NCBI GenBank assembly: GCA_964639785.1
Contig: CAZXEE010000001.1
Span: 455,701-519,700 of the forward strand
Direction: 5' to 3'
DNA length: 64,000 bases
From: an uncultured Gammaproteobacteria bacterium
GTDB taxonomy: Bacteria > Patescibacteriota > Patescibacteriia > Patescibacteriales > UBA12465
In this document: positions 1 through 64,000 of the stretch, one piece after another
How the letters are laid out: each line of letters begins with the position of its first letter
How positions within the stretch are numbered: the first letter of the stretch is position 1
The notes under the pieces: generated by a model
What the model was told of the DNA's origin: nothing
The model's database searches: none
What the model saw: only the letters and a program-made list of their open reading frames with translations
Made by a program: the position numbers and the translations under genes

Positions 1-1
1 C

Positions 2-376
2 CAAGCTAATCCGGCTCCACCAGTCGGTCCAGCCTTGGGTCAGCACGGTTTGAATATCCAGGAGTTCTGTCAGCGTTTTAATGAAATGACTAAGGATCGG
101 ATGGGCGATGTCGTTCCGGTGGAAATCACCGTTTACGAAGATCGTTCTTACACCTTTATCACTAAGACTGCTCCAGCTTCTGAATTGATTAAGAAATTCG
201 CTAAGATTTCTAAGGGCTCATCTAAGCCTTTGACTGATAAGGTCGGTTCTTTGACCCAGGATCAGTTAAGAGAAATCGCTCAGATCAAGTTGTCCGACTT
301 AAACGCTAATGACGTCGAGGCTGCTATGAAGATCATTGCTGGCACTGCTCGTCAGATGGGCGTTGAAATCAAATAA
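2..376 (+). CDS. rplK: 50S ribosomal protein L11 (uL11), 5' end cut by window edge
   Basis: Frame is open back to base 2: [27 protein letters not shown], the canonical L11 PPVGPALG motif. The TTG at 35 in the ORF track is internal. Confidence 0.95.
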
Positions 377-447
377 TAATTATTAATTAATTTTGTGGGA
401 CAGTTCCCTTTTTAAGGAAAAACTGGATTGAACCACGAATAAAAATT

Positions 448-1170
448 ATGCCAAAAGAAAAAGCTGTTAAGAAGTCTGTTCAAAAAGAAGAAGTTAAAGT
501 GGTTGCTAAGAAAAAAGCTGAAGCTCTTTTTGACAACACTAAATCATACAATATCGCTGAAGCGATTGAATTGGTCAAGAAGGTCAATAGAGCTAAGTTT
601 GATGCTTCTTTCGAGGTTCATCTTCGCTTAGGTATCGACCCGAAAAAGGGTGATCAGCAGGTCCGTGGTGCAGTTTCCCTGCCTCATGGTACCGGTAAAT
701 CAGTCAAAGTGGCTGCTTTCGTTTCTTCAGCTAATGAAAAAGCTGTTAAGGCGGCTGGAGCTGACTTTGTCGGCGGCGATGATTTGATCGCTGAAATCAA
801 GAAGACTGAAAAGACTGACTTCCAGGTTGCCGTAGCTGAACCAGAAATGATGAAGAACTTGGCAACTATCGCTAAGATCTTGGGTACCCGTGGTTTGATG
901 CCATCCCCTAAGAACGATACCGTTACTCAGAATCCAGCTAAGGCTGTTGAGGAATTGAAGAAAGGTAAGATCAGCTTCAAGAATGACGATACTGCCAATA
1001 TCCACGCTGTTATTGGTAAGATCAGTTTTGATGCTGCTAAATTAGTTGATAATTTCAATGTTTTTGTTGAAACTATCAGAAAAGCTAAGCCAAACTCTGC
1101 CAAAGGCGTTTATATCAAGAATGCTAGCGTCAACTCTACTATGGGTCCTGGCGTTAAGGTCAGCTTGTAA
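448..1170 (+). CDS. rplA: 50S ribosomal protein L1 (uL1)
   Basis: 240 aa, directly downstream of rplK. Contains FDASFEVHLRLGIDPKKGDQQVRG and LGTRGLMPSPK, typical L1 sequence. Confidence 0.95.
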   Translation: MPKEKAVKKSVQKEEVKVVAKKKAEALFDNTKSYNIAEAIELVKKVNRAKFDASFEVHLRLGIDPKKGDQQVRGAVSLPHGTGKSVKVAAFVSSANEKAVKAAGADFVGGDDLIAEIKKTEKTDFQVAVAEPEMMKNLATIAKILGTRGLMPSPKNDTVTQNPAKAVEELKKGKISFKNDDTANIHAVIGKISFDAAKLVDNFNVFVETIRKAKPNSAKGVYIKNASVNSTMGPGVKVSL

Positions 1171-1186
1171 TCAACTGTTGATAAAT

Positions 1187-1220
1187 AAAAAAACAACCCT
1201 GAAAAGGGTTGTTTTTTTGT
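1187..1220. terminator. Bidirectional rho-independent terminator between convergent rplA and uppP
   Basis: 10-bp stem aaacaaccct / agggttgttt with gaaa loop (1191-1214), A-run before and T-run after. Confidence 0.8.
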
Positions 1221-1232
1221 GTTCTATATTCT

Positions 1233-2006
1233 CTAGATTAAGAATAATAACAAGAGCAGGCCGAATATCACTCGGTAGATACCGAAAGGTTTGAAGTCGT
1301 ATTTCTGGATGTATTTCAAGAAGAATTTGACGCTCAGTCCCCCGACGATGAAAGCGGTAATGAAGCCGACGCTTAACATTCCGAATTGGGATGAGGAGAT
1401 GTTTCCGGCGCTCTTGAGCAGGTCATATCCGGAAGCGGCGACCATGGTCGGGACTGCCAATAGGAAAGAAAACTCTACGATAGTCTTCCGTTTTAATCCT
1501 AGGGCTAGGCCGCCAATGATGGTGGCGGCTGATCGGGAAACTCCCGGGACTATCGCCAAGGCTTGGAATAGGCCGATGCAGAGACATTGCTTGTAGGAAA
1601 TATTATCGATACTGTTTCCCTTCTCAGGATCATTCTTTTCTTTGTGGAATTTCTCGAAGATTATCAGGATCAGGCCACCAATTATGAGGGCCCAGATAAT
1701 AATGTTTAGGCTCTCCATCAGGTAGGATTTGACCAGCTTGTATAAAGTGAAGCCGATGATAGCAGTCGGAATGAAAGCGACAACCAACTTCTTGATATTA
1801 TTCCAATTGAATAGTTGTTTGATATACAAGATCATCACGGCCAGGATGGCTCCGAGTTGGATGACGATTTCGAAGGTCTTGGAAAAATCATCAGCCTTGA
1901 TATTCATCAGCTTGGAAGTGATGATCATGTGGGCCGTGGAAGAAACCGGCAGGAACTCAGTCAGGCCTTCGACTATTCCGATGATTGTAGCTTGGATTAA
2001 ATTCAT
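1233..2006 (-). CDS. uppP: Undecaprenyl-diphosphatase (BacA/UppP)
   Basis: 257 aa polytopic membrane protein. N-terminus GIVEGLTEFLPVSSTAHMII and later PGVSRSAATIIGG are UppP signature regions. Confidence 0.9.
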   Translation of the reverse strand: MNLIQATIIGIVEGLTEFLPVSSTAHMIITSKLMNIKADDFSKTFEIVIQLGAILAVMILYIKQLFNWNNIKKLVVAFIPTAIIGFTLYKLVKSYLMESLNIIIWALIIGGLILIIFEKFHKEKNDPEKGNSIDNISYKQCLCIGLFQALAIVPGVSRSAATIIGGLALGLKRKTIVEFSFLLAVPTMVAASGYDLLKSAGNISSSQFGMLSVGFITAFIVGGLSVKFFLKYIQKYDFKPFGIYRVIFGLLLLLFLI

Positions 2007-2085
2007 ATGTGTTTATTTTAATGGATTAGATTCTATTTTACAAATATAAAAACTTCTTGGTATAAGAAGCCTTTCCAGGAGATGG

Positions 2086-3294
2086 TTATTTGAAAGCGTT
2101 CCAGGTATAGATATTCTTCGGATCCCAGACCAGATAACCGTAGGCGCCAGCCTCTCTGGCCGCTTTAATCTCGCTTTTGACCATATCGGCGGTATAAGTC
2201 GCTCCAAGGTCAAAATCTTGGATCCAGGGCCTGATTTTGGCCCTTATCGGCGTACTGGAGGCTATCCTGTCATTGGCTGACTCAGTTGCTTTATAGATTA
2301 TTTCATAGGGATGATCGGCTGGATTATTGTAGCCTAGATAGCCTTTGGGGTAATGGGAAGGATAGACCATAGGACAGACATAATCGAAGAACGGGGTGGC
2401 ATTTTCTAGAACCTGGCCGATATTCATATCATTCTTAATGGTTGTAGTCAGGCCGAATAGATCAACGGAGGTATAGGCCGGTTGGCTGGCCAATTCCTTG
2501 GAAAAGAAAGCAAAGAATTTTCTGATTACATCAGCTTTAGTCCCGTTATTATCCCATTTAGGAAAAACCATGGCCGAGATAGCACCATCTGATGGAAAGC
2601 GGACATAGTCTAGGTTTATCTCATCAAAGCCGAGATTGATGGCTTCCCTGGCAATTTCGGTATGATATTTCCAGACCGCCGGGTTAGCAGGGTCTAGCCA
2701 GCTTAATCCTTTCCGGTCTTTCCAATTCTTATTGGTGTTTTTGTCTTTGACTGCCCAGGCCGGTTTCTTTTCTGCTAGGGCTGGGTCTTGAAAGACTGCA
2801 ACTCGGGCGATGGCGTAAAGGTCATTCTGGTGTAGTTTTTCGACCAGTCCTTTCAAATCTTTTATCTTTATCTGTTCCAACCCTAATTCATTTACCAATG
2901 AAATGTTACTGTCATAACTCAGGTATCCGGAATAGTCCTTGATATCAATGATGACGGCGTTGATTTTCGTTCCCTTGATGCTGGCGATTATCTTGTCTAC
3001 TTTGGTCGGACTGCCGGCAGAATAGGCGGTGAGATAGATTCCGTAGATTTCTTTTTCTTTTGGTTTTTCTTTTTTGGTTTCCGTTTCGGTTTGGGCCTCA
3101 GCCTGGCTATCAGTTTCTTTCGGGGTGTTAACATACGGTTCTCCGCTAGGGCTGTTAGCTTCAACCATTTGGAATCGGCTGATTTTAGTTAATGGCAGGA
3201 AGATGATAAGGCCCAAGGAAAAAATAACCAGAATCAGGGTGATTAGGAGTTTTGATAACCGATGGTGTTTGAGGCGCCATTCGTTAAGTTTCAT
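2086..3294 (-). CDS. Membrane-anchored putative glycoside hydrolase (TIM-barrel GHL/DUF4015-like)
   Basis: 402 aa with an N-terminal TM segment. GIYLTAYSAG...INAVIIDIKDYSGYLSY and FDEINLDYVRFP resemble the putative glycosyl hydrolase domain family, as recalled from memory. Confidence 0.6.
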   Translation of the reverse strand: MKLNEWRLKHHRLSKLLITLILVIFSLGLIIFLPLTKISRFQMVEANSPSGEPYVNTPKETDSQAEAQTETETKKEKPKEKEIYGIYLTAYSAGSPTKVDKIIASIKGTKINAVIIDIKDYSGYLSYDSNISLVNELGLEQIKIKDLKGLVEKLHQNDLYAIARVAVFQDPALAEKKPAWAVKDKNTNKNWKDRKGLSWLDPANPAVWKYHTEIAREAINLGFDEINLDYVRFPSDGAISAMVFPKWDNNGTKADVIRKFFAFFSKELASQPAYTSVDLFGLTTTIKNDMNIGQVLENATPFFDYVCPMVYPSHYPKGYLGYNNPADHPYEIIYKATESANDRIASSTPIRAKIRPWIQDFDLGATYTADMVKSEIKAAREAGAYGYLVWDPKNIYTWNAFK

Positions 3295-3346
3295 ATTGAT
3301 AATTTAGCATTTTACCAAGATTTTGTCCAAATATAAAAGGAGAGTT

Positions 3347-4111
3347 TCAGATCTCTCCTTTTGTTTCCTTAATGGTTTTTTCGATTTTTTCACAGATTAG
3401 GCTAATCTTGGATTCTTCAGAGAATAATTTAGACGATATTATTTCTGAGAAATCCAATGGCTGGCCGATAATCATTTGGCCTCGATGACCGAAGCTGATC
3501 TTGCGATAGTTGAACCCGACATCTACTGGCATTATCGGACTGACCCCAATCAAGGTGATAGGAATAATGAAATCGGGTTGAGCTTGAAGAATGGTCTTGG
3601 CTATTCCCTTCTTACATTTTCCAATAGAACCATCTCGGCTTCTGGTTCCTTCGAAGAATAAGAGCAAGTTGTTTTCCTCCAGAATATTACACCAGCTGTT
3701 AATTTGTTCTTGGATTTTTTCTAGGGTTTTCGGGTTCCGGTCTGTTGGAATATTCTTGAGCAGGCCGAAAAAGAATTTGGAAAATCCATGATCCAGAAAA
3801 TTCTTTCTGTCAGGAGCATTGTATGGGATTAGTTTTTGCCGAAAAAAAATTTCTTTGGCGCTGATTACATTGACTCCGACCAAGAATGAATCGATTAGGG
3901 TTTGGTGATTGGACAGGAATAGAACCCTGGTCGTGTGGGGCAGATTTTCTCGACCCGTGACCTTGATCTTATTCTTGATTCCGAAAACATATCTGGCTAT
4001 CGGGTACATTGCTAAAAATAGAATGTATTGTAAAGGACTTTTTATTAATCTGTTCATGACACTGATATTTTGGTTTGATAATACTTTAGATGATAATTGA
4101 TTTGACGTCAA
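3347..4111 (-). CDS. Lysophospholipid (1-acyl-glycerol-3-phosphate-type) acyltransferase, PlsC family
   Basis: Has the HX4D motif (NHQTLID) and FFEGTRSRDG motif. The ORF-track start at 4111 is TTG; an ATG at 4057 (MNRLIK...) is an alternative start. Confidence 0.75.
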   Translation of the reverse strand: MTSNQLSSKVLSNQNISVMNRLIKSPLQYILFLAMYPIARYVFGIKNKIKVTGRENLPHTTRVLFLSNHQTLIDSFLVGVNVISAKEIFFRQKLIPYNAPDRKNFLDHGFSKFFFGLLKNIPTDRNPKTLEKIQEQINSWCNILEENNLLLFFEGTRSRDGSIGKCKKGIAKTILQAQPDFIIPITLIGVSPIMPVDVGFNYRKISFGHRGQMIIGQPLDFSEIISSKLFSEESKISLICEKIEKTIKETKGEI

Positions 4112-4161
4112 TAGATAAAAATGGTGTGATTTATTACTTAATTTTGGTAATAAAAAAGGGT

Positions 4162-5250
4162 TTACTTAGTAAACCCTTTTAATTCATTCATTAGTTCCTT
4201 GACCGAGATAATCTCTTTGATACGATAGGAATTTGCTCCTACGGTATAGAGGTCAGGACCTTCAGAAAAACCGGAGGAATTCAGCAGTCCGTCGCAGATA
4301 CAGAAATAATTATCCGAATCATCTTTGGCCGGGCAAATGGTGTTTCTTCCTTCCCTGTCTTTCTGGAGAAGGTAGCCATTCTGGCAAAGATTTTTTCTTC
4401 TGCCGCTGATTAATTCCTGATACATAGGTGATCCAGCCAGAACCCTGAAAGGAAAGCCGCAAGGAGAATTTCCAACTACTTTAATGTCATTTTCTTTTGA
4501 AGCAACTACTGCTAGTTTGTACCTCTCTGAGGCTCCTGATTCTGTTGTGGCTAGGAATCTAGTTCCCATCTGGATTCCATCAGCTCCTAAAGTTAGGAAT
4601 TTCTGGATGTCATCGTGGTCATAGATTCCGCCCGCTACGATTACTGGATAATCTCCATTTTTCATGGCGAATTCCTTTATCGGAGGCAGGAGGTTTTCCA
4701 GTCGGTTTTCAGGATTATCAACATCATTCAGTTTGAATCCCAGATGTCCCCCAGCCAATGGACCTTCAATGATAATGGCATCGGGTCTGTAGTTTAGTTT
4801 TTCCCATTTATCCTGGATTATCTTTAAAACCCGGAGGGATGAAACTATTGGAATCAAAGCGGTCTGTCCAGGCTTCCTAATTCCAGGAAGATTGGTAGGA
4901 ATTCCGGCGCCGGAAATGATGAAATCAGCTTCAGCGGCAATTGCCCCTTTGACAGCTGATTCGCGGTCTTGCTGTAAAAAATGCATTACATTGACGCCGA
5001 TCAGTCCTTGGTTGCTGTCGATTTTAGCTTGAATTATTTCTAAAAATACAGCTTCGAAAGTATCGACTTTTCTCCCGACTTCTTTGGATACCAATTGGTC
5101 TAATCCGGCTGTTGAGATTATCCCGATTCCGCCCTCGCTTGCAACACTGGCAGCTAGTTTTGAGCGGGAAACCCCAACGCCCATCCCACCTTGGATTATC
5201 GGGACTGATGGGATCTTACCTTTGATTTTTAATGATTCATTCTTGAGCAT
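4162..5250 (-). CDS. Nitronate monooxygenase / FabK-like FMN oxidoreductase (NMO family)
   Basis: PIIQGGMGVGVS near the N-terminus, and VAGGI...GADGIQMGTRF, typical of the NMO/enoyl-ACP reductase II TIM barrel. Has a Cys-rich C-terminal insert. Confidence 0.75.
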   Translation of the reverse strand: MLKNESLKIKGKIPSVPIIQGGMGVGVSRSKLAASVASEGGIGIISTAGLDQLVSKEVGRKVDTFEAVFLEIIQAKIDSNQGLIGVNVMHFLQQDRESAVKGAIAAEADFIISGAGIPTNLPGIRKPGQTALIPIVSSLRVLKIIQDKWEKLNYRPDAIIIEGPLAGGHLGFKLNDVDNPENRLENLLPPIKEFAMKNGDYPVIVAGGIYDHDDIQKFLTLGADGIQMGTRFLATTESGASERYKLAVVASKENDIKVVGNSPCGFPFRVLAGSPMYQELISGRRKNLCQNGYLLQKDREGRNTICPAKDDSDNYFCICDGLLNSSGFSEGPDLYTVGANSYRIKEIISVKELMNELKGFTK

Positions 5251-5351
5251 CTTTGGATTCTCCTTTTTTGTGGTTTATTTAAAAAGAACATTTTTTTTCT
5301 AGGATAAAATCATAGAATAAAAATAATAAAAAGTCAATTATTGGCGATTTA

Positions 5352-5387
5352 TACAACAAAAAACCGCCTAATTAGATTGAGGCGGTT
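5352..5387 (-). terminator. Rho-independent terminator after the HAMP sensor gene
   Basis: Stem aaccgcct / aggcggtt (5362-5387). On the minus strand it is followed by ttttgttgt. Confidence 0.7.
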
Positions 5388-5402
5388 CTTTATAATCGGT
5401 TT

Positions 5403-6440
5403 TTATTCTGGTTCTTTGGTTCCCTTCAGCTGTTCTATTTCTTTTTTTAATTCGATCATCTTGTTTTCCCGGTTAATCATGAACTTATTTAATTTTTCCA
5501 ACTCGTTGACCTTTTGGTTCAATTCATTGGTTCTCTGTTCAATCAGCGCTTCTTGATTGGTCTTTAGTTTCTCTAATTCAGCTGTCCTGGTCTTAACTTT
5601 TTCTTCCAGGTCCATATTGATAGTTTCCAGCTTATTTTTGGCAGCCTCTAAATCCTTGGTCTGTTCTTCGACTTGCTGCTTTAGTTTGCTGTTATAATTC
5701 TCTAATTCTACTCGCGATTTCTTTAGGTCCATAGCCATCATATTGAAAGCGTTGGCTAGGTTTCCGATTTCATCATCTGACCCGACTTTAATTTGGTAGT
5801 CGAAATTTAGGTTCTTGATTTCGTTAATACCTTTATCAATATCGATAATCGGTTTAATGACTATCAATCTGAAGACAAAAAATATCACTATTATGAAGAT
5901 GGTGAAGATTATGCCATAGTTTACCGCCTCTTTTCTTAAGGCTTGATTGATGGTTTCATTGATATCGTTTAAATCGAAGATAATCTGGATGGTTCCGACT
6001 ATCTTTCCGGAAATATGGATAGGGGCTACAGCTTTTAAGGTTTCATTGGAATTACTACCCGTTGTCTGGTTGACGAAAATATCTTCTTGGAAAGATCTGG
6101 TATTGTCTCCGTCTGGTTTCTGGTTCATCTGTTCCGGATCATTGGAGACATAAGTGATGAGTTCTCCGCCCTGGTTGATATTGACGTTGATATCGATGAT
6201 ATCGGAATCTAGCCAGATATTCTTCTGGATAAGGGCTAATAATCTTTCCTTGTCTTTTAATTCCTGTTCGTTCCTGATACTGGCTTCAATAGAGTAAGCG
6301 GTGGCTTTAGCCCTTTCGATGAAAAGGGGCATAACGTCTTTTTTCCGATTATAGATATTATTGACCGATATAAAAAGGTATAACCCCACGGAAAAGATTA
6401 TTATAATGCCGATTATTTTGAATGATAGTCTGCTTTTCAT
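5403..6440 (-). CDS. Membrane sensor: extracytoplasmic Cache-like domain, HAMP and long coiled coil, with no output domain
   Basis: Two TM segments flank a roughly 140-aa external domain. HAMP motif DDEIGNLANAFNMMAMDL. The C-terminal 110 aa are heptad-rich and end in LNKFMINRENKMIELKKEIEQLKG. Confidence 0.7.
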   Translation of the reverse strand: MKSRLSFKIIGIIIIFSVGLYLFISVNNIYNRKKDVMPLFIERAKATAYSIEASIRNEQELKDKERLLALIQKNIWLDSDIIDINVNINQGGELITYVSNDPEQMNQKPDGDNTRSFQEDIFVNQTTGSNSNETLKAVAPIHISGKIVGTIQIIFDLNDINETINQALRKEAVNYGIIFTIFIIVIFFVFRLIVIKPIIDIDKGINEIKNLNFDYQIKVGSDDEIGNLANAFNMMAMDLKKSRVELENYNSKLKQQVEEQTKDLEAAKNKLETINMDLEEKVKTRTAELEKLKTNQEALIEQRTNELNQKVNELEKLNKFMINRENKMIELKKEIEQLKGTKEPE

Positions 6441-6445
6441 ATTGA

Positions 6446-7267
6446 TTAGGATTTAGTCCACTTATCTTCGATGTTTTTCAGGACGCCTTCTTTTTTAATA
6501 TCTCGGATGATATTGTTAATAGCTTTTATTAACTCATTGTTTCCTAGCTTGGTGGCGATGCCATAATATTCTTGAGTGAATGGATCGCCGACAATCTTGA
6601 TTTCCGAGTCTTTTTTGATGGAGTCTACGGCTTGGATGTAGTCGACGATTATGGCATCGAATCTGCCTGCTTTTAGGTCATAGACGATTCCACCCTTTTC
6701 AGTTGAATTTCCCCAGGAATCATAAGTGACAATCTTTTCCGGCGTAGTTAATTTTTTGGCTTCGTCATTGCTGACTGTGCCGGTTTGGACGCCAATTTTT
6801 TTATCTTTCAAATCTTCTTTGGTTTTAATATCGCTATTATCAGCCTTGGCAACTATCACTTGTCCGCCATTGAAGTATGGAGCGCTGAACAGTATTCTCT
6901 CACTCCTTTCTTCGGTGATGGTGACGCTGGAGATGATTATATCGGCTTCTTGGTCATTAATTACAGAGAATAAGTCTTGCCATTCAAACGCTTTGATTTC
7001 TGCCTGTACTCCTAATCTTTTGGCGATTTCTTTCCCCAAATCAATATCTATTCCAACTGGTTGTCCATTAGAATCAAAGAATTCCATGACGCCATAATCA
7101 AAGTCGCTGCCGATTATTAATTTGCCTGATTTTTTAATTCTGTTTAGAGATTGGTCGCCAATATTTAAATTTTCAATCAGCTTCTTGTTCCACCAGAAAA
7201 AACCCAAAATAAATAATAAGACTAAGATCATGATCAGAGTCAAGATAATGATTTTTTTCTTATGCAT
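6446..7267 (-). CDS. Solute-binding protein, family 3 (amino-acid ABC-type periplasmic binding fold), membrane-anchored
   Basis: 273 aa with an N-terminal TM/signal anchor. LIIGSDFDYGVMEF...GIDIDLGKEIAKRLG...FDAIIVD are typical SBP_bac_3 features. Sits 5 nt upstream of the HAMP gene. Confidence 0.85.
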   Translation of the reverse strand: MHKKKIIILTLIMILVLLFILGFFWWNKKLIENLNIGDQSLNRIKKSGKLIIGSDFDYGVMEFFDSNGQPVGIDIDLGKEIAKRLGVQAEIKAFEWQDLFSVINDQEADIIISSVTITEERSERILFSAPYFNGGQVIVAKADNSDIKTKEDLKDKKIGVQTGTVSNDEAKKLTTPEKIVTYDSWGNSTEKGGIVYDLKAGRFDAIIVDYIQAVDSIKKDSEIKIVGDPFTQEYYGIATKLGNNELIKAINNIIRDIKKEGVLKNIEDKWTKS

Positions 7268-7360
7268 AGGATGATGATAAGTTTATATATTTGCTATCGA
7301 TATTATATCATGCCGGGACAAAAATAGGAATAATAGCGATTAAATATAAAAGCAGGCTTT

Positions 7361-8119
7361 TTATAAAGCCTGCTTCTGTCGGTTTAAGAGTTCTTCGGCT
7401 ACAGCCAATTCTTCTTGGCTGTTGATTCCAACCGCTTCTTCTGGGCCGATTTCCAGTGAGTTGATCCGGATATTCTGTGAGGTGGCTATCTTTATCATGT
7501 CGGTCAGGTAATATTCTTTCTGGTTATTCTGATTCTTTAATTGTGAAATATTTTTCCAGATCCAAGAGTTATCGAAGCAGAAGAAAGCCGGATTAACTTC
7601 CGTGATTTCTTGCTGTTTTGGTGAGGCATCTTTGAATTCTATGATCTCCTTGATTTCCCCGTCCTTGTCTCTAAGTACTCTTCCCCATCTGATGAAATTT
7701 TGGTGCCAGCCTTCGAAGTTGCTGACTTGAGTGGTCATCATCGTTATTGGGTCGTAGTGGTTGACTATTAATTTTTCCATAGTCTCGGCCTGGATAAAAG
7801 GATGGTCGCCGTAGAACACTACCAGATTCTTTATCCCTGACTCAGATAATAATTCTTTGGCGCAGCTGATAGCGTGTCCTGTGCCTAATTGCTCAGATTG
7901 GATGACATAATTCAGATCATATTCTTTTAGATACTCTTTGATTATCTCCTGGTTATCCGGTGAGACTATCAGGATTGGCTGGCGGTCGATCTGGGATTTT
8001 AATACCGATTCGATTAAATATTTGATCATCGGCTTGCCTTTTAATGGCATCAGGACCTTGGGTAATTCGGAATTCATCCTAGTTCCTTTGCCGGCCGCCA
8101 AGATAATAACTTTGTTCAT
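7361..8119 (-). CDS. Sugar-1-phosphate nucleotidyltransferase resembling the GlmU N-terminal (uridyltransferase) domain only
   Basis: ILAAGKGTRMNSELPKVL, QLGTGHA and EYYLTDMI match GlmU pyrophosphorylase-domain motifs. At 252 aa there is no left-handed beta-helix acetyltransferase half. Confidence 0.8.
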   Translation of the reverse strand: MNKVIILAAGKGTRMNSELPKVLMPLKGKPMIKYLIESVLKSQIDRQPILIVSPDNQEIIKEYLKEYDLNYVIQSEQLGTGHAISCAKELLSESGIKNLVVFYGDHPFIQAETMEKLIVNHYDPITMMTTQVSNFEGWHQNFIRWGRVLRDKDGEIKEIIEFKDASPKQQEITEVNPAFFCFDNSWIWKNISQLKNQNNQKEYYLTDMIKIATSQNIRINSLEIGPEEAVGINSQEELAVAEELLNRQKQAL

Positions 8120-8134
8120 AAGAAAAAGATTGAA

Positions 8135-9586
8135 TTATAATTTTCCTAAATCCAATTCATCGTTAAACTTAATTTCCTTGATGAAGTCGGCCATATGGCT
8201 GACCATGATAATAGTGCCTTCGTAATTATTGATAGCCTGGGCGATTACTGGGATATGGCGGAAATTGATGTGGTTAGTAGGTTCATCTAATATTAACAAT
8301 CCCGGTCTCATCAGGACTAGACGGGCAAAAGATAATAAGCCTTTTTGTCCTTCGGATAGTTCTCCGATCTTGCGTTCCATTAGATCGCCGGTTATCAGGA
8401 ATCCAGCCGCAACAGAGCGCATCTCTTGTTCGTCAATGCCGTCAGCGATAATACCTTTTAAAGAATCAAAGACTTTCTCATTGAAATCTAGGGTGGAAAA
8501 GTCCTGGCTATAATATCCAACCACTACCCCTGGCATGATATTCGCTCCGTCTTGAGTCTGATGGACTAGTGATCGTAATAGAGTGCTCTTGCCGATGCCG
8601 TTAGGTCCGGTGATTAATAAGCGGCTTCGTTTTCCCAGTACTTTATCGATATCCTTGAAGATTGGTTCATGGTTCTTGATAACTCGGACTTTCTTCAGGG
8701 TGACGATTTCGCCACTGATATCTTGTTTGGGAATTTCAAAATTTCTAATAGTCTTGTCTTCTCTTCGGACATCAACCTTGTTTTCTTCCAGGTCTTCGGT
8801 TTCCTCCTTTAATTTCTGGGCTAATTTTCTCATTTTTCCTCCTTTATTGGCAAAAAAATTAACTTTTTCTTTCCTGTCTTGGATCCTTTTTTCTAATTGG
8901 GCATTTTTCATGACTTCTCTTTCGACTCTTTTGCTGATTTCTTCGACCACGGAATAATAGTCTCCGACGTACAATTCTGTCTTGTGCGTGAAAACATCAA
9001 GATAGATGACGCCTTCCGTAAAACAATTCAAGAAATCGGCATCATGAGAAATGACGATTACCGTCTTGTCATACATGATCAAGAAAGTGATGAGGTGGTC
9101 GATTCCTTTCTGGTCCAGATTGTTGGTCGGCTCGTCGAGTAATAAAATGTCCGGATCTTGAATCAAGGCATAGGCTAAGAGCAACCTGGCTTGTTGGCCG
9201 CCAGAAAGGTCACCGACGATACGGTCAAGCGGAATATCAAAATCGACAGCGTCCAATACCTTGCTGATCCGGCTTTTAATGTTTCCGGGAACGACAGAAA
9301 AGGCTTTAGAAAAATAAGCCTCAACGGTTAACGGTAAATCTTCTCGGGCAATCGTCTGTCGAGCGGTCCCGATAGTTGCTCCTCCCGTGATTGAAAGACG
9401 GCCGCTTTTTGGTTTCAGATCCCCTTTGATTAGGCCAAAAATAGTGCTTTTGCCGGCACCGTTTTGTCCCATTAAAGTCATTTTGGCGCCTTTTCGGACG
9501 CTAAAATTAGCTTCGTCTAAGATTGGTTTTTTATGGATATATTCGAAGGTGACATCATCGAATCTTAAGATTACTTCTTCAGCCAT
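8135..9586 (-). CDS. ABC-F family ATPase (two tandem ABC domains, no TM)
   Basis: Two Walker A sites (GQNGAGKST, GPNGIGKST), two signature motifs (LSGGQQ, LSEGQK), and a charged linker between the domains. Confidence 0.9.
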   Translation of the reverse strand: MAEEVILRFDDVTFEYIHKKPILDEANFSVRKGAKMTLMGQNGAGKSTIFGLIKGDLKPKSGRLSITGGATIGTARQTIAREDLPLTVEAYFSKAFSVVPGNIKSRISKVLDAVDFDIPLDRIVGDLSGGQQARLLLAYALIQDPDILLLDEPTNNLDQKGIDHLITFLIMYDKTVIVISHDADFLNCFTEGVIYLDVFTHKTELYVGDYYSVVEEISKRVEREVMKNAQLEKRIQDRKEKVNFFANKGGKMRKLAQKLKEETEDLEENKVDVRREDKTIRNFEIPKQDISGEIVTLKKVRVIKNHEPIFKDIDKVLGKRSRLLITGPNGIGKSTLLRSLVHQTQDGANIMPGVVVGYYSQDFSTLDFNEKVFDSLKGIIADGIDEQEMRSVAAGFLITGDLMERKIGELSEGQKGLLSFARLVLMRPGLLILDEPTNHINFRHIPVIAQAINNYEGTIIMVSHMADFIKEIKFNDELDLGKL

Positions 9587-9621
9587 AGTATGGATTATTT
9601 AGATTAATTATATTTATTTAT

Positions 9622-10344
9622 TTATTTATTTTTCCTTTTGTTTCTGGCCAAGATGAATTTTAAATCATGGGCGAATTGGCAAGGAAAGACTTGGACGGAA
9701 AAACCGGCTGGACGCAAGATATTCTCTAGCGATTCATAAAAATCAGATTCGGTCTTATGGACTTCCAAAAACAGATAATCGATTAGGTCGAATTCAGCCG
9801 GACTTAAGTTCTTTATGATATCATGTTCTCCGCCCTCGATATCCATCTTGAGCAAGGCGATCCGAGAAATTTTCTGATTAGCACAAAAATCACCCAGGGT
9901 TATTGTTTTGACTGTTGTTTTTTTGCCAGTTCCGGTCATTTCTTCAAGTAGTGAATGATTATGGCTGTCGGGACTTAGATATAGCGTGGTTTCGCCAGTT
10001 TTAGAGCTGAGAGCGGTATTGAACAATTTGATATGGCTGAATTCCGGATTAAGCTTGGTGTTATCTTTGAGGGCTGAAAAATTAGCGGTTTCTGGTTCCA
10101 GAGCATAAATCCTGACAGTTGGATTCAGAGCGGCGGCATAAAGGGAAAAAAATCCGGCATGAGCTCCGACATCAATGATTACCCCGGAAGCTTTTTTAAT
10201 AATTTCTTCCGTTTGACGATATTCTCGATATTTGAAGATTTCATTGAAGATGCTATCGTCAACTTCGTCACGGAGGTTGTAGTTGATGTCTTTTTGGTTG
10301 AAATTAATTTTTTTCATTATTATTAGCTTTAAAACGGAAGCCAC
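9622..10344 (-). CDS. FkbM-family SAM-dependent methyltransferase
   Basis: DVGAHAGFFSLYAA and LKMDIEGGEHD motifs. The likely true start is MKKINF at 10317, which cuts the overlap with the upstream gene to 14 nt. Confidence 0.8.
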   Translation of the reverse strand: MASVLKLIIMKKINFNQKDINYNLRDEVDDSIFNEIFKYREYRQTEEIIKKASGVIIDVGAHAGFFSLYAAALNPTVRIYALEPETANFSALKDNTKLNPEFSHIKLFNTALSSKTGETTLYLSPDSHNHSLLEEMTGTGKKTTVKTITLGDFCANQKISRIALLKMDIEGGEHDIIKNLSPAEFDLIDYLFLEVHKTESDFYESLENILRPAGFSVQVFPCQFAHDLKFILARNKRKNK

Positions 10345-10582
10345 AGCTTTCTTTTGTCAGGCATTCTTTTTCAGTTCGGGGGTATTTACGGCAATTAAGC
10401 GATCGGACCTTGTAGATAGAACAATAACCCTTATCCCCATCTATCTTCAAGAATGGGCATTTATTTGGCAAATAGCAGCATTTCCCACAATTTTGGCAAT
10501 GTCCTTCTCTATTTTTATCAACTGGAAGAATTGATGTCAAAGTCCTCTTAGCTTTGGCCATCATATTGTTTTTTGGTGTCAT
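10304..10582 (-). CDS. YkgJ-family cysteine-cluster protein (CxxCxxCC)
   Basis: 92 aa with CQNCGKCC plus further Cys residues (CPF, YCSIY, CRKYP), the pattern of the YkgJ/UPF0153 family. Confidence 0.7.
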   Translation of the reverse strand: MTPKNNMMAKAKRTLTSILPVDKNREGHCQNCGKCCYLPNKCPFLKIDGDKGYCSIYKVRSLNCRKYPRTEKECLTKESCGFRFKANNNEKN

Positions 10583-10617
10583 TTCTTTAAGAGTTAAGTT
10601 TTCTATTTTTGGCTTTT

Positions 10618-11175
10618 TTATCTTAATTCAATTCCTTTTTTTTGTAAATCTTTACGGATTGACTTGTAATCAGGGATCGTTTGGCTTACCAGATTCCAGA
10701 ATTTTTCTGAATGATTCATTTCTTTCAGGTGACATAATTCATGGACAACAATATAGTCAATCATTTTTGTTGGCAAGAAGACGATCTTATAATTGAAGTT
10801 TAGGTTGCCCCGGCTGGAACAGCTGCCCCATCTAGTTCTTTGGTTACGAATGCTGATTTGAGAAAATTGAAATCGATAATGCTGATTGAATCGGTCTATT
10901 TTCTGGCAAACAAGCCTTTCCGCCTGTGGTTTATATGTCAGATATTCTTTTTTTCCATATTTAGGGGGATTGTTTTTAAAATAGGCCAATTTGTCTAGAA
11001 TCCATTCAGCCTTTTTCTTGATAAAGCTTTCTAATATCAGGGTATTCAAGTACCAGGGCTTGCTGACCACTAACTCCCCGCTATTGCTGATGGTTAAGCG
11101 AAGATATTTAGTTCCTGAACCTTTTTTAACGGTATAGCTGATTTTTTGTCCTTTGATGGTGATTTCTTTTTTCAT
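10618..11175 (-). CDS. YgjP-like metal-dependent hydrolase (DUF45 / M48-like)
   Basis: RWGSCS... and VVHELCHLKEMNHSEKFW (HExxH plus downstream H) are characteristic of the family. Confidence 0.8.
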   Translation of the reverse strand: MKKEITIKGQKISYTVKKGSGTKYLRLTISNSGELVVSKPWYLNTLILESFIKKKAEWILDKLAYFKNNPPKYGKKEYLTYKPQAERLVCQKIDRFNQHYRFQFSQISIRNQRTRWGSCSSRGNLNFNYKIVFLPTKMIDYIVVHELCHLKEMNHSEKFWNLVSQTIPDYKSIRKDLQKKGIELR

Positions 11176-11232
11176 AGGCTCATTATACCAGAAATATGGT
11201 TTGACATCTAATTTTATTCAAATCTGATTATG

Positions 11233-11241
11233 TGGTATAAT
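11233..11241 (+). promoter_or_regulatory. Extended -10 promoter element (TGgTATAAT) for the 7TM-PAS gene
   Basis: tgtggtataat lies 30 nt upstream of the ATG at 11272. No good -35 at 17 nt. Confidence 0.45.
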
Positions 11242-11271
11242 TAAATTAATATAATAAAATAAGATAATCAC

Positions 11272-12852
11272 ATGGACATGTTTAGTTTGACTCCGATTTC
11301 TTTGATTTTATTTGTTAATTCTCTTTTCTTGGTCTTTTTGGGATTCTATCTTTGGCGCCGTGGCAGTTATTATTTCTTTTCATTGGTAATGTTTGCGGCG
11401 GCTTTCTGGGCTTTCAGCAGTTCGCTGGAAAATGGATTGGCTTTTATGTCTGATAAGATTTTTTGGGCCAAGATGACTTATGTCGGAATTTATTCGATTA
11501 CCCCTTTCTGGTTCTTGTTTGCTTTGCAGTATGCAAAATTCAAAAAAAGCTTCATTAGAAAGGTTAATTATTTCATTTGGCTGGTACCTCTAGTCCTTTT
11601 TCCGTTGACCATGACCAATGAATGGCATCATCTTTTTTGGACTAATATTGAGCCGATTGGTGGAAATGTCGCTAATGGTTTGATATATAGTCGTGGGTTA
11701 GGGGTTTATATTTCGATGGTTTATTCTTATGTACTTATCTTTGCTGGAGTATTGGTCTTAGCTATCTATGCTTTTCGAGCGACCAAGGTCCAAAGATCCC
11801 AAGTCTTTACCTTGTTCCTGGGTCTCTTATTTCCCTGGTTAATCAATTTTTTCTATTTATCTTATTCTCCTGAAGTTTCTCGAGGTGTCGATTTGACTCC
11901 GGTGGTCTTTGCTATCACTGGAATTTTTGCTGCACTCAGCATTTTCAAGTTTAAGCTCTCGGTCGTTATTCCAGCCGCTAAGGACCTAGTTTATCATAGC
12001 TTGGAGGTGGGGGTGATCGTAGTTAATAATGAAAACACGGTTGTCGATTTTAACCCTATGGCCGAGGAATTTCTGGGTAATAATTTAGCCAATGGTATGG
12101 TTGCGGACAAGGTTTTAATCACTAAAAACTTATCATTAAAATCGATTATTGATGCTGGCAAAAATTTATCAATTTCCATGGCAGAGTCTGATAAGTGCTT
12201 TGATATTCATTTTAATGATTTGGTTGATAAGTCGGGCCAATCGATCGGCAAGACTATCCTTTTTTATGATGTTACCATCCAGAAAAATGTGGAAAAAGAA
12301 TTGGAAAAGTCTAATCGTTTCTTTTCTGATTTGACTGATTTCTTGCCGGATGCGATGTTCGTTATCGATGTTAATAAGAAGATTGTCTTTTGGAATAAGG
12401 CTATGGAAAAACTGACCGGAGTTAAGGCTCAGGATATGGTGGGAAAGGGTGAATATGAATATGCCCTTCCTTTTTATGGTCAGAAACGCCCGATGTTAGT
12501 TGACCTAATTCTGGAAAATAATCCGGCGGCCACTGATTGGAAGTTATATGAAAATGAAAAGTTGGAGTGGTTTGGTGATCTGATTACTACTAAAGTGCTG
12601 AATAAATTTTTACGTAAGGACGGTATTTATCTCTGGGTCTTGGCTAAACCGATTTACGACAGTGGCGGTAAGATCATATATGTCGTCGAATCAATCCGGA
12701 ATGTCGATGATCTGCACAGGAACCAGGAAGAATTGAAAGCTAAGATTGAGGAGTTGTCGGCCATGAATAAGGTGATGGTCAATCGTGAGTTGAAGATGAT
12801 CAAGTTGAAAGAAGAATTAAGTCTGTTGAAATCTAAGTTAGCTTCTAAATAA
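11272..12852 (+). CDS. Sensor protein: N-terminal 7TM domain (HisKA_7TM-like), PAS and C-terminal coiled coil, with no kinase core
   Basis: About 230 aa of 7 TM helices (FLGFYLWRRG...FWAKMTYVGIY...). PAS segment FLPDAMFVIDVNKKIVFWNKAMEKLTGV. Ends in MNKVMVNRELKMIKLKEELSLLKSKLASK with no H-box or ATPase motifs. Confidence 0.75.
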   Translation: MDMFSLTPISLILFVNSLFLVFLGFYLWRRGSYYFFSLVMFAAAFWAFSSSLENGLAFMSDKIFWAKMTYVGIYSITPFWFLFALQYAKFKKSFIRKVNYFIWLVPLVLFPLTMTNEWHHLFWTNIEPIGGNVANGLIYSRGLGVYISMVYSYVLIFAGVLVLAIYAFRATKVQRSQVFTLFLGLLFPWLINFFYLSYSPEVSRGVDLTPVVFAITGIFAALSIFKFKLSVVIPAAKDLVYHSLEVGVIVVNNENTVVDFNPMAEEFLGNNLANGMVADKVLITKNLSLKSIIDAGKNLSISMAESDKCFDIHFNDLVDKSGQSIGKTILFYDVTIQKNVEKELEKSNRFFSDLTDFLPDAMFVIDVNKKIVFWNKAMEKLTGVKAQDMVGKGEYEYALPFYGQKRPMLVDLILENNPAATDWKLYENEKLEWFGDLITTKVLNKFLRKDGIYLWVLAKPIYDSGGKIIYVVESIRNVDDLHRNQEELKAKIEELSAMNKVMVNRELKMIKLKEELSLLKSKLASK

Positions 12853-12890
12853 TAAAAAAAAATCCCGGATCTACCGGGATTTTTTATTTT
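12853..12890. terminator. Bidirectional rho-independent terminator
   Basis: Stem atcccgg / ccgggat (12862-12880) flanked by an A-run and a T-run, between convergent genes. Confidence 0.8.
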
Positions 12891-14487
12891 ACTCTTTTTG
12901 ATATTTTTCAATGAGAGCTTCAGCCACCGTTAATCCGTCAATCGCCGAGGAAACGATACCGCCAGCATATCCAGCACCTTCTCCGGCTGGGTACACGCCC
13001 TTGATATTTGATTCGCATTCTTTATTCCGGATTAAACGGACCGGCGCTGAGCTTCTGGTTTCCACTCCAGTTAGGATGGCATCTGGATGGGCGAAGCCTT
13101 TAATTTTTCTATCCATCAGAGGTATGGCTTCTTTCAGGCTATTGATGATGTAGTCCGGCAGGCAAGAATTTAGTTTAGTTAATTTTATTCCCGGTTGATA
13201 GGATGGCTTGATGACGCCGATCTCTTTAGAAGCTTTATCTTGGAGAAAATCTTTGACTAGTTGGGTTGGAGCTGAGTAATCGCTGCCGCCGGCTTGATAG
13301 GCTTTCTTTTCCCAATGGCGTTGGAATTCTATTCCTGCCAAGGGATGGTCTGAACCAAAATCTTCAGGCGTAACCGGCACTAAGAGGGCGCTATTGGAAT
13401 TCTGGCCATCTTGGTCGTATTCGCTCATGCCATTTGTAACTACCGCTTCTGTTTCCGATGTTGCAGCCATGACGTAGCCGCCGGGACACATGCAGAAAGT
13501 ATAGACTGATCTTTGACTATCAAGGTGTTGGACTAGCTTGTATCTAGCCGCTCCTAGTTTTTGATGTTGATAGAAATTTCCATATTGTGCCTGGTTGATC
13601 ATTTCAGCCTGGTGCTCGATTCGGACTCCGATAGAAAACGGCTTGGCTTCTATGGTTATCTGATGGTCATAGAGCATCTGGTAGGTATCTCGGGCACTGT
13701 GGCCGGTAGCGATAATTAGATCGTCTATCGGCATTGTTTCTGTTCCATTTAAGATAATAGCATTTATTTTTCCCTTTTCAATTTGAATATCGCTCAGACA
13801 GGTATCGAACCTTATCTTCCCGCCTAGCCTGATTATCTCTTCCCTGATGTTCTTTACGACCAGACGCAGTTTGTCGGTGCCGATATGCGGTGTCCCGCTC
13901 CAAGCGATTTCAGCCGGTGCTCCAGCCTTGATCATTTCAGAAAAGACATATTGCGATCTGGGATCATTGATTAGAGTATACAGCTTTCCATCGGAAAATG
14001 TTCCAGCTCCGCCTTCTCCGAATTGGATATTCGATTGGGGATTGAATTTTTTTCGTTTGATAAATTTTTGGACATCTTTGACTCGGGAATCAATATCTTT
14101 CCCTCGCTCTACAATGAGCGGTTTGAGGCCGGCTTTAGCTAGCAGCAAGGCGGCGAATAAGCCGCATGGGCCGCTACCAACGATTACGATCTGCTTGTCT
14201 GATTTTTTATCAATTTTCTTTTCTTCATAAATGAATGGCTCATGGACCCTGACTCGGTGGCGCGCATCCCATCGCTGAATTGTTTTGATATCTTTAACTG
14301 AAACATCCAATGAATAGACGAAGATGATATTTCTCTTTTGGCGAGAATCGATATTTCTCCGTACGATCTTGTAGTTGGTTATTTCCGTTTCAGGCAAACC
14401 CAAAATCTCTGAAATTTTCTGCTTCAGATTGCTTTCCGGTTCGTCTAATTTCAGGATCACCTCTTCGATCCTAATTAATTTTTTCAT
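12889..14487 (-). CDS. FAD-dependent oxidoreductase of unknown substrate (COG2509-like)
   Basis: 532 aa. Rossmann dinucleotide motif IVGSGPCGLFAALLLAKAG...VERG, and a C-terminal GVYPAGEGAGYAGGI motif. Confidence 0.8.
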   Translation of the reverse strand: MKKLIRIEEVILKLDEPESNLKQKISEILGLPETEITNYKIVRRNIDSRQKRNIIFVYSLDVSVKDIKTIQRWDARHRVRVHEPFIYEEKKIDKKSDKQIVIVGSGPCGLFAALLLAKAGLKPLIVERGKDIDSRVKDVQKFIKRKKFNPQSNIQFGEGGAGTFSDGKLYTLINDPRSQYVFSEMIKAGAPAEIAWSGTPHIGTDKLRLVVKNIREEIIRLGGKIRFDTCLSDIQIEKGKINAIILNGTETMPIDDLIIATGHSARDTYQMLYDHQITIEAKPFSIGVRIEHQAEMINQAQYGNFYQHQKLGAARYKLVQHLDSQRSVYTFCMCPGGYVMAATSETEAVVTNGMSEYDQDGQNSNSALLVPVTPEDFGSDHPLAGIEFQRHWEKKAYQAGGSDYSAPTQLVKDFLQDKASKEIGVIKPSYQPGIKLTKLNSCLPDYIINSLKEAIPLMDRKIKGFAHPDAILTGVETRSSAPVRLIRNKECESNIKGVYPAGEGAGYAGGIVSSAIDGLTVAEALIEKYQKE

Positions 14488-14731
14488 GCTTTATCAATGC
14501 TAGTTTTTCTAAATGGGATAGCTTCTTGGCCCGAGATTCAGCCTTAGAAGCTAGTGATCGGTCATTGAATGCTTGTTGGTATGCCAGTTTGACTGGCCTT
14601 CGGCCTCTGGTATATTTAGCCCCTAGATCCGAGGAATTATGCTCTTTCAATCGTCGTTTTATGTCGGTGGTAATTCCGGTGTAAAGGGTTTTGTCGGCGC
14701 ATTCCAAGATATACAGGTAGTATTTGCTCAT
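14471..14731 (-). CDS. GIY-YIG nuclease-family small protein (UPF0213-like)
   Basis: 86 aa: YYLYILECADKTLYTGITTDIKRRLKEHN is the GIY-YIG core. Confidence 0.85.
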   Translation of the reverse strand: MSKYYLYILECADKTLYTGITTDIKRRLKEHNSSDLGAKYTRGRRPVKLAYQQAFNDRSLASKAESRAKKLSHLEKLALIKHEKIN

Positions 14732-15426
14732 AGCTTTGCAGAGGCTTTTAATTTGGCTATCTCCTGATTCTTTTCTCTGAGATTTTTGGAGATGAATATG
14801 GTTTCAAAGTTACCTTTCAGAAAATCGTCAGCTCGAGTAACTTTCCTGATGCGCCAGAAAATCCAGAGAAAATCCTGCCTGACCTGGTCTTTGATGCCTA
14901 CTCCGGTGTCAAATCCGGCATGCTCGAAAGAGCTGATAATCAGATTAGTGCAGAAATAACGGTCGCGGCGATGTTCAAGATAGAAGTCATATGGTTTTCC
15001 GATCTGTTGCTGCGCGAAAGCTATCGTCTGGTTGATAGTTTTTTCATAATCTTTCGTTATTTTAGGACGCAAGATAATGAGGTTGTCATAGGCAGAAAAT
15101 AATTCCTTGAAAGGAATGTTGTCAACGCCATCAGCATCGGCATGGATGCATTCTCCGTTGCCGATACAAAGCAATGAATGGGTGAAAAATCTTCCTAAGA
15201 ATAATCCGGATACGGTTCGAAAACCACCGACTAATACTAAGTCGCCGACTCGGATTGATTCTTTAGCTGACAGATAATCCTCTTCTTCTAAATGGTTTTT
15301 TCTGATAGTTATCTTGGTTACCAGAACAAAGAAGATTATCTGGCTTAAAACCCTTTTGAAGATAGATATTTTTTTAGGAAAATTATTAATCCGGTGATAA
15401 TTATTTAGTCTGGCTATCTTGTTCAT
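14728..15426 (-). CDS. YiiX/YaeF-like permuted papain-fold (NlpC/P60 superfamily) protein
   Basis: GDLVLV...FTHSLLCIG...IGKPYDF...YFCTNLI fits the permuted His...Cys arrangement of the family, as recalled from memory. Confidence 0.6.
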   Translation of the reverse strand: MNKIARLNNYHRINNFPKKISIFKRVLSQIIFFVLVTKITIRKNHLEEEDYLSAKESIRVGDLVLVGGFRTVSGLFLGRFFTHSLLCIGNGECIHADADGVDNIPFKELFSAYDNLIILRPKITKDYEKTINQTIAFAQQQIGKPYDFYLEHRRDRYFCTNLIISSFEHAGFDTGVGIKDQVRQDFLWIFWRIRKVTRADDFLKGNFETIFISKNLREKNQEIAKLKASAKL

Positions 15427-15429
15427 ATA

Positions 15430-15996
15430 TTATGATAGCTCGTTCAGCAATTCTTTGAATCCGATATTTTTTTCGGCTGAGCAAGGAATGATCTTATGTT
15501 CTCCAACCAAGCTGGAGATTTTTTTAAATTGCTTGTCGTATTCCGATTTCTTTATCTTGTCTATCTTATTAGCGATAATGATGACATTTTTTTGGTACTC
15601 CTCTAGAGCTTTTAATATTTCTAAATCATCCTTGGTTGGTCCGACATTAGCGTCGATTATTAGGAAGACTTTTTTTTGCTGGTAGGTAGAAACGAAGAAA
15701 TACCAATTAATCAAGGATTCTATCTCTTGTCTCATAGGTTTGGGCAGCTTGGCATAGCCATACCCCGGAAGGTCAAGGAGATAGAATGATTCATTGATCA
15801 AAAAAAGGTTTATTTCCCTAGTCTTGCCCGGAAAAGAGCTGGTTCTGGCCAAATTCTTCTGTTTGGTTAAAGTATTGATGACACTGGACTTCCCGACGTT
15901 AGAGCGGCCGATAAAGGCGATTTGAGATAAGCTATTTTCAAGTGCCTTGTCTGGTCCGACAACACCCTTGATAAATCGAGCGGATTTAATATCCAT
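15430..15996 (-). CDS. engB: Ribosome-biogenesis GTPase YihA/EngB
   Basis: FIGRSNVGKSSVIN (G1), DLPGYG (G3) and NKIDK (G4), in a protein of 188 aa. Confidence 0.9.
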   Translation of the reverse strand: MDIKSARFIKGVVGPDKALENSLSQIAFIGRSNVGKSSVINTLTKQKNLARTSSFPGKTREINLFLINESFYLLDLPGYGYAKLPKPMRQEIESLINWYFFVSTYQQKKVFLIIDANVGPTKDDLEILKALEEYQKNVIIIANKIDKIKKSEYDKQFKKISSLVGEHKIIPCSAEKNIGFKELLNELS

Positions 15997-16000
15997 ATTA

Positions 16001-17815
16001 TTAGATTTTTTTGAGTTTTTTAGCTAACTTTTCGGTTTCTGATAATAGGTTTTGGAATTCCCTGATTCCCTTTTTCCAAAATGAAGCGTTGTTGATATCT
16101 ATGCCCAGATTCTGGAAGATGTCTCGAGGCGATTCGGATAATCCGGCAGATAGGAAGTATTTTATCTTGGCGATGAATTCTTTGTTCTCTGATAGTTGGC
16201 CTTGCAGATATTTGGATATCAAGAGGCCGCTGACATAGGAATAGACGTAAAAGAAGGAACGGATGTGGTGCCAATGGAGCCACCAGTTTTCTGATCCTTT
16301 TGATTGTTCGATGGCTGGACCCATGTAAGCTGACATATGCTTCTGGAAGAGGCGGCCGATTTCCTTGTCATCCAAGTATCCTTTCAAGCGGAATTCCCGA
16401 TGTAATTCCTGCTCAAATAGATAGAGAGCGCTTTGGCGGAATATGGTGCTGACATCCTGGTTCAATTTTTCCATCATGATCGATAATCTGGTCTCTTCGT
16501 CTGCTTCTTTCAACACTTCTTTCAGGATAAAATCTTCAAAGAAAGTACTGGATACCTCGGCGGTTGCTAGCGTGGAACCGAAATTAAGGGCATTCTGTTT
16601 TTGGCGCATCATTTCATTGTTGATGCCGTGGCCGACTTCATGTGCTAAGGTTAAGGCGTCGTTCAGTTTGTCGTTGTGGTTTAGCATGATGAAAGTCGGA
16701 TGAGAGACTGATTCTGAGACACAGAAAGCACCAGAGCGCTTACCGCTTCGAGGGTAGATATCGATCCGTCCATTCTGGTCAAAACCGTTGAAGATTTGGA
16801 GGAATTCTGGATCTAATTTTTGCAAGACTTTTTGCAGCAGTTTCTTTGATTTGTCATAGCTATAACGGATTTCAGTCTTTCCAGTCGGAATATTCCTTTC
16901 GTGGTATTTAAGCTTCTTGGTTTTTAGCAGCTTAGCTTTTAACTGGTAGTATTCCTGGGCTAGCTTGAAATTAGCTGACACTACTTTGAGCATGGAGTCT
17001 ATAGCTGAGCTGTCGATATCATCGCTTAGGTGGCGAGCTAGGTCGGGCCGTTCCATTTGGCGGAGATCATCATCTACTTTCTTGTTAGCCAAGATTGAAT
17101 TCATTTCGTTTTCCCCAACCTTGATATTCCTTTCTAATATCTGATTCAGGGTATTAGCTGCTTCATCCCTAACCTTCTTGTCTTGGTCGCTTATCAGGCT
17201 TAAGATTTCCGAGAATGATTTTGCGGCTTTTTTGCCATTAGCCAGAGTCAGGCTAGATTTTTCCATGGAAAGAAAATTGGAAGTCATCTTCGTCCAATTA
17301 TAATAGCTGGATTGCGCTTTGAGCCGGATGATCTTTTCCTCCGGTTCGCTTAACAGATAATCTGATTGGGCAAATAATCTTTCTAAAAAATGATGATATG
17401 GTTTTAGTTCCTTGTTTTTAATCATCTTAATCCGGATATTTTTCGGTAATCGGGCTAGGCGGAGCTCAAAGAATTGCAGCTTGTTGGTTAGGTCTAAACT
17501 GAAATCATTGCTTCGATTGAATTTGGCCTTGATTTCGGTGTTATTTTCATCAACTTCTGATTGCAGCCAATAATAATAATTTTCTTCAGCTCCATTGGCA
17601 TAGAAACGGATCAGATTCTCGTATTCATCCAGGGCTTCTTTTAGGATTTTTGGATCTTTCAGCCAATCAGTCCGATCCTGCCATTTTCCGATGAATTTTT
17701 CATGTTCAGATGTTATCTTTTGGCGCTTTTTAAGGAAGTTTTCCTTGGTCAGGCTGCTTAAATCCCACCTATCTTTATTTAGCTTACTTTTAGGTTTTTC
17801 TTTGGTTTTTTTCAT
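16001..17815 (-). CDS. pepF: M3B oligoendopeptidase F family metallopeptidase
   Basis: 604 aa. HEVGHG zinc motif in the expected C-terminal half, and the overall PepF-like length. Confidence 0.85.
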   Translation of the reverse strand: MKKTKEKPKSKLNKDRWDLSSLTKENFLKKRQKITSEHEKFIGKWQDRTDWLKDPKILKEALDEYENLIRFYANGAEENYYYWLQSEVDENNTEIKAKFNRSNDFSLDLTNKLQFFELRLARLPKNIRIKMIKNKELKPYHHFLERLFAQSDYLLSEPEEKIIRLKAQSSYYNWTKMTSNFLSMEKSSLTLANGKKAAKSFSEILSLISDQDKKVRDEAANTLNQILERNIKVGENEMNSILANKKVDDDLRQMERPDLARHLSDDIDSSAIDSMLKVVSANFKLAQEYYQLKAKLLKTKKLKYHERNIPTGKTEIRYSYDKSKKLLQKVLQKLDPEFLQIFNGFDQNGRIDIYPRSGKRSGAFCVSESVSHPTFIMLNHNDKLNDALTLAHEVGHGINNEMMRQKQNALNFGSTLATAEVSSTFFEDFILKEVLKEADEETRLSIMMEKLNQDVSTIFRQSALYLFEQELHREFRLKGYLDDKEIGRLFQKHMSAYMGPAIEQSKGSENWWLHWHHIRSFFYVYSYVSGLLISKYLQGQLSENKEFIAKIKYFLSAGLSESPRDIFQNLGIDINNASFWKKGIREFQNLLSETEKLAKKLKKI

Positions 17816-17881
17816 GTTTTTGGGTTACTTGGTTATTATTATAAAATACCAGAATAGGGCTCAAAAATCAAATTAATCGAT

Positions 17882-17910
17882 TTGACAAAATGGTTCGCTG
17901 ATAATAAGAT
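17882..17910 (+). promoter_or_regulatory. Sigma70-like promoter TTGACA-17 nt-TAAGAT
   Basis: ttgaca at 17882-17887 and taagat at 17905-17910, 41 nt upstream of the ATG at 17952. Confidence 0.4.
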
Positions 17911-17951
17911 TGTGGAGTTGATTAACCCACAGTTTCATTTAAAATCTAACC

Positions 17952-18422
17952 ATGAAAGAAAGGTTGTTGTTTTATGCCGTCATGGAAATAATAAATTATG
18001 CGATCCTACCTTATGAAATCTATCTGGTAGGCTTCTCTTTTGAGCAATCATTAGTTTGCCGCTTGTTTGCCAGCCTGACTGATTTGGTTGTGGTTATCTT
18101 TTTCTTTAACACCAAAAGTATTTGGGATCCGGAAAAAGAAAATAAGACTATCCGTGACCATCTTTTAGCTGGAGTAAAGCTATTGGTCCAATTCCCGATT
18201 ATTTACGTTCTGAAAATAATGTTCGTAAATTCGGTAGCGATACCGAAATTGCAATCTTGGGGATTTGAGATTGAAAAGATTGGCTGGTCAAATATCGGTA
18301 CCACCATCGTCATGTCGGTTTTATTCTGTCTGGTGATGGGCGTGCTGTATAGCGTTTTTCGAGAGAGGATATTGTCGGCATTCGGTCTTTTAAAAATTAC
18401 CAACAAAAAAGCCAGGTTCTAA
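17952..18422 (+). CDS. Small 4-TM membrane protein, AlaE (L-alanine exporter)-like
   Basis: 156 aa. GFSFEQSLVCRL matches E. coli AlaE GMSFEQSFYSRL as I recall it, with similar length and TM layout. Confidence 0.5.
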   Translation: MKERLLFYAVMEIINYAILPYEIYLVGFSFEQSLVCRLFASLTDLVVVIFFFNTKSIWDPEKENKTIRDHLLAGVKLLVQFPIIYVLKIMFVNSVAIPKLQSWGFEIEKIGWSNIGTTIVMSVLFCLVMGVLYSVFRERILSAFGLLKITNKKARF

Positions 18423-18452
18423 AACCTGGCTTTTATCTTTTTAGAAAAATAT

Positions 18453-19175
18453 CTATTTTAATCCGAAGACCGTTTTGACGGTAATCATCACTTCCTTTTC
18501 GATTCCGGATGTGTCATATGATCCATAATCGGATATTTCCACTGCCCCAACCGGCATAACCTGGACGACGCCCATAGAAACTGATTTGACAGTATCGACT
18601 GTCTTGCCGCTGCTGCCGGCGATAGCTTCAGCTCTTTTTTTAGCATCCTTGATGGCTTCAGGTAACAAAGAAATGCGCAATTCTGGTAATTTAGAGTAAT
18701 AATACTCGACGGCATTAGGTGAGAAGAAAACGCCTTGTTCAGCTAGCTTTTCAGTATTCTTAGCTAATGTTTTAATTTTGTCGACTTGGTCTGATTTTAT
18801 TTCTATATTTTGAACCAGATTATATTCTCGAGGGGCGTTCTGGTCATTTTTGTAGATTTCATTCATGAAGATCGGTGAGATTTCAATAGTCTCTTTGGAG
18901 ATGCCTTGAGAAATAAAAAAATCAGTAACAATCTTCTCGTCGTTCTTCATCTGGACGTAACCATCTTTGATTTGATCCTTGAGAGTGGCGCGGGAAAAAT
19001 TAGCTGTCCAGCGGGCTGAATCAGCCGTTACTTGCTGTTTGGCTGAACCGGTTACCGAAATCACATTATCCATCTTCTTGACGCTCAAGAAGGTGAAGGC
19101 GACTAAAGCGGCGGCCAGGATCAGGCTTAAGCCCAGGATTAGGCCGAAAGATAGGAGACCTTTTGGTTTTTCCAT
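18453..19175 (-). CDS. SIMPL-domain (DUF541) envelope protein, copy 1
   Basis: N-terminal TM anchor, then VSVTGSAKQQVTADSARW...AIKDAKKRAEAIA...GVVQV, typical of SIMPL. Start taken at MEKPKG (19175); the longer ORF-track start (19247) would overlap the next gene. Confidence 0.8.
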   Translation of the reverse strand: MEKPKGLLSFGLILGLSLILAAALVAFTFLSVKKMDNVISVTGSAKQQVTADSARWTANFSRATLKDQIKDGYVQMKNDEKIVTDFFISQGISKETIEISPIFMNEIYKNDQNAPREYNLVQNIEIKSDQVDKIKTLAKNTEKLAEQGVFFSPNAVEYYYSKLPELRISLLPEAIKDAKKRAEAIAGSSGKTVDTVKSVSMGVVQVMPVGAVEISDYGSYDTSGIEKEVMITVKTVFGLK

Positions 19176-19185
19176 AGTTTTATTA

Positions 19186-19989
19186 TTAATTATATTGTTC
19201 TTTATAAATTTGTTCCAAGTCACTGGTAATTCCCTCTCTCTTAGCATAGATCGGATGGTTCTCTTCCAAGTTTGTTAGCTTGTTTAAGACGGCTTCAATA
19301 ACTGATTTATATTTCCTCTTTAATTTTTGATATTTTTCTCCATTTGGATCCAATGAATGAAGATCGATATTGGTGGATAGGTCTGCTAATTTCAAGGTGA
19401 ATAATTCTGGATCATTAATGATGTCTTCGACGTGTTCGGCATACATCTTATTTATGAAATCTTGTTTGTCGTTGCCTTCCAATCCCAGATCTTCAGCCAA
19501 TGAATTGAAATCATGATTGGTCATATTTTCAACGTAATAGGAAACTTTTTCTCCGAATCTTTCTTTGATTTCTTTAAAGCTCCAAGTCTTTAAAGTGTCC
19601 CGGTATCTTTCTTTGGTGGTGGCATCGATTTTCAGGTAATTAAAATCACGATCCGGGTATTTACGATTAATCCTTTCTACAAAGATATGGTCAGATTGGT
19701 CTTCGACGCTGTCATGAATCAAGGCAGCTATCGTCAGCTCGTGGTTGTCACTTAGCTCCATCACTTTCTCGGCTACTGCCAAGGGGTGGCTAGCAAAAGG
19801 CAAACCATCTACCCGATCGGCTTGAGGCAGATGGATCTTAAGCATGAAGTCTAAAGCTTCATTAACTTCTTCAAGTTTCTTATCGCTGAATTTATCCTGG
19901 GCCTTGTTCGTGAAGTTATTAATCCTGTCTTCTATCATCTCTTTTCGGGCTGATATTTCCTCCTGGTTAGAATTCATTTCAAATGTCAT
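19186..19989 (-). CDS. HD-domain phosphohydrolase (RelA/SpoT-hydrolase-like HD_4 type)
   Basis: ASHPLAVAEKV...AALIHDSVED is the His...HD metal motif of the ppGpp-hydrolase-like HD family. No synthetase domain. Confidence 0.7.
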   Translation of the reverse strand: MTFEMNSNQEEISARKEMIEDRINNFTNKAQDKFSDKKLEEVNEALDFMLKIHLPQADRVDGLPFASHPLAVAEKVMELSDNHELTIAALIHDSVEDQSDHIFVERINRKYPDRDFNYLKIDATTKERYRDTLKTWSFKEIKERFGEKVSYYVENMTNHDFNSLAEDLGLEGNDKQDFINKMYAEHVEDIINDPELFTLKLADLSTNIDLHSLDPNGEKYQKLKRKYKSVIEAVLNKLTNLEENHPIYAKREGITSDLEQIYKEQYN

Positions 19990-20004
19990 ATGTTTTGAGC
20001 GTTG

Positions 20005-20340
20005 CTAGACTTGGCAATCGCATTTCTTATTTTTAAGTATGTCCTTCTGTTCTTCGATGGTATTTATGAATACATCCTGGATTTCTGATCCTTTGGCCAG
20101 TTTCTTGTCGAGCGGCGACAGATGCCGATAACCTCGCCAAGAAAACTCTTTGATAAGTGTCTGATGGCGATAATACAGAGCCAAGGTTTTCCCTTTCCAG
20201 CGTAAAGTTTCTGGGTGGCGTGAATATCCGCCTTGGCCATTATGCTTAGTCAGGATATTCCAAAGGCCATGTAGCTCGCGATGTTCGGCTAATAGGTGCT
20301 TGCGGCATAAGCATTTTGGATCAATGTCCCAGATGCGCAT
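20005..20340 (-). CDS. Pyrimidine-dimer DNA glycosylase (T4 endonuclease V / DenV-like family)
   Basis: MRIWDIDPKCLCRKHLLAEHRELHGLW is the characteristic N-terminus of this family, including the catalytic N-terminal region and conserved Glu. Confidence 0.8.
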   Translation of the reverse strand: MRIWDIDPKCLCRKHLLAEHRELHGLWNILTKHNGQGGYSRHPETLRWKGKTLALYYRHQTLIKEFSWRGYRHLSPLDKKLAKGSEIQDVFINTIEEQKDILKNKKCDCQV

Positions 20341-20341
20341 A

Positions 20342-20812
20342 TTATTTATCCTTTAAGATGTTTAATCTCCTTAACTTGTTTATTAATTCATCCAAATTTT
20401 CTACCAAAGGAATCTTGAATTTCTGGCAGATGAATTCTACGTTGCCTCGGCGCCAGAATTTTTTCGGGCAGCAGCAGATTATCTTGTGGTTCCGAGAGAA
20501 TAGGCCGAGTTCCAATAAGGAAATCGGACTTTTAGAATCAGGGGCGAAGTACAGCACGATATAATCACTCCGGCTTAGTCCGGCAAATTCCCATTCCAGT
20601 TGTTCTTTGAATTTTTTATTATCAACACTTTGTTTCCAATCGTATCCCCAGTGTTCTCGGCGCGGATTGAGCAAGGTTCCCGGATATTCTTTTAAGCTCT
20701 TAGCTAATTCCGATTGCCAGTCGATAGCTTTCCCCATTTCAATACTACCAGCCAGGAAAATAACCGGCTTCTTTGATTTGATGATCTTTTGTGGGGCGGT
20801 AATTACTTTCAT
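20342..20812 (-). CDS. Nucleoside 2-deoxyribosyltransferase-like protein
   Basis: VIFLAGSIEMGKAIDWQ...LNPRREHW...QLEWEFAGLSRSDYIVLYF...SLLELG fits the Nuc_deoxyri_tr2-type Rossmann-like pattern. Confidence 0.7.
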   Translation of the reverse strand: MKVITAPQKIIKSKKPVIFLAGSIEMGKAIDWQSELAKSLKEYPGTLLNPRREHWGYDWKQSVDNKKFKEQLEWEFAGLSRSDYIVLYFAPDSKSPISLLELGLFSRNHKIICCCPKKFWRRGNVEFICQKFKIPLVENLDELINKLRRLNILKDK

Positions 20813-20813
20813 A

Positions 20814-21389
20814 TTATAATTTAACGGTTTCTATGAATTCTGCCAAATCGGTATTGGCGAATTTTAAAATTCCCGAAATGAATTTAGCCTTATCTTCTCC
20901 ATTTAAATTAGATAATTTGCTTGTGGGCCACGATTCAAACCCTAAAGCCTTCCCCTCCTCAATCTTCAATTTATCTATGGTGTCACGATAAATGTATAAG
21001 TATTCTGACTGGAAAGCATTGTTAGTCTTTCCGGTTACTTCATCATGAGAATATTTTTTAATTTTTTTGATAAATATCAGGTCTTCTTGGTTAATCTTAA
21101 CTCCGGTTTCTTCTTCTGTTTCTCTGATTGCGGCATCTTCGTAGCTTTGTCCGATTTCGACATGGCCACCAACGGTAGCATCCAGAAGATCAGGGTATGT
21201 TTCCTTGTCTTTAGCGCGATGTTGGAATATTAATTCCTTATTTGGAGTGATAAAATAAACGTGGATTTCTCTATGAAAAAATCCGCCTTGATGAATTTCT
21301 TGCCTGGTTCTTTCTCCGATTATTTTATCGTTATCATCAACGATATTCAGTTTATTTTCCATATTCATATTATATCCTATATCTGCCAA
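20814..21389 (-). CDS. NUDIX hydrolase
   Basis: Nudix box GGHVEIGQSYEDAAIRETEEETGV. Confidence 0.85.
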   Translation of the reverse strand: MADIGYNMNMENKLNIVDDNDKIIGERTRQEIHQGGFFHREIHVYFITPNKELIFQHRAKDKETYPDLLDATVGGHVEIGQSYEDAAIRETEEETGVKINQEDLIFIKKIKKYSHDEVTGKTNNAFQSEYLYIYRDTIDKLKIEEGKALGFESWPTSKLSNLNGEDKAKFISGILKFANTDLAEFIETVKL

Positions 21390-21400
21390 AATTCCAATTC

Positions 21401-21439
21401 GGACAAAAACAAAAGACCCCCCTAATCGGGAGGTCTTTT
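21401..21439 (-). terminator. Rho-independent terminator after cspA
   Basis: Stem aaaagacc(c)ccc / ggg(a)ggtctttt (21411-21439). On the minus strand it is followed by gtttttgt. Confidence 0.7.
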
Positions 21440-21451
21440 GTTTAAAGGATA

Positions 21452-21649
21452 TTAAGCTAACTGTACGTTTACAGCGTTCATTCCCTTAGAAGATTGTTCC
21501 TGTTCAAAGGTAACAGCCTGGCCTTCGTGAAGTTCATTGAATGAAACTCCGACCAAAGCGTTGCAGTGGAAGAATAAATCCTTGTCCTGACCTTCGATGG
21601 CGATGAAGCCAAAACCTTTGTCAGTTAATTTTTTGATAACACCAGTCAT
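21452..21649 (-). CDS. cspA: Cold-shock protein (CspA family)
   Basis: 65 aa with the KGFGFI (RNP1) and VFFH-like DLFFHC (RNP2) motifs. Confidence 0.95.
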   Translation of the reverse strand: MTGVIKKLTDKGFGFIAIEGQDKDLFFHCNALVGVSFNELHEGQAVTFEQEQSSKGMNAVNVQLA

Positions 21650-21739
21650 TTATTTTAGACTTAGTAAATAAAAATTGCATCTTTTAATACGTTTTTTGAA
21701 ACTCGACGACTTTTCTAACTTATAAAATTTTGCTTAATT

Positions 21740-21750
21740 AATATAACACA
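21740..21750 (-). promoter_or_regulatory. Extended -10 promoter (TGTGTTATATT) giving a roughly 85-90 nt cspA 5' UTR
   Basis: The minus-strand sequence tgtgttatatt nearly matches the element upstream of the 40-aa basic-protein gene (tgtgttataat). Confidence 0.4.
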
Positions 21751-21796
21751 TATCTTATAAAAAAGCAAATCAAATGGAATTATCTGTATAAACTGG

Positions 21797-22363
21797 CTAT
21801 TTTTTGCATATTCCTGTTAAAATCGCCTGGTCTAAGACATGATTTTCCATGGCTTTTAACAGTTCTTTCTTACCGGCAGAAGAATCCAACTCTAGGTTGC
21901 TATCTAAAGCATAAACCTTGAATTGATAGCGGTGAGTACCGCTTGGCGGACATGGTCCGTCATATTGATGGTTGCCGAAATCGTTGATACCGACAGCCAT
22001 GTCGGTTAATTTTTGTCCGGCTAGGATTTGTGTGGTTTGAGGAGATATATTCCAGGCCACAAGATGGACCCAGTCTCCATTTGGAGCATCGGGATCATCG
22101 ATAATCAAAGCTAGGCTTTTGGCGTCAGCCGGGATTGAACCTATCTCTAACGAAGGAATGATGTCTTCGCCGCGACAAGTATGGCGGTCGGGGATGACTT
22201 CTCCATCTTTGAATTCATGGCTGGCAATGGTCATAGATTTATGTTCTCCGAGATTTAGATTGTCATTAGAAATTCCATATCTGGAAATAATCCAAGCGAC
22301 AACCCCGAGAATGATTAATGCTAAAAGTGATATTAAGGCTATCATTTTATTTTTCTTATTCAT
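21797..22363 (-). CDS. YbhB/YbcL-family PEBP (Raf-kinase-inhibitor-like) protein, membrane-anchored
   Basis: N-terminal TM segment. DDPDAPNGDWVHLVAWNI and GPCPPSGTHRYQFKVYALD are PEBP signatures. Confidence 0.85.
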   Translation of the reverse strand: MNKKNKMIALISLLALIILGVVAWIISRYGISNDNLNLGEHKSMTIASHEFKDGEVIPDRHTCRGEDIIPSLEIGSIPADAKSLALIIDDPDAPNGDWVHLVAWNISPQTTQILAGQKLTDMAVGINDFGNHQYDGPCPPSGTHRYQFKVYALDSNLELDSSAGKKELLKAMENHVLDQAILTGICKK

Positions 22364-23259
22364 TTTTTTAATAATAAATAATCTTTGATAATCCCAACGC
22401 TAGATAATACTTCAATTCTCTTTTCTGATTTTTTCTTAGCTCCTGGAAAGGTATCAGTGCAATAGATTTTCTTAACGCCCAGGGCAAATAGCTTTTTCCA
22501 AGTTGCGGTGCAAAATAATCCATGGACGACAAAAATATTTATATCCTTAACGCCCAACCGTCTCAATGCTTTGACATTGCCTATCAATGTTTCTCCAGTA
22601 CTCAGCATGTCATCGATAATAATAATCTGCTTGCTTAATTGGCCGTGGAATTCCTCAATCTTAATTCTATTTTTCCGGCGGCTCTTGGAGAAATAAGCTA
22701 TGGGTTGTTTCAATTTCAAGCTTTTCCTGATCTCTTTATTGAATTTAATAGCCCCTTCGTCTGGAGCGATTAAAGTGATTTCATCTAGTTTAGAAGTGAA
22801 TTGTTTTTTGATGGTCTGAGCGAACAATGCGGCGCTAGAAATTGATTTTAACGGTATGGAAAAGAAATTTTTTGCCTCAGAACTATGGACATTGACCGTA
22901 ATAACCTTATCAGCTCCGGCGGCCGGCAGGATTTGGCCTAATAATTCCAAGGCTAGGCTTTTGCCGACCCCTGGTTGATCGTGGCGGGAGTAGCCTAAAT
23001 AAGGAATCAAGACGATTATTTTATTTGCCTTGTTAGTTTTCAAGGCGTTTATCAATAATAATAAATTGAATAGATTGGAGTCATTCGGAGCGGTTGATCC
23101 GATAATCAAACAAGTTTTTTTGGCTACTTCGGTTTTCAATTCAATATATTTTTCTCCATTGGAAAAATATCTTAGATCGAAATGGCCGGATTGGAAACTT
23201 TTATCTTCTAACAATCCATTTTTTAAATAATTATATTGTGGCTCAGCAAAGATAATCAT
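22360..23259 (-). CDS. prs: Ribose-phosphate pyrophosphokinase (PRPP synthetase-like, divergent)
   Basis: FSNGEKYIEL, IPYLGYSRHDQ, VNVHSSEAKNFF and IIIDDMLSTGETL line up with the Prs motifs. The canonical RQDR is SRHDQ here. Confidence 0.8.
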   Translation of the reverse strand: MIIFAEPQYNYLKNGLLEDKSFQSGHFDLRYFSNGEKYIELKTEVAKKTCLIIGSTAPNDSNLFNLLLLINALKTNKANKIIVLIPYLGYSRHDQPGVGKSLALELLGQILPAAGADKVITVNVHSSEAKNFFSIPLKSISSAALFAQTIKKQFTSKLDEITLIAPDEGAIKFNKEIRKSLKLKQPIAYFSKSRRKNRIKIEEFHGQLSKQIIIIDDMLSTGETLIGNVKALRRLGVKDINIFVVHGLFCTATWKKLFALGVKKIYCTDTFPGAKKKSEKRIEVLSSVGIIKDYLLLKK

Positions 23260-23891
23260 ATTTTTTTATTCCTTTTTAAGATATTGATAACTTCTTCATC
23301 GGATACTTGCGGGAAAGAATCATAATAAGCCCCGACTGCACCTAGATAATTATCGGATATTTCTAGGGCTATTAATTCATCGATGTTCTTTTCTAATTTT
23401 TGGGCTGTCTCAGTCGGAATTATCGGAACAGCAACGATAATCTTTTTGGGATTATGATGCTGGACTTCAGAAATAGCCAAAGCCATTGTCAGGCCGGTAG
23501 CTATGCCATCATCAACGATAATCACATCCTTATCTTTCAGATTACTAAACTCCTGCTCCGGCAGATATTTTTGCCTTCTCCTTTGAGCCTCGATCTGATT
23601 TCTCTTAGTTTCCTGTTCAATCCATTCCGGATCAAGGTTCTTTTTCTCAAATTCATTGAATAGAGTGTGTCCGTCTTCCGCTACTGCTCCAATGGCATAT
23701 TCCTCTTGCATCGGATGGCCGATCTTTCGGGTAATAATCAAATCTAACGGTAGTTTCAATCTTTCGGCTAAGACTCCGCCCAAAACTACTCCGCCTCGAG
23801 GCAAGGCGATGATTATCGCTTTTGAATTTTGATATTTTGTCAGAATATCGGCTAATTTCTGGCCAGCTTCGACTCGGTCTTTAAATCGCAT
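23256..23891 (-). CDS. Type I phosphoribosyltransferase of unknown substrate (COG1926-like)
   Basis: FKDRVEAGQKLA...ALPRGGVVLG and the PRPP loop VIIVDDGIATGLTM. The stop overlaps the prs start (ATGA). Confidence 0.8.
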   Translation of the reverse strand: MRFKDRVEAGQKLADILTKYQNSKAIIIALPRGGVVLGGVLAERLKLPLDLIITRKIGHPMQEEYAIGAVAEDGHTLFNEFEKKNLDPEWIEQETKRNQIEAQRRRQKYLPEQEFSNLKDKDVIIVDDGIATGLTMALAISEVQHHNPKKIIVAVPIIPTETAQKLEKNIDELIALEISDNYLGAVGAYYDSFPQVSDEEVINILKRNKKI

Positions 23892-23916
23892 ATTTTTTAC
23901 AATAAAAAAGAATTGC

Positions 23917-24693
23917 TTAGATAGGCAATTCTTTTAACTGATATAGGACTATTCCGGCTGCTACGGCAACATTCAGAGATTCTATTTCCTGGCTCATTTC
24001 CAGCCTAATGAAAGCGTCGGATCGGTCTAGTATGTCTTGGTTGACTCCCGAAGCCTCACTGCCGAATACCAGGCAGTATTTCTTATCTTTGATAATCTTA
24101 GGGTCTTGGCCGCCTTCCAGGTTGGTAGAATAAACTTTCATCTTGGCTTTCAGCTTATCAAATGCCTGCCGTTCCTTGTCGCTCATGATGTTCAGTTTGA
24201 AAATGGCATCCTTGCTGGCACTGATCGTTTTGGAATTATAGATATCGGCGCAGTGTTCATCGACGATAATATTCTTAAAGCCGAAAGCCAGAGCGGTTCG
24301 CAAGATGGTGCCGAGATTGCCGGGGTCATTAATGGCATTTAAATAGACATTCTTTTCTGAAACATTTATTGAACCTTCTAACTTTGAAAAAATAGCCGCT
24401 ATGCCCGATGGGGTTTCTAGGTTAGAGAATTTATTATTGACCTTTTCATTGATAACATAAACTTCCGGGCTCTGTTCCATTATTCTTGTAACTCTTGGAT
24501 CTTTGACTTCCATTAGTTCTTCGGTAACAAAAACGGCTCGCGGCTTGAAACCGGATCTTAAGGCGTCAGATATAGTCTTGAGGTTTTCGATGAAGAATTC
24601 TTGGTTTTCATCGCGTTCCTTCTTGTTGTTCAACTTGTTCAGATATTTGATTTTTTCATTATCTAAACTGCTGATCGTCTTGATTTTATCCAT
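23917..24693 (-). CDS. TrmH/SpoU-family RNA 2'-O-methyltransferase
   Basis: DPGNLGTILRTALAFG, LVFGSEASGV and ESLNVAVAAGIVLYQ are the three SPOUT motifs. Confidence 0.85.
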   Translation of the reverse strand: MDKIKTISSLDNEKIKYLNKLNNKKERDENQEFFIENLKTISDALRSGFKPRAVFVTEELMEVKDPRVTRIMEQSPEVYVINEKVNNKFSNLETPSGIAAIFSKLEGSINVSEKNVYLNAINDPGNLGTILRTALAFGFKNIIVDEHCADIYNSKTISASKDAIFKLNIMSDKERQAFDKLKAKMKVYSTNLEGGQDPKIIKDKKYCLVFGSEASGVNQDILDRSDAFIRLEMSQEIESLNVAVAAGIVLYQLKELPI

Positions 24694-24704
24694 ATGATAA
24701 GATT

Positions 24705-24740
24705 ATAACAAAAACGCTCGTTCTTGACGAGCGTTTTTAT
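24705..24740 (-). terminator. Rho-independent terminator after the 40-aa basic-protein gene
   Basis: 11-bp stem aaaacgctcgt / acgagcgtttt (24711-24737). Confidence 0.7.
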
Positions 24741-24758
24741 ATCAGTAAATCTTGAGGC

Positions 24759-24881
24759 TTATTTGGAGCGTTTCTTGCTAGCTTTTTCTTCCAACATGAC
24801 TCTTTTAGCCTCTAGCCGCTTGGCGGTCTTGTGTGAGTGTGATTTCTGTCTCTTGCCCACACCGGAAAGTCTTTTTGACAT
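24759..24881 (-). CDS. 40-aa highly basic small protein, unrecognised (below the ORF-track length cutoff)
   Basis: ATG..TAA ORF: MSKRLSGVGKRQKSHSHKTAKRLEAKRVMLEEKASKKRSK (15 K/R). It has its own extended -10 promoter and its own terminator. Confidence 0.55.
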   Translation of the reverse strand: MSKRLSGVGKRQKSHSHKTAKRLEAKRVMLEEKASKKRSK

Positions 24882-24913
24882 ATAGGTGTATTATTTAATT
24901 AATCAATATAAAG

Positions 24914-24924
24914 ATTATAACACA
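24914..24924 (-). promoter_or_regulatory. Extended -10 promoter TGTGTTATAAT
   Basis: The minus strand reads tgtgttataat, with the -10 hexamer ending 32 nt upstream of the ATG at 24881. Confidence 0.5.
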
Positions 24925-25036
24925 TTTAAATTTATTGGGTAGTCTTTCCTTATTTCTATATTTTTGGCTATTATTAGCAATTAATATTAAAAATAAAAAA
25001 CAGGGTTATTTTTCCCCCGTTTTTGAGTCTTCCTTT

Positions 25037-26065
25037 TTATCTGAAACATAAGGGATCAGGTCCCTTCTCCAAACTGCCATAATGATGCAGTCTTTGTGCC
25101 GGACAGCCGCCTAAGCAAGCTTTTGCCAGATCACATCTTGAGCATTTGCCAGTCAGTTTCTGATAATCAAAATCTCGGAACTTCCGGATAAATTCATGCT
25201 CTTCCCAGAAAAAACGCAGTCCATAGTCCCGGATATTACCGAACTCAAAATGTTTCAATGCCGGGCAGTAGGTGACGCTTCCGTCAGCTCTAACTAAGAT
25301 GCTCTTATGTCCCAAGCTGCAAGCAACGGGTTGGAATGATGGATCGAGCAGATAGCGGCGATCGATGTTGTGGCCCATGGTCCAGCGAAATGGAGCACGA
25401 AGATTTCTCAGGCCGATCAAAGTGGTTTGTGCCTCTTTGAATTCTTCAGGGTTGAGCTCCAAGTCTAAGCTTTTGCTAGCCCTTCCTTGGTTTACTAACC
25501 GCAAGATGTACCACTCATTTACGCCCCAGTGCCTTAACAACGTGAAGATCTTGGTGAGATCTTGGAAATTATTGCGGCACAAGACAGTGTGGATCCCAAC
25601 ATCCAATCCATAAATCTTGGCTAACAAGATACTCCTTTGCAAGGCTCTGAAAGAACCATTGATACCGGTCATGTAATCATGCTTGGAAGCTATTCCTAAT
25701 AAGCTGAATACTATCTGGACCTTATTTCCGCTAGGAGCGTCAGCGGCTAATGTCTTCAAGAGATCATTGCTGATTTCTTTAACCCCTGCGTTGTTAGGAT
25801 AGGATCCGGCAGTATTAATCTCCAGCTTCAATCCCCAGGCTCTTATAAAATGAATAATAGCCGTTATGTCTGGCCGTAATAATGGTTCTCCGCCCGATAG
25901 AATGACTGATTGGCCTCCTAGGTCTTTGAAGTCCAGGACTAAATTTTTAATTTCAGAAAAAGTTAGTTCATTTGGCAGAGCTTTCCCAGACAGAGAGGAA
26001 CAATGAAGGCATTTTTGGTCACAAAGATTCGTGACCTCGATAGTCAATTCCCTGAGGTATTCCAT
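25037..26065 (-). CDS. Radical SAM enzyme with C-terminal SPASM domain
   Basis: CDQKCLHC (CxxxCxxC) at residues 15-22, and GGEPLL. C-terminal pattern C..G...CSRCDLAKACLGGC (Cx2Cx5Cx3C) ...DPLC is a full SPASM cysteine pattern. Confidence 0.9.
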   Translation of the reverse strand: MEYLRELTIEVTNLCDQKCLHCSSLSGKALPNELTFSEIKNLVLDFKDLGGQSVILSGGEPLLRPDITAIIHFIRAWGLKLEINTAGSYPNNAGVKEISNDLLKTLAADAPSGNKVQIVFSLLGIASKHDYMTGINGSFRALQRSILLAKIYGLDVGIHTVLCRNNFQDLTKIFTLLRHWGVNEWYILRLVNQGRASKSLDLELNPEEFKEAQTTLIGLRNLRAPFRWTMGHNIDRRYLLDPSFQPVACSLGHKSILVRADGSVTYCPALKHFEFGNIRDYGLRFFWEEHEFIRKFRDFDYQKLTGKCSRCDLAKACLGGCPAQRLHHYGSLEKGPDPLCFR

Positions 26066-26139
26066 GGTGAATAGTTTTAATGAACGATGGGTTAATTGCC
26101 TTTATATTAAAACAAAGAAGATTATTAGTCAAATTCGGA

Positions 26140-26886
26140 TTAAGCCTCAATTTTTGAGAAAAAATAGCTAGCAATAAGCAAAAAAACGATAGTTACAATT
26201 CCTAGAACGGTAAAGTCGTGCCATAAGCTAAAATGGTTTAAGCCTACCAGTGAACCTCTCAAGGCATCGACGCCATAAGCCAAAGGGTTGATCTTGATGA
26301 TAATCTCAATACCCTTTGGTAATCCTTCTAACGGGAAAAAAGCGCCTGACAGGAAGAAGATAGGCATAATCAGGAAGTTGACGATTAATTGGAAACCTTG
26401 AGCATCCTTCATCATTGAGGCTAGGGCAGTTCCAAAAAGAGTAAACAAGAAAGCAACCAAGAACATGAAGACTATTGCCGGGAGTATCAACCATGGATTG
26501 ATTATCCGGAATCCGATTATAAATGACAAAGCCAGGACGATTAAGCCTTGCAAGACTGCTACAGTAGCGCCACCTAGGCAACGGCCGAACATGATCTGGA
26601 TTCGAGAGACTGGAGCTACCAGCATTTCCTTCAAGAAACCGAATTGCCGGTCCCAGATGATTTCCAAGCCATTAAAGACGGCGGTAAATAGGATGCTCAT
26701 GCAAATCACTCCAGGAATTAAGAATTGAATATAGTTGCCCTCCCCAGCTTTCTGATAGATCGGACCAAAACCAAAACCAAAGGCTAACATAAACAACAAA
26801 GGCTGCCCCAAAGAACCAATAATCCGGGCTTTAGACCTCAGATACCGCTTGATTTGTCTTAACCATAGGATATAAATGATTTCCAT
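26140..26886 (-). CDS. ABC-2 type exporter permease
   Basis: 248 aa with 6 predicted TM segments, immediately (4 nt) downstream of the ATPase. Confidence 0.85.
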   Translation of the reverse strand: MEIIYILWLRQIKRYLRSKARIIGSLGQPLLFMLAFGFGFGPIYQKAGEGNYIQFLIPGVICMSILFTAVFNGLEIIWDRQFGFLKEMLVAPVSRIQIMFGRCLGGATVAVLQGLIVLALSFIIGFRIINPWLILPAIVFMFLVAFLFTLFGTALASMMKDAQGFQLIVNFLIMPIFFLSGAFFPLEGLPKGIEIIIKINPLAYGVDALRGSLVGLNHFSLWHDFTVLGIVTIVFLLIASYFFSKIEA

Positions 26887-26890
26887 ATTT

Positions 26891-27670
26891 TTATCGGTGA
26901 TGATGACGACGCATTTGATCGACTCCGCTGGCTAGTTCTTCCCTAATCTTATTGCCGGTTAATTCGATAAAGGCGTCTTCCAGATTATCTTTGTTAGTCT
27001 TGGCTTTTAACTCTTCTGGGGTTCCTACGGCAATAATCTTCCCGTGATCGATAATAACTACCTTGTCAGCCATCTTTTCGGCCTCTTCGATATAGTGGGT
27101 GGTAAAGAAGACAGTCATTTTCTCTTCCTGATTCATTTTTTTGATATATTCCCAGATATGATTCCTGGTTTGCGGATCAAGCCCTTGAGTTGGTTCATCC
27201 AAGAACAGGATAGCTGGATGATGCATCAAACCTTTAGCAATTTCCAGACGTCGCTTCATGCCACCGGAAAAATTCTTAACCACTTCTTTCTTCCGATCCC
27301 AGAGTTCTACAAATTCTAATAATTGCTGGATCTTCGCTTTTCGTTCTTTCTTCGGGATGCCATAAAGGACGCCATGGATCAGCATGTTTTCGCGGGCAGT
27401 CAATTCATCGTCGACGCTAGAATCCTGAAAGACGATTCCGAAAGAATGGCGCGCTTTGTTCTTTTCTTTGGTTGGATCAAAGCCATTGATGTGGATTTCA
27501 CCGCTGGTCGGATTCAAGACGGTAGTCAGCATCTTGATCGTTGTGGTTTTGCCGGCACCGTTAGGGCCAAGGAAAGCAAAGATCTCGCCGCTATTAACGG
27601 TAAATGAAATATTATCGACGGCTGTAAAATCCTTGAATTTCTTAACTAAATTTTCTACCTTGATAATCAT
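26891..27670 (-). CDS. ABC transporter ATP-binding protein (DrrA/ABC-2 exporter type)
   Basis: Walker A GPNGAGKTT, signature FSGGMKRRL and Walker B ILFLDEPT. Confidence 0.9.
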   Translation of the reverse strand: MIIKVENLVKKFKDFTAVDNISFTVNSGEIFAFLGPNGAGKTTTIKMLTTVLNPTSGEIHINGFDPTKEKNKARHSFGIVFQDSSVDDELTARENMLIHGVLYGIPKKERKAKIQQLLEFVELWDRKKEVVKNFSGGMKRRLEIAKGLMHHPAILFLDEPTQGLDPQTRNHIWEYIKKMNQEEKMTVFFTTHYIEEAEKMADKVVIIDHGKIIAVGTPEELKAKTNKDNLEDAFIELTGNKIREELASGVDQMRRHHHR

Positions 27671-27685
27671 AATGGATTAAGCTGA

Positions 27686-29224
27686 TTAATTAGTCGGGGG
27701 GTTGCTTCCGCTCTGGAAGTTAGTTAATTGGCTGAAGCGGATAGTCGAGACGCCTTCGATATCTTGATAATACCAGTCATTACCGTCCATCGACCAGAGC
27801 AACCTGATGCCGTCATTGCCACCCAGGTCCCAATTAAGAGAGATGTCATAGGGCCGTCCGGATGAATCATCGGTCAAGTTAGCTTCAGAAAAATAATCAG
27901 AAAAAGTCTTAGTCCCGCCATTATTGGTATAATAGTAAATATTGATGTAATGGTTCATTCCGGAAGCCGAAAACCAAAAACCAAATAAACTTGGCTCCCC
28001 TATCTGCCAGACTGATGATGTAGTATCATGAATCGATGTCCCGGAAACTACCTGATAATATCTTTGGCTGGCTTCTACTTCGGCCGTTCCTTGTAATTCT
28101 CCCATTGCCATTCTGACACTCTCTACGTCAGCCATAAAGTCAGTCAATAATCCTTTAGCGGTGTTGGCATATGATTGAGCACTGGCAACGGTTGTAGCGG
28201 CGGCCATATTATCTATCTGCGTCTTGATTGGAGCCTCGGCAGAAATTAAATTGTTAATATCAGTAGCGACTGAGGCCGGCAGATTATATACAAACCCAAG
28301 AGAATAATTTAACGCTTCAACTTTGCTAATTTCAAGCTGGCCGGCCTCTACAGCTATAGAATCAATGTCGCCTAAAGTCACCATTCCATTTATAACATAG
28401 TTTAGTAACTCATTTGTTCTTTGATTCATACTGGTAACCTCTTGGAATGCAGCTTCAACTGTTTGGCAACTTGCTATTACGTTAGAAGCGGTATTGTTTT
28501 GTTTGATAACAACATAGCCATCAGCTTCTGGAGAGGCTGTCCATGACCAATCGATATAATAATCGCTGTTTGATCCGTTATCAACCATATCGATAGAGGA
28601 TGGATCAGACACGTAATATTGTCCGCCAATTTCTTTGTAGGCATAAACTTGGATGGCATGCTGGTTGTTATCCGCGCTATAACTACCGGAACCATAACCT
28701 ATTGTTCCAGCTGCATTGCTAGCCGACGAGAGATAATCAAAAGAAGTTTGGAAGCTCGAAGCATGGCTACTAGCGCTGCAATCAGATTCCAAAACGCCCC
28801 CTGGAGTCAAACACTTCAATCCAGCCGCTAATTGGCCGGTATTGCCGCCCAAACAATAAGAAAGGGTGTAAGAAGCACCATTTTCTGTTTGTTGGTAATA
28901 AAGAGCATTCTGGGTGTTGCTGCAACTACCATCAGCTGGGGTTGGAGCTGAAGGAATAATTTGCATATAAGTCGAAGTTGCTCCCGTAGAAGTGGAAAAT
29001 ATCTGTCCACTACCCCATTCTTCAGCAGTCGGGTATCGACCCTTGTCATTAAAGAATAATTCCAAGGCAGTCTGGACCTGCTTGGCGTCTCCCGCTCTTT
29101 TAGCATCACGGGCCTTAGATCTGGCATTTGATAAAGCTAAAATTGAAACAGTGGCCAAGATGCCAATAATAGCAATAACCACCAGAAGTTCAATGATAGT
29201 AAAGGCTTTTTTAGGCTTAATCAT
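27686..29224 (-). CDS. Large type IV pilin-like protein (prepilin N-terminal methylation motif plus roughly 370-aa C-terminal extension)
   Basis: MIKPKKA/FTIIELLVVIAIIGILA has the class III signal with Glu at +5, followed by the usual pilin helix and ab-loop (ARDAKRAGDAKQVQTALELF). It then continues to 512 aa. Confidence 0.8.
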   Translation of the reverse strand: MIKPKKAFTIIELLVVIAIIGILATVSILALSNARSKARDAKRAGDAKQVQTALELFFNDKGRYPTAEEWGSGQIFSTSTGATSTYMQIIPSAPTPADGSCSNTQNALYYQQTENGASYTLSYCLGGNTGQLAAGLKCLTPGGVLESDCSASSHASSFQTSFDYLSSASNAAGTIGYGSGSYSADNNQHAIQVYAYKEIGGQYYVSDPSSIDMVDNGSNSDYYIDWSWTASPEADGYVVIKQNNTASNVIASCQTVEAAFQEVTSMNQRTNELLNYVINGMVTLGDIDSIAVEAGQLEISKVEALNYSLGFVYNLPASVATDINNLISAEAPIKTQIDNMAAATTVASAQSYANTAKGLLTDFMADVESVRMAMGELQGTAEVEASQRYYQVVSGTSIHDTTSSVWQIGEPSLFGFWFSASGMNHYINIYYYTNNGGTKTFSDYFSEANLTDDSSGRPYDISLNWDLGGNDGIRLLWSMDGNDWYYQDIEGVSTIRFSQLTNFQSGSNPPTN

Positions 29225-29294
29225 ACATAGATTGATTATTTATTTATTATTTTAATTATAGCAATTTATTAAATTATTATTCAAGAGATATATA

Positions 29295-29666
29295 TTAATC
29301 TCGTTTAAAAATTAATTTATGCTTGTCATCTATCAATGTTTCAGCGGTACTTTTTTCGTGGGCTTTGTTTGCTACCGAAGTTATAAAGCTCAAGATTACC
29401 CCGATTCCGGAGAATATATAAAAGACAGTGAATATCTTTCCGGCATCAGTCTGGGGCGACAAATCTCCATATCCGACAGTGGTCAATGAGATCGAACTGA
29501 AATAAAAAGAATCCAGCCAGCGCCAACCCTCTATCTTATGATAGAAGAAAGTTTCGATCAGCAGGATAACGATTACGAAAAATAAAAGGCTGCGGAATTT
29601 GGCGTCTCTCATTCCATGTAGGATTGAACTGAAGAATTTTATGATATTCCTGATTATTATGGTCAT
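29295..29666 (-). CDS. Minimal 2-TM potassium channel (pore-only)
   Basis: 123 aa: TM1, pore helix, selectivity filter TTVGYGD, then TM2. No RCK, voltage-sensor or ligand domain. Confidence 0.85.
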   Translation of the reverse strand: MTIIIRNIIKFFSSILHGMRDAKFRSLLFFVIVILLIETFFYHKIEGWRWLDSFYFSSISLTTVGYGDLSPQTDAGKIFTVFYIFSGIGVILSFITSVANKAHEKSTAETLIDDKHKLIFKRD

Positions 29667-29746
29667 ATTTATGCTTGTTAAGCCAATTTAACGATTAGAT
29701 TATTATACCTCGAAAATCCAAAAAATTCTAGACTGGCTTAAAAATA

Positions 29747-29772
29747 AAAAATAAGCTTTTTGGCTTATTTTT
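29747..29772 (-). terminator. Rho-independent terminator after the 168-aa gene
   Basis: Stem aaaaataagc / gcttattttt with a 6-nt loop. T-rich on the minus strand downstream. Confidence 0.6.
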
Positions 29773-29785
29773 TATTATTTTGAAG

Positions 29786-30292
29786 CTATTTAAATAATCT
29801 TACCAACCATCCGAATAAACTGAATTTACTTTCATTATCCTGAATAAATGATTCCGCCTTGTCTTTAGTGGCCTCTAATTCCTTGATTTGGTTTTCCAAG
29901 TCTGTCTTGATGGTAGTGCTAGCCGTCTTGTCTAAAGCTTTATTTAATCTATCTAAATGGTTTTGGGTGGTTACAAGTTCGCTTCTTAATTGTCCTAGAT
30001 TCTTATAATCCGAACCGATTAAAAAAGACTTAAGCTTTCCTCGATTTTCAACCCTATTCATCTTTTCTTTAACGACTTCGCTGGCATCTTTTTCTTCTTG
30101 AGCCACAGATCTCACCTCATTACGGATCTTATTATCCGAGTCAGCCACCCTTTCAAGCTCTTGTGTTATTTTCATCACTTCATTCCGATGTCGCTCTCCG
30201 TTCATACTCCCTTTTTCTGACTTAGCTGAAACGCTCATGGCAGCTAACGAAATGACAACGATTGTAAAGACGCTTAAAATTTTCTTGTTCAT
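29786..30292 (-). CDS. Secreted coiled-coil protein, function unknown
   Basis: Signal peptide MNKKILSVFTIVVISLAAMSVSA, then a charged heptad-rich sequence. No terminator seen between it and the giant gene upstream. Confidence 0.6.
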   Translation of the reverse strand: MNKKILSVFTIVVISLAAMSVSAKSEKGSMNGERHRNEVMKITQELERVADSDNKIRNEVRSVAQEEKDASEVVKEKMNRVENRGKLKSFLIGSDYKNLGQLRSELVTTQNHLDRLNKALDKTASTTIKTDLENQIKELEATKDKAESFIQDNESKFSLFGWLVRLFK

Positions 30293-30376
30293 AATATTAA
30301 AGTTAATTAATAACTATCAACAACAGTGTAGCATTTTTATAGAATTAAAACAACAAATTGGCTTATATTAAACTTT

Positions 30377-33300
30377 TTACCTTACAATCTTTTCAATTTC
30401 GGCATTAAATTCTAAGAGCGCTTTTTGAACAGCATGGGTCAGCATTAATTCGCTACCGCCTTGCAGCGTGTAATAGCCGCTTCTTTTTTCCCCGGCTGTA
30501 TCAAAAACGGTTTTATCTAAAAATTCATTATCGTAATATTCTAAGTCATTATTATTGAACCTGGTTGTTTCCAGCATTGATGCAGCATTAGTATTATCGC
30601 CCTTAAAGACGCTGCTCTCTTTTCCCTCTTTGCTAATAGTACTGGTTCCCGGTTTTAAATAAAGATTGTTTACCTTAATTAACTTATCGGAAAGATCGAT
30701 GCTGAAGCTCTTGAATAATTCTTCTCTATTTATTTCGGTTGTTTTTATATATTCCTTTAGGCTTAGAGTCGGATCAATGTTTTCTATTATTGATTGGAAG
30801 CGTTTCTGGTTATATTCGCCGCCAAAATCAGACACATCCACCCAGACATTATTGTTATCAAGGTAACCGAACGTTTCTCTGTCTAAGAACGAGCTATTGT
30901 GATTTTTAACTGCCTTATCAACCTTGCTTAGTAATTCCAGCCACAAATTAGCTAGTTGGGCGGTTTTCTCGTCCTTGGATTTAATCATTTCCTGCAGGTT
31001 TTTAGCTTTAGTTTCATCTGATAACATCTCCAAGGCTTTTTCCGAGCCATCTGGGAAGCATTCCCTGAAAGCCTGGATAGCGATAGCGCCATTAAAAGCC
31101 GTCGTTACTGCTCTTTGCAAAGTTTCTTGTTTGTCGATAGATAAAGACCTTAATTCTACTGAATCGGTTGCTTCTTTGAAGAAAGCTATATTATTTGAAT
31201 CACCCCTTGATCGACCACGTAAAGAAACACCCCTTCCTCCATTTACTTTATGTCCGCTTTCTCCGGCTTGTACTCCGCCCCAAGAAGCGGCTATTATTGC
31301 ATTTTGCAAGAAGTTACTTTCCTGGTTAACTGAAATTCCTTTTTCACCGCCGATTGTCAGATGGAAACCGCGAGCTCCTTTTTGATAATTTTCAGACCGG
31401 TTAAAATTAAGATCGATATATTCTATATCATGTAGCAGCTTCATCTCCAAGAGCATGAGATAGGGATTGTCAGTTGGCCTAGTTGCTATTTCATGTACCG
31501 CATCTCTTCCTGAGCCTATTCTGGCTGCATTGCTTAATCTGGCAATATCATCCTTAAGGCTGGATTGAGAGGTTAATTCTTGGTATCCGGAAGCAGTTGA
31601 AGATGTTATTTCATACTCCATTCCGATAGAAGCATGCAAACCTTCAGGGATTTTATCATAGGAATTTTTTTCAACAACCTCCTGATATTTTCTTAGGTTA
31701 TAAGAAACCCTATCGATTACATCCTCGATTTTTCTGTCTGGCAGGTATTCTCTGGCAAAAAGCATGACAACAATGCTTCTGCCCTTATTCTCCTTTTTGT
31801 ATTTTTCTATAAAGTCAGATATTTCTTTAAGATCCTCAGTATATTCAGGTCTCGGATCATCAAGAAAACTTCCGAGCTGTTCAAGGTTGTTCCTATTGCT
31901 AAGCATGGAGCTGATTACATCTATAGAATTTAGAATCTGAGTTCTTACATTGTCTTTTGAAGTAACAGTCATTTCTTTATAGAAGTCCCTTGATTCTTCG
32001 ACGTTGAGAAGGTCGTGGTTTAACAAGGATAGACGAGCCTTCACTTTGTAGTCATTGTCCTCCATCCCGTTCAAGTGTTGTTTGACTTTGTTTATGCTTT
32101 CTTGATCATTAATCCTTTTTAGATAGTCAATAAAATAATCGATGTTGATTTTGTCTTTGAAAACATACTCCGTGATTTTGTCTTTAAAGTCAGAAGAATA
32201 ATTGATATCACCTTCAAATAAGGTTTTAAACATGCTGGAATGATAGTTTTTATCAAAAATCTCTTTTTCAATGAACTCCGGAGCGTAGGCGTAAAAACTT
32301 TCTAAACGTTCCCAGCGCGAAGACTTTCCTTTGCCAGGGTTAGCAAAAGAGCCACTAATTATTCTTTCTATATCTTCTTTCTTTGTTCCGAATTTACTTT
32401 CTTCCAGCGATTTCATAAAAGATATGATGTCCCCAGCCTCTTCCGCAAAACAATCTTCACTAACATTTTTCAAGCCAATGCGGAATAAATTTTCATCTAG
32501 ATAAAAGTCGCCATTTTGGCCGCCCGAAGACAGATAATTTTTCCAGAATCTTGGTGATAAGCCCCTAGTATTCATAGTGGCCGTACTGATTGTCTTTATT
32601 TCTTCGGGGGTTAAAGAGAATCCTTTTTTTATTATTTCATTCTTATCATTCAATTCGTCTGGAGATTTCCTTGAGGCAGCAGCTTCAAGGATCTCAGCAC
32701 CGTTAACCCCTGGCCAATTATTAAGATTTGAGAAGAAAGCATTTCTGATGTCATCATTCCCGAATATTATTCCTTCATTGAATAAGGTGTTAGCTGATGA
32801 AGAATCTAAATCCTTATCATTTAAAAGTTTTAAATAGATTCTCTCGAGTCCGGTTTGATTTTGCCGAATATTATCCAATTGTTTTTCATTTAAAGATTGA
32901 CAAATATAACTAAGATTGTGTCTACCATCAGAACTGCGGCCATTATTTTCTATTGAGTAATTTTTTTCGAAGTAATTTAAAAATTCCTCTCTTTGTTTCT
33001 CATTTAATTCATCAAAATCATGTATGAAATCCGGGTGGTCTAAGGCCCTTAATTCGAGGAGTTTTTGTTCTATTTTATGACGGGTTGCTTCATTACTTAT
33101 CTCGAGGTCTAAGCCGGAAAAATAGGCCCTGCTAATCATGTAATAATGATTGTTTTTATCGCCTGGCAATAATCGTTCAAATAATTTTGTTAAGTATTCC
33201 TCTCGATCATTGATAGGTTTATTATTCTTGTCCATGTTTGGAAAAAAATCACTGATTTTTTTAAAACAAGCCAATGTTAACGATGTAAGATCGTAATCAC

Positions 33301-35407
33301 TTTTCAAACTTAGAGCACCTTCCATTATTTTTCTGGCAAGATGAATCACCTCTTCTTCACTGAGAAAATCTTCTAAATTGCCATTACTAAAAAATATGTC
33401 ATTGGCAATATTTCTTGTTGCCATTTCAGCTTTTGCTGAATTACCATGCTCATCAACTTTGCTTATCAGATTTTCCGACATAGCATCAATCAACTCCTGT
33501 CTTTTGTCCGGAGATTGGTAGTCCTCCAAACTAAGGATTTTTCTAAGAGCTTTGCTGGCGTTTTCTACTGGACCATATTTAACAGTGGCTTCTAAAAGTA
33601 ATTTTGTGTCTTCAGGATTGATAGAATTATTTTGAAGCCCGTATAATATATCATCAACATCAACTTTACAGATAAAATATTTTATATATTTCTTATCTAT
33701 CCGTCCATCAAGCAATAAACTTCTTATCTCTTCAAAGTCTAAGCGGTTTTGTGAAGCGGCATAAGACTTTATTAAATCATCCAGATCATCACTCTGCCTT
33801 GAACCGTCAAGAACTTCATAAAAATAATGTCTTAAGTCGTTTTGATAGGCATTCTTGTGAAAATCAAGCTGCAATTGATGCCATAATAATGGTTCATTTT
33901 TTGCCCAAGCATAAGTTTTCTCATCTTGCTTGTCTAAAATCTTTAAAATTGAATCGGATCTTATATTGCTTAAAGAGAACACTTTTTCTTTTAGACTATC
34001 GGGCCAATTACAACGACTCATGAGTTCATTCAAGGCATGTATCTTTTCGATATCAAAACGATCTGAATCGCGAGATGCGAGAGAATCTAGCATTTGCCCC
34101 ACCATTTCAGAATTGATGCCATAATTTTCATTAGGATATTTATTGATCAAATTACTTATAAATATGAGTTCGTTGCCAGAGCTCATTCTTGAGGTTTCCT
34201 CCAGCATGACTTTAAAATTTTCATCTGAAATCTTCTGACCAGATAACTCATCTTCTTTAATGGATATGATGTGGCTTTTTACTGCGCCATTTTCGGCTGA
34301 CTTTAGAAATGGTCTGAGATCTTTTTTTTCAAGAGGTATAGCATCTAGCAACCAATTCCAGTCTTCACTTAGATAAGAATAGCGTCCCCATTGTTTGTTT
34401 AAAACCTCAAGCATTTCTTTGGTTTCATTTTCCGAACAATTAGATAAACGATTTATCAAAAGAGGAAAAATACCCTTAAAATTATAGTCGGGGCTTCCCT
34501 TCAAGTCATTCAGCCAAAGATTAAAAACAAAATCAACCCTTCGGCTATCGGATAATAATTCATCGGGATTTTTTGAGACAGTATCTAATAAAAGGCTTTT
34601 TATCTCGTTGGGTAATTTTTTGGAATTCGGGAATTGAGAAATTATTGAATCTAATCTGGAAAATATTTTTCCGGAAGAATCTTTTTCAAATTGTTCCTTG
34701 GATAAACGCGACAAAGCCTTCAGAGAGACAAAATCGCTCTCGGATTCTACATATTTTTTTAGTTTTTCTTCTCTTTCTCCAGAATCACTCCAAGTATTTG
34801 GTATGATTTTATTTAAATATTCTTCCAGACCTTTTTTTGCGCTTCCATTTAAATCGTCTTTGCTTAATAATTTAGGCCAAATATTAAGAATCTCCTCGGT
34901 TTTTTCCGGAAAACGTTCGATAATTACTTCCAAGGCTCGATTAGCGTTGGAAATCGCATCGTCGGCCTTTGAGGAGCTTCCCCAAAATTCTGAGCTTAAT
35001 GTCTTTAAAAATCGGTCATAATCCTCGGCCTTAGACAGGTTATTTTTAGCATTAAGCTCGGTGCATATCCTTTTTCCTCTTTTTTCTACATAATTATCCC
35101 GAAGCCTAACTGTTAATTTATTAGAATTGAAGATTTCCACTACCTTTGATGATATTTCTTTTAGCTTTTCTTCGCCCGCTTTCCTTAATTCCAAAATTGA
35201 TTCTCGCAAGCTGGAATTATTGGTCTTGGAAAACTCTTCAACCATTTGATTTTCTAAATCACCCTGAAGATCAAGATCTTTAAGGTAAGAAGAACTTATC
35301 TCCTCTTCTGTCTTATTATTATCTGCATTATCATTAAATTTTTCCTCTTTCGGATCTTCTGGTTTGCCATTCTTTCTTAAGTTTTCGAAATTAAAATTAT
35401 TTTCCAT
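30377..35407 (-). CDS. Giant 1,676-aa protein: helical-repeat N-terminal 1,250 aa plus a putative glutamine-synthetase-like amidoligase core
   Basis: Uninterrupted 5-kb ORF with no signal peptide or TM. Residues about 1256-1450 carry IGMEYE (ExE), AVHEIATRP, RGFHLTIGG and SVELRSLS (ExR) in the order found in carboxylate-amine ligases. Confidence 0.85.
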   Translation of the reverse strand: MENNFNFENLRKNGKPEDPKEEKFNDNADNNKTEEEISSSYLKDLDLQGDLENQMVEEFSKTNNSSLRESILELRKAGEEKLKEISSKVVEIFNSNKLTVRLRDNYVEKRGKRICTELNAKNNLSKAEDYDRFLKTLSSEFWGSSSKADDAISNANRALEVIIERFPEKTEEILNIWPKLLSKDDLNGSAKKGLEEYLNKIIPNTWSDSGEREEKLKKYVESESDFVSLKALSRLSKEQFEKDSSGKIFSRLDSIISQFPNSKKLPNEIKSLLLDTVSKNPDELLSDSRRVDFVFNLWLNDLKGSPDYNFKGIFPLLINRLSNCSENETKEMLEVLNKQWGRYSYLSEDWNWLLDAIPLEKKDLRPFLKSAENGAVKSHIISIKEDELSGQKISDENFKVMLEETSRMSSGNELIFISNLINKYPNENYGINSEMVGQMLDSLASRDSDRFDIEKIHALNELMSRCNWPDSLKEKVFSLSNIRSDSILKILDKQDEKTYAWAKNEPLLWHQLQLDFHKNAYQNDLRHYFYEVLDGSRQSDDLDDLIKSYAASQNRLDFEEIRSLLLDGRIDKKYIKYFICKVDVDDILYGLQNNSINPEDTKLLLEATVKYGPVENASKALRKILSLEDYQSPDKRQELIDAMSENLISKVDEHGNSAKAEMATRNIANDIFFSNGNLEDFLSEEEVIHLARKIMEGALSLKSDYDLTSLTLACFKKISDFFPNMDKNNKPINDREEYLTKLFERLLPGDKNNHYYMISRAYFSGLDLEISNEATRHKIEQKLLELRALDHPDFIHDFDELNEKQREEFLNYFEKNYSIENNGRSSDGRHNLSYICQSLNEKQLDNIRQNQTGLERIYLKLLNDKDLDSSSANTLFNEGIIFGNDDIRNAFFSNLNNWPGVNGAEILEAAASRKSPDELNDKNEIIKKGFSLTPEEIKTISTATMNTRGLSPRFWKNYLSSGGQNGDFYLDENLFRIGLKNVSEDCFAEEAGDIISFMKSLEESKFGTKKEDIERIISGSFANPGKGKSSRWERLESFYAYAPEFIEKEIFDKNYHSSMFKTLFEGDINYSSDFKDKITEYVFKDKINIDYFIDYLKRINDQESINKVKQHLNGMEDNDYKVKARLSLLNHDLLNVEESRDFYKEMTVTSKDNVRTQILNSIDVISSMLSNRNNLEQLGSFLDDPRPEYTEDLKEISDFIEKYKKENKGRSIVVMLFAREYLPDRKIEDVIDRVSYNLRKYQEVVEKNSYDKIPEGLHASIGMEYEITSSTASGYQELTSQSSLKDDIARLSNAARIGSGRDAVHEIATRPTDNPYLMLLEMKLLHDIEYIDLNFNRSENYQKGARGFHLTIGGEKGISVNQESNFLQNAIIAASWGGVQAGESGHKVNGGRGVSLRGRSRGDSNNIAFFKEATDSVELRSLSIDKQETLQRAVTTAFNGAIAIQAFRECFPDGSEKALEMLSDETKAKNLQEMIKSKDEKTAQLANLWLELLSKVDKAVKNHNSSFLDRETFGYLDNNNVWVDVSDFGGEYNQKRFQSIIENIDPTLSLKEYIKTTEINREELFKSFSIDLSDKLIKVNNLYLKPGTSTISKEGKESSVFKGDNTNAASMLETTRFNNNDLEYYDNEFLDKTVFDTAGEKRSGYYTLQGGSELMLTHAVQKALLEFNAEIEKIVR

Positions 35408-35510
35408 ATATTAATAATATAAATAAAATATCAAGATAACATAACATAAAATTTTAATTTTGACAACTTCAAATCAATAACCCATCCCTCTTGTTCTAAC
35501 CGATAAAATA

Positions 35511-35546
35511 CACAAAAAAGAGCTCAGCTAATGCCAAGCTCTTTTT
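35511..35546 (-). terminator. Rho-independent terminator between the HExxH gene and the giant gene
   Basis: Stem aaaagagct / agctctttt (35516-35545) with a 12-nt loop. The minus strand is followed by tttttgtg. Confidence 0.65.
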
Positions 35547-35559
35547 ATTTTTTGATATA

Positions 35560-36498
35560 TTAACCTAGAATCATTTTGGCTATTTCCTCCTTCTCGGCCT
35601 CGTCATCGGTGGAAAAATAAGTTTCAAAGGTTTTTCTCCATTCTTTTTGAAGTACTGCCGGCATTGCAGCTAGGACGCGAAGTGAATTCTTTCCAAAAAC
35701 ATTTTCAATATCTCTGAGATGCATCATATTACCCGTGAATTGTCCGACCTTAAAACGTTTCCAGACATCATCCTTTGTCTCTCCTTTGGCGATAGCTATC
35801 TTTTCGACAATCTTATCAACTAAGTCTAAATTGAATTTATATCTGCTTTTGGAAACCATTTTTTCTTCTCCTTCTTTCTTGTCCTTGTTCATGATATCCA
35901 ACATGGTCTTGTCGGTAACCGCTTCATTAAATCCTGCAAACCAGATATCCTCAGGTTTGTCAGACATTATATGATAGCCTAAGCGATAAGCAGAAACACC
36001 AAGGCTGCCATCTTTTTCTTTTGAAATCCTATGTGAATGATATGATTTGTTATGGATTGATTCATGGGTGAGGATGGGGACTTGCAAATCCTTTAATTCA
36101 TCTCCAGTAATTATCGGTTCAAACTTAGATATTATCTTGTGCATCAACCGGACATATAAAGTTTTGCCATTTTCCCGATTCAGGACAATTCCCGGCTCCA
36201 TAGGATTATGAGATCCGCCCCTGAAATGGAAAGGATTAGTCCTTTTGACTAAGACGATATGGACGTCATCAGGGTTGATTTGATAATCCGGTTCCAATCC
36301 TAAATCTTTCAGTTCCCGATTAACTGAATTCTCTATCTCTTTGATCTCCTGCATTTCGGTCTCGGTCTTTGGCACTTCATTTGGAATCTTTTTCTCTTTC
36401 GCTTCTTTTGATCTCTGATCCAAAATCTCCATAGCGGCTTCTTTGACTTCGGGTTGTTCTGAATTTTTGCCGACAAAATTATATTCGAATCCTTTCAT
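35560..36498 (-). CDS. Putative gluzincin-type zinc metallopeptidase (HExxH ... NEAxTD)
   Basis: 312 aa. HESIH at residues 145-149 and GFNEAVTD at 189-196, 43 residues after the second His. No signal peptide. Confidence 0.6.
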   Translation of the reverse strand: MKGFEYNFVGKNSEQPEVKEAAMEILDQRSKEAKEKKIPNEVPKTETEMQEIKEIENSVNRELKDLGLEPDYQINPDDVHIVLVKRTNPFHFRGGSHNPMEPGIVLNRENGKTLYVRLMHKIISKFEPIITGDELKDLQVPILTHESIHNKSYHSHRISKEKDGSLGVSAYRLGYHIMSDKPEDIWFAGFNEAVTDKTMLDIMNKDKKEGEEKMVSKSRYKFNLDLVDKIVEKIAIAKGETKDDVWKRFKVGQFTGNMMHLRDIENVFGKNSLRVLAAMPAVLQKEWRKTFETYFSTDDEAEKEEIAKMILG

Positions 36499-36597
36499 AT
36501 TTATAGCTTTTATTAGTTTTTAATACGAATTTGCTCTATATTAATAATACCACAAACTTGGACTAAAGTCGAGATAAAATTAGGATTTTCTATAAAA

Positions 36598-36623
36598 AAA
36601 CCACCAGTTTATACTGATGGTTT
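36598..36623 (-). terminator. Hairpin terminator overlapping the stop codon of the 211-aa gene
   Basis: Stem aaaccaccag / ctgatggttt (one mismatch). The minus strand is followed by tttttta. Confidence 0.55.
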
Positions 36624-37244
36624 TGTAAAATTGTTAAACAGATTTTCACCGTTTAACCTCAAGAATTCTCGGATATGCCGACTGCCATAATCATGCATTC
36701 TTAATTTGTCGCCATCCAAGCCAAAGTTTTCTATCTCGTCGAAACTATGGGAATCACAGAATGGTTGATTCTCGTTGATGGAGTTGCGGCAAACATATAA
36801 CCAGACGTCTTCATGGCTCCAGAAATCTATTTTCCGGCTCTTCTTTTGGATATTAATCAACCCGAATAAAGAAAAGTAGGTTGGCATCAAAAATGGATTT
36901 CTAGTTTTTTGGTAAAACAGATATTCATTCCAATTAGCCATGATTCCGCCAAACAATGAATACCTGATTCCAAAAGTTTCATAGGCCTTTTTTGGAAATA
37001 CTTCTAAAGAAAGTTGTTTTGACTTTCTAGCTATAAATTCTTTCTCATCTTTCGAAAATTGTTCCTTTTCGGCCAGCTTCTTTAGATAATGTTTTTTAAG
37101 GCCATGCTTCTGAATCAACTTAAAAAACTTTTTTTCTCTATAGCAAAATTCCTTGAAGCCTCTCATTATCTTGACTAATGGAAATTTAACAACCACTTGA
37201 TCAAATATGAGGACTAGGCGATTGGTTCCCTTTCTTATTTCCAT
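36609..37244 (-). CDS. Hypothetical protein, possibly a minimal protein-kinase-like fold
   Basis: 211 aa. VVVKFP near the N-terminus, and CDSHSFDEIENFGLDGDKLRMHDYGS near the C-terminus, loosely resembling a catalytic loop plus DxG motif. Weak and by eye only. Confidence 0.6.
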   Translation of the reverse strand: MEIRKGTNRLVLIFDQVVVKFPLVKIMRGFKEFCYREKKFFKLIQKHGLKKHYLKKLAEKEQFSKDEKEFIARKSKQLSLEVFPKKAYETFGIRYSLFGGIMANWNEYLFYQKTRNPFLMPTYFSLFGLINIQKKSRKIDFWSHEDVWLYVCRNSINENQPFCDSHSFDEIENFGLDGDKLRMHDYGSRHIREFLRLNGENLFNNFTKPSV

Positions 37245-37284
37245 GGTTTATTGATTTTTGGAGGTTTTATTTTCAATGGACTGT

Positions 37285-37316
37285 CAAACAAAAATAGCAC
37301 TGGATGTGCTATTTTG
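37285..37316 (-). terminator. Rho-independent terminator after the 174-aa membrane-protein gene
   Basis: 10-bp stem aaaatagcac / gtgctatttt with loop tggat (37291-37315). Confidence 0.65.
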
Positions 37317-37351
37317 TCAATTATTTAGATTATTGTAATGGTTTTACCTTG

Positions 37352-37876
37352 TTATTTTGATTCGGCCAGTTTAATTCTGTTTTTTATCAAATCACGGATT
37401 CCTAAAACTGAAACACCCAGAGAATATACTCCACCGACAAAAGTAAGGGCTTCAGCGCCGACGCCAATAGCTTTAGCCCAAAAATCTGATTTAACCAATT
37501 CTGCCAAAGATTTGGTGTCCACACCGCCACGCATCTCTACTAATGCCAAGAAACCCAAAGTTGCAGCCGCTACAGCTCCACCAAGCACTGTATTGCTCAG
37601 CGCGACATCACGATCTAATTTTTCATAAACCGAATTAGTCTTATCCTTTATTTTATTCAATTTATCAGGGCTCATATTCTCCATGGTCGCTTTTAAACCA
37701 GCCACTCCTCCAACTTCCTCCAACGACCTCTTTACCTCCTCCATGTTAGAATTCAATTTTTCATTTTCAATATCAATCTGCTTATCCAAATTCTCAGTTT
37801 CATTAGATTCAAAATTTATTTTAGATGCCAATTCATTGTTGTTTGGCTGATTGAATACTTTTTCATTATTATTCAT
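37352..37876 (-). CDS. Membrane protein with a coiled-coil N-terminal half and two Gly/Ala-zipper TM segments
   Basis: 174 aa. VLGGAVAAATLGFLALV and AIGVGAEALTFVGGVYSLGVSVLG are small-residue-rich TM helices. Confidence 0.65.
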   Translation of the reverse strand: MNNNEKVFNQPNNNELASKINFESNETENLDKQIDIENEKLNSNMEEVKRSLEEVGGVAGLKATMENMSPDKLNKIKDKTNSVYEKLDRDVALSNTVLGGAVAAATLGFLALVEMRGGVDTKSLAELVKSDFWAKAIGVGAEALTFVGGVYSLGVSVLGIRDLIKNRIKLAESK

Positions 37877-37886
37877 ATAGTTAATA

Positions 37887-38051
37887 TTAATTATTTTTAA
37901 TATTATTTAGAGCTTGCTCGGCTTTGACTCCATCTATTAACACTTTAAAAGCCTCGGCAGAAATATTAATAGCTTTTAAAAAGGCCAACTCTTCCTCTTT
38001 GGTTGCTGTTCCTTTTTCTATTTTAGAAATTAATTCTTCGATATTATCCAT
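37887..38051 (-). CDS. 54-aa helical small protein (below the ORF-track cutoff), 10 nt upstream of the 174-aa gene
   Basis: ATG..TAA ORF: MDNIEELISKIEKGTATKEEELAFLKAINISAEAFKVLIDGVKAEQALNNIKNN. Coding status is supported only by its position and the open frame. Confidence 0.45.
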   Translation of the reverse strand: MDNIEELISKIEKGTATKEEELAFLKAINISAEAFKVLIDGVKAEQALNNIKNN

Positions 38052-38131
38052 AGTTTTAAGTTTATTTTATTTTTAGAACACTATATATATTATCATTTTT
38101 AATGATTTTAGTCAATTATTAAAGGCGGGGA

Positions 38132-38393
38132 TCATTCCTTAATTTTCCAAAAATAAAAACCCATTGCTTTTGCAATGGGCTCTTTTTTGGCGATTAAAAA
38201 CATGCCGTTATAAGCTAAAAAGAGTAATGAGGAGCAGATGCTTGCTAAAATATTATTAAGCGAGATGGAAGAATAGAAACAGATTCTGAGAGCAGATATG
38301 CTTAATGACAGATAAACAGGGTGTCCGGATTATGCTATATATCCCGCTAGTTATTATGCCTTTTTCAGCTCGGGGTTCGTAAGAATATAAACA
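38132..38393 (-). pseudogene. Decayed isoprenylcysteine carboxyl methyltransferase (ICMT/PEMT-like) gene: N-terminally truncated and frameshifted
   Basis: Minus strand reads ...EKGIITSGIYSIIR in one frame and HPVYLSLSISAL...FYFWKIKE* in the next. Deleting one A near 38324 restores the family motif TSGIYSIIRHPVYL. No start codon, and about 100 N-terminal residues are missing. Confidence 0.55.
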
Positions 38394-38416
38394 TTAAAAA
38401 TATCAGGAAATTATTA

Positions 38417-38998
38417 CTATTTTGATCTTTCTTTTTTAAAATCTGAATTTAATTTTGAGAAAACTAGAGTATTTCTAAAATCTTTAAAATATTCACTATA
38501 AGAATCTTCTCTTAATTTGCCCTCAAAAATATATCCACATTTTTTAGCAACACCCGAGGATGCTATATTCCTTTCATCACACTTAATTTGAATCCTATTT
38601 AAACCATTCGCAAAAAACTCTTTTTCTATAATTTTTACAGCTTCTGTTGTGTAACCATTTCTAATAAATTTTAAAGACAACCAATAACCAATTTCTGCAG
38701 ATTTTTTATTTTTATCAATATCAAATATACCAATATTGCCAATATATTGATCACCAAGATAAATACCATAATCCACCCTTTTTCCCTCTTTAACTTCTTC
38801 CTCTTTATCAAAAAGATATTTTAGAGAATCTTCAACTTTTTTAGTTGCCTTTTCCCAGGGAAACCATGGTTTTAAATGCTTTCTATTTTCATTAATAGCT
38901 TTAAATATGGTATTTGCTATAGTAATATCGGGTCTAGTTATCTTTAAAACGATCCTTTCCCCAATTAATTTATTTTTTATTTTAATTTTTTTAACCAT
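38417..38998 (-). CDS. GNAT N-acetyltransferase (RimJ/RimL-like)
   Basis: 193 aa. ERIVLKI...NRKHLKPWFPW, IGNIGIFDID...AEIGYWL and GYTTEA...NRIQIKCDERNIASSGVAKKCGY are typical of the Acetyltransf_3 type. Confidence 0.85.
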   Translation of the reverse strand: MVKKIKIKNKLIGERIVLKITRPDITIANTIFKAINENRKHLKPWFPWEKATKKVEDSLKYLFDKEEEVKEGKRVDYGIYLGDQYIGNIGIFDIDKNKKSAEIGYWLSLKFIRNGYTTEAVKIIEKEFFANGLNRIQIKCDERNIASSGVAKKCGYIFEGKLREDSYSEYFKDFRNTLVFSKLNSDFKKERSK

Positions 38999-39170
38999 AT
39001 AAATTATTTTGTAATATCGCCTATTAATTATATAAATATTATATCACAAAATTAATTTAAAAACACAGAAACGGATTCGAACCAATTTGACCCAATAAAA
39101 ACGGCCTATTTGCTAAAATAAGTTATTAATTATTAGAATTTTCGAACCAATATAAATTGGCTTATATTAC

Positions 39171-39200
39171 AACAAAACAGGCCTTTTACGGCCTGCTTGT
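39171..39200 (-). terminator. Possible terminator hairpin downstream of tRNA-Gln
   Basis: The minus strand reads caggcc-gtaaaa-gg(c)cctg followed by ttttgttgt. The stem has a 1-nt bulge. Confidence 0.45.
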
Positions 39201-39209
39201 TCAATGATG

Positions 39210-39280
39210 CTCGGGGATAGGGACTCGAACCCCAATTGACGGGACCAGAACCCGCTGTCCTACCATTAGACGATCCCCGA
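39210..39280 (-). tRNA. tRNA-Gln (anticodon CUG)
   Basis: Hand-folded 71-nt cloverleaf. Acceptor TCGGGGA/TCCCCGA (U1:A72), D stem GTCT/GGAC, anticodon stem GCGGG/CCCGT with loop TTCTGGT, T arm TGGGG-TTCGAGT-CCCTA, discriminator G. CCA is not encoded. Confidence 0.93.
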
Positions 39281-39286
39281 ATATAT

Positions 39287-39313
39287 AGGCTTTTGAGAAT
39301 AACTCAAAAGCCT
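39287..39313. other. Perfect 11-bp hairpin between the mntH-like gene and the tRNA-Gln 5' end
   Basis: aggcttttgag-aataa-ctcaaaagcct, 6 nt upstream of the tRNA 5' end. Lacks a clean U-tract, so it could be a terminator or a processing element. Confidence 0.5.
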
Positions 39314-39360
39314 ATTCCAATATAACTAAAAAATAATTATTTTTCAACCCCCCTATTTCC

Positions 39361-40668
39361 CTACAATAAAGTGATGATCATCGCCACAGCTGAAGCGGCC
39401 ATGATACCAAAAGTCGACCAGACTAGAATATTAGACAACCTGCCACTCCTGTAATCACCCATAATCTCATCGCTGCGGGCAATTTTGGCTATCAAGAATA
39501 ATAATGGGACAGAAACGACTCCATTGAAGACGGCGGTAAAGACCAATGCTTTCATCGGATCGATACCAACAAAGTTGATCATTAATCCGATCAGGGTAGC
39601 AATAGTGATAACGCCATAGAATCCATGAGCCTTGCTGAGTTTCAGGTTTAAGCCTTCTCTCCAACTCATAGCTTCTGACAAAGCATAGGAAGCTGAGCCA
39701 GAAAGGACTGGAACGGCTAAAAGGCCTAATCCGATAATGCCGACAGCAAAGATGCTTTTGGTAATCAGGCCGGCATTAGGAAAGCCATTAACCAATGGTT
39801 CCAAAGCTCTGGCGGCATCAGCCGCTGTACCGATATTAGTAATGCCATTCTGATTTAAAACCGTAGCTGCCACGATAATGATCGACCAAGATGTAAACTG
39901 GGAAAGGGCCATGCCAAAGAGATTGTCCCAGCGTAGGTTTTTTAAGAATTTTCTCAAACCTCGCGGTCGTCCCAAAATCTTATATAGATGCTTGGCTTTT
40001 AATTCTTCTACTTCTTGGGATGTTTCCCAAAAGAACATATAAGGTGAGATTGTAGTACCAATGACACCGGTAATGATAAAGAAGAAGGCAAAACTCATTT
40101 CAATGTTTGGCACAAAAGTAGCTCTCAAGACAGTTGGCCAAGGTTGATCGATTAAGAATAAAGTAATCGGATAAGATAAGATAGCCAAAACCAGCCATTT
40201 CAATATTTTAGAATATCTACGATAAGGGATGAATATCTCCAGGATCAGGATAAGAGCTGTAAAACCCAACAACAAGATTGTAAAATTAACTGGAAAAATT
40301 AATTTGGCAGCTTCCGCCATGGCTCCAATATCAGCTCCAATGTTGATAGTATTAGCTAAAAAAACCAAAAAAACAGCTATAAATAAGACCTTTTTATTAA
40401 AATGCTCTTTGATATTAGCAGCCAATCCCTTTCCGGTCACCGCTCCGATTCGAGCACAAGCTTCCTGGGTGGCAGTCAAGAACGGCAAAGTCAATAATGA
40501 TGTCCAAAGCTGGCCATAACCGAATTGAGCTCCAGTTTGAGTATAAGTGGCTATACCTGACGGATCATCATCGGCTGCTCCGGTAACTACCCCCGGACCG
40601 ATTATTTTCAAGAATTTTTTAGCTCTTTTCCAAAGCTTGCGCATATTTTTATGTTTATTAATTATCAT
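39361..40668 (-). CDS. mntH: NRAMP-family divalent metal (Mn2+/Fe2+) transporter
   Basis: GPGVVTGAADDDPSGIATYTQTGAQFGY is the NRAMP N-terminal signature. 435 aa, about 11 TM. Confidence 0.85.
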   Translation of the reverse strand: MIINKHKNMRKLWKRAKKFLKIIGPGVVTGAADDDPSGIATYTQTGAQFGYGQLWTSLLTLPFLTATQEACARIGAVTGKGLAANIKEHFNKKVLFIAVFLVFLANTINIGADIGAMAEAAKLIFPVNFTILLLGFTALILILEIFIPYRRYSKILKWLVLAILSYPITLFLIDQPWPTVLRATFVPNIEMSFAFFFIITGVIGTTISPYMFFWETSQEVEELKAKHLYKILGRPRGLRKFLKNLRWDNLFGMALSQFTSWSIIIVAATVLNQNGITNIGTAADAARALEPLVNGFPNAGLITKSIFAVGIIGLGLLAVPVLSGSASYALSEAMSWREGLNLKLSKAHGFYGVITIATLIGLMINFVGIDPMKALVFTAVFNGVVSVPLLFLIAKIARSDEIMGDYRSGRLSNILVWSTFGIMAASAVAMIITLL

Positions 40669-40694
40669 TTATATATTAACAGAATAACGGCGAT

Positions 40695-40732
40695 TAAACA
40701 ACAAAAGAGGCGCCGAGCAAGGCGTCTCTTTT
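40695..40732 (-). terminator. Rho-independent terminator after lysS
   Basis: Stem aaaagaggcgcc / ggcgtctctttt (one G-U pair) with loop gagcaa. The minus strand is followed by ttttgttg. Confidence 0.75.
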
Positions 40733-40742
40733 GAAATAGATA

Positions 40743-42227
40743 TTAATCGTTCTTAGGTTTCATGAGCGGGAATATCTGGCATTCACGGCCAGTCTTGTTC
40801 ATCAAGAATCCGAATAGTCTTTCAGAAAAACCGAAACCGCAAGTTGGTGGCATGCCATATTCCAAAGCCTCGACGAAGTCATGGTCATGCATCTGAGCTT
40901 CATCATCTCCAGCTTCTCGTAATTTTTGCTGTTCCTGGAAACGTCCTTCCTGGTCGATTGGATCATTGAGCTCGCTATAGCCATTACCTAGCTCTGAGCC
41001 GGCAATGATTGGTTGGAATCTCTGGGTAATCTTTGGATTATTGTCGTCTCTCTTAGCTAATGGAGAGATGGAAACCGGGGTATTGACCAAAAATCCCGGT
41101 CCAGCAATCTGCTTGCGGCAATATTTCCAAAGATTATCAATAGCTCTGGTAATATTGAAGCCTTTTTCATCATATTTAACGCCTAATTCATTCAATTTAG
41201 CCTTGATTTCTTCTTCTCCGGCATTTAAAACGTCGACTCCAGTATATTTTTTAACAGTATCGACATAATCATATCTTTCCCATTTTTGGCCTAAATCGAC
41301 ATCAAAATCCTTGATATGGAATTTAGTCGTACCAAAAGCTTCCTGTGCAATATATTTGTACATCTCCTCTACCAGCTCCATTCCCTGTTCATAATTGGCA
41401 TAAGCCCAGTAAAATTCCATCTGGCTATAATCCTGCAAGTGCTCGGCATCCATACCTTCGTTTCTGAATTGGCGGCCGATTTCAAAGGTTTTTGGCAATC
41501 CGGCTACCATCAGCTTTTTCTGCCATAATTCACCCATAGAGATACGAAGATAGACATCGATATCTAAAGCATTGTGATGAGTAATAAACGGTTTGGCGTC
41601 AGCTCCTCCGGTAGTAGTTTCCAAAACCGGGGTTTCAACCTCTAAGAATCCGCGGCTATTTAAGAAATCCCGAGTGGCTCGCCAGAATCGGCTTCTTTTC
41701 TCCACCATTTCATAGACTTCCCGATTCAACATAATATCCAAATAACGACGGCGCAATCTTTCATCCTCATCGCTTAAACCATGGAATTTCTCCGGCAAAG
41801 GCCTTAAAGTCTTAGTCAAAAGCTTCCATTCCTTGACCATAACGCTATTCTCTCCTTTGTGAGTGACGAAACAAGTGCCTTTGACCTCGATGAAGTCGCC
41901 CATATCGATCATTTTGACAAAAAGCTTGTAGGCTTCATCGCCCACTTCTTTCTTGGAAACGGCAATCTGGATTTGATCCTTGCCATCCTGGATATTAGCG
42001 AAAGTCAGATTGCCATGAGACCTCAGAGTTCTGAGACGACCAGCGATGGTAAATTCTTTTTGAGAATTATTCAATTCATCAAAATTAGCCAAGAGATCAG
42101 CTACTGACGTATCTCTTTGAGATTTAGCCGGATAAGGATTAACGCCTTTTTCCTTTAAAACATCTAATTTCTTAATGCGTTCTTCCCTTTCTGAGCCTAA
42201 ATTGGTATTTGGTGTTATTTCTTCCAT
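40743..42227 (-). CDS. lysS: Lysine--tRNA ligase, class II
   Basis: 494 aa. OB-fold N-terminal domain, class II motifs (FRNEG, GLGIDRL-equivalent GFGFSERL), and PLMKP near the C-terminus. Confidence 0.95.
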   Translation of the reverse strand: MEEITPNTNLGSEREERIKKLDVLKEKGVNPYPAKSQRDTSVADLLANFDELNNSQKEFTIAGRLRTLRSHGNLTFANIQDGKDQIQIAVSKKEVGDEAYKLFVKMIDMGDFIEVKGTCFVTHKGENSVMVKEWKLLTKTLRPLPEKFHGLSDEDERLRRRYLDIMLNREVYEMVEKRSRFWRATRDFLNSRGFLEVETPVLETTTGGADAKPFITHHNALDIDVYLRISMGELWQKKLMVAGLPKTFEIGRQFRNEGMDAEHLQDYSQMEFYWAYANYEQGMELVEEMYKYIAQEAFGTTKFHIKDFDVDLGQKWERYDYVDTVKKYTGVDVLNAGEEEIKAKLNELGVKYDEKGFNITRAIDNLWKYCRKQIAGPGFLVNTPVSISPLAKRDDNNPKITQRFQPIIAGSELGNGYSELNDPIDQEGRFQEQQKLREAGDDEAQMHDHDFVEALEYGMPPTCGFGFSERLFGFLMNKTGRECQIFPLMKPKND

Positions 42228-42237
42228 ATAATCCTAT

Positions 42238-42702
42238 TTATTTAATATCGATAATCTTGTATTTAACTTCGCCGCGAGGAGTTTCAACCACAACATCTTC
42301 TCCCTTGCCTTTATTCAAGAAAGCCAGACCGATAGGAGATTCATTGGAAATCTTGCCGTCAGCTGGGCTAGCCTCATTGAAGCTGACGATAGTGTATTCC
42401 TTTTCCTTACCATCATATTTGACTACTACAGTTGAACCCATAACCACCTTATCTTTTGATTTCTTGCCATTATCAACCACCACCACATTCTTCAAGGTGC
42501 TGGTTAGTTCGGCAATTCGGCCCTCATTCAGAGCTTGAGCGTCCTTAGCTTCAGTATATTCAGCATTTTCACTTAAATCACCCAACTCCTTAGCTTTCTC
42601 GATCCGATCAGCAATTTCTCTCCGGCGAACAGTTGATAAAAGCTCTAGCTCATCTTTCAACTTATTATAGCCCTCGGGCGTAATAATTTGTTGTTCTGGC
42701 AT
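42238..42702 (-). CDS. greA: Transcription elongation factor GreA
   Basis: 154 aa. LGDLSENAEY with acidic tip residues in the coiled coil, and a C-terminal FKBP-like domain. Confidence 0.95.
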   Translation of the reverse strand: MPEQQIITPEGYNKLKDELELLSTVRRREIADRIEKAKELGDLSENAEYTEAKDAQALNEGRIAELTSTLKNVVVVDNGKKSKDKVVMGSTVVVKYDGKEKEYTIVSFNEASPADGKISNESPIGLAFLNKGKGEDVVVETPRGEVKYKIIDIK

Positions 42703-42787
42703 AATTTTAGATTATTATTAAAAGTTTTTTATTAATTTGATGCTATCCAATATACAATATTATGAAAAATAAGACAATACTACCCCT

Positions 42788-44302
42788 CTATTTTAGAACC
42801 TCAGACATATAATAATCAACCGGTGCAAAATCATCAGTAATCATCCGTTCATTTGGCTCAATCTTTCCAGTATATAGCCTTTTTAATAAAGAATTCATTT
42901 CTGGATCATTATTTTCAGCTATTTCCATCTTCTTTTCCGATTTTGAAGCTATCAGCATCAAATTCTGAGCTTTTCCTGGATCGTCCGGAGAATTAACTGA
43001 GAACACCATCGCTTGAGGGAAAATCGATTTGTACGCCATATATTCCGCTCGCAAGAATAAGCTTCTCTTTCCTTGGGCGGCCGAGATGATGTTGACCAGG
43101 ACTATCCCGTCATCATCCAAAGAATCATAGACTCTTTGGACTGCTTCCTGAGTAGCTAGTTGGGATGGGATGGATATGGAGTTAAAGGCATCCATCAGGA
43201 CGACATCATACTTTTTCTTATTCTGATTCAAAAACACCCGGCCATCTTCATGGATAATCTTCATTCGATTATCATCCTTGAGAGAAAAATATTGCCGGGC
43301 TAAATCAGTCAGCTTTGGATCGATTTCTACCACATCAATACTGGCTTCAGGATATTTTTTTAAATAATACTGCGGATAGATATAAGCTGCGCCGCCAATC
43401 ATCAGGGTTTCTTTGAATCCGGGATTAAAATATTCCATGAGGCGATAAAAATCGCCATATTCCGAGGCTAAATCATCACCATCCAAGTAAACGGTTGATT
43501 GCCTGCCAAAACGATCAGTGGAAAGATTCAGGGTTGGCCGGCCATTTTTAACATCAGTCCCTTTATAGATCATAACCTCATTATAAGGAGTGCTATAAGA
43601 AATGCTTCCGGCCCTGGCGTAATTCACGCCATCAAGCCAAGAACTCACAAAGATAGCCGAGATAAAAAAGATTAATATAAATAAACGATAAAAAAATTTT
43701 TCTGATATCAATAAGATTGATAACAATATTAATATTGCAGCTAGTAAAAAGATAATCCTGGTTACCCCCAACGATGGGATAATCCAGAAGCCGGCCAAGA
43801 AAGTTCCGACGATGCTGCCGGCAGTCGATAAGGCATAAAGATCGCCTACGGTCCGGCCGGAATCATTCAGATTTTCGATCTTCAAACGAACAGCATAAGG
43901 AGAAACTATTCCCAACAAGAAGCTAGGAATAGAAAATAGGATGAGGGCTGAAAATAAGGCCACCCAAGATAAATTATGAACCAGGCCTAAAAGCGACTCC
44001 ATCACAATCGTCTTGATAAAAGCCGGAATAACCACTCCGATTCCAGCCAAGAAGATAATCCAGCCCAAATTAGCCCTAGAGGCCGATTTGTCAGCTAAAC
44101 GACCGCCAACCCAGTATCCCAAGCTTAAACTAGCCAGGATAACTCCGATTAAGGCTGTCCAAACATAAATAGAAGTGCCCAGATAAGGAGCTATCAAGCG
44201 GGATCCAACCAATTCAAAAATCATAACCACTGCGCCACTGGTAAAAACCGTTATTCCTAATATGTATTTTGTTAGATTATTCTTTATTTGATTTTTTGTC
44301 AT
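42788..44302 (-). CDS. Fused polytopic membrane domain / spermidine-synthase-like methyltransferase-fold protein
   Basis: N-terminal half has about 7 TM segments. C-terminal half has TLMIGGAAY...DVVEIDP...YDVVLMDAF, like aminopropyltransferases. Confidence 0.75.
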   Translation of the reverse strand: MTKNQIKNNLTKYILGITVFTSGAVVMIFELVGSRLIAPYLGTSIYVWTALIGVILASLSLGYWVGGRLADKSASRANLGWIIFLAGIGVVIPAFIKTIVMESLLGLVHNLSWVALFSALILFSIPSFLLGIVSPYAVRLKIENLNDSGRTVGDLYALSTAGSIVGTFLAGFWIIPSLGVTRIIFLLAAILILLSILLISEKFFYRLFILIFFISAIFVSSWLDGVNYARAGSISYSTPYNEVMIYKGTDVKNGRPTLNLSTDRFGRQSTVYLDGDDLASEYGDFYRLMEYFNPGFKETLMIGGAAYIYPQYYLKKYPEASIDVVEIDPKLTDLARQYFSLKDDNRMKIIHEDGRVFLNQNKKKYDVVLMDAFNSISIPSQLATQEAVQRVYDSLDDDGIVLVNIISAAQGKRSLFLRAEYMAYKSIFPQAMVFSVNSPDDPGKAQNLMLIASKSEKKMEIAENNDPEMNSLLKRLYTGKIEPNERMITDDFAPVDYYMSEVLK

Positions 44303-45737
44303 AACAAGTTAGTAATGCAGCCAATATTATCCAGGTGATACCTAGGGGATGATTGGCATATGGAGTAAACATATTGGTCGTTATTAATGCTATTAAACTG
44401 GCAACCAAGGCGATATTAGCAGGCCAAGATTTTTTGATTATTAAAAACAATAGATATAGATAAGCTAACAAGCCGAATATTCCTAACTTCAGCCAGACAT
44501 CCAACCAGCCCCATTCAAAAGCATAAGTAGTATACATCTTGTCAGCTGTCGTCTCTATAATCCTAGGGTCGCTTGATTGATAAGTAACTACCGAGCCAAA
44601 ACCAGAACCCAAGATTGGATCTTCAGTCAACTTCTTTTCCAAGGCGCTCAGCAAAGCCCAACGGGAAGAAATTGCCGATTCATTCTGAGCCAGATTGGCC
44701 CGATCGGCGAATAACGATAAATTAAAGCTGCCGGATGTCGGCGGCCAAGGAAATTTGGCGACTATTAAAACTAAAGATAATGATAAAACTAGAAGGACTA
44801 AATATTTTAGAGCGCTAATCACCGCCTTCTTGATCCCCTCTTTTCTCCAAATGAATAAAAGCATCAGACCCAAAGAAACCAAGAGCGCCAGCCAAAAGCT
44901 TCGTGACATTGAAACTATTATCCCAGCCCAACAAAGCACCGGCAAGATCCATGATTTCCAACCTTTCTTCTCTTTTATCTCTAATAACAACCACGGAGAA
45001 ATCAGTAGCAAGAAGATGTGGGATTGGAAGAATATCCGGAAAAAACCACCGCTTGCCGGAGTGATCTCTCCAACTCCGCTCAAACGAATCCAACGATAGA
45101 TATCAGGTAAGATAGCCGGAATATTATGAGTAAAGAAATAGAATAAGACCAAGGTCTTAACTGAAAGCCAAAGCACGGAAAGAACCAATATCCGCCGCAA
45201 TCTCCCCCAGCTATCAACCCGATCCGAACTGGCGATGAAGACTTCATAAAAAGGCAGGATTAATAAGAAATATAGCCAGCCATTGAAATCAAAGAAAAGA
45301 TTAGAGAATCCATTGCCCCTAAGCAATCCGTTCACCAGACCAAAAATAACAAAAGCGGCTAAAATCATAAAAGCTTTCCCAATCGGAAACTTATCAGCCT
45401 TAGACCAAGGGAATTTCTTTTCTTTCAACCACCTGGAAATGAACGACACTAGCCAGACAGTCAGGACAATCAACCAAAGGATTATCCGGATTGAAATCTG
45501 GAGGCCTTGGAATTCCAAATAGAATAGATATCCTTTGGAGCCGATAAAAAGCTCAACCAACAGCAAAAGAACTCCATAATCCAAACGGTACAAAGATAGC
45601 GCCAATGCCACCAAAGCAATGATTAAAGCCGCGGCATTATTGAAAGCCGGAACATAGAAAGTAAGAAAAGAAAAAAGTTCAATCAGGATGATCAAGCCCA
45701 ATATCAATTTGCCGGAATTATTAAAGATTTTTTTCAT
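44277..45737 (-). CDS. O-antigen ligase / Wzy_C-family polytopic membrane protein
   Basis: 486 aa with about 12 TM segments. SMSRSFWLALLVSLG next to a large external loop is typical of the Wzy_C domain. Confidence 0.7.
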   Translation of the reverse strand: MKKIFNNSGKLILGLIILIELFSFLTFYVPAFNNAAALIIALVALALSLYRLDYGVLLLLVELFIGSKGYLFYLEFQGLQISIRIILWLIVLTVWLVSFISRWLKEKKFPWSKADKFPIGKAFMILAAFVIFGLVNGLLRGNGFSNLFFDFNGWLYFLLILPFYEVFIASSDRVDSWGRLRRILVLSVLWLSVKTLVLFYFFTHNIPAILPDIYRWIRLSGVGEITPASGGFFRIFFQSHIFLLLISPWLLLEIKEKKGWKSWILPVLCWAGIIVSMSRSFWLALLVSLGLMLLFIWRKEGIKKAVISALKYLVLLVLSLSLVLIVAKFPWPPTSGSFNLSLFADRANLAQNESAISSRWALLSALEKKLTEDPILGSGFGSVVTYQSSDPRIIETTADKMYTTYAFEWGWLDVWLKLGIFGLLAYLYLLFLIIKKSWPANIALVASLIALITTNMFTPYANHPLGITWIILAALLTCYDKKSNKE

Positions 45738-45741
45738 AATT

Positions 45742-46443
45742 TTAAACCAAGTTATGTTTAACCTTTACTATCTTCATAGCTTCGTTATATCTTTTAACGG
45801 CCGGTAGGAATGGGAATAGCTTGTAAGCCGCTGCCGGCAACCAGGAACTGATAGTACCACCAGGAGAAACTTTAAATAACACCTGATTTATCCATAAGCC
45901 GCCATGGCCCTGCTCTAACATCGTCAGCCACAAATCCCAGTCTTGTAATTTCTTGATGCTTTCATCCCAACCTACAGTCGGAAAATCATTTCTCCTGATA
46001 AGCGACATAGTATGGATATAGGGAGCTTGCCGTAACTTGTCAGCATCAAATGGACCTAGCTTGAAAAGCTTACTTCCCCACATAAAGGAAGAATAGACAT
46101 AACTAGACTCTGGATGGCTATTCAATTCATTCAACATCAATTCTAAGGCATTAGGAACTAAAACGGCATCAGCATCACAAAATAGCAAATACTGGCCGCG
46201 AGACTTGCGCCAGCCATTATTACGGGCAGCTGGAGCTCCTTGGTTAGCTTGATGGATAATAAAAAAAGTATTGTTAGACTTGGTCCGATTCAAGAATTTT
46301 TCTAAAACTTCATCCAGATTATCCCTTGAACCGTCATTGACGATTATCACTTCAAAATCCTGGTAGCTTTGATTAACTAAACTCTCTAATGTTTTAGTTA
46401 TCTTGTCGGCTTGATTGTAGACTGGAATGATGACAGAAATCAT
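45742..46443 (-). CDS. Family 2 glycosyltransferase
   Basis: ISVIIPVYNQ...VIIVNDGSRD...FCDADA (DxD) are GT2 hallmarks. Confidence 0.85.
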   Translation of the reverse strand: MISVIIPVYNQADKITKTLESLVNQSYQDFEVIIVNDGSRDNLDEVLEKFLNRTKSNNTFFIIHQANQGAPAARNNGWRKSRGQYLLFCDADAVLVPNALELMLNELNSHPESSYVYSSFMWGSKLFKLGPFDADKLRQAPYIHTMSLIRRNDFPTVGWDESIKKLQDWDLWLTMLEQGHGGLWINQVLFKVSPGGTISSWLPAAAYKLFPFLPAVKRYNEAMKIVKVKHNLV

Positions 46444-46446
46444 AAA

Positions 46447-47520
46447 TTAAGAATTAATAGCTAAATAAATCTTCTTAGCCTGGATTGCCCAGTTAAAATC
46501 AATCTTGGCTCTCAAACAGCCTTTTTGTCCTAAAGAATCTCTCAGGGCTGGATCATTCATCAATCTTTCCAGACCGGAAACTATATCATCCGATTCGACC
46601 AACAAGCCATTTTCTCCATCTGAAACCGCATCGGCTACGCCGCCGCTGTTGGTGGCTAAGACTGGCTTTCCAACCAGATTAGCTTCTAGATAAACGATGC
46701 CGAAACCTTCAAAATCTCCGGCAATATCCCTGGTAGCCATAACCAAGAAATCACTTAGATTAAGCCAGGCCCACTTCTCTTCTTCACTAACCGGACCGAC
46801 AAAAACCACCAAGTCATCCAAACCTCTCTGATGGCAGATATTTTTGAGATAGGTTTCGTCAGGACCTGTCCCAAGGACGACATAACGCCAATTTCCAATC
46901 TGACTTATATCCATAACGCTTAAGGCTTCCAGAACAGTATCCACCCCTTTTCTCTTTACTAATCTTCCGACGCTAAGCATTACTTTATTTCCGACCAAAC
47001 CATATCTTTTACGAAGACTCTCGATCATTTCTTCTTTAACAGGCAGAGCTTCGCCCACGCCTGGATTAACCACGATTATTTTTGAAGTTAGAGTCGGAGC
47101 AAAATCCTTCACCAATCTAGCCACATAACTATTACCGCAAATAATCTTCTGAGATCTTTTAAGCATCCTCTTGGTCAACCAACGTTTACGCGGAGTTGCC
47201 AAAGCCAAAGGCAGATCCATACCGTGTAAAAAAATGGAATAAGATTTTCTAAATAATAAGCTAAAAAAATAAACCACTGTTCCTAAAGGTAATATCTGCC
47301 CCACCAAGATATGAGAAATTCCTTTGTCCTTAACTATTTGGCGCAGATCTTTAAAGTACATCAAATACTGGAAAGGACTAGGAAGGTATTTCTTGAACAG
47401 AACCTCTAAACCATCGGCCTCCGGCCAATTCTTCTGCATATTGTCATAATAGTTGGCAACGCCTCCCTTGAAAGGCGGATATTCCATTGTAAACAATAAA
47501 GCTTTCATAGGATTATTCAA
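46447..47520 (-). CDS. GT-B glycosyltransferase (GT4-like)
   Basis: C-terminal EGFGIVYLEANLVGKPVLATNSGGVADAV is the E(x7)E region. Confidence 0.85.
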   Translation of the reverse strand: MNNPMKALLFTMEYPPFKGGVANYYDNMQKNWPEADGLEVLFKKYLPSPFQYLMYFKDLRQIVKDKGISHILVGQILPLGTVVYFFSLLFRKSYSIFLHGMDLPLALATPRKRWLTKRMLKRSQKIICGNSYVARLVKDFAPTLTSKIIVVNPGVGEALPVKEEMIESLRKRYGLVGNKVMLSVGRLVKRKGVDTVLEALSVMDISQIGNWRYVVLGTGPDETYLKNICHQRGLDDLVVFVGPVSEEEKWAWLNLSDFLVMATRDIAGDFEGFGIVYLEANLVGKPVLATNSGGVADAVSDGENGLLVESDDIVSGLERLMNDPALRDSLGQKGCLRAKIDFNWAIQAKKIYLAINS

Positions 47521-49060
47521 TATCTCCAGTAGTCTTTTCTTCGGATACGACTTCAGCCGCCCGATTAGACTTAGGTTTCTTAAATGATTTTATGATATAC
47601 AAAATATCAGCTTTCTTGAATCCACCCATTAAATAGATTAGAGAGAAGTAAACTATTATAGATATCAAGGTTATCACTATCACGTTAAGCATCGGCTTGA
47701 GCCAGAAGATAAAGACCGACATAAGGATTGAAGCTGACAAAGCCTTCAAAAAGACTACCATATTCTTCTTTGGACTATAATCAATGATCTTCTTGACCCA
47801 GACGATTCCCAATAAGAACATCAAGCCATTGGTCAATAAGACAGTAATGCTGGCACCAACAGTCTTGAACACTGGAATTAAAATCAGATTTAAACCGATA
47901 CTGGCCAAGGTCACAATGAGCATGTTGAGGGTATTCCTCCTTTGCCTGTCACAAGCATTGAGCAATGACCCGATTGGAAAATTAACGAAGATAAAGAATA
48001 AGGCAACAATCGTAATCTGCAATGGCAAGACAGCCTCGGCATAATTGCTCTTGAAAATCAAAACTATCTTGTCTGCCAACATTATTGTTCCGAAAATAAT
48101 CGGCAAAGAAATGATGATTAAATAATTCATCGCTCTTTCAAAAGCAATCTTGAGTTGCGGTCGATTGGACAGCCAGTAAGTACTCATTGCCGGATATAAA
48201 GAGGCTGTAAAGGCTAACGGCAGGAACTGTAAAGCAAAAATGATCTTGAAAGCTACTTGATAAAGACCGACATAATAGTCTCCTGCCATCAAAGATAAAA
48301 AGACGGAATCCAGATAAGTGTATAAGCGTTGGAAGATGGCAAAGAGTGCAAACGGCAGACTGACCTTGAAAATCGATCTGGTTAGTTCAGCATCATATAA
48401 TAGCTGTAATTTAATTCCGATCTTCCGACGCAAAACCCAGATGGAATAAAAAAAATTGTAAATACTGGCCAAAGCTAAAGTGCTCAAGATCAAACGCAAA
48501 TTAAGATTAAAATACATCGCCAATAAACCGAAGCTTAAGACAATCAATTGGAAAATGACAGAGGAAATGCTCTCATATTTGAGATTATGAAACCCCCTGA
48601 TAGTAGCGAAAAAGGTGGTAGTAAAGGAATCAAGCACCATGCAGATGATAGATATATAGACCAAATCTTTAGTCAATTGATCATGGTTGAACATGTTTAT
48701 AACTATCAGAACGGCAATAGTCGTTACAAACGTCAAAAGCACCTTAATGCTTAAGATATTACCTAATAATTTCCCAGCCGATTCTTGCTTCTTGGCCACT
48801 TCCCTGGTCAAGAAATTAATAAAGCCCAAGTCAATAAATATGGCGAAGATGGTAGTAAAAGATAAGGCAAAGTAGTATTTACCCAGATTCTCTGGTCCTA
48901 GATTTCGAGCTAAAAAAGCAAAATAAGTAAAAGAAATCACCTTTTGCATAATCAAGGCGATAGTCAGATAAGAAGTATTTTTAGCTATATTATTGATTTT
49001 AGTCATCTGGCTCTCATTATAACATAATATGCCATAAAATGTTAAGTAATTTTTCAACAA
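47513..49060 (-). CDS. Wzx-like oligosaccharide flippase (MOP superfamily)
   Basis: About 14 TM segments and a polysaccharide-biosynthesis-protein-like N-terminus (NIAKNTSYLTIALIMQKVISF). The likely true start is MTKINN at 49006. Confidence 0.8.
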   Translation of the reverse strand: MLKNYLTFYGILCYNESQMTKINNIAKNTSYLTIALIMQKVISFTYFAFLARNLGPENLGKYYFALSFTTIFAIFIDLGFINFLTREVAKKQESAGKLLGNILSIKVLLTFVTTIAVLIVINMFNHDQLTKDLVYISIICMVLDSFTTTFFATIRGFHNLKYESISSVIFQLIVLSFGLLAMYFNLNLRLILSTLALASIYNFFYSIWVLRRKIGIKLQLLYDAELTRSIFKVSLPFALFAIFQRLYTYLDSVFLSLMAGDYYVGLYQVAFKIIFALQFLPLAFTASLYPAMSTYWLSNRPQLKIAFERAMNYLIIISLPIIFGTIMLADKIVLIFKSNYAEAVLPLQITIVALFFIFVNFPIGSLLNACDRQRRNTLNMLIVTLASIGLNLILIPVFKTVGASITVLLTNGLMFLLGIVWVKKIIDYSPKKNMVVFLKALSASILMSVFIFWLKPMLNVIVITLISIIVYFSLIYLMGGFKKADILYIIKSFKKPKSNRAAEVVSEEKTTGDIE

Positions 49061-49144
49061 TAAAAATCAAAAAAAATCGATAAAATCCCCACAAAAACTA
49101 CTTTTTTTTCATTAAACCATTTTAAGAAAATTTTATCCCTCATA

Positions 49145-49153
49145 TGCTATACT
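49145..49153 (+). promoter_or_regulatory. Extended -10 element TGCTATACT upstream of the response regulator
   Basis: tgctatact ends 31 nt before the ATG at 49185. Confidence 0.4.
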
Positions 49154-49184
49154 ATTATCGATAATAATTAATAAAGATAAAAAT

Positions 49185-49859
49185 ATGCGCATTCTTCTAA
49201 TCGAGGATGAAAAAGATATTGCTGAATTCCTCAAAACTAGCTTAGAAATGGAATTTTATACTGTAGATATGGCCCATGACGGCGAACAAGGCTCTTTTTT
49301 GGCCAGAACTAACGAATATGACCTGATTATCTGCGATTATATCTTACCTAAACAGAACGGCCCGGAAGTAATAGCGGAAATCAGACAAGAAAACAAACAC
49401 GTACCAATAATCATTTTATCGGTAAAATCAGAAATTGACTCTAAAATTGAGCTTTTTAACCTGGGTGTTGATGATTATCTGACCAAACCTTTCCTTTTTG
49501 AAGAGCTTTTAGCCCATATTAAGGCTGTTCTCCGCCGCCCCTTAAAGCGAGAAGATCAAATATTGCGAATTGATGACTTAATGGTCGACACCGACAAGCA
49601 TCTGGTTAAACGAGGCCGCCAAGCCATCACCCTGACCAGAAAGGAATTATCATTATTAGAATACCTCCTGAAGAATCGCAGCCGCGTTATCAGTCGGGTG
49701 ACCATCATGGAGCATGTCTGGGATGCCAATGCTGATCCTTTCTCTAATACCATCGAATCTCATATAACCAATCTGAGACGGAAAATAAATTTGCCGGGCA
49801 AAAAAGAATTAATCCATACCATCTCCGGCCGAGGCTATAAAATTGACTTGAAGAAATAA
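49185..49859 (+). CDS. OmpR/PhoB-family response regulator (receiver plus winged helix)
   Basis: Acidic pocket EDE, phospho-acceptor context DLIICDYILP, KPF, and C-terminal LTRKELSLLEYLL...RGYK. Confidence 0.9.
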   Translation: MRILLIEDEKDIAEFLKTSLEMEFYTVDMAHDGEQGSFLARTNEYDLIICDYILPKQNGPEVIAEIRQENKHVPIIILSVKSEIDSKIELFNLGVDDYLTKPFLFEELLAHIKAVLRRPLKREDQILRIDDLMVDTDKHLVKRGRQAITLTRKELSLLEYLLKNRSRVISRVTIMEHVWDANADPFSNTIESHITNLRRKINLPGKKELIHTISGRGYKIDLKK

Positions 49860-49861
49860 AC

Positions 49862-49896
49862 AAAACGAGCGCTATAAGCGCTCGTTTTTTCTTTTT
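49862..49896. terminator. Bidirectional rho-independent terminator
   Basis: 11-bp stem aaaacgagcgc / gcgctcgtttt with loop tataa and a T-run, between convergent genes. Confidence 0.8.
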
Positions 49897-49910
49897 AAAA
49901 TGTTTAACAA

Positions 49911-50678
49911 TTATTTAATCCGATAGCTGACATTAATTTCGGTGATGATTTCTTGGTTGCCATTCGGCAAAGAAGAAACTGTCGTGCCACCGCCACCCAT
50001 ACCGCCCTTAGCATCATAGTAAGGACTGGAAATTCCAGGGGCTTGAATTAGATTTTCCCACCAACCGACAATATCACCCAAGCGGACACTAGCTGCACGA
50101 GCTAAAACATTAGCCTTGGTCCGAGCATCAGAGATAGCTTTAATCCTGGCCTGTTGTTTCAATTCTTCCAGATTAGAAACATCGTAACTGATTCCGACAA
50201 TCTGATTAGCCCCAGCTTTGGAAGCTGCTTCAACCACTTTACCAACTAAACTAGAGTCGTCCTTGACGTTTTCTACTTTTATCATCAGCTGCTCATTGGC
50301 ATTGTAACCGCCCAAAGTAGAAACATTGTTGACATAATCATACTGCGGCAGCAAGGAATAATTCTGAGTCTTAAGATTCTCCTCTTTAATTCCAACCATC
50401 TTCAAGGCGGCAATGACATTATTCATCTTGTCATTCAATTGCTTCAAAGCCTCATCGGCTTTAGCTACCTTGTCGATTTGGACACCAACGGTAATATTGG
50501 CAACGTTCGGCTGATAAGAAACCTTTCCCTGTCCGACTACAGTAACTTGGTATTGCGGCTGATTGACGATCCGATCGCGCAAGATGGCTAAAATAACGAT
50601 GCTGGCCAATAGAACCATCCCAGTGATTATTACTACTAGCTTTTGAACCTTGTGGTCACAAACTTTAGGTTTTTCCAT
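49911..50678 (-). CDS. SIMPL-domain (DUF541) envelope protein, copy 2
   Basis: TM anchor, then VTVVGQGKVSYQPNVA...ISDARTKANVLARAA. Same architecture as 18453-19175. Confidence 0.8.
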   Translation of the reverse strand: MEKPKVCDHKVQKLVVIITGMVLLASIVILAILRDRIVNQPQYQVTVVGQGKVSYQPNVANITVGVQIDKVAKADEALKQLNDKMNNVIAALKMVGIKEENLKTQNYSLLPQYDYVNNVSTLGGYNANEQLMIKVENVKDDSSLVGKVVEAASKAGANQIVGISYDVSNLEELKQQARIKAISDARTKANVLARAASVRLGDIVGWWENLIQAPGISSPYYDAKGGMGGGGTTVSSLPNGNQEIITEINVSYRIK

Positions 50679-50694
50679 AAGATTATAGTTAATT

Positions 50695-51171
50695 TTAATT
50701 AAAATAATAAGCGATTAGACGTCCCAGATAATGGCCCAATATCAGAACTACAATAGCAATCAAAAGATGTTCCCGGATAACCTCGCTCGGCTTTAATTTC
50801 TGTTCTCGCGCCAATTTATAACTGACATAGACCAACACCAACATTCCCCAAACGATTGATATCCAAAGAGCAATCTTAACACTAAACATCAGGAATGGAA
50901 TCAAGAAGCTTAAAGCAAAAATTAGCTTAGCCGAAAAGGTGGCAATGGTTGCCTGCCATATTTCCCGCGGCGTATGATGGTTTTCTGACTCCACGGAAAT
51001 ATGCATACCTAAAGCATCAGAAAAAGCATCAGCGATGGCAATAGTCAGGATGCCGCTAATGACCACCAGACGGGATCCGGTGCTGGAATCCAAACCCACT
51101 ATCAAGCCCAGGGTGGTGATAACCGCCGAAGTCAGACCGAAACTTAGACCTTTCTTTATTGATAGATTCAT
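50695..51171 (-). CDS. VIT1/CCC1-family small membrane protein (iron/manganese transporter-like)
   Basis: GLSFGLTSAVITTLGLIVGL...TIAIADAFSDALGMHISVESE matches the short prokaryotic VIT-family pattern as I recall it. Confidence 0.7.
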   Translation of the reverse strand: MNLSIKKGLSFGLTSAVITTLGLIVGLDSSTGSRLVVISGILTIAIADAFSDALGMHISVESENHHTPREIWQATIATFSAKLIFALSFLIPFLMFSVKIALWISIVWGMLVLVYVSYKLAREQKLKPSEVIREHLLIAIVVLILGHYLGRLIAYYFN

Positions 51172-51213
51172 ATATCATTATATTAACACAATTCAATTCT
51201 TTTGAAAAAAGGA

Positions 51214-51251
51214 TTTAGAAAAAAATAAAATAGCGATCAGTTGAATCGCTA
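51214..51251 (-). terminator. Rho-independent terminator after the 142-aa gene
   Basis: Stem atagcgat / atcgctat (51229-51251). The minus strand is followed by tttatttttttc. Confidence 0.7.
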
Positions 51252-51253
51252 TC

Positions 51254-51682
51254 TTATTTATGTTTGGACTTGTTAATTTTCTTAATTTTCCGATGGCGAT
51301 GGATATGGAGAGATTTGGATTTTTCCGTTACCGCCAAGATGGTCAAGACGGCGATATAGGAAGAGATGACTGAACTAGGTAGGCGATAACTCTTCTGTAG
51401 GATAAGATCCAGGGCAACGATGATCAAGATCAAGGCCGTCCAACCGATTACGAAAATTTCACCCGGATGCTGAGCTTGATGCTTATTATACCAACGCTCG
51501 AACTCCTTGTTGCCGACATAGACAGCCAAGACTCCGATATAGATGAACCCGAAAATTTCTAAAGCTTCAATGATAAAATTGTTATTGATGAAATCCCAAA
51601 TGATCAATATAAAATACATGCCGGACCAAAAATTTGTCAGGTACTGCCAGAAGTTAAATTTTTTCTTAGGCCACTCGAACAT
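51254..51682 (-). CDS. Hypothetical 4-TM membrane protein with a basic His/Lys-rich tail
   Basis: 142 aa, four hydrophobic segments, C-terminus HIHRHRKIKKINKSKHK. No recognisable family. Confidence 0.55.
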   Translation of the reverse strand: MFEWPKKKFNFWQYLTNFWSGMYFILIIWDFINNNFIIEALEIFGFIYIGVLAVYVGNKEFERWYNKHQAQHPGEIFVIGWTALILIIVALDLILQKSYRLPSSVISSYIAVLTILAVTEKSKSLHIHRHRKIKKINKSKHK

Positions 51683-51736
51683 ATAATTTTAATTAATCTA
51701 CTGAAGCTTTGTTAAATTATAGCATATTTAGCAAAA

Positions 51737-51766
51737 ATAAAAAACCGGGTTACCCCGGTTTTTTAT
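51737..51766 (-). terminator. Rho-independent terminator after the lipoprotein gene
   Basis: Stem aaaaccggg / cccggtttt with loop ttac, and flanking A/T runs. Confidence 0.75.
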
Positions 51767-51774
51767 AAAAAATC

Positions 51775-52434
51775 CTATTTGCAATTAGTCTTTTGGCATT
51801 CGCTTTTCTGGGAAGCATCAGGAATTTGGCTACAAATAGCGCATAAATCAATACCGCCGCTAGCAGCCGGAGTGGACACCTGTTTGATCATCGCATCCAT
51901 ATCAGTAAACTGGACGCCGCTAGGCAATTCAAACATGGAATTATCCACTTTCCAAGAACGGCATCTGAACTTTATCTCCTGATTAAGGTCTTGGGTCTGG
52001 CCCGGTTCAGAATCATTTTTCTCTTCAGTTATCTTCATCTTGAATCCGGCTTTGTCATTAAGGCTATTCCAAGTGTAAACATAAGTTCCATCACTGATAG
52101 TCTTGATTTGCATATTCTTCATCCCTTCTCCAACAGCAGTAATCTCAGCCTCGGTCCTGAATTTCTTATTTTTGCCATCGACATAAAAATCACCGGACTG
52201 TTTAGATTCTTTATCTTCAAAACTGAAAGTGCAATGCAAGGCCTTGCCACGACCCAACAGAGCTAAAGATGAGGCAGTGATTTCTTCTTCTCCATCGCCA
52301 GAATCTTCATTCTGGACAATGCCGTTATCATTAGCTGCCGGTTGGTTGTTGTTAGCGGTTTCTTCCTTGCCGCAACCGGAAAAAGCTAAAGCGCAGATCA
52401 TCAAGACTAGACAAAGATAATAATTTTTTTTCAT
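51775..52434 (-). CDS. Lipoprotein, function unknown
   Basis: Lipobox LAFSG|C after a hydrophobic signal. Cys-rich C-terminus (CAICSQ...CQKTNCK). Confidence 0.65.
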   Translation of the reverse strand: MKKNYYLCLVLMICALAFSGCGKEETANNNQPAANDNGIVQNEDSGDGEEEITASSLALLGRGKALHCTFSFEDKESKQSGDFYVDGKNKKFRTEAEITAVGEGMKNMQIKTISDGTYVYTWNSLNDKAGFKMKITEEKNDSEPGQTQDLNQEIKFRCRSWKVDNSMFELPSGVQFTDMDAMIKQVSTPAASGGIDLCAICSQIPDASQKSECQKTNCK

Positions 52435-52459
52435 AACTTTATTTTTAAATTATTAAATA

Positions 52460-53239
52460 CTAAAACTTAATCGGCAAGATAACTTTCTGATCATTCTCCG
52501 GCAGTCCTGACGGATTATCTTTCTGCAATACCAATGAACCAGCTGAGCTGGTTGGACGTGTAAACATGACAGTCGCCTTGAATGGAACGAAGTCAGCCGT
52601 CAAACAATCGCTTTGAGCTTGGGCCACGCCAACCCCTAACTCTTTACCCGATTGGTCTAAGACCCTAACCGGGAAAGAACACTCGAAGAACCAAGAACCG
52701 CGAGCGCTGCCTTCGATTGAAAAAGGACTGGAGATAACTTCATCCACCTTGAAATTATTCAATTTCAAATCATCTGGGATCTGAATTGAAGTTGAAGTTG
52801 ATTCAGATCTTTCAATGTGACGGACAACCGGCATGACAGCCTCCTCACTATATTCATTCTTAAGCTGGCTGAAGCTAACAACAAAAGCCAAGATCATCAT
52901 CATAACTAAAGCTGAAAAGATACCGATAATGATAGAGATCCGGGAACGGCGATTAATCAATAAAAAGCCAAATAAGACCAATAATATCGGCCAAACGACT
53001 TGAAAATTAAAATTGATTGAAGGTAGTATGCCCAAATTCCGTCCTAGATAGAAAAGGCCGAACAATACTAAGGCTAAACCTATAACCATCTTGCCAAAAT
53101 GAGGCCTGTGGCAAGAACAACCGCAAACATGATCATTCTCTTCTACTAATAATTCTTCAACGAGCGGGAGAGACTTGGGTTTAACTGGATTCTTTTTGGC
53201 GGCCGATGTCTTGGCATTGCCAACTTTGAGATTCTTCAT
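52460..53239 (-). CDS. Membrane protein with LiaF-like TM region and a C-terminal Gmad2 Ig-like domain
   Basis: Three to four TM segments, then SPFSIEGSARGSWFFECSFPVRVLDQSGKELG...FVPFKATVMF, which resembles the Gmad2 domain. Confidence 0.65.
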   Translation of the reverse strand: MKNLKVGNAKTSAAKKNPVKPKSLPLVEELLVEENDHVCGCSCHRPHFGKMVIGLALVLFGLFYLGRNLGILPSINFNFQVVWPILLVLFGFLLINRRSRISIIIGIFSALVMMMILAFVVSFSQLKNEYSEEAVMPVVRHIERSESTSTSIQIPDDLKLNNFKVDEVISSPFSIEGSARGSWFFECSFPVRVLDQSGKELGVGVAQAQSDCLTADFVPFKATVMFTRPTSSAGSLVLQKDNPSGLPENDQKVILPIKF

Positions 53240-53250
53240 ATTTTTTATGA

Positions 53251-53778
53251 TTACTTCTGCTTATTATTCCGGCTATAATTATCCAAAAGATAAAGGCCGA
53301 GAATGATAATTAAAAAAGAATAAAATAAATTCCAATTGATATAAAAATGAAAAGCTTCCCGCAAGAGCATAAAAGTTCCAACCGCCAAAATGATCAATCC
53401 CAAAACGTTACGAGCATGATGCTTGTCCTCTGCGTCCATCTTGCTTGATATCTTTCGAGCGCTAATTTTCAATTCCTCGGCCAAGTCCTCAACCTTCTTA
53501 GATTTAACCATCTTTTCATTCGAATCAACCGGAGCTACTATCGCCAAAATGATATAGAGCAAGACTCCTACACCACTTCCAAGAGCTAAGATGATAAAAA
53601 GAATCCTGATCAGAGTTGAATCGATGCCAAAGTACTCGCCCAATCCGCCACAGACTCCCCAGATTACCCGATCAGTACTGGAACGATAGAACTTTTTAAT
53701 CGGCTTAGACATAATTTTAAATTTATTTATTTTTACAGATAAAATTATCAACACCAATATTATAGCAAATTTTTTCAA
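53251..53778 (-). CDS. PspC-domain membrane protein
   Basis: KKFYRSSTDRVIWGVCGGLGEYFGIDSTLIRILFIIL is the PspC domain. The true start may be the internal MSKPIKK. Confidence 0.8.
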   Translation of the reverse strand: MKKFAIILVLIILSVKINKFKIMSKPIKKFYRSSTDRVIWGVCGGLGEYFGIDSTLIRILFIILALGSGVGVLLYIILAIVAPVDSNEKMVKSKKVEDLAEELKISARKISSKMDAEDKHHARNVLGLIILAVGTFMLLREAFHFYINWNLFYSFLIIILGLYLLDNYSRNNKQK

Positions 53779-53790
53779 AACCGAAAATAC

Positions 53791-54963
53791 TTATTTTATC
53801 CTTCGAGCTCTCCGACCGGCATTGATTACGAAACGATGAGCCTCTTCCCTGGTCTTCAATAAGACATCTTTGGAATTTTCTGCCAATTCCTTAAAATTAT
53901 TATTTACCCCCTTGGTAAAAACCAGCTTGTCACCGCCGAACTTAGAGATGCCTACCATGGGAAAATGGATGTTGTGGCGCTCTAAAACCCGGCTGACAAA
54001 ATCAATCTGCGGCTTACCGCCGTCAATCATGAGCAAGTCAGGCAAAGGCCAGTCCTGATGGGCAAAACGGCGCAAAAGCATCTCTACCAAAGCTCGTTCA
54101 TCATCTCCCGGGGGAGCTTCCTTGATCTTGAATAAGCGATATTCCTTCTTGTCTGCTTCGCCGCCAGAAAAAACCACCATGGAACCATAGGTTTCCCTGC
54201 CATTCAAATGAGAAATGTCATAGCCCTCAATCCGATTAATCCTAGGAGAATCAAGTTCGTCTTCGCGGACCAAGAGCGAAACGTCCTGGATGTGCTGAAG
54301 GGCTTTAGCTTTATCCGGATTATCTTTCATCAACTTAGCCAACAAGCGTTTCTTGTCACCCCGCAATAACATGACGATATTTTTGATATTGGATTGATAA
54401 TCTTTCTGGCTGACAGCATCAATACAAGCTCCAGGACAAAGGCCGATCTGATAATCAAAGCAAGCCTTGCCGCTTTGCGGTCGGCAATTGCCATAGGGAA
54501 AAAGCCGCCGAATGATCTTGATGGCATTCTGGATCAGAAAGAATGATTGGTATGGACCAAAGACATAGGCTTTGGCTGGAGGAAATTTTTTCAATTCCTG
54601 ACCGCGGATGATAATCGGCTTCGGATATTTATCAGTCTTGGAAATAACCACATAAATAAACGAACGGTCATCTTTATCCTTAACATTATATTTGGGCCAA
54701 TGCTTCTTGATACAACGAGCCTCCAGGATTATCGCTTCCAGCAGATTATCACAGACCTCATATCTGATATCCTGGGCCAAGCTAACCATCTCGGCGATTC
54801 GCGGATCAATATTCTTCTGGAAATATTGGTTTACCCGGTTATGCAGATTAGTAGCCCGACCGATATACAGGATGCCCCCGGATTGGTCTAACCAAAAATA
54901 GACCCCCGGTTCCTTGGGGAATTTTTTTGCCTTTTCCCTGATCGATATCCGACCTGCAGCCAT
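53791..54963 (-). CDS. uvrC: Excinuclease ABC subunit C, short form (GIY-YIG plus RNase-H-like endonuclease; no UVR or (HhH)2 domains)
   Basis: PGVYFWLDQSGGILYIGRATNLHNRVNQYF (GIY-YIG), and IEGYDISHLNG...MVVF...YRLFKI (C-terminal endonuclease domain). 390 aa versus about 600 for typical UvrC. Confidence 0.85.
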   Translation of the reverse strand: MAAGRISIREKAKKFPKEPGVYFWLDQSGGILYIGRATNLHNRVNQYFQKNIDPRIAEMVSLAQDIRYEVCDNLLEAIILEARCIKKHWPKYNVKDKDDRSFIYVVISKTDKYPKPIIIRGQELKKFPPAKAYVFGPYQSFFLIQNAIKIIRRLFPYGNCRPQSGKACFDYQIGLCPGACIDAVSQKDYQSNIKNIVMLLRGDKKRLLAKLMKDNPDKAKALQHIQDVSLLVREDELDSPRINRIEGYDISHLNGRETYGSMVVFSGGEADKKEYRLFKIKEAPPGDDERALVEMLLRRFAHQDWPLPDLLMIDGGKPQIDFVSRVLERHNIHFPMVGISKFGGDKLVFTKGVNNNFKELAENSKDVLLKTREEAHRFVINAGRRARRIK

Positions 54964-54964
54964 A

Positions 54965-57469
54965 TTATTTTTTTAAATAAGGTTTCAAATAGACTCCGGT
55001 AACGCTATCATCATCCCGGACAATATCTTCCGGTTCTCCGTGCGCTATCAGCTTGCCGCCACCTTCTCCGCCCTCCGGACCGAGGTCTAAGACATAGTCC
55101 ATGGATTTGATCATATGAAGGTTATGTTCGATGATAAAAGCGGAATTTCCTTTATCAACCAGCTTGTTCAAGACATCAAGCAATAATTCGATATCATGGT
55201 AATGCAAGCCGGTCGTCGGTTCATCCAAGAGATAAAGAGTCTTTTGCCCCAAGGTATGGGTCAATTCTTTGGCAATCTTAATACGCTGGGCCTCGCCACC
55301 GGATAAGGTGGTAGCCGATTGTCCCAATTTCAGATAACCCAAACCGACATCGACTAAGATCTTGAGTTTGTCAGCGATATAATAATTCTCCGAGAAGAAA
55401 CTCAGAGCCTCAGAAATCGTCAGATCCAATATGTCGGCAATATTCAAACCTTTGTATTTGACCTGCAAGGTTTCACGATTGAATCGACGGCCATGGCAAA
55501 CTTCACACTCCACTAATACCGGCGGCAAGAAATGCATCTCAATTAAATTAGCCCCAGCTCCTTCGCAGGCCTCACAGCGTCCTCCAGCACAATTGAAAGA
55601 AAAACGGGACTGGGAATAAAGCCGTTCTTTTGAAGCCGGCAATTCGGCGAAGAAATTCCGAATCGGAGTAAAGATACCGGTGTAGGTAGCCGGATTAGAA
55701 CGCGGCGTCCGACCGATAGGCGACTGGTCGATAACCACCACCTTGTTGATATATTCGGTTCCTTTGATATCTACCACCCCCTCAAGCTGCGGCCGGCCTC
55801 TCTGATTCTTGATTCTAGTGATGTTCCGATAGATAACGTCATATAACAGCGAGGACTTGCCGGATCCAGAGACTCCGGTGATTCCGACCAATCTTCCGAG
55901 CGGCAGGCTGATATTGATATTCTTCAAATTATTAGCCCGGGCGCCAACCACCTTCAACTCGCCATGGTTCTGGCTGCGTCTCTTGGTTGGTACTACAATT
56001 TCCCTTTTGCCTTTCAGATATTTCAAGGTCAGAGAATCTTTAAAACTGGTTTCATTCTCACCCAGTAATTCCAAGGTATTGCCAATCGCCACTATTTCTC
56101 CGCCATGGACGCCAGCTTTTGGACCCATATCAACCAAGTAGTCAGACTCCAAAATAGTCCTTTCATCATGTTCAACAATGACGACAGTATTATTCTTATC
56201 CCGCAAAGTCTTCAAAGTATCAATCAAGCGATCCGTATCCCTTTCATGCAGACCGATAGTCGGTTCATCTAACACATAAAGGGTACGTGATAATTGTGAG
56301 CCAATCTGGGATGACAGGCGAATCCGTTGGGCTTCTCCGCCGGAAAGGGTCTCGGCCTCTCGATCAATGGAAAGATAATTTAACCCGACTCGCAGCATGA
56401 ATTCCAAGCGGTTAATAATCTGGTTGATAACCGCTTCAGCAATAGTCAACTCGCGGACCGTCATCTTATTCTTATACCCGATAAAAAAATCGAGAGCCTT
56501 ATCAACGCTCAAATGAGTCGCCTCAGAGATATTTTTTCCATCGATCCGAACCGCCAGAGCTTCCGGACGCAATCTAGCTCCATTACATTTTGGACAGATA
56601 TCTTCAGCTGAATAGCCGATCTTTCCTAAACCAGAACAAGAATCACAAGCGCCATGTGGTGAATTGAAAGAAAAAAGACGCGGCTCGACCTCCGGAAAAG
56701 CGAAACCGTCATTCGGACAAGTCCAATTAGAAGACATCAAATGATCCCTGCCGGCAGCCTGAGAAATCACCAAGCCCTGGCTATATGACAAGGAGTTTTC
56801 CACCGCTTCAAAAAGCCGAGTCTGATCATCCAACATCACCTTATCAATCACGATATCAATCGCATGCTTCTTGTTCGGAGATAATTTAATTTGCTCCCGC
56901 AAGGAATGCATTTCACCGTCAATCCGAGCTTCAGCATAACCGAGACTCAGATAATCATATAACAGCTGATAATGCTCTCCCTTGCGATCCAACACCACCG
57001 GACTCAGGATGGTCACATATTCTTGCTTATCTTCTTTGGCTCGAGAAACTATAATATCAACCATCTCCTCCAATGATAGTTTTTCAATCTTCATTCCGCA
57101 GACTGGACAGAATACCTCGCCCAAACGGGCATACAAAACCCGAAGATAATCATAGATATCGGTTAAAGTCCCAACAGTTGATCGCGGATTATGAGACAAG
57201 GCTTTCTGGTCGATAGCGATAGCTGGAGCCAACCCAATAATCTCGTCGACGTCCGGAGCTTTCTTCTGGCCCAAGAACTGGCGCATGTAAGGCGACAAGG
57301 ACTCAACATATTGACGTTGCCCTTCCGCAAAGATAGTATCAAAAGCCAAGGTCGATTTGCCCGACCCAGAAACTCCGGTAATCACCGTTAATTTATTATG
57401 CGGTATTTCCAGATTGATATTTTTCAGATTGTGCATCCGGGCACCCCGGATACTGATTTTGTCATCCAT
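54965..57469 (-). CDS. uvrA: Excinuclease ABC subunit A lacking the insertion domain
   Basis: Two ABC modules (GVSGSGKST twice; LSGGEAQR twice) and zinc modules. 834 aa. CDSCSGLGKIGYSAEDICPKCNGARL joins motifs that are about 130 aa apart in E. coli UvrA. Confidence 0.95.
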   Translation of the reverse strand: MDDKISIRGARMHNLKNINLEIPHNKLTVITGVSGSGKSTLAFDTIFAEGQRQYVESLSPYMRQFLGQKKAPDVDEIIGLAPAIAIDQKALSHNPRSTVGTLTDIYDYLRVLYARLGEVFCPVCGMKIEKLSLEEMVDIIVSRAKEDKQEYVTILSPVVLDRKGEHYQLLYDYLSLGYAEARIDGEMHSLREQIKLSPNKKHAIDIVIDKVMLDDQTRLFEAVENSLSYSQGLVISQAAGRDHLMSSNWTCPNDGFAFPEVEPRLFSFNSPHGACDSCSGLGKIGYSAEDICPKCNGARLRPEALAVRIDGKNISEATHLSVDKALDFFIGYKNKMTVRELTIAEAVINQIINRLEFMLRVGLNYLSIDREAETLSGGEAQRIRLSSQIGSQLSRTLYVLDEPTIGLHERDTDRLIDTLKTLRDKNNTVVIVEHDERTILESDYLVDMGPKAGVHGGEIVAIGNTLELLGENETSFKDSLTLKYLKGKREIVVPTKRRSQNHGELKVVGARANNLKNINISLPLGRLVGITGVSGSGKSSLLYDVIYRNITRIKNQRGRPQLEGVVDIKGTEYINKVVVIDQSPIGRTPRSNPATYTGIFTPIRNFFAELPASKERLYSQSRFSFNCAGGRCEACEGAGANLIEMHFLPPVLVECEVCHGRRFNRETLQVKYKGLNIADILDLTISEALSFFSENYYIADKLKILVDVGLGYLKLGQSATTLSGGEAQRIKIAKELTHTLGQKTLYLLDEPTTGLHYHDIELLLDVLNKLVDKGNSAFIIEHNLHMIKSMDYVLDLGPEGGEGGGKLIAHGEPEDIVRDDDSVTGVYLKPYLKK

Positions 57470-57470
57470 G

Positions 57471-58070
57471 TTATTTAGAAATATAAGCCTTCTTCGGATT
57501 TAATCCTTTAGACAATAATAAAGCATCGCTATTCTTGAAATAGAACATCTTGATGGTTGTCAGCCAATCCAGGTGGTAATAAGCGGCAAAGATCATCTTG
57601 CCAATATCGCCATGAGTCACCAACAAGACATTACCTGATTTATTATTCCTTTTAACCTCAGCCAAGACCCTCTTAGCTCTTTGCAAGAGTCCTGGAAAAG
57701 TTTCTGCGCCATAAGGATCTAAAAAATAATTAACTCCTTCGGTAACTATCACTTTTGGAGCGCACAAAGGGATAATATCAGCGATTGGCTTTCCGGCCAT
57801 AATACCGAAATCCCTCTCAATCAAACCTGAAAAGACCTTGGCTTTATTTATCTTCAATTCTTTGGTGATAATCTCAGCTGTTTCCTTAGCCCGTTTTAAA
57901 GGTGAAACATAGGAAGCGGTAAAATCAATATTGAGACCCTTCAAGGTCTTGGCTAATTCTTTAGCCTGTTTCCGACCTAAGGCAGTAAGCGGTTTATCCC
58001 GATGGCCGTTTAGGATTAATTTGGCATTGTCTTGGTCTTGGCCATGGCGCACGATATAGATGTTCAGCAT
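57471..58070 (-). CDS. Histidine phosphatase family protein (phosphoglycerate-mutase-like)
   Basis: IVRHGQ (RHG motif) at the N-terminus and THGD later. Sits between uvrB and uvrA with gaps of 5 nt and 1 nt. Confidence 0.85.
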   Translation of the reverse strand: MLNIYIVRHGQDQDNAKLILNGHRDKPLTALGRKQAKELAKTLKGLNIDFTASYVSPLKRAKETAEIITKELKINKAKVFSGLIERDFGIMAGKPIADIIPLCAPKVIVTEGVNYFLDPYGAETFPGLLQRAKRVLAEVKRNNKSGNVLLVTHGDIGKMIFAAYYHLDWLTTIKMFYFKNSDALLLSKGLNPKKAYISK

Positions 58071-58075
58071 AATCT

Positions 58076-59914
58076 TTATTTATTTTCGATTGAAACCTGT
58101 AACAGGTCTTCAATCTTCTTATTAATAGTTTTAGGCACGATGTGGTGCTCCTTGTTGTAAGCTAACTGCTTTTCTCTCCTTCTCTCGACTTCAGCGATAG
58201 CTTTCTTCATTGAATCAGTCTTCTTGTCAGCATAAAGGATGATCTTGCCGCTGACATTACGGGCCGCCCGGCCCATAGTCTGCATCAAAGAGGTCTCACT
58301 GCGCAAGAAGCCTTCGCGGTCAGCATCCAGGATGGCCACCAAGGTCACTTCCGGTAAATCCAAACCCTCTCGCAAAAGATTAACCCCGATCAAGACATCA
58401 AATTTTCCCAAACGGAAATCCTTCAATATTTCGGTCCGCTCAAAGGTCTTGATATCAGAATGCAGATAATTACTCTTGAAGCCCTTGCCACGCAAGAAAG
58501 AATCCAGATCCTCCGCTTGTTTCTTGGTTAAAGTATTAACTATCACTCTCTCGCCTTTTTTCGATAAGACTTCGATTTCAGACATGATGTCATTGATCTG
58601 GCTATAATTCTTAGCCTTATTGAACACCGGCCTGATTTCTATCTCTGGATCAACTAACCCGGTCGGACGGATAACTTGCTCAGCAATCTGCTTAGAATTC
58701 TCTTTTTCAAAATCACCCGGAGTAGCGGTAGTAAACACTACCCGACCGATACGTTCCTTGAATTCTGGAAAGCGCAAGGGACGATTATCCAGGGCCGATG
58801 GCAATCTCCAACCATATTTAATAAGGGTTTCCTTGCGAGACCGATCTCCGGCATACATGCCCCTGATTTGCGGCACAGAAATATGGCTTTCATCGATAAT
58901 CGTCAAGAAGTCTGGTTTGCCATCCTTCCAAGGAAAGTAAGCCAATAATGAATCTGGCGCTTCACCGCTCAACTTACCAGTCAAATGGCGGGAATAATTC
59001 TCAATGCCATGGCAATATCCGATACTTCGGAGCATTTCCATGTCATATCTAGTGCGCCGTTCCAAGCGTTCTGCTTCTAAATACAGCTTATTTTCATTAA
59101 AATATTCCAATCTTTCCTTCAATTCCAACTGGATGCTCTTGATGGCAGTCTCAATCTGAGGCTTGGTGGATATGAAATGCTTTGGCGGAAAAACCACTAT
59201 CTCTTCTAGATGTTCCAAAATATTCTTAGTCACATTATCAACCACATTGATATCAGAAATCTTTTGCTCTGATAACTCCAAACGATAGATAATATTCTCC
59301 GACATCGGACGGATCTCAAAGACATCGCCCCTGACTCGGAATTGTCCTCGAGACACAGGACCGGAAGTTCGCTCAAATTGGATCTTAACCAATTGAGAAA
59401 TCAGATCAGCCCGAACCATCGCTTGTCCGATTTCCAGATGCAGAGCTGACTCAATATAGCTGTTCGGAACGCCTAAGTTATAGATACAGGAAACTGAAGC
59501 GACAATGATCACATCACGGCGGGACAGCAAAGCCGAAGTAGCTGCATGGCGTAAACGGTCAATTTCCTGATTGATCATCGCTTCTTTCTCGATATAAGTG
59601 TCAGTAATCGGCAAATAGGCCTCCGGTTGATAATAATCATAATAAGAAACGAAGTAATGGACATCATTTTCCGGAAAGAAATTCTTGTATTCTCTGTATA
59701 ATTGAGCTGCCAAAGCCTTGTTTGGCGCAATCACCAAAGTTGGCTGTTCAATTTTTGTGATCAAATTCGCTACAGTGAAGGTCTTGCCTGATCCGGTCAC
59801 ACCTAAAAGGGTTTGAAAGTCATACCCCTTCTCTAATCCATCCAAAAGCTTAGCGATAGCTTGAGGCTGGTCACCGGCTGGGGCAAAATCTGATTTTAGC
59901 TTAAATAAACCCAT
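58076..59914 (-). CDS. uvrB: Excinuclease ABC subunit B lacking the C-terminal UVR domain
   Basis: GVTGSGKT, DESH and helicase motifs V/VI (GRAARN). 612 aa, ending shortly after ...YNKEHHIVPKTINKKIEDLL. Confidence 0.95.
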   Translation of the reverse strand: MGLFKLKSDFAPAGDQPQAIAKLLDGLEKGYDFQTLLGVTGSGKTFTVANLITKIEQPTLVIAPNKALAAQLYREYKNFFPENDVHYFVSYYDYYQPEAYLPITDTYIEKEAMINQEIDRLRHAATSALLSRRDVIIVASVSCIYNLGVPNSYIESALHLEIGQAMVRADLISQLVKIQFERTSGPVSRGQFRVRGDVFEIRPMSENIIYRLELSEQKISDINVVDNVTKNILEHLEEIVVFPPKHFISTKPQIETAIKSIQLELKERLEYFNENKLYLEAERLERRTRYDMEMLRSIGYCHGIENYSRHLTGKLSGEAPDSLLAYFPWKDGKPDFLTIIDESHISVPQIRGMYAGDRSRKETLIKYGWRLPSALDNRPLRFPEFKERIGRVVFTTATPGDFEKENSKQIAEQVIRPTGLVDPEIEIRPVFNKAKNYSQINDIMSEIEVLSKKGERVIVNTLTKKQAEDLDSFLRGKGFKSNYLHSDIKTFERTEILKDFRLGKFDVLIGVNLLREGLDLPEVTLVAILDADREGFLRSETSLMQTMGRAARNVSGKIILYADKKTDSMKKAIAEVERRREKQLAYNKEHHIVPKTINKKIEDLLQVSIENK

Positions 59915-59919
59915 ATAGA

Positions 59920-60381
59920 TTAATAATGATAATTTTTCCCTTTAATAATGGCTATGGAACGGTAAATCTGTTCCAGGAGCAATACTTTAGTCATTTCATG
60001 CAGGAATGTCAATTTAGATAAAGATAGCTTCTCATAACGCTCTAACAAGCTTTTTTCTAGTCCTAACGAGCCTCCAATTACAAAGACTATCGGCTCATTG
60101 ATTTTGTCCAATTTTTTAGCTATCCCTTCCGAGTCTAGCTCTACACCCCTTTCGTCCAACAAAAAAATCCGGGCTTCAGGCCTTCTAGACAAGTAATCTT
60201 CAATTCTCTTTCCCTCTTTTCTCTTGGCGGCGGCTTTCTGACTATCAGTAAACGGTTCAGCTGCCAGCTCTATCAGGCTGACTTTAGCATAAGGAGATAA
60301 TCGCTTCAGATATTCCGCTATAGCTGCTTTGAAATAATCGGTCTTCACCGCGCCAATCGATACAATGGTAATATTGAACAT
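59920..60381 (-). CDS. rlmH: 23S rRNA (pseudouridine1915-N3)-methyltransferase RlmH
   Basis: 153-aa SPOUT protein. IVSIGAVK...YLKRL and IVFVIGGSLGL...LSLSKLTFLH match RlmH. Confidence 0.9.
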   Translation of the reverse strand: MFNITIVSIGAVKTDYFKAAIAEYLKRLSPYAKVSLIELAAEPFTDSQKAAAKRKEGKRIEDYLSRRPEARIFLLDERGVELDSEGIAKKLDKINEPIVFVIGGSLGLEKSLLERYEKLSLSKLTFLHEMTKVLLLEQIYRSIAIIKGKNYHY

Positions 60382-60445
60382 AGGACTGGCTTATTTGGGA
60401 AATATAGCTTAAGTATAGGATAAAAAGCTTAAATTGTCCAATACG

Positions 60446-60474
60446 CCAAAAACCCCGCTAGACGGGGTTTTTGG
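60446..60474 (-). terminator. Rho-independent terminator after the 453-aa secreted-protein gene
   Basis: 12-bp stem ccaaaaaccccg / cggggtttttgg with loop ctaga. Confidence 0.75.
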
Positions 60475-60495
60475 CTAGTATAATCTAAATAAAAT

Positions 60496-61857
60496 TTAGA
60501 AATTCAACTGCAAATTATTGCTATAAACACCGCATTTTCCACCTAGATATTCACAAACTCGGAAATATTTAGCTCCGCTTAAATCAGACCAAGAATCAGC
60601 TCTGGTACCGGCATCAGACAAATAATGATATTCATCACCCGGGTAAACTGGATTCTCATGGTCAGCTACCACTACCTTGAATCCCATCGAAGAAGTCATA
60701 TTATTCAAAGTCCAATTCAAAGTTGCAATACCTTCATCATTAACAGATCCGGATAAAGCGATGCTGCCATTAGAAACAACAGCTGTTTCTCCAGTGATAA
60801 CCACCTTGAGATTGTTGCTATAAACACCGCATTTGCCGCCTAAGTATTCACAAACCCGGAAATAATAGGTACCGGCTTCTAATCCGGACCAGGAATCGGT
60901 CCGAACATCAGCATTTGAAAGATAATGATACTCATCACCTGGATAGACTGGATTCTCATGATCAGCCACTACTACCTTGAATCCCATTGAAGAAGTTATA
61001 TTATTCAAAGTCCACTTTAAGGAAGCCTTAGCACCACTGCCAGAACCAGTTAAAACTATGCTTCGATTAGTATTAACAACAGCGGTCGTATTATCATAAC
61101 TGGAAACCTCTTGGGACTGAATCTTGGACAAATCAGCATCCTTGATACCCAAACTCAAATTGCGCATCACGTTGTAAGCTTCCCAACCGTTCTTCAAATA
61201 GCTCAGAGCACCGGTTCGAGGATCGACATAATAAGCTTCGCCGTTCTTTTCCACCTGCAAGACTATCCGGCCCTTTAATCTATCAACTAAAGATTGTTCT
61301 TTGGACTTTAGTTTCTCCAGATTAGCATTAGAGATTCCCAAGCCCATCTGTCGCATGACATTGTAAGCAGTATCGCCATCCCTCAAAAAATAACGGAAAC
61401 TGTTGACCGGATTAACATACCAAGCTTCACCATGCTGTTCGACTTGCAAAAGGATATAACCCTTTAATCGTGAAACGATATTAGTGTTGGTAGTCGCAGT
61501 GGTTGATACCTGCTCATTGGAATTGGTAGTAGCAGCATCAGTGGCCTTGATCAAAGTTGCTCCTACCCAGCCTGTCTGGCCGTCAGAATCTTTGATCTTG
61601 TACCAGCCATCCATTTCGGCAATCACTTTAACCACCTTGCCTTGTGCCAAAACCCTGATCACATTGGATTGGTCCATACAAGGCACGTCACGCAAACGAG
61701 AAGAAATCGTTACCTGACCATTGAAATCCCGAGTGTACATGGGATCCTGGTTGCAGTCATATTCGCTTGGCAAAGCTTCGTTAGCCGAAACCGGTCCGAC
61801 CAGACCGAAGGCCAAAACCAAGGCAAATAACCCGCCCCAGATTTTTGTTTTTTCCAT
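60496..61857 (-). CDS. Secreted modular protein: signal peptide, SH3b-like domain, 2x module A and 2x module B
   Basis: Signal FALVLAFGLVGPVSA. GWYKIKDSDGQTGWV is SH3b-like. Contains two internally duplicated module types (see the repeat features). Confidence 0.75.
   Translation of the reverse strand: MEKTKIWGGLFALVLAFGLVGPVSANEALPSEYDCNQDPMYTRDFNGQVTISSRLRDVPCMDQSNVIRVLAQGKVVKVIAEMDGWYKIKDSDGQTGWVGATLIKATDAATTNSNEQVSTTATTNTNIVSRLKGYILLQVEQHGEAWYVNPVNSFRYFLRDGDTAYNVMRQMGLGISNANLEKLKSKEQSLVDRLKGRIVLQVEKNGEAYYVDPRTGALSYLKNGWEAYNVMRNLSLGIKDADLSKIQSQEVSSYDNTTAVVNTNRSIVLTGSGSGAKASLKWTLNNITSSMGFKVVVADHENPVYPGDEYHYLSNADVRTDSWSGLEAGTYYFRVCEYLGGKCGVYSNNLKVVITGETAVVSNGSIALSGSVNDEGIATLNWTLNNMTSSMGFKVVVADHENPVYPGDEYHYLSDAGTRADSWSDLSGAKYFRVCEYLGGKCGVYSNNLQLNF
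60499..61056 (-). repeat. Intragenic tandem duplication (module B, period 297-300 nt, two copies)
   Basis: ttgctataaacac at 60518 and 60815 (offset 297); ttattcaaag at 60701 and 61001 (offset 300). Protein copies LKWTLNNITSSMGFKVVVADHENPVYPGDEYHYLS...RVCEYLGGKCGVYSNNL and LNWTLNNMTSS... are nearly identical. Confidence 0.85.
61117..61476 (-). repeat. Intragenic duplication (module A, about 60 aa, two copies; more diverged)
   Basis: RLKGYILLQVEQHGEAWYVNP...AYNVMRQMGLGISNANLEKL compared with RLKGRIVLQVEKNGEAYYVDP...AYNVMRNLSLGIKDADLSKI. Confidence 0.6.
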
Positions 61858-61908
61858 AAGTTTTAGATCATATAGCCATAACCCATAAATTAGTAGCCCA
61901 TGATCGAT

Positions 61909-63108
61909 TTATTTCCATTTTAACTTAGCTAAATTACTATCTTTCAATTCCGGTGGCAGATATTCCTGTCGGCTACTATCTTCCATCGGCGTATATTTAT
62001 ACCCTTTGCTATAACCCAAATCCTTCATTAATCCAGTCGGAGCGTTCCGGAGATGGAGCGGAACCGGCAATGAGCCGCTATCTTCCACTTCTTGTTTGGC
62101 TACGTCATAAGCATGATAAGCAGCGATACTTTTAGGCGATTTAGCCAGATAGACCACCAATTGAGCCAGATGAACCTTGCATTCCGGCAAACCCAACTTG
62201 TGGCAAGAATCAAACACCGCATTAGCCAGCATCAAAGCGCTATTGTTGGCCAAGCCGACATCTTCACTGGCAAAACGAAGCAAGCGTCGAGCCACATAAA
62301 GCGGGTCTTCTCCGCCCTCCATCATGCGAGCCAACCAATAAAGTGAAGCATTGGCATCACCGCCGCGCATCGATTTATGCAAAGCGGAAATCAGATTATA
62401 ATGCTGCTCTCCTGATTTATCATATAACAAATTCGGCTTATTAATAATCTCTTTGACAGTCTCCATAGTAGGGCTAAGACCCTGGCTCAAGACTGCTTCT
62501 AATATATTGAGAGCGGCTCGGGCATCACCATCGGCATAACGGGCTATAACCGAAACCACTTCAGCCTTTACCTTGACCTTCAGTTTCTTGGCAGCACTCT
62601 TGATTATCATCTCCAAGTCCTGCGGCAACAAAGAATCTAAAACCACCACCTTAGCCCGAGACAGCAAAGCGGAGTTCAAGGCAAAGCTAGGGTTCTCTGT
62701 TGTAGCCCCGATCAATATCAAGCGGCCATTTTCCACCTCAGGCAACAAGGCATCTTGCTGAGCTTTGTTCCAACGATGGATTTCATCAACAAACAAGATA
62801 GTCTTGATCTTCATCCGGGAATTAATCTCTGCTCTCTCAACGATCTGGCGCAAATCTTTGACACCGCTGTTAACCGCTGATAACTGCAAAAAATCAGCCT
62901 GAGTTTCTTTGGCAATGATCAAAGCCAAAGTAGTCTTGCCGGTTCCAGGCGGCCCCCAAAAAATCAAGGATGGCACCCGATCATTCTTGATAGCCAGATA
63001 AAGGAAGCCGGATTTACTCAGGATGTTTTCATGTCCGACAAAATCAGCCAATTTTTGAGGCCGGAAATAGGTAGCTAGAGGCAGGTTAGTAACTTTATCC
63101 ATAAGCAT
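61909..63108 (-). CDS. rarA: Replication-associated recombination protein A (RarA/MgsA AAA+ ATPase)
   Basis: FWGPPGTGKTTLA, FVDEIHRWNK, GATTENP and C-terminal SALHKSMRGGDANASLYW match RarA. Confidence 0.9.
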   Translation of the reverse strand: MLMDKVTNLPLATYFRPQKLADFVGHENILSKSGFLYLAIKNDRVPSLIFWGPPGTGKTTLALIIAKETQADFLQLSAVNSGVKDLRQIVERAEINSRMKIKTILFVDEIHRWNKAQQDALLPEVENGRLILIGATTENPSFALNSALLSRAKVVVLDSLLPQDLEMIIKSAAKKLKVKVKAEVVSVIARYADGDARAALNILEAVLSQGLSPTMETVKEIINKPNLLYDKSGEQHYNLISALHKSMRGGDANASLYWLARMMEGGEDPLYVARRLLRFASEDVGLANNSALMLANAVFDSCHKLGLPECKVHLAQLVVYLAKSPKSIAAYHAYDVAKQEVEDSGSLPVPLHLRNAPTGLMKDLGYSKGYKYTPMEDSSRQEYLPPELKDSNLAKLKWK

Positions 63109-63153
63109 AATTTATATAAATATTATAACATAAAAAATCGATATACCATAAAT

Positions 63154-63185
63154 AAAAAAACCTCCCTTTTTGAGAGGTTTTTTGG
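63154..63185 (-). terminator. Rho-independent terminator after the YfiH-like gene
   Basis: Stem aaaaacctc / gaggttttt with a 9-nt loop. A/T runs on both sides. Confidence 0.65.
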
Positions 63186-63189
63186 CAAA

Positions 63190-63906
63190 TCAGCCCGGTT
63201 TTACAAACAATAAGTTGTTTGGATGGCCATGGTCGCCTAGCCGGCTTTCTGAGTGAAAGAAATACCCAGACTCAAACTGACTATGACAAGAACAGAGATT
63301 TGTGGAATTGATATGAGCCTCTCTTATTCCCAAACTAATCAATCGGGATGAGAGATTGTTCCTCAAATCAATCTTCCTGTTCTCGACCATCAAATAATTG
63401 AACAGGTCTTTGCGCGGATGGAAGCAATCGCGGCATAATCCAGACCAGATCCAGGCTAAAGTTTCAGAATTGTCATTGTCAAACCGATTCTTGAGCATCA
63501 CGACAGTGGAACGGACCAAATCCAGGATAATGTTTTCCCAACTGCCATTGACCAGGGCTATCAAACCTGATCTGGGATTAGAAATAATCACCACCGGATC
63601 GTCACCGGCAGCCATAATCATGACCGGAGAAAAACCTTTGTCCTGGCCCGGAAGAATCATCACATCATCGGAATAATAATTCCGATTTTGGTTGGAATTT
63701 AGAACTACTATTTTGCCCAATCTCTTCGGATCAGACCTGACAAAATAGCCGCCCTCTAAAAGTTGTAGCAAATACTCTTCTGACGAAAAAAATTCGCCCT
63801 GTTCTGGAACCTTGAAATTAGCGGTCGTAATGCCAGCCACCAAGCCTAGGCCCTGGAAATAAAGCAGGTCCTTAGACCTAGAAAGCTCGATGTTCCTTTG
63901 GCTCAT
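63190..63906 (-). CDS. Divergent YfiH/PgeF (DUF152, polyphenol-oxidase-like) family protein with substituted catalytic positions
   Basis: 238 aa. By eye, MAAGDDPVVII aligns with tADCvPvl, ALVNGSWEN with aHAGWRG, and the C-terminal CSCH...YFFHSESR with CT...fFSyRR. The family call is tentative. Confidence 0.45.
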   Translation of the reverse strand: MSQRNIELSRSKDLLYFQGLGLVAGITTANFKVPEQGEFFSSEEYLLQLLEGGYFVRSDPKRLGKIVVLNSNQNRNYYSDDVMILPGQDKGFSPVMIMAAGDDPVVIISNPRSGLIALVNGSWENIILDLVRSTVVMLKNRFDNDNSETLAWIWSGLCRDCFHPRKDLFNYLMVENRKIDLRNNLSSRLISLGIREAHINSTNLCSCHSQFESGYFFHSESRLGDHGHPNNLLFVKPG

Positions 63907-64000
63907 AAAAACCTCCTTTCTTATTTGATTGTTTATTTTAAAGAACTAATGCCAAGAAAATTTTTCAAAATGGATAGCGGCCGTAGACACTCCTAAATGC

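Follow-up and report, generated by a model that had tools for sequence, protein, structure and literature searches.

How do sensor proteins that carry no output domain pass on what they sense? Output-less sensor-domain proteins are common in genome censuses and usually go unexplained, above all in bacteria of the candidate phyla radiation (CPR), and two of them, otherwise unrelated in their input modules, end in closely similar helices and are encoded on opposite strands of the 64,000-nucleotide stretch of DNA analyzed here (the window). The first, protein 1, comprises the following features:

11272-12852, forward strand: gene for an input-only sensor of 526 aa (7TM, PAS, PAS, terminal helix), as seen from the ORF, Pfam, the AF2 model, and orthologs
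11293-11961, forward strand: HisKA_7TM membrane module, aa 8-230 (Pfam PF16927, E = 1.8e-49; AF2 helices at 8-230)
12007-12270, forward strand: first PAS-like fold, divergent, aa 246-333 (AF2 beta-sheet domain; Foldseek)
12319-12705, forward strand: second PAS domain, aa 350-478 (Pfam PAS/PAS_9/PAS_8; AF2 strands at 361-477)
12706-12846, forward strand: C-terminal helix, aa 479-525 (one unbroken helix in the AF2 model)
12730-12831, forward strand: tail motif, aa 487-520, with the translation ELKAKIEELSAMNKVMVNRELKMIKLKEELSLLK

The initial annotation of this gene, a 526-aa 7TM-PAS protein devoid of DHp and ATPase domains, agrees with the ORF and with the Pfam scan, in which PF16927 marks a 7TM input module at residues 13-234 (E = 1.8e-49), a PAS match spans residues 350-478, and neither HisKA nor HATPase_c is found at E ≤ 1. 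Two details of that description needed revision. Where it reported a single PAS domain, the AF2 model (mean pLDDT, 77.7) and Foldseek place a tandem pair of PAS folds, at residues 246-333 and 361-477, with Foldseek aligning about 270 columns against PAS-PAS tandem structures, DosP and FixL among them; and the supposed short coiled coil is modeled as a single 47-residue helix (residues 479-525). This architecture is common to ten orthologs.

Protein 2 and the window genes that bear on it are as follows:

5403-6440, reverse strand: gene for an input-only sensor of 345 aa (TM, sCache-like domain, TM, HAMP, long stalk plus tail), as seen from the ORF, Pfam, AF2, and Foldseek
5973-6269, reverse strand: sCache/PDC-like extracytoplasmic sensor domain, aa 58-156 (AF2 alpha/beta domain; Foldseek)
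5721-5864, reverse strand: HAMP domain, aa 193-240 (Pfam PF00672, E = 2.1e-7)
5424-5525, reverse strand: tail motif, aa 306-339, with the translation ELNQKVNELEKLNKFMINRENKMIELKKEIEQLK
6446-7267, reverse strand: gene for a membrane-anchored SBP_bac_3 solute-binding protein (Pfam E = 1.2e-35), 5 nt upstream of the HAMP-tail gene
49185-49859, forward strand: orphan OmpR-type response regulator (Pfam Response_reg plus Trans_reg_C)

The extracytoplasmic domain of protein 2 is matched weakly by sCache_3_2/ArlS_N in Pfam and, through Foldseek, by WalK, CitA, and Cache ligand-binding domains; taken as a whole, the protein is best matched in Foldseek by a WalK model, over the N-terminal half of the latter (E = 1.2e-13). 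In the AF2 model (mean pLDDT, 85.3), TM2 continues into the HAMP domain, as in HAMP transmembrane receptors, and a 117-residue helix (aa 224-340) carries the tail at its end, with RT-containing heptads (KTRTAEL and EQRTNEL) in the stalk directly before it. Pfam gives no match to HisKA, HATPase_c, or MCPsignal at E ≤ 1, and with the DHp and HATPase_c domains lacking from both window proteins, neither is a sensor histidine kinase. Some orthologs of protein 2 bear the JGI label "methyl-accepting chemotaxis protein," an assignment that we reject for protein 2 itself: PF00015 is not matched at E ≤ 1, and the model shows a straight helix of 117 residues with no hairpin. The order of the solute-binding protein gene and the HAMP-tail gene is kept in two related contigs (L120 and L121), and the SBP_bac_3 protein is probably a co-sensor of protein 2. 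The OmpR-type regulator is the only other two-component element within the window.

What the two proteins have in common is their end. BLASTP with composition adjustment aligns their tails over 34 residues, 19 of them identical and none gapped (E = 9e-8), which bears out the gapless C-terminal alignment first noticed by eye, and the original count of 17 identities over 30 residues (nt 12742-12831 and 5424-5513) came out the same on an independent recount. This element, which we term tail A, is a helix of about 35-45 residues with the consensus ELxxK[VI]xELExxNxxM[VI][GND]RE[L][KR]M[IV]ELK[KE]E[IV]xxLK. Across 209 instances, R21, E22, and K29 are invariant, N15, M18, M25, L28, and L36 are 91-97% conserved, and position 24 holds K or R in 97%; both window proteins have the conserved N, M, RE, K/R, M, LK, and L positions. 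A profile built from nine tails and run against all window ORFs of 50 aa or more, 355 in number, matches only these two, even at E ≤ 10 (E = 1.7e-21 for protein 1 and 1.4e-19 for protein 2). Searching with such a profile beyond the window, as the initial annotation had suggested, revealed many further carriers: in a set of 1.84 billion proteins, 8,675 cluster representatives match at E ≤ 1e-3.

Is this helix a generic heptad pattern, the outcome that the initial annotation thought would undo its proposal? The specificity of the profile and the conservation of polar residues indicate otherwise, as do profile searches of the PDB, in which no chain matches the NxxMxxRE core or the full-length tail, and the IELKKEIxxLK half is matched only by designed coiled-coil peptides (E ≥ 0.01). 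Scans with Pfam and NCBIfam contain no model specific to the tail; the PF28231 label on three proteins (P0121, P0122, and P0139) reflects a faint match to the STB2_C coiled coil and is irrelevant to it. We also considered the tail as a degenerate first DHp helix with His replaced by Arg ("NRELKM" versus "SHELRT") and rejected this reading because hhalign found no similarity, aligning a single column (probability, 0.2%) between the 209 tails and a DHp alignment of 50 kinases. Histidine is absent from tail A of both window proteins. Among orthologs, the tail core is the best-conserved segment of either protein, with an identity of 0.77 against 0.48-0.58 elsewhere in protein 1 and of 0.75 against 0.45-0.52 elsewhere in protein 2, and the same type of C-terminal end is kept by orthologs of 29-89% and 29-86% identity, respectively.

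The claim that the motif is the terminal element of otherwise unrelated input modules holds for both window proteins and for the wider class. In 114 of 117 genomic instances located in GTDB genomes by a degenerate DNA pattern, the 15-residue tail core stops 6-33 residues short of the stop codon, and in both window proteins the stop follows 6 residues after the motif. This position separates tail A from the S-helix, reportedly described by Anantharaman, Balaji, and Aravind in 2006 as a connector of input and output domains formed by a coiled coil of about 40 residues. Both are parallel coiled coils that lead out of PAS, HAMP, or GAF domains; but the S-helix is a connector, whereas tail A is terminal, has the signature NxxMxxRExKMxELK, and is followed by no domain, and we reject its classification as an S-helix connector. 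As for the conserved central ERT-type signature of S-helices, the RT-containing heptads of protein 2 lie upstream of the tail, about 40% of carriers have T at profile column 1, and the core of tail A reads N-R-E.

Carriers occur in many CPR lineages and in Bacteroidota, Ignavibacteria, Omnitrophota, Nitrospirota, Acidobacteriota, Cyanobacteria, Chloroflexota, and other phyla, and their input domains include PAS, HAMP, GAF, Cache, CHASE, 7TM, and REC. In a Pfam census of 113 carriers (PAS in about 60, HAMP in 21, CHASE4 in 8, GAF in 8, dCache in 5, HisKA_7TM in 4, and REC in 4), no output family appears among the 25 most frequent families listed, and a set of ten large non-CPR carriers likewise shows no output domain; the smallest carriers, at 165-220 aa, consist of a PAS domain plus the tail. 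The initial annotation pointed to similar RELRMIELK-type segments as linkers inside multi-PAS kinases of other phyla, a role not borne out for this motif: a kinase core and the motif are combined neither in any of the 134 carriers nor in any of the 120 kinases. Nor are the internal copies of the tail such linkers: they were seen solely in proteins with a further copy at the end, and low-complexity linkers come after them. Full-text literature searches for tail strings, motif-B strings (see below), and related concepts found no description, and the carriers apparently constitute a large, previously undescribed class of input-only sensors.

Kinase genes are frequent neighbors of carriers. For 41 of the 134 carriers, the first noncarrier gene downstream on the same strand encodes a histidine kinase, and for 66 a kinase gene lies in the same same-strand gene run (runs were judged within an 8-kb chunk, and those of about half the carriers are free of kinases); as a background, CPR genomes encode no more than about 1.1 kinases per 100 genes (PMC10805038). 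Carrier and kinase genes are direct neighbors in 39 pairs; 19 of these pairs overlap, and in 36 the two genes are at most about 31 nt apart. In addition, the gene of one distant homolog of protein 1 (P0022) is 7 nt downstream of that of a PAS histidine kinase. Some carrier genes are followed not by a kinase gene but by genes for hemerythrin or NMT1-type binding proteins. The gene runs usually also encode one to three REC-only proteins, and several (L001, L040, L073, and L116) combine two or three carriers with one kinase. We rejected a split-gene or frameshift origin of the pairs because the kinases start with TM or N-terminal regions of their own and solo carriers share the same end.

Most of the kinases directly downstream of carriers have a conserved helix immediately before their PAS-DHp-ATPase core, motif B, with the consensus [DN]LExxxKA[IVM]LN[IV][LM]EDxxxEK. 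By a profile trained on kinases of the same loci as those tested, motif B occurs in 33 of these 39 kinases (6 are without it) versus 11 of the 26 remaining kinases of the loci (Fisher P = 9e-4, uncorrected for phylogeny), and none of the 92 more distant kinases drawn from an unrelated kinase search has it. The order of tail gene followed by motif-B kinase gene recurs in Nostoc, Nitrospiraceae, Anaerolineales, Pyrinomonadaceae, Ignavibacteria, and CPR genomes, and adjacency to a motif-B kinase, which applies to about a third to a half of carriers, is frequent rather than universal. The net charges of the tail core (+2.0) and motif B (-2.2) are complementary to a modest degree.

Judging from sequence, tail A would be the coupling or docking helix of split sensor kinases, a reading to which we give a probability of roughly 55%. 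A signal would be sensed by the input modules, that is, by the 7TM module and two PAS folds of protein 1 or by the HAMP-linked, sCache-like domain of protein 2, the latter probably loaded by the co-operonic solute-binding protein. The signal would alter the register or packing of the helix running straight out of the PAS or HAMP domain, at the site where the linker to DHp sits in fused kinases; the tail would then couple the sensor noncovalently to a separately encoded histidine kinase, with motif B as the likely contact, and this kinase would phosphorylate receiver-only response regulators from the same gene runs. We propose that, given such coupling, several sensors could therefore feed one kinase.

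We infer both the physical docking of tail A onto motif B and the existence of a kinase serving the window proteins, which must lie outside the window, since a kinase-core profile found no kinase core among the window ORFs. The initial annotation had envisaged a separately encoded transmitter and proposed looking for a standalone kinase in the genome; comparison across the class supports this idea strongly, many carriers adjoining a separate kinase, whereas no kinase gene stands beside either window gene or beside their orthologs in three related contigs (L120, L121, and L122). A search with a 790-aa motif-B kinase from Falkowbacteria gave no match attributable to the window's 546,729-bp contig, in clusters that report only the longest contig. 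Within the window, scans for CheR, T2SSE, T2SSF, LVIVD, FIST, and motif B found none of these.

Split arrangements of this sort have precedents. Stand-alone sensors act on a separate kinase in H-NOX proteins with their operon-linked kinase, in LuxP-LuxQ, and in YycH/YycI-WalK, and here too input and kinase would be separate polypeptides, usually from one operon, with several inputs able to converge on one kinase. These systems employ family-specific globular interfaces, whereas tail A is a short, portable helix found on many input types, and it is in the tail A system that neighboring kinases have a matching conserved helix. The smallest carriers have the same layout as PpSB1-LOV and RsLOV, a PAS core with a terminal J-alpha helix and no effector; we know of no conserved terminal motif that short LOV proteins have in common with HAMP, CHASE, or 7TM sensors, nor, to our knowledge, has systematic linkage of short LOV proteins to an adjacent kinase been reported. 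The docking domains of polyketide and nonribosomal peptide synthases likewise pair a short C-terminal helix with a matching N-terminal or internal helix on the next polypeptide, for the most part encoded by an adjacent gene, in a different biological system; the corresponding pairing of tail A with motif B is a putative one.

Partners other than kinases were also weighed. The tail could recruit receiver-only regulators, CheR/CheB (in non-CPR bacteria), or type-IV-pilus-like machinery, making the sensor a scaffold or direct regulator to which the kinase is linked only indirectly. REC-only proteins are, as noted, usual in the gene runs, and in 17 of 119 loci the carrier, kinase, and REC genes end a T2SSE-T2SSF-pilin cluster. 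Non-CPR carriers have an extended tail form, GxPx[KR]Y(xxxFE), which the window proteins are without, and this form tracks CheR in the locus (13 of 34 versus 1 of 100, P = 3e-8). CheR genes directly follow 10 carriers, and the Pfam census of 113 carriers includes 2 CheB-CheR fusions. The extended tails recall the NWETF C-terminal pentapeptide, which tethers CheR/CheB on chemoreceptors: each is a conserved, extreme C-terminal peptide on a sensor. Tail A carriers, unlike those chemoreceptors, have no MCPsignal domain, and no CheR was found in CPR-labeled loci, all CheR cases coming from loci labeled non-CPR. Recruitment of a nonkinase partner is in our view rather unlikely: the window has no CheR, T2SSE, or T2SSF gene, the kinase is the commonest and most tightly coupled neighbor, with overlapping start and stop codons, and it has its own conserved helix that tracks adjacency to carriers.

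The tail might instead be a mere homodimerization cap for a parallel PAS or HAMP dimer, with any output passing elsewhere (such as where sensor and kinase touch in the membrane or periplasm) or with the proteins serving as decoys. Parallel dimeric coiled coils typically contain a buried Asn, and tail A has an Asn inside its hydrophobic heptad pattern, a C-terminal half resembling designed dimeric coiled coils, and a plain, continuous helix in both AF2 models. A cap, however, would not require N, M, R, E, K, and M to be nearly invariant across phyla or the highest conservation in the protein, and it explains neither the strict lack of any downstream domain nor the association with motif-B kinases, which makes this reading an improbable one.

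Still less probable is that carriers pair with one another through the tail, for instance the 7TM-PAS protein with the HAMP protein, integrating or sequestering signals before or instead of kinase contact. One genome can indeed encode different sensors with the tail (two in the window and up to three per gene run), and some proteins have two copies of it, but the internal copies look like fusions of two complete sensor-tail units; mixed pairing by itself gives no output, so a downstream partner would still be required. We dismiss as highly implausible the idea, also raised in the initial annotation, that both genes are truncated ordinary sensor kinases with ends alike by chance or coiled-coil bias: full-length 7TM-PAS-HisKA-HATPase relatives exist at 24-34% identity (P0059, P0064, P0090, P0119, and P0120) and the HAMP protein resembles half of WalK, but the same end is kept in orthologs down to 29% identity, is more constrained than the sensor domains, has no similarity to DHp, and recurs in thousands of unrelated carriers.

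Tail A as the coupling helix of split kinases also allows a more speculative generalization, which we regard as possible but doubtful: tail A and motif B may together form a portable plug-and-socket code for split, multi-input kinases in CPR and many other phyla, by which many sensors evolving independently could join one histidine kinase noncovalently, and the non-CPR GxPx[KR]Y form may in addition tether CheR/CheB, in which case the carriers would be methyl-accepting sensors of a new class, able to adapt but not part of chemotaxis.

The tail A motif provides a sequence handle for annotating output-less sensors. Were the split-kinase reading true, it would supply a concrete wiring rule by which several inputs reach one kinase, and a small docking pair of natural origin with which two-component systems could be rewired. 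CPR bacteria have small genomes and few kinases, and in them the same reading would link sensing to type-IV-pilus-like gene clusters, whose regulation is little known.

Two sensor genes in the window, both present as the initial annotation described them, encode proteins that end in the same conserved helix, here called tail A (proteins bearing it are termed carriers).

5403–6440, minus strand: protein 2, a 345-aa HAMP-tail sensor
6446–7267, minus strand: SBP_bac_3 solute-binding protein, anchored to the membrane by its N terminus; its gene is 5 nt upstream of that for protein 2
11272–12852, plus strand: protein 1, a 526-aa 7TM-PAS-PAS sensor
49185–49859, plus strand: orphan OmpR-type response regulator (REC + Trans_reg_C), with no kinase gene in the 64-kb window

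The last 34 residues of proteins 1 and 2 align without gaps (19/34 identical; BLASTP E = 9e-8), and a recount and translation agree with the 17/30 identity and nucleotide coordinates first reported for the tails. A profile built from nine tails matches only these two among the 355 ORFs of the window, even at E ≤ 10, which, together with conservation among orthologues, upholds the claim of a specific C-terminal motif common to both sensors. Orthologues (29 to 89% identical for protein 1 and 29 to 86% for protein 2; mostly from Candidatus Falkowbacteria and related candidate phyla radiation [CPR] bacteria) retain tail A at the extreme C terminus, and no segment is better conserved than the tail core (mean identity 0.77 for protein 1 and 0.75 for protein 2, versus 0.45 to 0.58 for the sensor domains).

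Among 1.84 billion cluster representatives, the nine-tail profile matches 8,675 proteins at E ≤ 1e-3. Across 209 instances, R21, E22, and K29 are invariant; N15, M18, M25, L28, and L36 are conserved at 91 to 97%; 97% have K or R at position 24; and no more than 10 residues separate the end of tail A from the C terminus in 177, and no more than 30 in 193. Profile searches of the PDB, which is rich in coiled coils, matched no chain to the NxxMxxRE core, and the generic IELKKEIxxLK half drew weak matches to designed coiled-coil peptides only. Pfam and NCBIfam scans yielded no model covering tail A (the precomputed PF28231 label is a faint STB2_C match), and full-text literature searches found no mention of its motif strings.

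Protein 1 contains a HisKA_7TM module (residues 13–234, E = 1.8e-49) and PAS matches at residues 350–478 by Pfam. Its AlphaFold2 model, with ten orthologues as input (mean pLDDT 77.7), proceeds from seven TM helices through a PAS-like fold (246–333), a linker helix, and a PAS domain (361–477) to a single continuous helix (479–525), and Foldseek aligns its cytoplasmic portion with tandem PAS-PAS structures, e.g., DosP and FixL; protein 1 therefore comprises two PAS folds rather than the one originally assigned. It does lack DHp and ATPase domains, as proposed: neither HisKA nor HATPase_c appears in Pfam and NCBIfam scans even at E ≤ 1. The gene is flanked by those for a YgjP-like peptidase and a FAD-dependent protein, an arrangement kept in related contigs. 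The gene for a distant homologue (P0022: 7TM, PAS, PAS, tail) follows that for a PAS histidine kinase by 7 nt, the pair forming the end of a REC-T2SSE-T2SSF-pilin gene cluster.

Protein 2 has a HAMP domain (193–240) and weak sCache_3_2/ArlS_N matches in Pfam. Its model (mean pLDDT 85.3) is ordered TM1, sCache/PDC-like domain, TM2, and HAMP, ending in an unbroken 117-residue helix (224–340), and Foldseek ranks the N-terminal half of a WalK model as its closest structural counterpart (E = 1.2e-13). An NMO-family gene lies downstream, in an order kept in related contigs. Because the SBP_bac_3 gene lies so close upstream and the pair is likewise conserved, its product is likely a ligand-delivering partner, or co-sensor, for the sCache-like domain.

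One genome per GTDB species was scanned with a degenerate DNA pattern of the 14-residue tail core, which recovered at least 119 loci. Those listed span many CPR classes as well as Bacteroidota, Ignavibacteria, Omnitrophota, Delongbacteria, Nitrospiraceae, Acidobacteriota, Nostoc, Chloroflexota, Verrucomicrobia, Fibrobacteres, Elusimicrobia, and others; among the matches listed, the core ends 6 to 33 residues ahead of the stop codon in 114/117 instances. None of the 134 carriers in the loci listed has a kinase core in the same ORF. Apart from two CheB-CheR fusions, the 25 most frequent Pfam families in 113 full-length carriers are exclusively of input type (PAS, ~60; HAMP, 21; CHASE4, 8; GAF, 8; dCache, 5; HisKA_7TM, 4; REC, 4; 5TMR-LYT, 3; PocR, 2; CHASE, 2), and ten large non-CPR carriers with REC, PAS, GAF, CHASE, PocR, or dCache architectures all lack an output domain. 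Internal copies of tail A were confined to proteins with a terminal copy as well, and a low-complexity linker follows the internal one, which suggests fusions of two complete sensor-tail units.

Many carriers are linked in the genome to separate kinase genes. Among the loci listed, the first non-carrier same-strand gene downstream encodes a histidine kinase for 41/134 carriers; overlaps occur in 19 of the 39 directly adjacent pairs, and in 36 the two genes are no more than ~31 nt apart; and a kinase occurs in the same same-strand gene run for 66/134 carriers, as counted in arbitrary 8-kb chunks. Kinases in CPR genomes average at most ~1.1 per 100 genes (PMC10805038). Those near carriers are either dCache-HAMP-PAS-HisKA-HATPase proteins of 780 to 820 aa or cytoplasmic PAS-HisKA-HATPase proteins of 400 to 600 aa, with one to three REC-only genes downstream, and several gene runs combine two or three carriers with one kinase.

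Many of these kinases (in L001, L009, L022, L043, L052, L085, and other loci) share a second helix, motif B ([DN]LExxxKA[IVM]LN[IV][LM]EDxxxEK), at the N terminus or directly after HAMP and always ahead of the PAS-DHp core. By profile search of the loci listed, motif B is present in 33/39 kinases directly downstream of carriers versus 11/26 others in the same loci (Fisher p = 9e-4). Five non-kinase ORFs bear it, all adjoining carriers: four are kinase-like, either truncated at the locus boundary or not counted as kinases, and the fifth is itself a carrier, which could be an adaptor linking carriers in series.

L108:4422–5534, minus strand: 370-aa protein with N-terminally placed motif B (aa 36–66) and C-terminal tail A, from the profile search

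Of 120 kinases in an unrelated list, none has tail A, and 28, all close relatives of a Falkowbacteria 790-aa kinase, have motif B, versus 0 of the remaining 92. The order of a tail gene before a motif-B gene is found again in cyanobacterial, Nitrospirota, Chloroflexota, Acidobacteriota, and Ignavibacteria loci, some of which have a CheR or NMT1-type binding protein gene in between. The tail core is basic (net charge +2.0) and motif B acidic (−2.2); string searches of the literature found no description of the latter.

Other associations were also observed. Non-CPR tails can continue as ...ELKKE[IV]NxL[LC]xxxGxPx[KR]Y(xxxFE) (L016, L051, L057, L059, L062, L063, L090, L096, L109, and L116), which recalls the pentapeptide that tethers CheR to chemoreceptors; CheR, as a separate protein or fused to CheB within the carrier, shares the locus of 13/34 extended-tail carriers versus 1/100 unextended ones (Fisher p = 3e-8, confounded by phylogeny). 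Carrier, kinase, and REC genes lie beside or inside a type-IV-pilus-like cluster in 17/119 loci listed (L005, L031, L044, L064, L070, L073, L080, L110, and others; also L123:1360–12022), typically in the order T2SSE, T2SSF, pilin, LVIVD-repeat protein, pilin, 141-aa protein, pilin, carrier, kinase, REC, pointing to regulation of a pilus-like machine by this system in CPR bacteria. A small hemerythrin-domain protein (~140 aa), a possible redox- or oxygen-sensing partner, is the product of the gene immediately after a HAMP-type carrier in four cases (L007, L031, L064, and L121, with the hemerythrin gene at 19829–20239).

Within the 64-kb window, neither sensor gene adjoins a kinase gene, and scans for a kinase core, for CheR, for T2SSE/F, and for motif B were negative. 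Other Falkowbacteria have a third carrier, convergent with a unit of REC, the 790-aa motif-B kinase, and REC beside T2SSE/F genes (L085); with that kinase as query, no match was assignable to the window's 546,729-bp contig, each sequence cluster being represented by its longest contig only. The window also encodes a 1,676-aa ORF (30377–35407, minus strand) without a Pfam match at E ≤ 1e-4, in a region of lower G+C content (0.34 to 0.35, versus ~0.40 elsewhere), and a 512-aa protein (27686–29224, minus strand), unusually long for a pilin-like protein, whose sole recognized domain is a prepilin-type N-terminal methylation motif (N_methyl).

On balance, the evidence best supports a reading in which tail A is the functional end of input-only sensors and would attach them non-covalently to kinases encoded by separate genes, most plausibly via motif B, to yield split multi-input sensor kinases. 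The motif, its terminal placement, the lack of output domains, and the linkage to kinase genes are direct observations; we infer the physical docking, as we do the identity of a kinase that would serve proteins 1 and 2. The initial proposal of a separate transmitter for both sensors gains support from the linkage of many carriers to kinase genes, although their own genes lack a kinase neighbor. The weightiest alternative is that tail A recruits another partner (REC-only proteins, CheR/CheB, or pilus ATPases), followed by a pure dimerization cap and then by hetero-pairing of carriers with one another. That proteins 1 and 2 are simply truncated kinases, the outcome against which the initial annotation had cautioned, is contradicted by the conserved tail end of their orthologues and by the lack of any similarity between tail A and DHp. 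Judged by the defining features of each class, these sensors are neither histidine kinases nor chemoreceptors, and tail A is not an S-helix connector.

Stand-alone sensors that regulate operon-linked kinases exist, as do short PAS/LOV proteins with a terminal helix, and both resemble carriers in function; the docking helices used by modular synthases offer a conceptual parallel to tail A. Because searches of Pfam, NCBIfam, the PDB, and the literature turned up no curated family, solved structure, or paper on tail A or its proposed pairing with motif B, we rate tail A sensors as an apparently undescribed form of accessory or split sensors of two-component systems.

Follow-up and report, generated by a model that had tools for sequence, protein, structure and literature searches.

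Results

Gene content of the locus

The window, a 64,000-nt stretch of a Falkowbacteria-like Patescibacteria genome, carries an AT-rich accessory block of about 10 kb that abuts the 3′ end of tRNA-Gln(CUG), as the original prediction had described it, and whose content is not conserved in relatives. Read from the tRNA outward, the locus contains the following features (p numbers denote proteins, L numbers denote relatives or other contigs used for comparison).

39209-39280, minus strand: tRNA-Gln(CUG), 3′ end towards the block (ARAGORN; Rfam tRNA, 55.6 bits)
39171-39201, minus strand: intrinsic terminator hairpin of the tRNA (GCAGGCCGUAAAAGGCCUGUUUUGUUG; by folding), near-identical in L003
39141-39151, plus strand: proximal TTCGAACCAAT motif; homology with L003 stops just past it, at about 39138
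39066-39088, plus strand: distal motif, conserved in L086; homology with L086 stops at about 39052
38417-38998, minus strand: GNAT acetyltransferase (RimL-like), 193 aa (Pfam PF13302, 2.4e-19; NCBIfam)
38132-38393, minus strand: frameshifted C-terminal remnant, ICMT/PEMT methyltransferase-like (six-frame reading); terminator at 38155-38184
37887-38051, minus strand: p54, helical protein of 54 aa (ORF called in L001 and L092)
37352-37876, minus strand: p174, 174 aa, with hydrophobic C-terminal segments; terminator at about 37287-37318
36609-37244, minus strand: p211, minimal protein-kinase-like protein of 211 aa with a RIO/Bud32-like fold
35560-36498, minus strand: p312, predicted zinc metallopeptidase-like protein of 312 aa (HExxH and a downstream NE); terminator at 35515-35546
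30377-35407, minus strand: giant protein of 1676 aa (18 full-length homologues, 45-64% identity)
29786-30292, minus strand: p168, secreted coiled-coil protein of 168 aa, in one transcription unit with the giant gene; terminator at 29743-29776
29295-29666, minus strand: two-TM K+ channel, 123 aa (Pfam Ion_trans_2, 6.3e-23)
27686-29224, minus strand: type IV pilin-like gene, 512 aa (Pfam)
26140-27670, minus strand: ABC ATPase/permease pair (Pfam)

The functions of the block proteins are predicted. The GNAT gene has a G+C content of 26%, and its homologue (62%) in L006, located 4.2 kb past tRNA-Gln on the downstream side, is likewise AT-rich. An ICMT pseudogene had been put forward as a sign of decay; the frameshifted remnant is there, and its assignment to this family is putative, the Pfam matches being weak (E 0.024 and 0.044). 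No family match was obtained for p54, nor for p174 in Pfam, PHROGs, or NCBIfam. By inspection, p174 is a predicted membrane protein with which p54 is probably cotranscribed. The residues K20, E107, H166, N173, and D185-Y-G are invariant in p211, its AF2 model has a pLDDT of 97, and the top Foldseek matches, weak ones (E 0.03-1), are all atypical kinases. Among 17 homologues of p312, H145 is at least 90% conserved, and E146, H149, N191, and E192 are invariant. The C-terminal domain of the giant protein weakly resembles the glutamine-synthetase/YbdK/Dop fold and is possibly a carboxylate-amine-ligase domain. Nothing was added by searching PDB sequences with two family profiles and with the giant, p312, and p211 proteins, or by scanning IMG/VR with single proteins (the L003 integrase, p211, and p312), and Pfam returned only noise on all 18 giant homologues. 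The view that every gene of the block is orphan-like had to be given up, with 490 representative clusters for p211 and 17-18 homologues each for the HExxH and giant proteins. A clear hairpin-plus-U terminator follows only the methyltransferase remnant, p174, p312, and p168, fewer than the hairpin for most genes that had been claimed. The reading of the block as a patchwork rather than one operon holds, with about four to five transcription units.

The expected lack of an integrase was borne out, since none was found in the block ORFs by Pfam, PHROGs, NCBIfam, or PADLOC. Searches with tblastn for remnants of the relatives' integrase and Rep matched the shared tRNA flank only. The block gave no PHROG matches to phage virion, morphogenesis, or replication genes (pI/Zot, RCR Rep, coat), and its proteins showed no similarity to the genes of L003, L097, and L098. 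A PADLOC search for known defence systems yielded only two matches (E ~0.006), both to a coiled-coil protein.

Composition and extent of the block

All five single-line G+C counts made by hand in the original prediction were exact on recount, and the block is indeed more AT-rich than its flanks, with a G+C of 0.343 at 29230-39208 versus 0.408 for the remaining window. When 10-kb windows were slid across the 64 kb, the one with the lowest G+C of all started at 29251. Compared with the 53 genes outside it, those of the block are lower in G+C (Mann-Whitney, p = 1.2e-5) and in GC3 (0.341 versus 0.449, p = 1.2e-4). The predicted compositional difference thus stood for G+C and GC3 but not for codon usage, in which GNAT (GC3 0.16) is the only outlier and the rest of the block resembles the flanks. 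Because codon usage is otherwise not deviant, composition by itself gives little support for a foreign origin. The low G+C of the block is in part gene-intrinsic, while the strongly AT-rich GNAT end and a reduced coding density each account for a further part; its non-coding DNA totals 1.2 kb, split among short intergenic pieces. GNAT and the giant gene carry their AT-richness with them into other genomes. Half of the low-G+C signal comes from the giant gene, and of the four other genomes compared, three have a homologue that is AT-richer than the DNA flanking it.

The left boundary proposed at 29230 did not survive comparison with L087, L088, and L089, against which the extra DNA is 27671-39360, pilin gene and tRNA included. 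In these three, Nramp directly adjoins the ABC pair, and in L002, L004, L008, L011, L087, and L089 the pair is located between LysRS/Nramp and tRNA-Gln. While the LysRS/Nramp/tRNA side is kept in relatives, the opposite side, with the pilin and the ABC pair, differs in arrangement from every one of them, so the left boundary can be defined only indirectly.

Synteny break and integrated elements in relatives

The Wzy-GreA-LysRS-...-tRNA-Gln synteny ends at the tRNA in about 17 relatives, with different DNA beyond it in all. LysRS-side synteny holds in more than 30 genomes and breaks exactly at the tRNA in every one. The synteny comparison supports the accessory nature of the region proposed in the original prediction, with different DNA after the tRNA in L086, L003, L087, and at least ten others. 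Variable DNA starts about 70-155 nt past the tRNA 3′ end, and in eight relatives with downstream sequence the DNA is AT-richer downstream of the tRNA than upstream. Two very close genomes, L092 and L086, were compared. L086 (98% LysRS identity) extends 600 nt into variable DNA and already differs beyond 39052.

The proposal that the tRNA 3′ side is an integration site was well founded. Prophage-like elements with large serine recombinases adjoin the tRNA in L003, L011, L025, and L090/L091, and the same site is empty in the window. A rolling-circle Rep (RCR) is encoded in the elements of L003, L025, L097, and L098. The IMG/VR proviruses L097 and L098 carry Rep, a small ORF, and a large serine recombinase (Int) beside a tRNA 3′ end, with a Zot-like/pI ATPase in L097 only. 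This Zot-like gene in the IMG/VR homologues identifies the relatives' elements as inovirus-like prophages. Their recombinases scored best against the CcrA/B/C and XisF models, far below the equivalog cut-offs. No att repeats were found within L011, L003, L097, or L099, as would be anticipated with serine recombinases. None of the relatives proved to have a completely empty site, in which the tRNA relics are joined to the pilin or ABC genes. By our own tally of some 17 public contigs, seven stop no more than 170 nt from tRNA-Gln, and the L092 contig ends at it from the opposite side. Such clustering of contig ends is what strain heterogeneity would produce.

The spacer next to the tRNA

The region of the proximal TTCGAACCAAT motif is presumed to be the attB for the serine-integrase elements, unoccupied in the window, and the exact attB is putative. 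A related GTTCGRAA box occurs at the equivalent place in L002, L011, L086, and L097. The reverse complement of the distal motif, GGTTCGAATCCGTTTCTGTG, corresponds to the T-arm and 3′ end of tRNA-Gln in decayed form; the distal 11-mer matches the T-arm of the relatives' tRNA-Gln, GGTTCGAATCC, at 11 of 11 positions. An exact 11-nt repeat within the 210-nt AT-rich spacer is modestly unusual (57 of 2000 shuffles), and both copies are conserved in L086. The pair noted in the original prediction stands as T-arm-like relics that are conserved and non-random, with the second copy moved from 39140-39150 to 39141-39151. The distal relic is 123-133 nt from the tRNA, and all relics are within 160 nt of it.

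With up to three mismatches allowed, 20-21-mers of the tRNA 3′ end had no second match within the 64 kb. The direct repeat of this end suggested for 29.2-29.8 kb was not there, only AT-rich chance repeats. A 41-nt repeat (29238-29278 and 38968-39008, 76% identity) was considered as an att pair and rejected as low-complexity AT, a reading further weakened by the location of one copy within the GNAT coding start. Searching 28.5-40 kb for tRNA pseudogenes and other RNAs with Rfam at E ≤ 10 returned tRNA-Gln only, and Rfam at the gathering threshold over the whole window likewise returned only the tRNA. No tRNA remnants follow the ABC permease (26065-26140). When metagenomes were scanned with the tRNA variant specific to the window, three unrelated organisms were the only matches.

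Four other relatives (L006, L008, L019, and L033) carry an exact repeat of the tRNA 3′ end, 15-17 nt long and 207-223 nt downstream of the first copy. At the spacer position, these genomes have an intact GC-rich element of about 160-175 nt with covarying helices. At its start are a 5′ acceptor sequence resembling that of tRNA-Gln and GGATTCGAAC, and at its end is the 15-17-nt copy. The element had no Rfam or ARAGORN match. The possibility that it is a tmRNA was discarded, given its short length, its lack of a T-loop, and the absence of any tmRNA call by ARAGORN and Rfam. A covariance model built for the element found solely its four source loci and had no match in the window.

A cassette difference in a sister strain

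By blastn, L092 is 98% identical to the window from 39281 to 35545. The next 5,761 bp (29784-35544), a 5.76-kb cassette holding the giant gene and p168, are absent from L092. Identities per 500 nt then drop to 81-89% over a divergent tract (26290-29783) spanning the K+ channel, the pilin-like gene, and the ABC ATPase/permease pair, and return to 97-100% at 21790-26290. The ends of the indel match gene ends and terminators, and the K+ channel is shortened to 73 aa in L092. Since the indel lies within a tract of 81-89% identity, we read it as cassette replacement by homologous recombination, for which it is direct evidence. In principle, the divergent tract could also have arisen through diversifying selection on the pilin and not by import of an allele.

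Discussion

Herein, our results point to the block as the present content of a strain-variable chromosomal region past tRNA-Gln(CUG) in Falkowbacteria-like Patescibacteria and not as one element, a reading to which we give a probability of roughly 0.65. On this reading, the block is a mosaic put together piece by piece at a hot spot of a known type, and neither one mobile island nor one functional system. Its accessory genes, which are clade-restricted, fall into four or five independent transcription units: GNAT with the decayed methyltransferase remnant, the p54-p174 membrane pair, the kinase-like p211 with the HExxH protein p312, the giant protein with secreted p168, and the K+ channel, which continues into the pilin and ABC genes. 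Two routes may renew this content. Small inovirus-like elements, equipped with a large serine recombinase, a rolling-circle Rep, and a Zot-like ATPase, would integrate site-specifically at a place that contains GTTCGRAA, lies immediately beyond the tRNA terminator, and is occupied in several relatives and empty in the window. Homologous recombination between strains would swap whole cassettes, with flanking genes serving as arms. We observe directly that synteny is lost at the tRNA, that relatives have the site occupied, that a cassette is present or absent between strains, that identity varies in a mosaic fashion, and that AT-richness is inherent to genes of the block; the direction of each event, gain or loss, we infer.

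An ordinary, vertically inherited chromosome is an unlikely explanation. On that account, the genes are fast-evolving, weakly expressed, and clade-specific, their AT-richness is intrinsic, and the loss of synteny reflects the generally high rearrangement rate of these small genomes and no horizontal transfer. The giant and p312 families do occur in core-like contexts, at identities that would fit vertical descent, the giant gene is AT-rich against its flanks in most of the other genomes compared, and codon usage is unremarkable apart from GNAT. However, vertical inheritance fits poorly with LysRS-side synteny that stops exactly at the tRNA in all of the more than 30 genomes, with the divergence of so close a relative as L086 directly after 39052, with the mosaic identity profile against L092, and with integrase-bearing elements at the same point in relatives.

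We consider it similarly doubtful that the tRNA-like element of the four relatives drives turnover of the region. The window's spacer, with its two TTCGAACC boxes, would then be a decayed copy of that element, whose intact form would be an undescribed tRNA-like RNA gene and the attB of the inovirus-like elements, with its presence, disruption, and decay setting the pace.

A single old genomic island or prophage remnant at tRNA-Gln, the architecture to which the original prediction pointed, is rather improbable. Its integrase and far-end att would have been lost by decay. Such an island would explain why the block lies on the 3′ side of a tRNA with proven integration in relatives, why every block gene is below average in G+C, and why a decayed methyltransferase gene and tRNA-like relics are present. 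Against it, the window holds no second tRNA 3′ end even at three mismatches, the relics cluster within 160 nt of the tRNA with none at the far end, and integrase or Rep remnants as well as phage structural or PADLOC support are absent. The block genes are not found together elsewhere either. Homologues of the giant gene lie in four unrelated contexts, each without other block genes, and the 64% homologue of p312 sits in an unrelated core context. Moreover, the internal 5.76-kb cassette is polymorphic, so that L092 carries only part of the modules at the site. A chimeric assembly join at the tRNA, where many public contigs stop, is highly improbable, because exact copies of the giant protein and Nramp are each on an NCBI record (longest contig 546,729 bp), a separate 104.8-kb Logan contig (L001; fetched part from about 226 nt before the GNAT start, spanning the tRNA-GNAT spacer and a few tRNA bases) holds the block with the pilin-side flank, L092 independently links the tRNA to the GNAT side, and L086 independently links Nramp, the tRNA, and both relic motifs.

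The strain-variable region is a flexible genomic region of an already known kind. Flexible islands, additive ones beside tRNA genes and replacement ones exchanged via homologous recombination, have reportedly been described in Alteromonas, SAR11, and other marine bacteria. Like them, the window's region keeps the same chromosomal position across relatives with content differing in each, is anchored on one side by conserved core genes and the tRNA, shows a cassette indel between near-identical strains with a divergent tract flanking it, and is rich in surface/envelope genes and giant genes at lower G+C. Unlike them, its host is a Patescibacteria (CPR) genome well under 1 Mb, and its far flank is rearranged, with the ABC pair shifted to the other side of the tRNA. 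With two close strains compared, assignment to the replacement or the additive class is provisional. The locus shares with tRNA-targeting islands of the pathogenicity-island type the abutment on a tRNA 3′ end, a collectively lower G+C, absence from relatives, and gene decay, but it lacks an integrase, a far-end att repeat, and mobility genes, and its components have separate histories. In SCCmec-type cassettes, which are moved by Ccr large serine recombinases, one fixed chromosomal insertion site gathers unrelated cargo, as it does for the relatives' elements, whose recombinases have Ccr and XisF models as their best, though low-scoring, matches; the relatives' elements target a tRNA flank rather than rlmH, and the window has no recombinase. 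CPR inoviruses with S-rec or Y-rec integration and att sites in tRNAs have been reported (PMC6813254). The inovirus-like prophages of the relatives occupy the tRNA-Gln 3′ flank, the very spot where the window's block begins, whereas the window has none of their genes or remnants.

Our findings provide a concrete, well-bounded case in which very small, host-dependent Patescibacteria genomes still hold a dedicated hot spot of gene turnover, one at which phages integrate and strains exchange cassettes through homologous recombination. They flag tRNA-Gln(CUG) as a breakpoint for MAG assemblies of the clade. They also indicate that low G+C beside a tRNA is by itself no proof of a single island, because half of that signal came here from one gene that is AT-rich in most of the other genomes compared. 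The giant protein, the minimal kinase, and the HExxH protein, all of them uncharacterised and restricted to the clade, may be relevant to how these bacteria live as episymbionts.

Gene order and transcription units

The source genome of the window is a member of the Patescibacteria close to Candidatus Falkowbacteria, because the best LysRS and Nramp matches point there. The window DNA was also found in a 104.8-kb Logan contig (in part as locus L001), and a 546.7-kb NCBI contig is on record for the block and flank proteins. Read on the minus strand between 39.0 and 29.3 kb, the AT-rich block beside tRNA-Gln(CUG) encodes in turn a GNAT acetyltransferase, an ICMT/PEMT-like remnant, proteins of 54, 174 (p174), 211 (p211), 312 (p312), 1676 (the giant protein) and 168 aa (p168), and a 123-aa K+ channel. 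Past the channel lie a 512-aa pilin-like gene and then an ABC-2 transporter pair.

Features of the tRNA end and the block
39209-39280, minus strand: tRNA-Gln(CUG)
about 39171-39201, minus strand: terminator hairpin of tRNA-Gln(CUG) itself
between the GNAT and 54-aa genes, minus strand: ICMT/PEMT-like remnant, frameshifted (E 0.02-0.04)
between the 1676-aa and K+ channel genes, minus strand: 168-aa protein with signal peptide and coiled coil

The frameshifted gene had been read as a sign of decay; the frameshifted remnant is present, but its identity rests on a weak match. Most genes had been credited with their own hairpin terminator. Terminators were located 3' of the ICMT remnant, p174, p312 and p168, which would divide the block into four or five transcription units coinciding with modules. 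This agrees with the patchwork originally proposed, and a single functional system was rejected. Elsewhere in the window, a 40-aa very basic ORF (MSKRLSGVGKRQKSHSHKTAKRLEAKR...; 24759-24881, minus strand) lies between a radical-SAM/SPASM gene and a SpoU methylase gene, has promoter-like and terminator-like signals of its own, and is picked up by gene calling in both L001 and the sister strain L092.

An accessory locus beside a conserved gene order

The original prediction of an AT-rich accessory block was correct, and a recount of its manual G+C values for 60-nt lines agreed exactly. The block has 34.3% G+C vs 40.8% in the rest of the window, where it is the 10-kb stretch with the lowest G+C. 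Its genes lie below the other 53 in G+C (p = 1.2e-5) and GC3 (p = 1.2e-4). In the codon-usage analysis of the window, GNAT alone among the block genes was deviant. G+C was uneven inside the block, at 27% for the GNAT end (38051-39052) and about 35.5% for the other modules. Coding density was 88% in the block and 91-96% outside it. The cumulative GC skew of the window goes up to about 19 kb, reaches a plateau and then, starting at about 29 kb, declines steadily, despite nearly all genes lying on the minus strand across the whole window; the AT skew flips sign near 39-43 kb. These changes could reflect a replication-related switch or the trace of a recent rearrangement beside the block.

The suggested comparison of synteny with relatives showed an order kept up to tRNA-Gln and differing content beyond it. 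The order g515-GT-GT-Wzy-(SpmSyn)-GreA-LysRS was kept in at least 30 relatives, and tRNA-Gln(CUG) came next in about 17 of these, with Nramp and/or the ABC pair intervening. Past the tRNA, the only matches to the window were a GNAT gene lying 4.2 kb downstream in L006 (62% identity) and, in L011, a single unrelated gene. Downstream DNA mostly differs between the relatives too, the common parts being the integrase/Rep elements, which are homologous, and a set of three small ORFs found in L019 and L033, and it was AT-richer than upstream DNA in 8/8 relatives with downstream sequence. Past tRNA-Gln, L087:7932-13097 encodes an NgoFVII-like restriction enzyme, a LexA/S24-fused DNA methylase, Vsr and a caspase-like peptidase C14, making up a defence-type islet within this hot spot. 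Contigs end within 170 nt past tRNA-Gln in L004, L005, L007, L031, L090 and L091, and about 750 nt past it in L086. That a large share of public contigs of the clade end at or just past this tRNA suggests systematic assembly breaks from strain heterogeneity or integrated elements.

The left boundary predicted at 29230 proved compositional, not structural. In L087, L088 and L089, only 4 nt separate Nramp from the ABC pair (80-81% identity to its window counterpart), and the tRNA follows the pair. The window and relatives L086 and L003 have the tRNA after Nramp, and the window's ABC pair is on the far side of the block and pilin gene. By this comparison, the window's extra DNA, which separates Nramp from the ABC ATPase, spans 27671-39360. 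At least six relatives have the ABC-2 pair between LysRS/Nramp and tRNA-Gln (e.g. L087:5728-7271, L089:11298-12386, L002:2955-4496); in the window (26140-27670) it lies on the opposite side of the tRNA, 11.7 kb off, with its orientation unchanged. Such a relocation needs more than one inversion.

Prophage integration at the tRNA-Gln 3' flank

The 3' side of tRNA-Gln had been named as an integration side, and relatives bear this out. A large serine recombinase of 513-539 aa (Resolvase, Recombinase and Zn-ribbon domains; 1.5e-83 vs phrog_95; Ccr-like) lies immediately past the tRNA in each of L003, L011 and L025.

Elements at the tRNA-Gln 3' flank, all with a large serine recombinase
L003:2870-5730
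L011:6650-8561
L025:11926-14608
L090:11376-11594
L097 and L098 (IMG/VR proviruses)

In the three loci with the whole ORF (L003, L011, L025), the recombinase runs antisense through the terminator into the tRNA, with its stop 11 nt inside, so that host DNA supplies about its last 40 codons. A rolling-circle Rep is also present in L003 and L025, and L090 and L091 hold the recombinase C-terminus at contig ends. Both proviruses encode an Int homologous to these recombinases (53-56%) together with Rep and the same small ORF; L097 adds a Zot/pI-like ATPase and terminates in an antisense tRNA 3' end. The small ORF and/or Rep were seen where the contig reaches far enough. These elements are inovirus-like prophages; CPR inoviruses that use serine or tyrosine recombinases and att sites in tRNAs have been described (PMC6813254). 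The window has no gene of the relatives' elements and no remnant of one, matching the predicted lack of an integrase. The flank is a real integration site, empty in the window. A distant recombinase homologue was also seen beside tRNA-Gln(UUG) in L099.

Relics of a tRNA-derived element

Two copies of the 11-mer TTCGAACCAAT lie in the window, at 39076-39086 (distal box) and 39141-39151 (proximal box); a repeat of 11 nt was reached in 57/2000 shuffles and, taken alone, is mildly unusual. The closest relative, L086 (LysRS 98%, DNA 85%), keeps both boxes; its homology with the window stops at about 39052, past which a different 127-aa ORF replaces GNAT. In L003 (LysRS 87%, Nramp 88%), the tRNA, terminator and proximal box are almost the same as in the window, and homology ends at about 39138. 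Read in reverse complement, the distal box becomes GGTTCGAATCC, the same sequence as the tRNA-Gln T-arm in relatives. In four relatives, 15-17 nt of the tRNA-Gln 3' end recur exactly, 207-223 nt further downstream, and this second copy closes a GC-rich structured element.

Structured element, directly past the tRNA-Gln terminator
L019:11660-11825
L006:12040-12212
L008:13138-13315
L033:11607-11784

This element (57-63% GC, about 160-175 nt, 5' start UUGGGGAUUCGAAC) was confined to these four among 91 loci. Its terminal copy fits the tRNA-Gln variant of the same genome in each case, 12/27 predicted pairs show compensatory changes, and neither Rfam nor ARAGORN gave a match. Box conservation, T-arm identity and the tRNA 3'-end copies together indicate that the window boxes are inherited relics of a tRNA-derived element. 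Of the origins originally offered, tRNA remnants were retained; the boxes are not far-end att scars. The tRNA-like element survives in the window as relics only, at 39052-39160. The window and L086 have identical tRNAs, but the window's terminator (39171-39208 vs L086:4505-4545) matches those of L003, L011 and L002 and not that of L086; in one of the lineages, therefore, a small replacement or a breakpoint of recombination lies right at the 3' end of the tRNA.

Cassette replacement and separate gene histories

L092, a contig of another sample, stops exactly at the tRNA, from the GNAT side.

Identity of L092 to the window
39281-35781: 97-100%
35781-35544: 87%
35544-29784 (giant gene and p168): absent
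29783-26290 (K+ channel, pilin, ABC pair): 81-89%
26290-21790: 97-100%

The indel borders are the p312 stop codon and the p168 terminator, so that in L092 p312 is followed by the terminator that serves p168 in the window; the K+ channel is cut to 73 aa. Import of divergent alleles by homologous recombination, with or without the cassette, would produce this mosaic.

The block genes have separate histories. The giant protein has 18 full-length homologues (45-64% identity). The four contexts examined were all unrelated, with no tRNA or other block genes nearby; one adjoins an M3 peptidase whose window counterpart sits 12 kb away, and in 3/4 the giant gene lies 3-7 G+C points under its flanks. 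For p312, 17 homologues were found, a 64% one amid rpsP, KH and trmD, and the family of p211, large and unnamed, counts 490 clusters. A single decayed island was rejected on these histories, the lack of an integrase remnant and the search for a second tRNA-Gln 3' end, expected near 29.2-29.8 kb, which found none in the rest of the 64-kb window.

Predicted functions

Invariant residues (K, E, H...N, D-Y-G), the AF2 model (pLDDT 97) and Foldseek matches solely to RIO2, Bud32/PRPK, Ark1 and Lpg2603, with weak structural scores, point to a predicted minimal atypical kinase fold for p211. Conserved HExxH and NE motifs suggest that p312 may be a gluzincin-like metallopeptidase. The C-terminal 530 residues of the giant protein are highly conserved (motifs including GMEYE, HEIAT and GFHLTIGG); their predicted fold (pLDDT 63) best matched glutamine synthetase, YbdK and Dop (E 0.15-1), making a candidate carboxylate-amine ligase domain a lead, not a demonstration. 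Block genes gave no matches to known defence systems.

Conclusion

On the best-supported reading, the locus is a flexible genomic region next to tRNA-Gln that would be renewed by two routes, prophage integration at the tRNA flank, as observed in relatives, and homologous cassette replacement, as shown between strains. Such flexible loci are already known as a kind and are little documented in this lineage of Patescibacteria.
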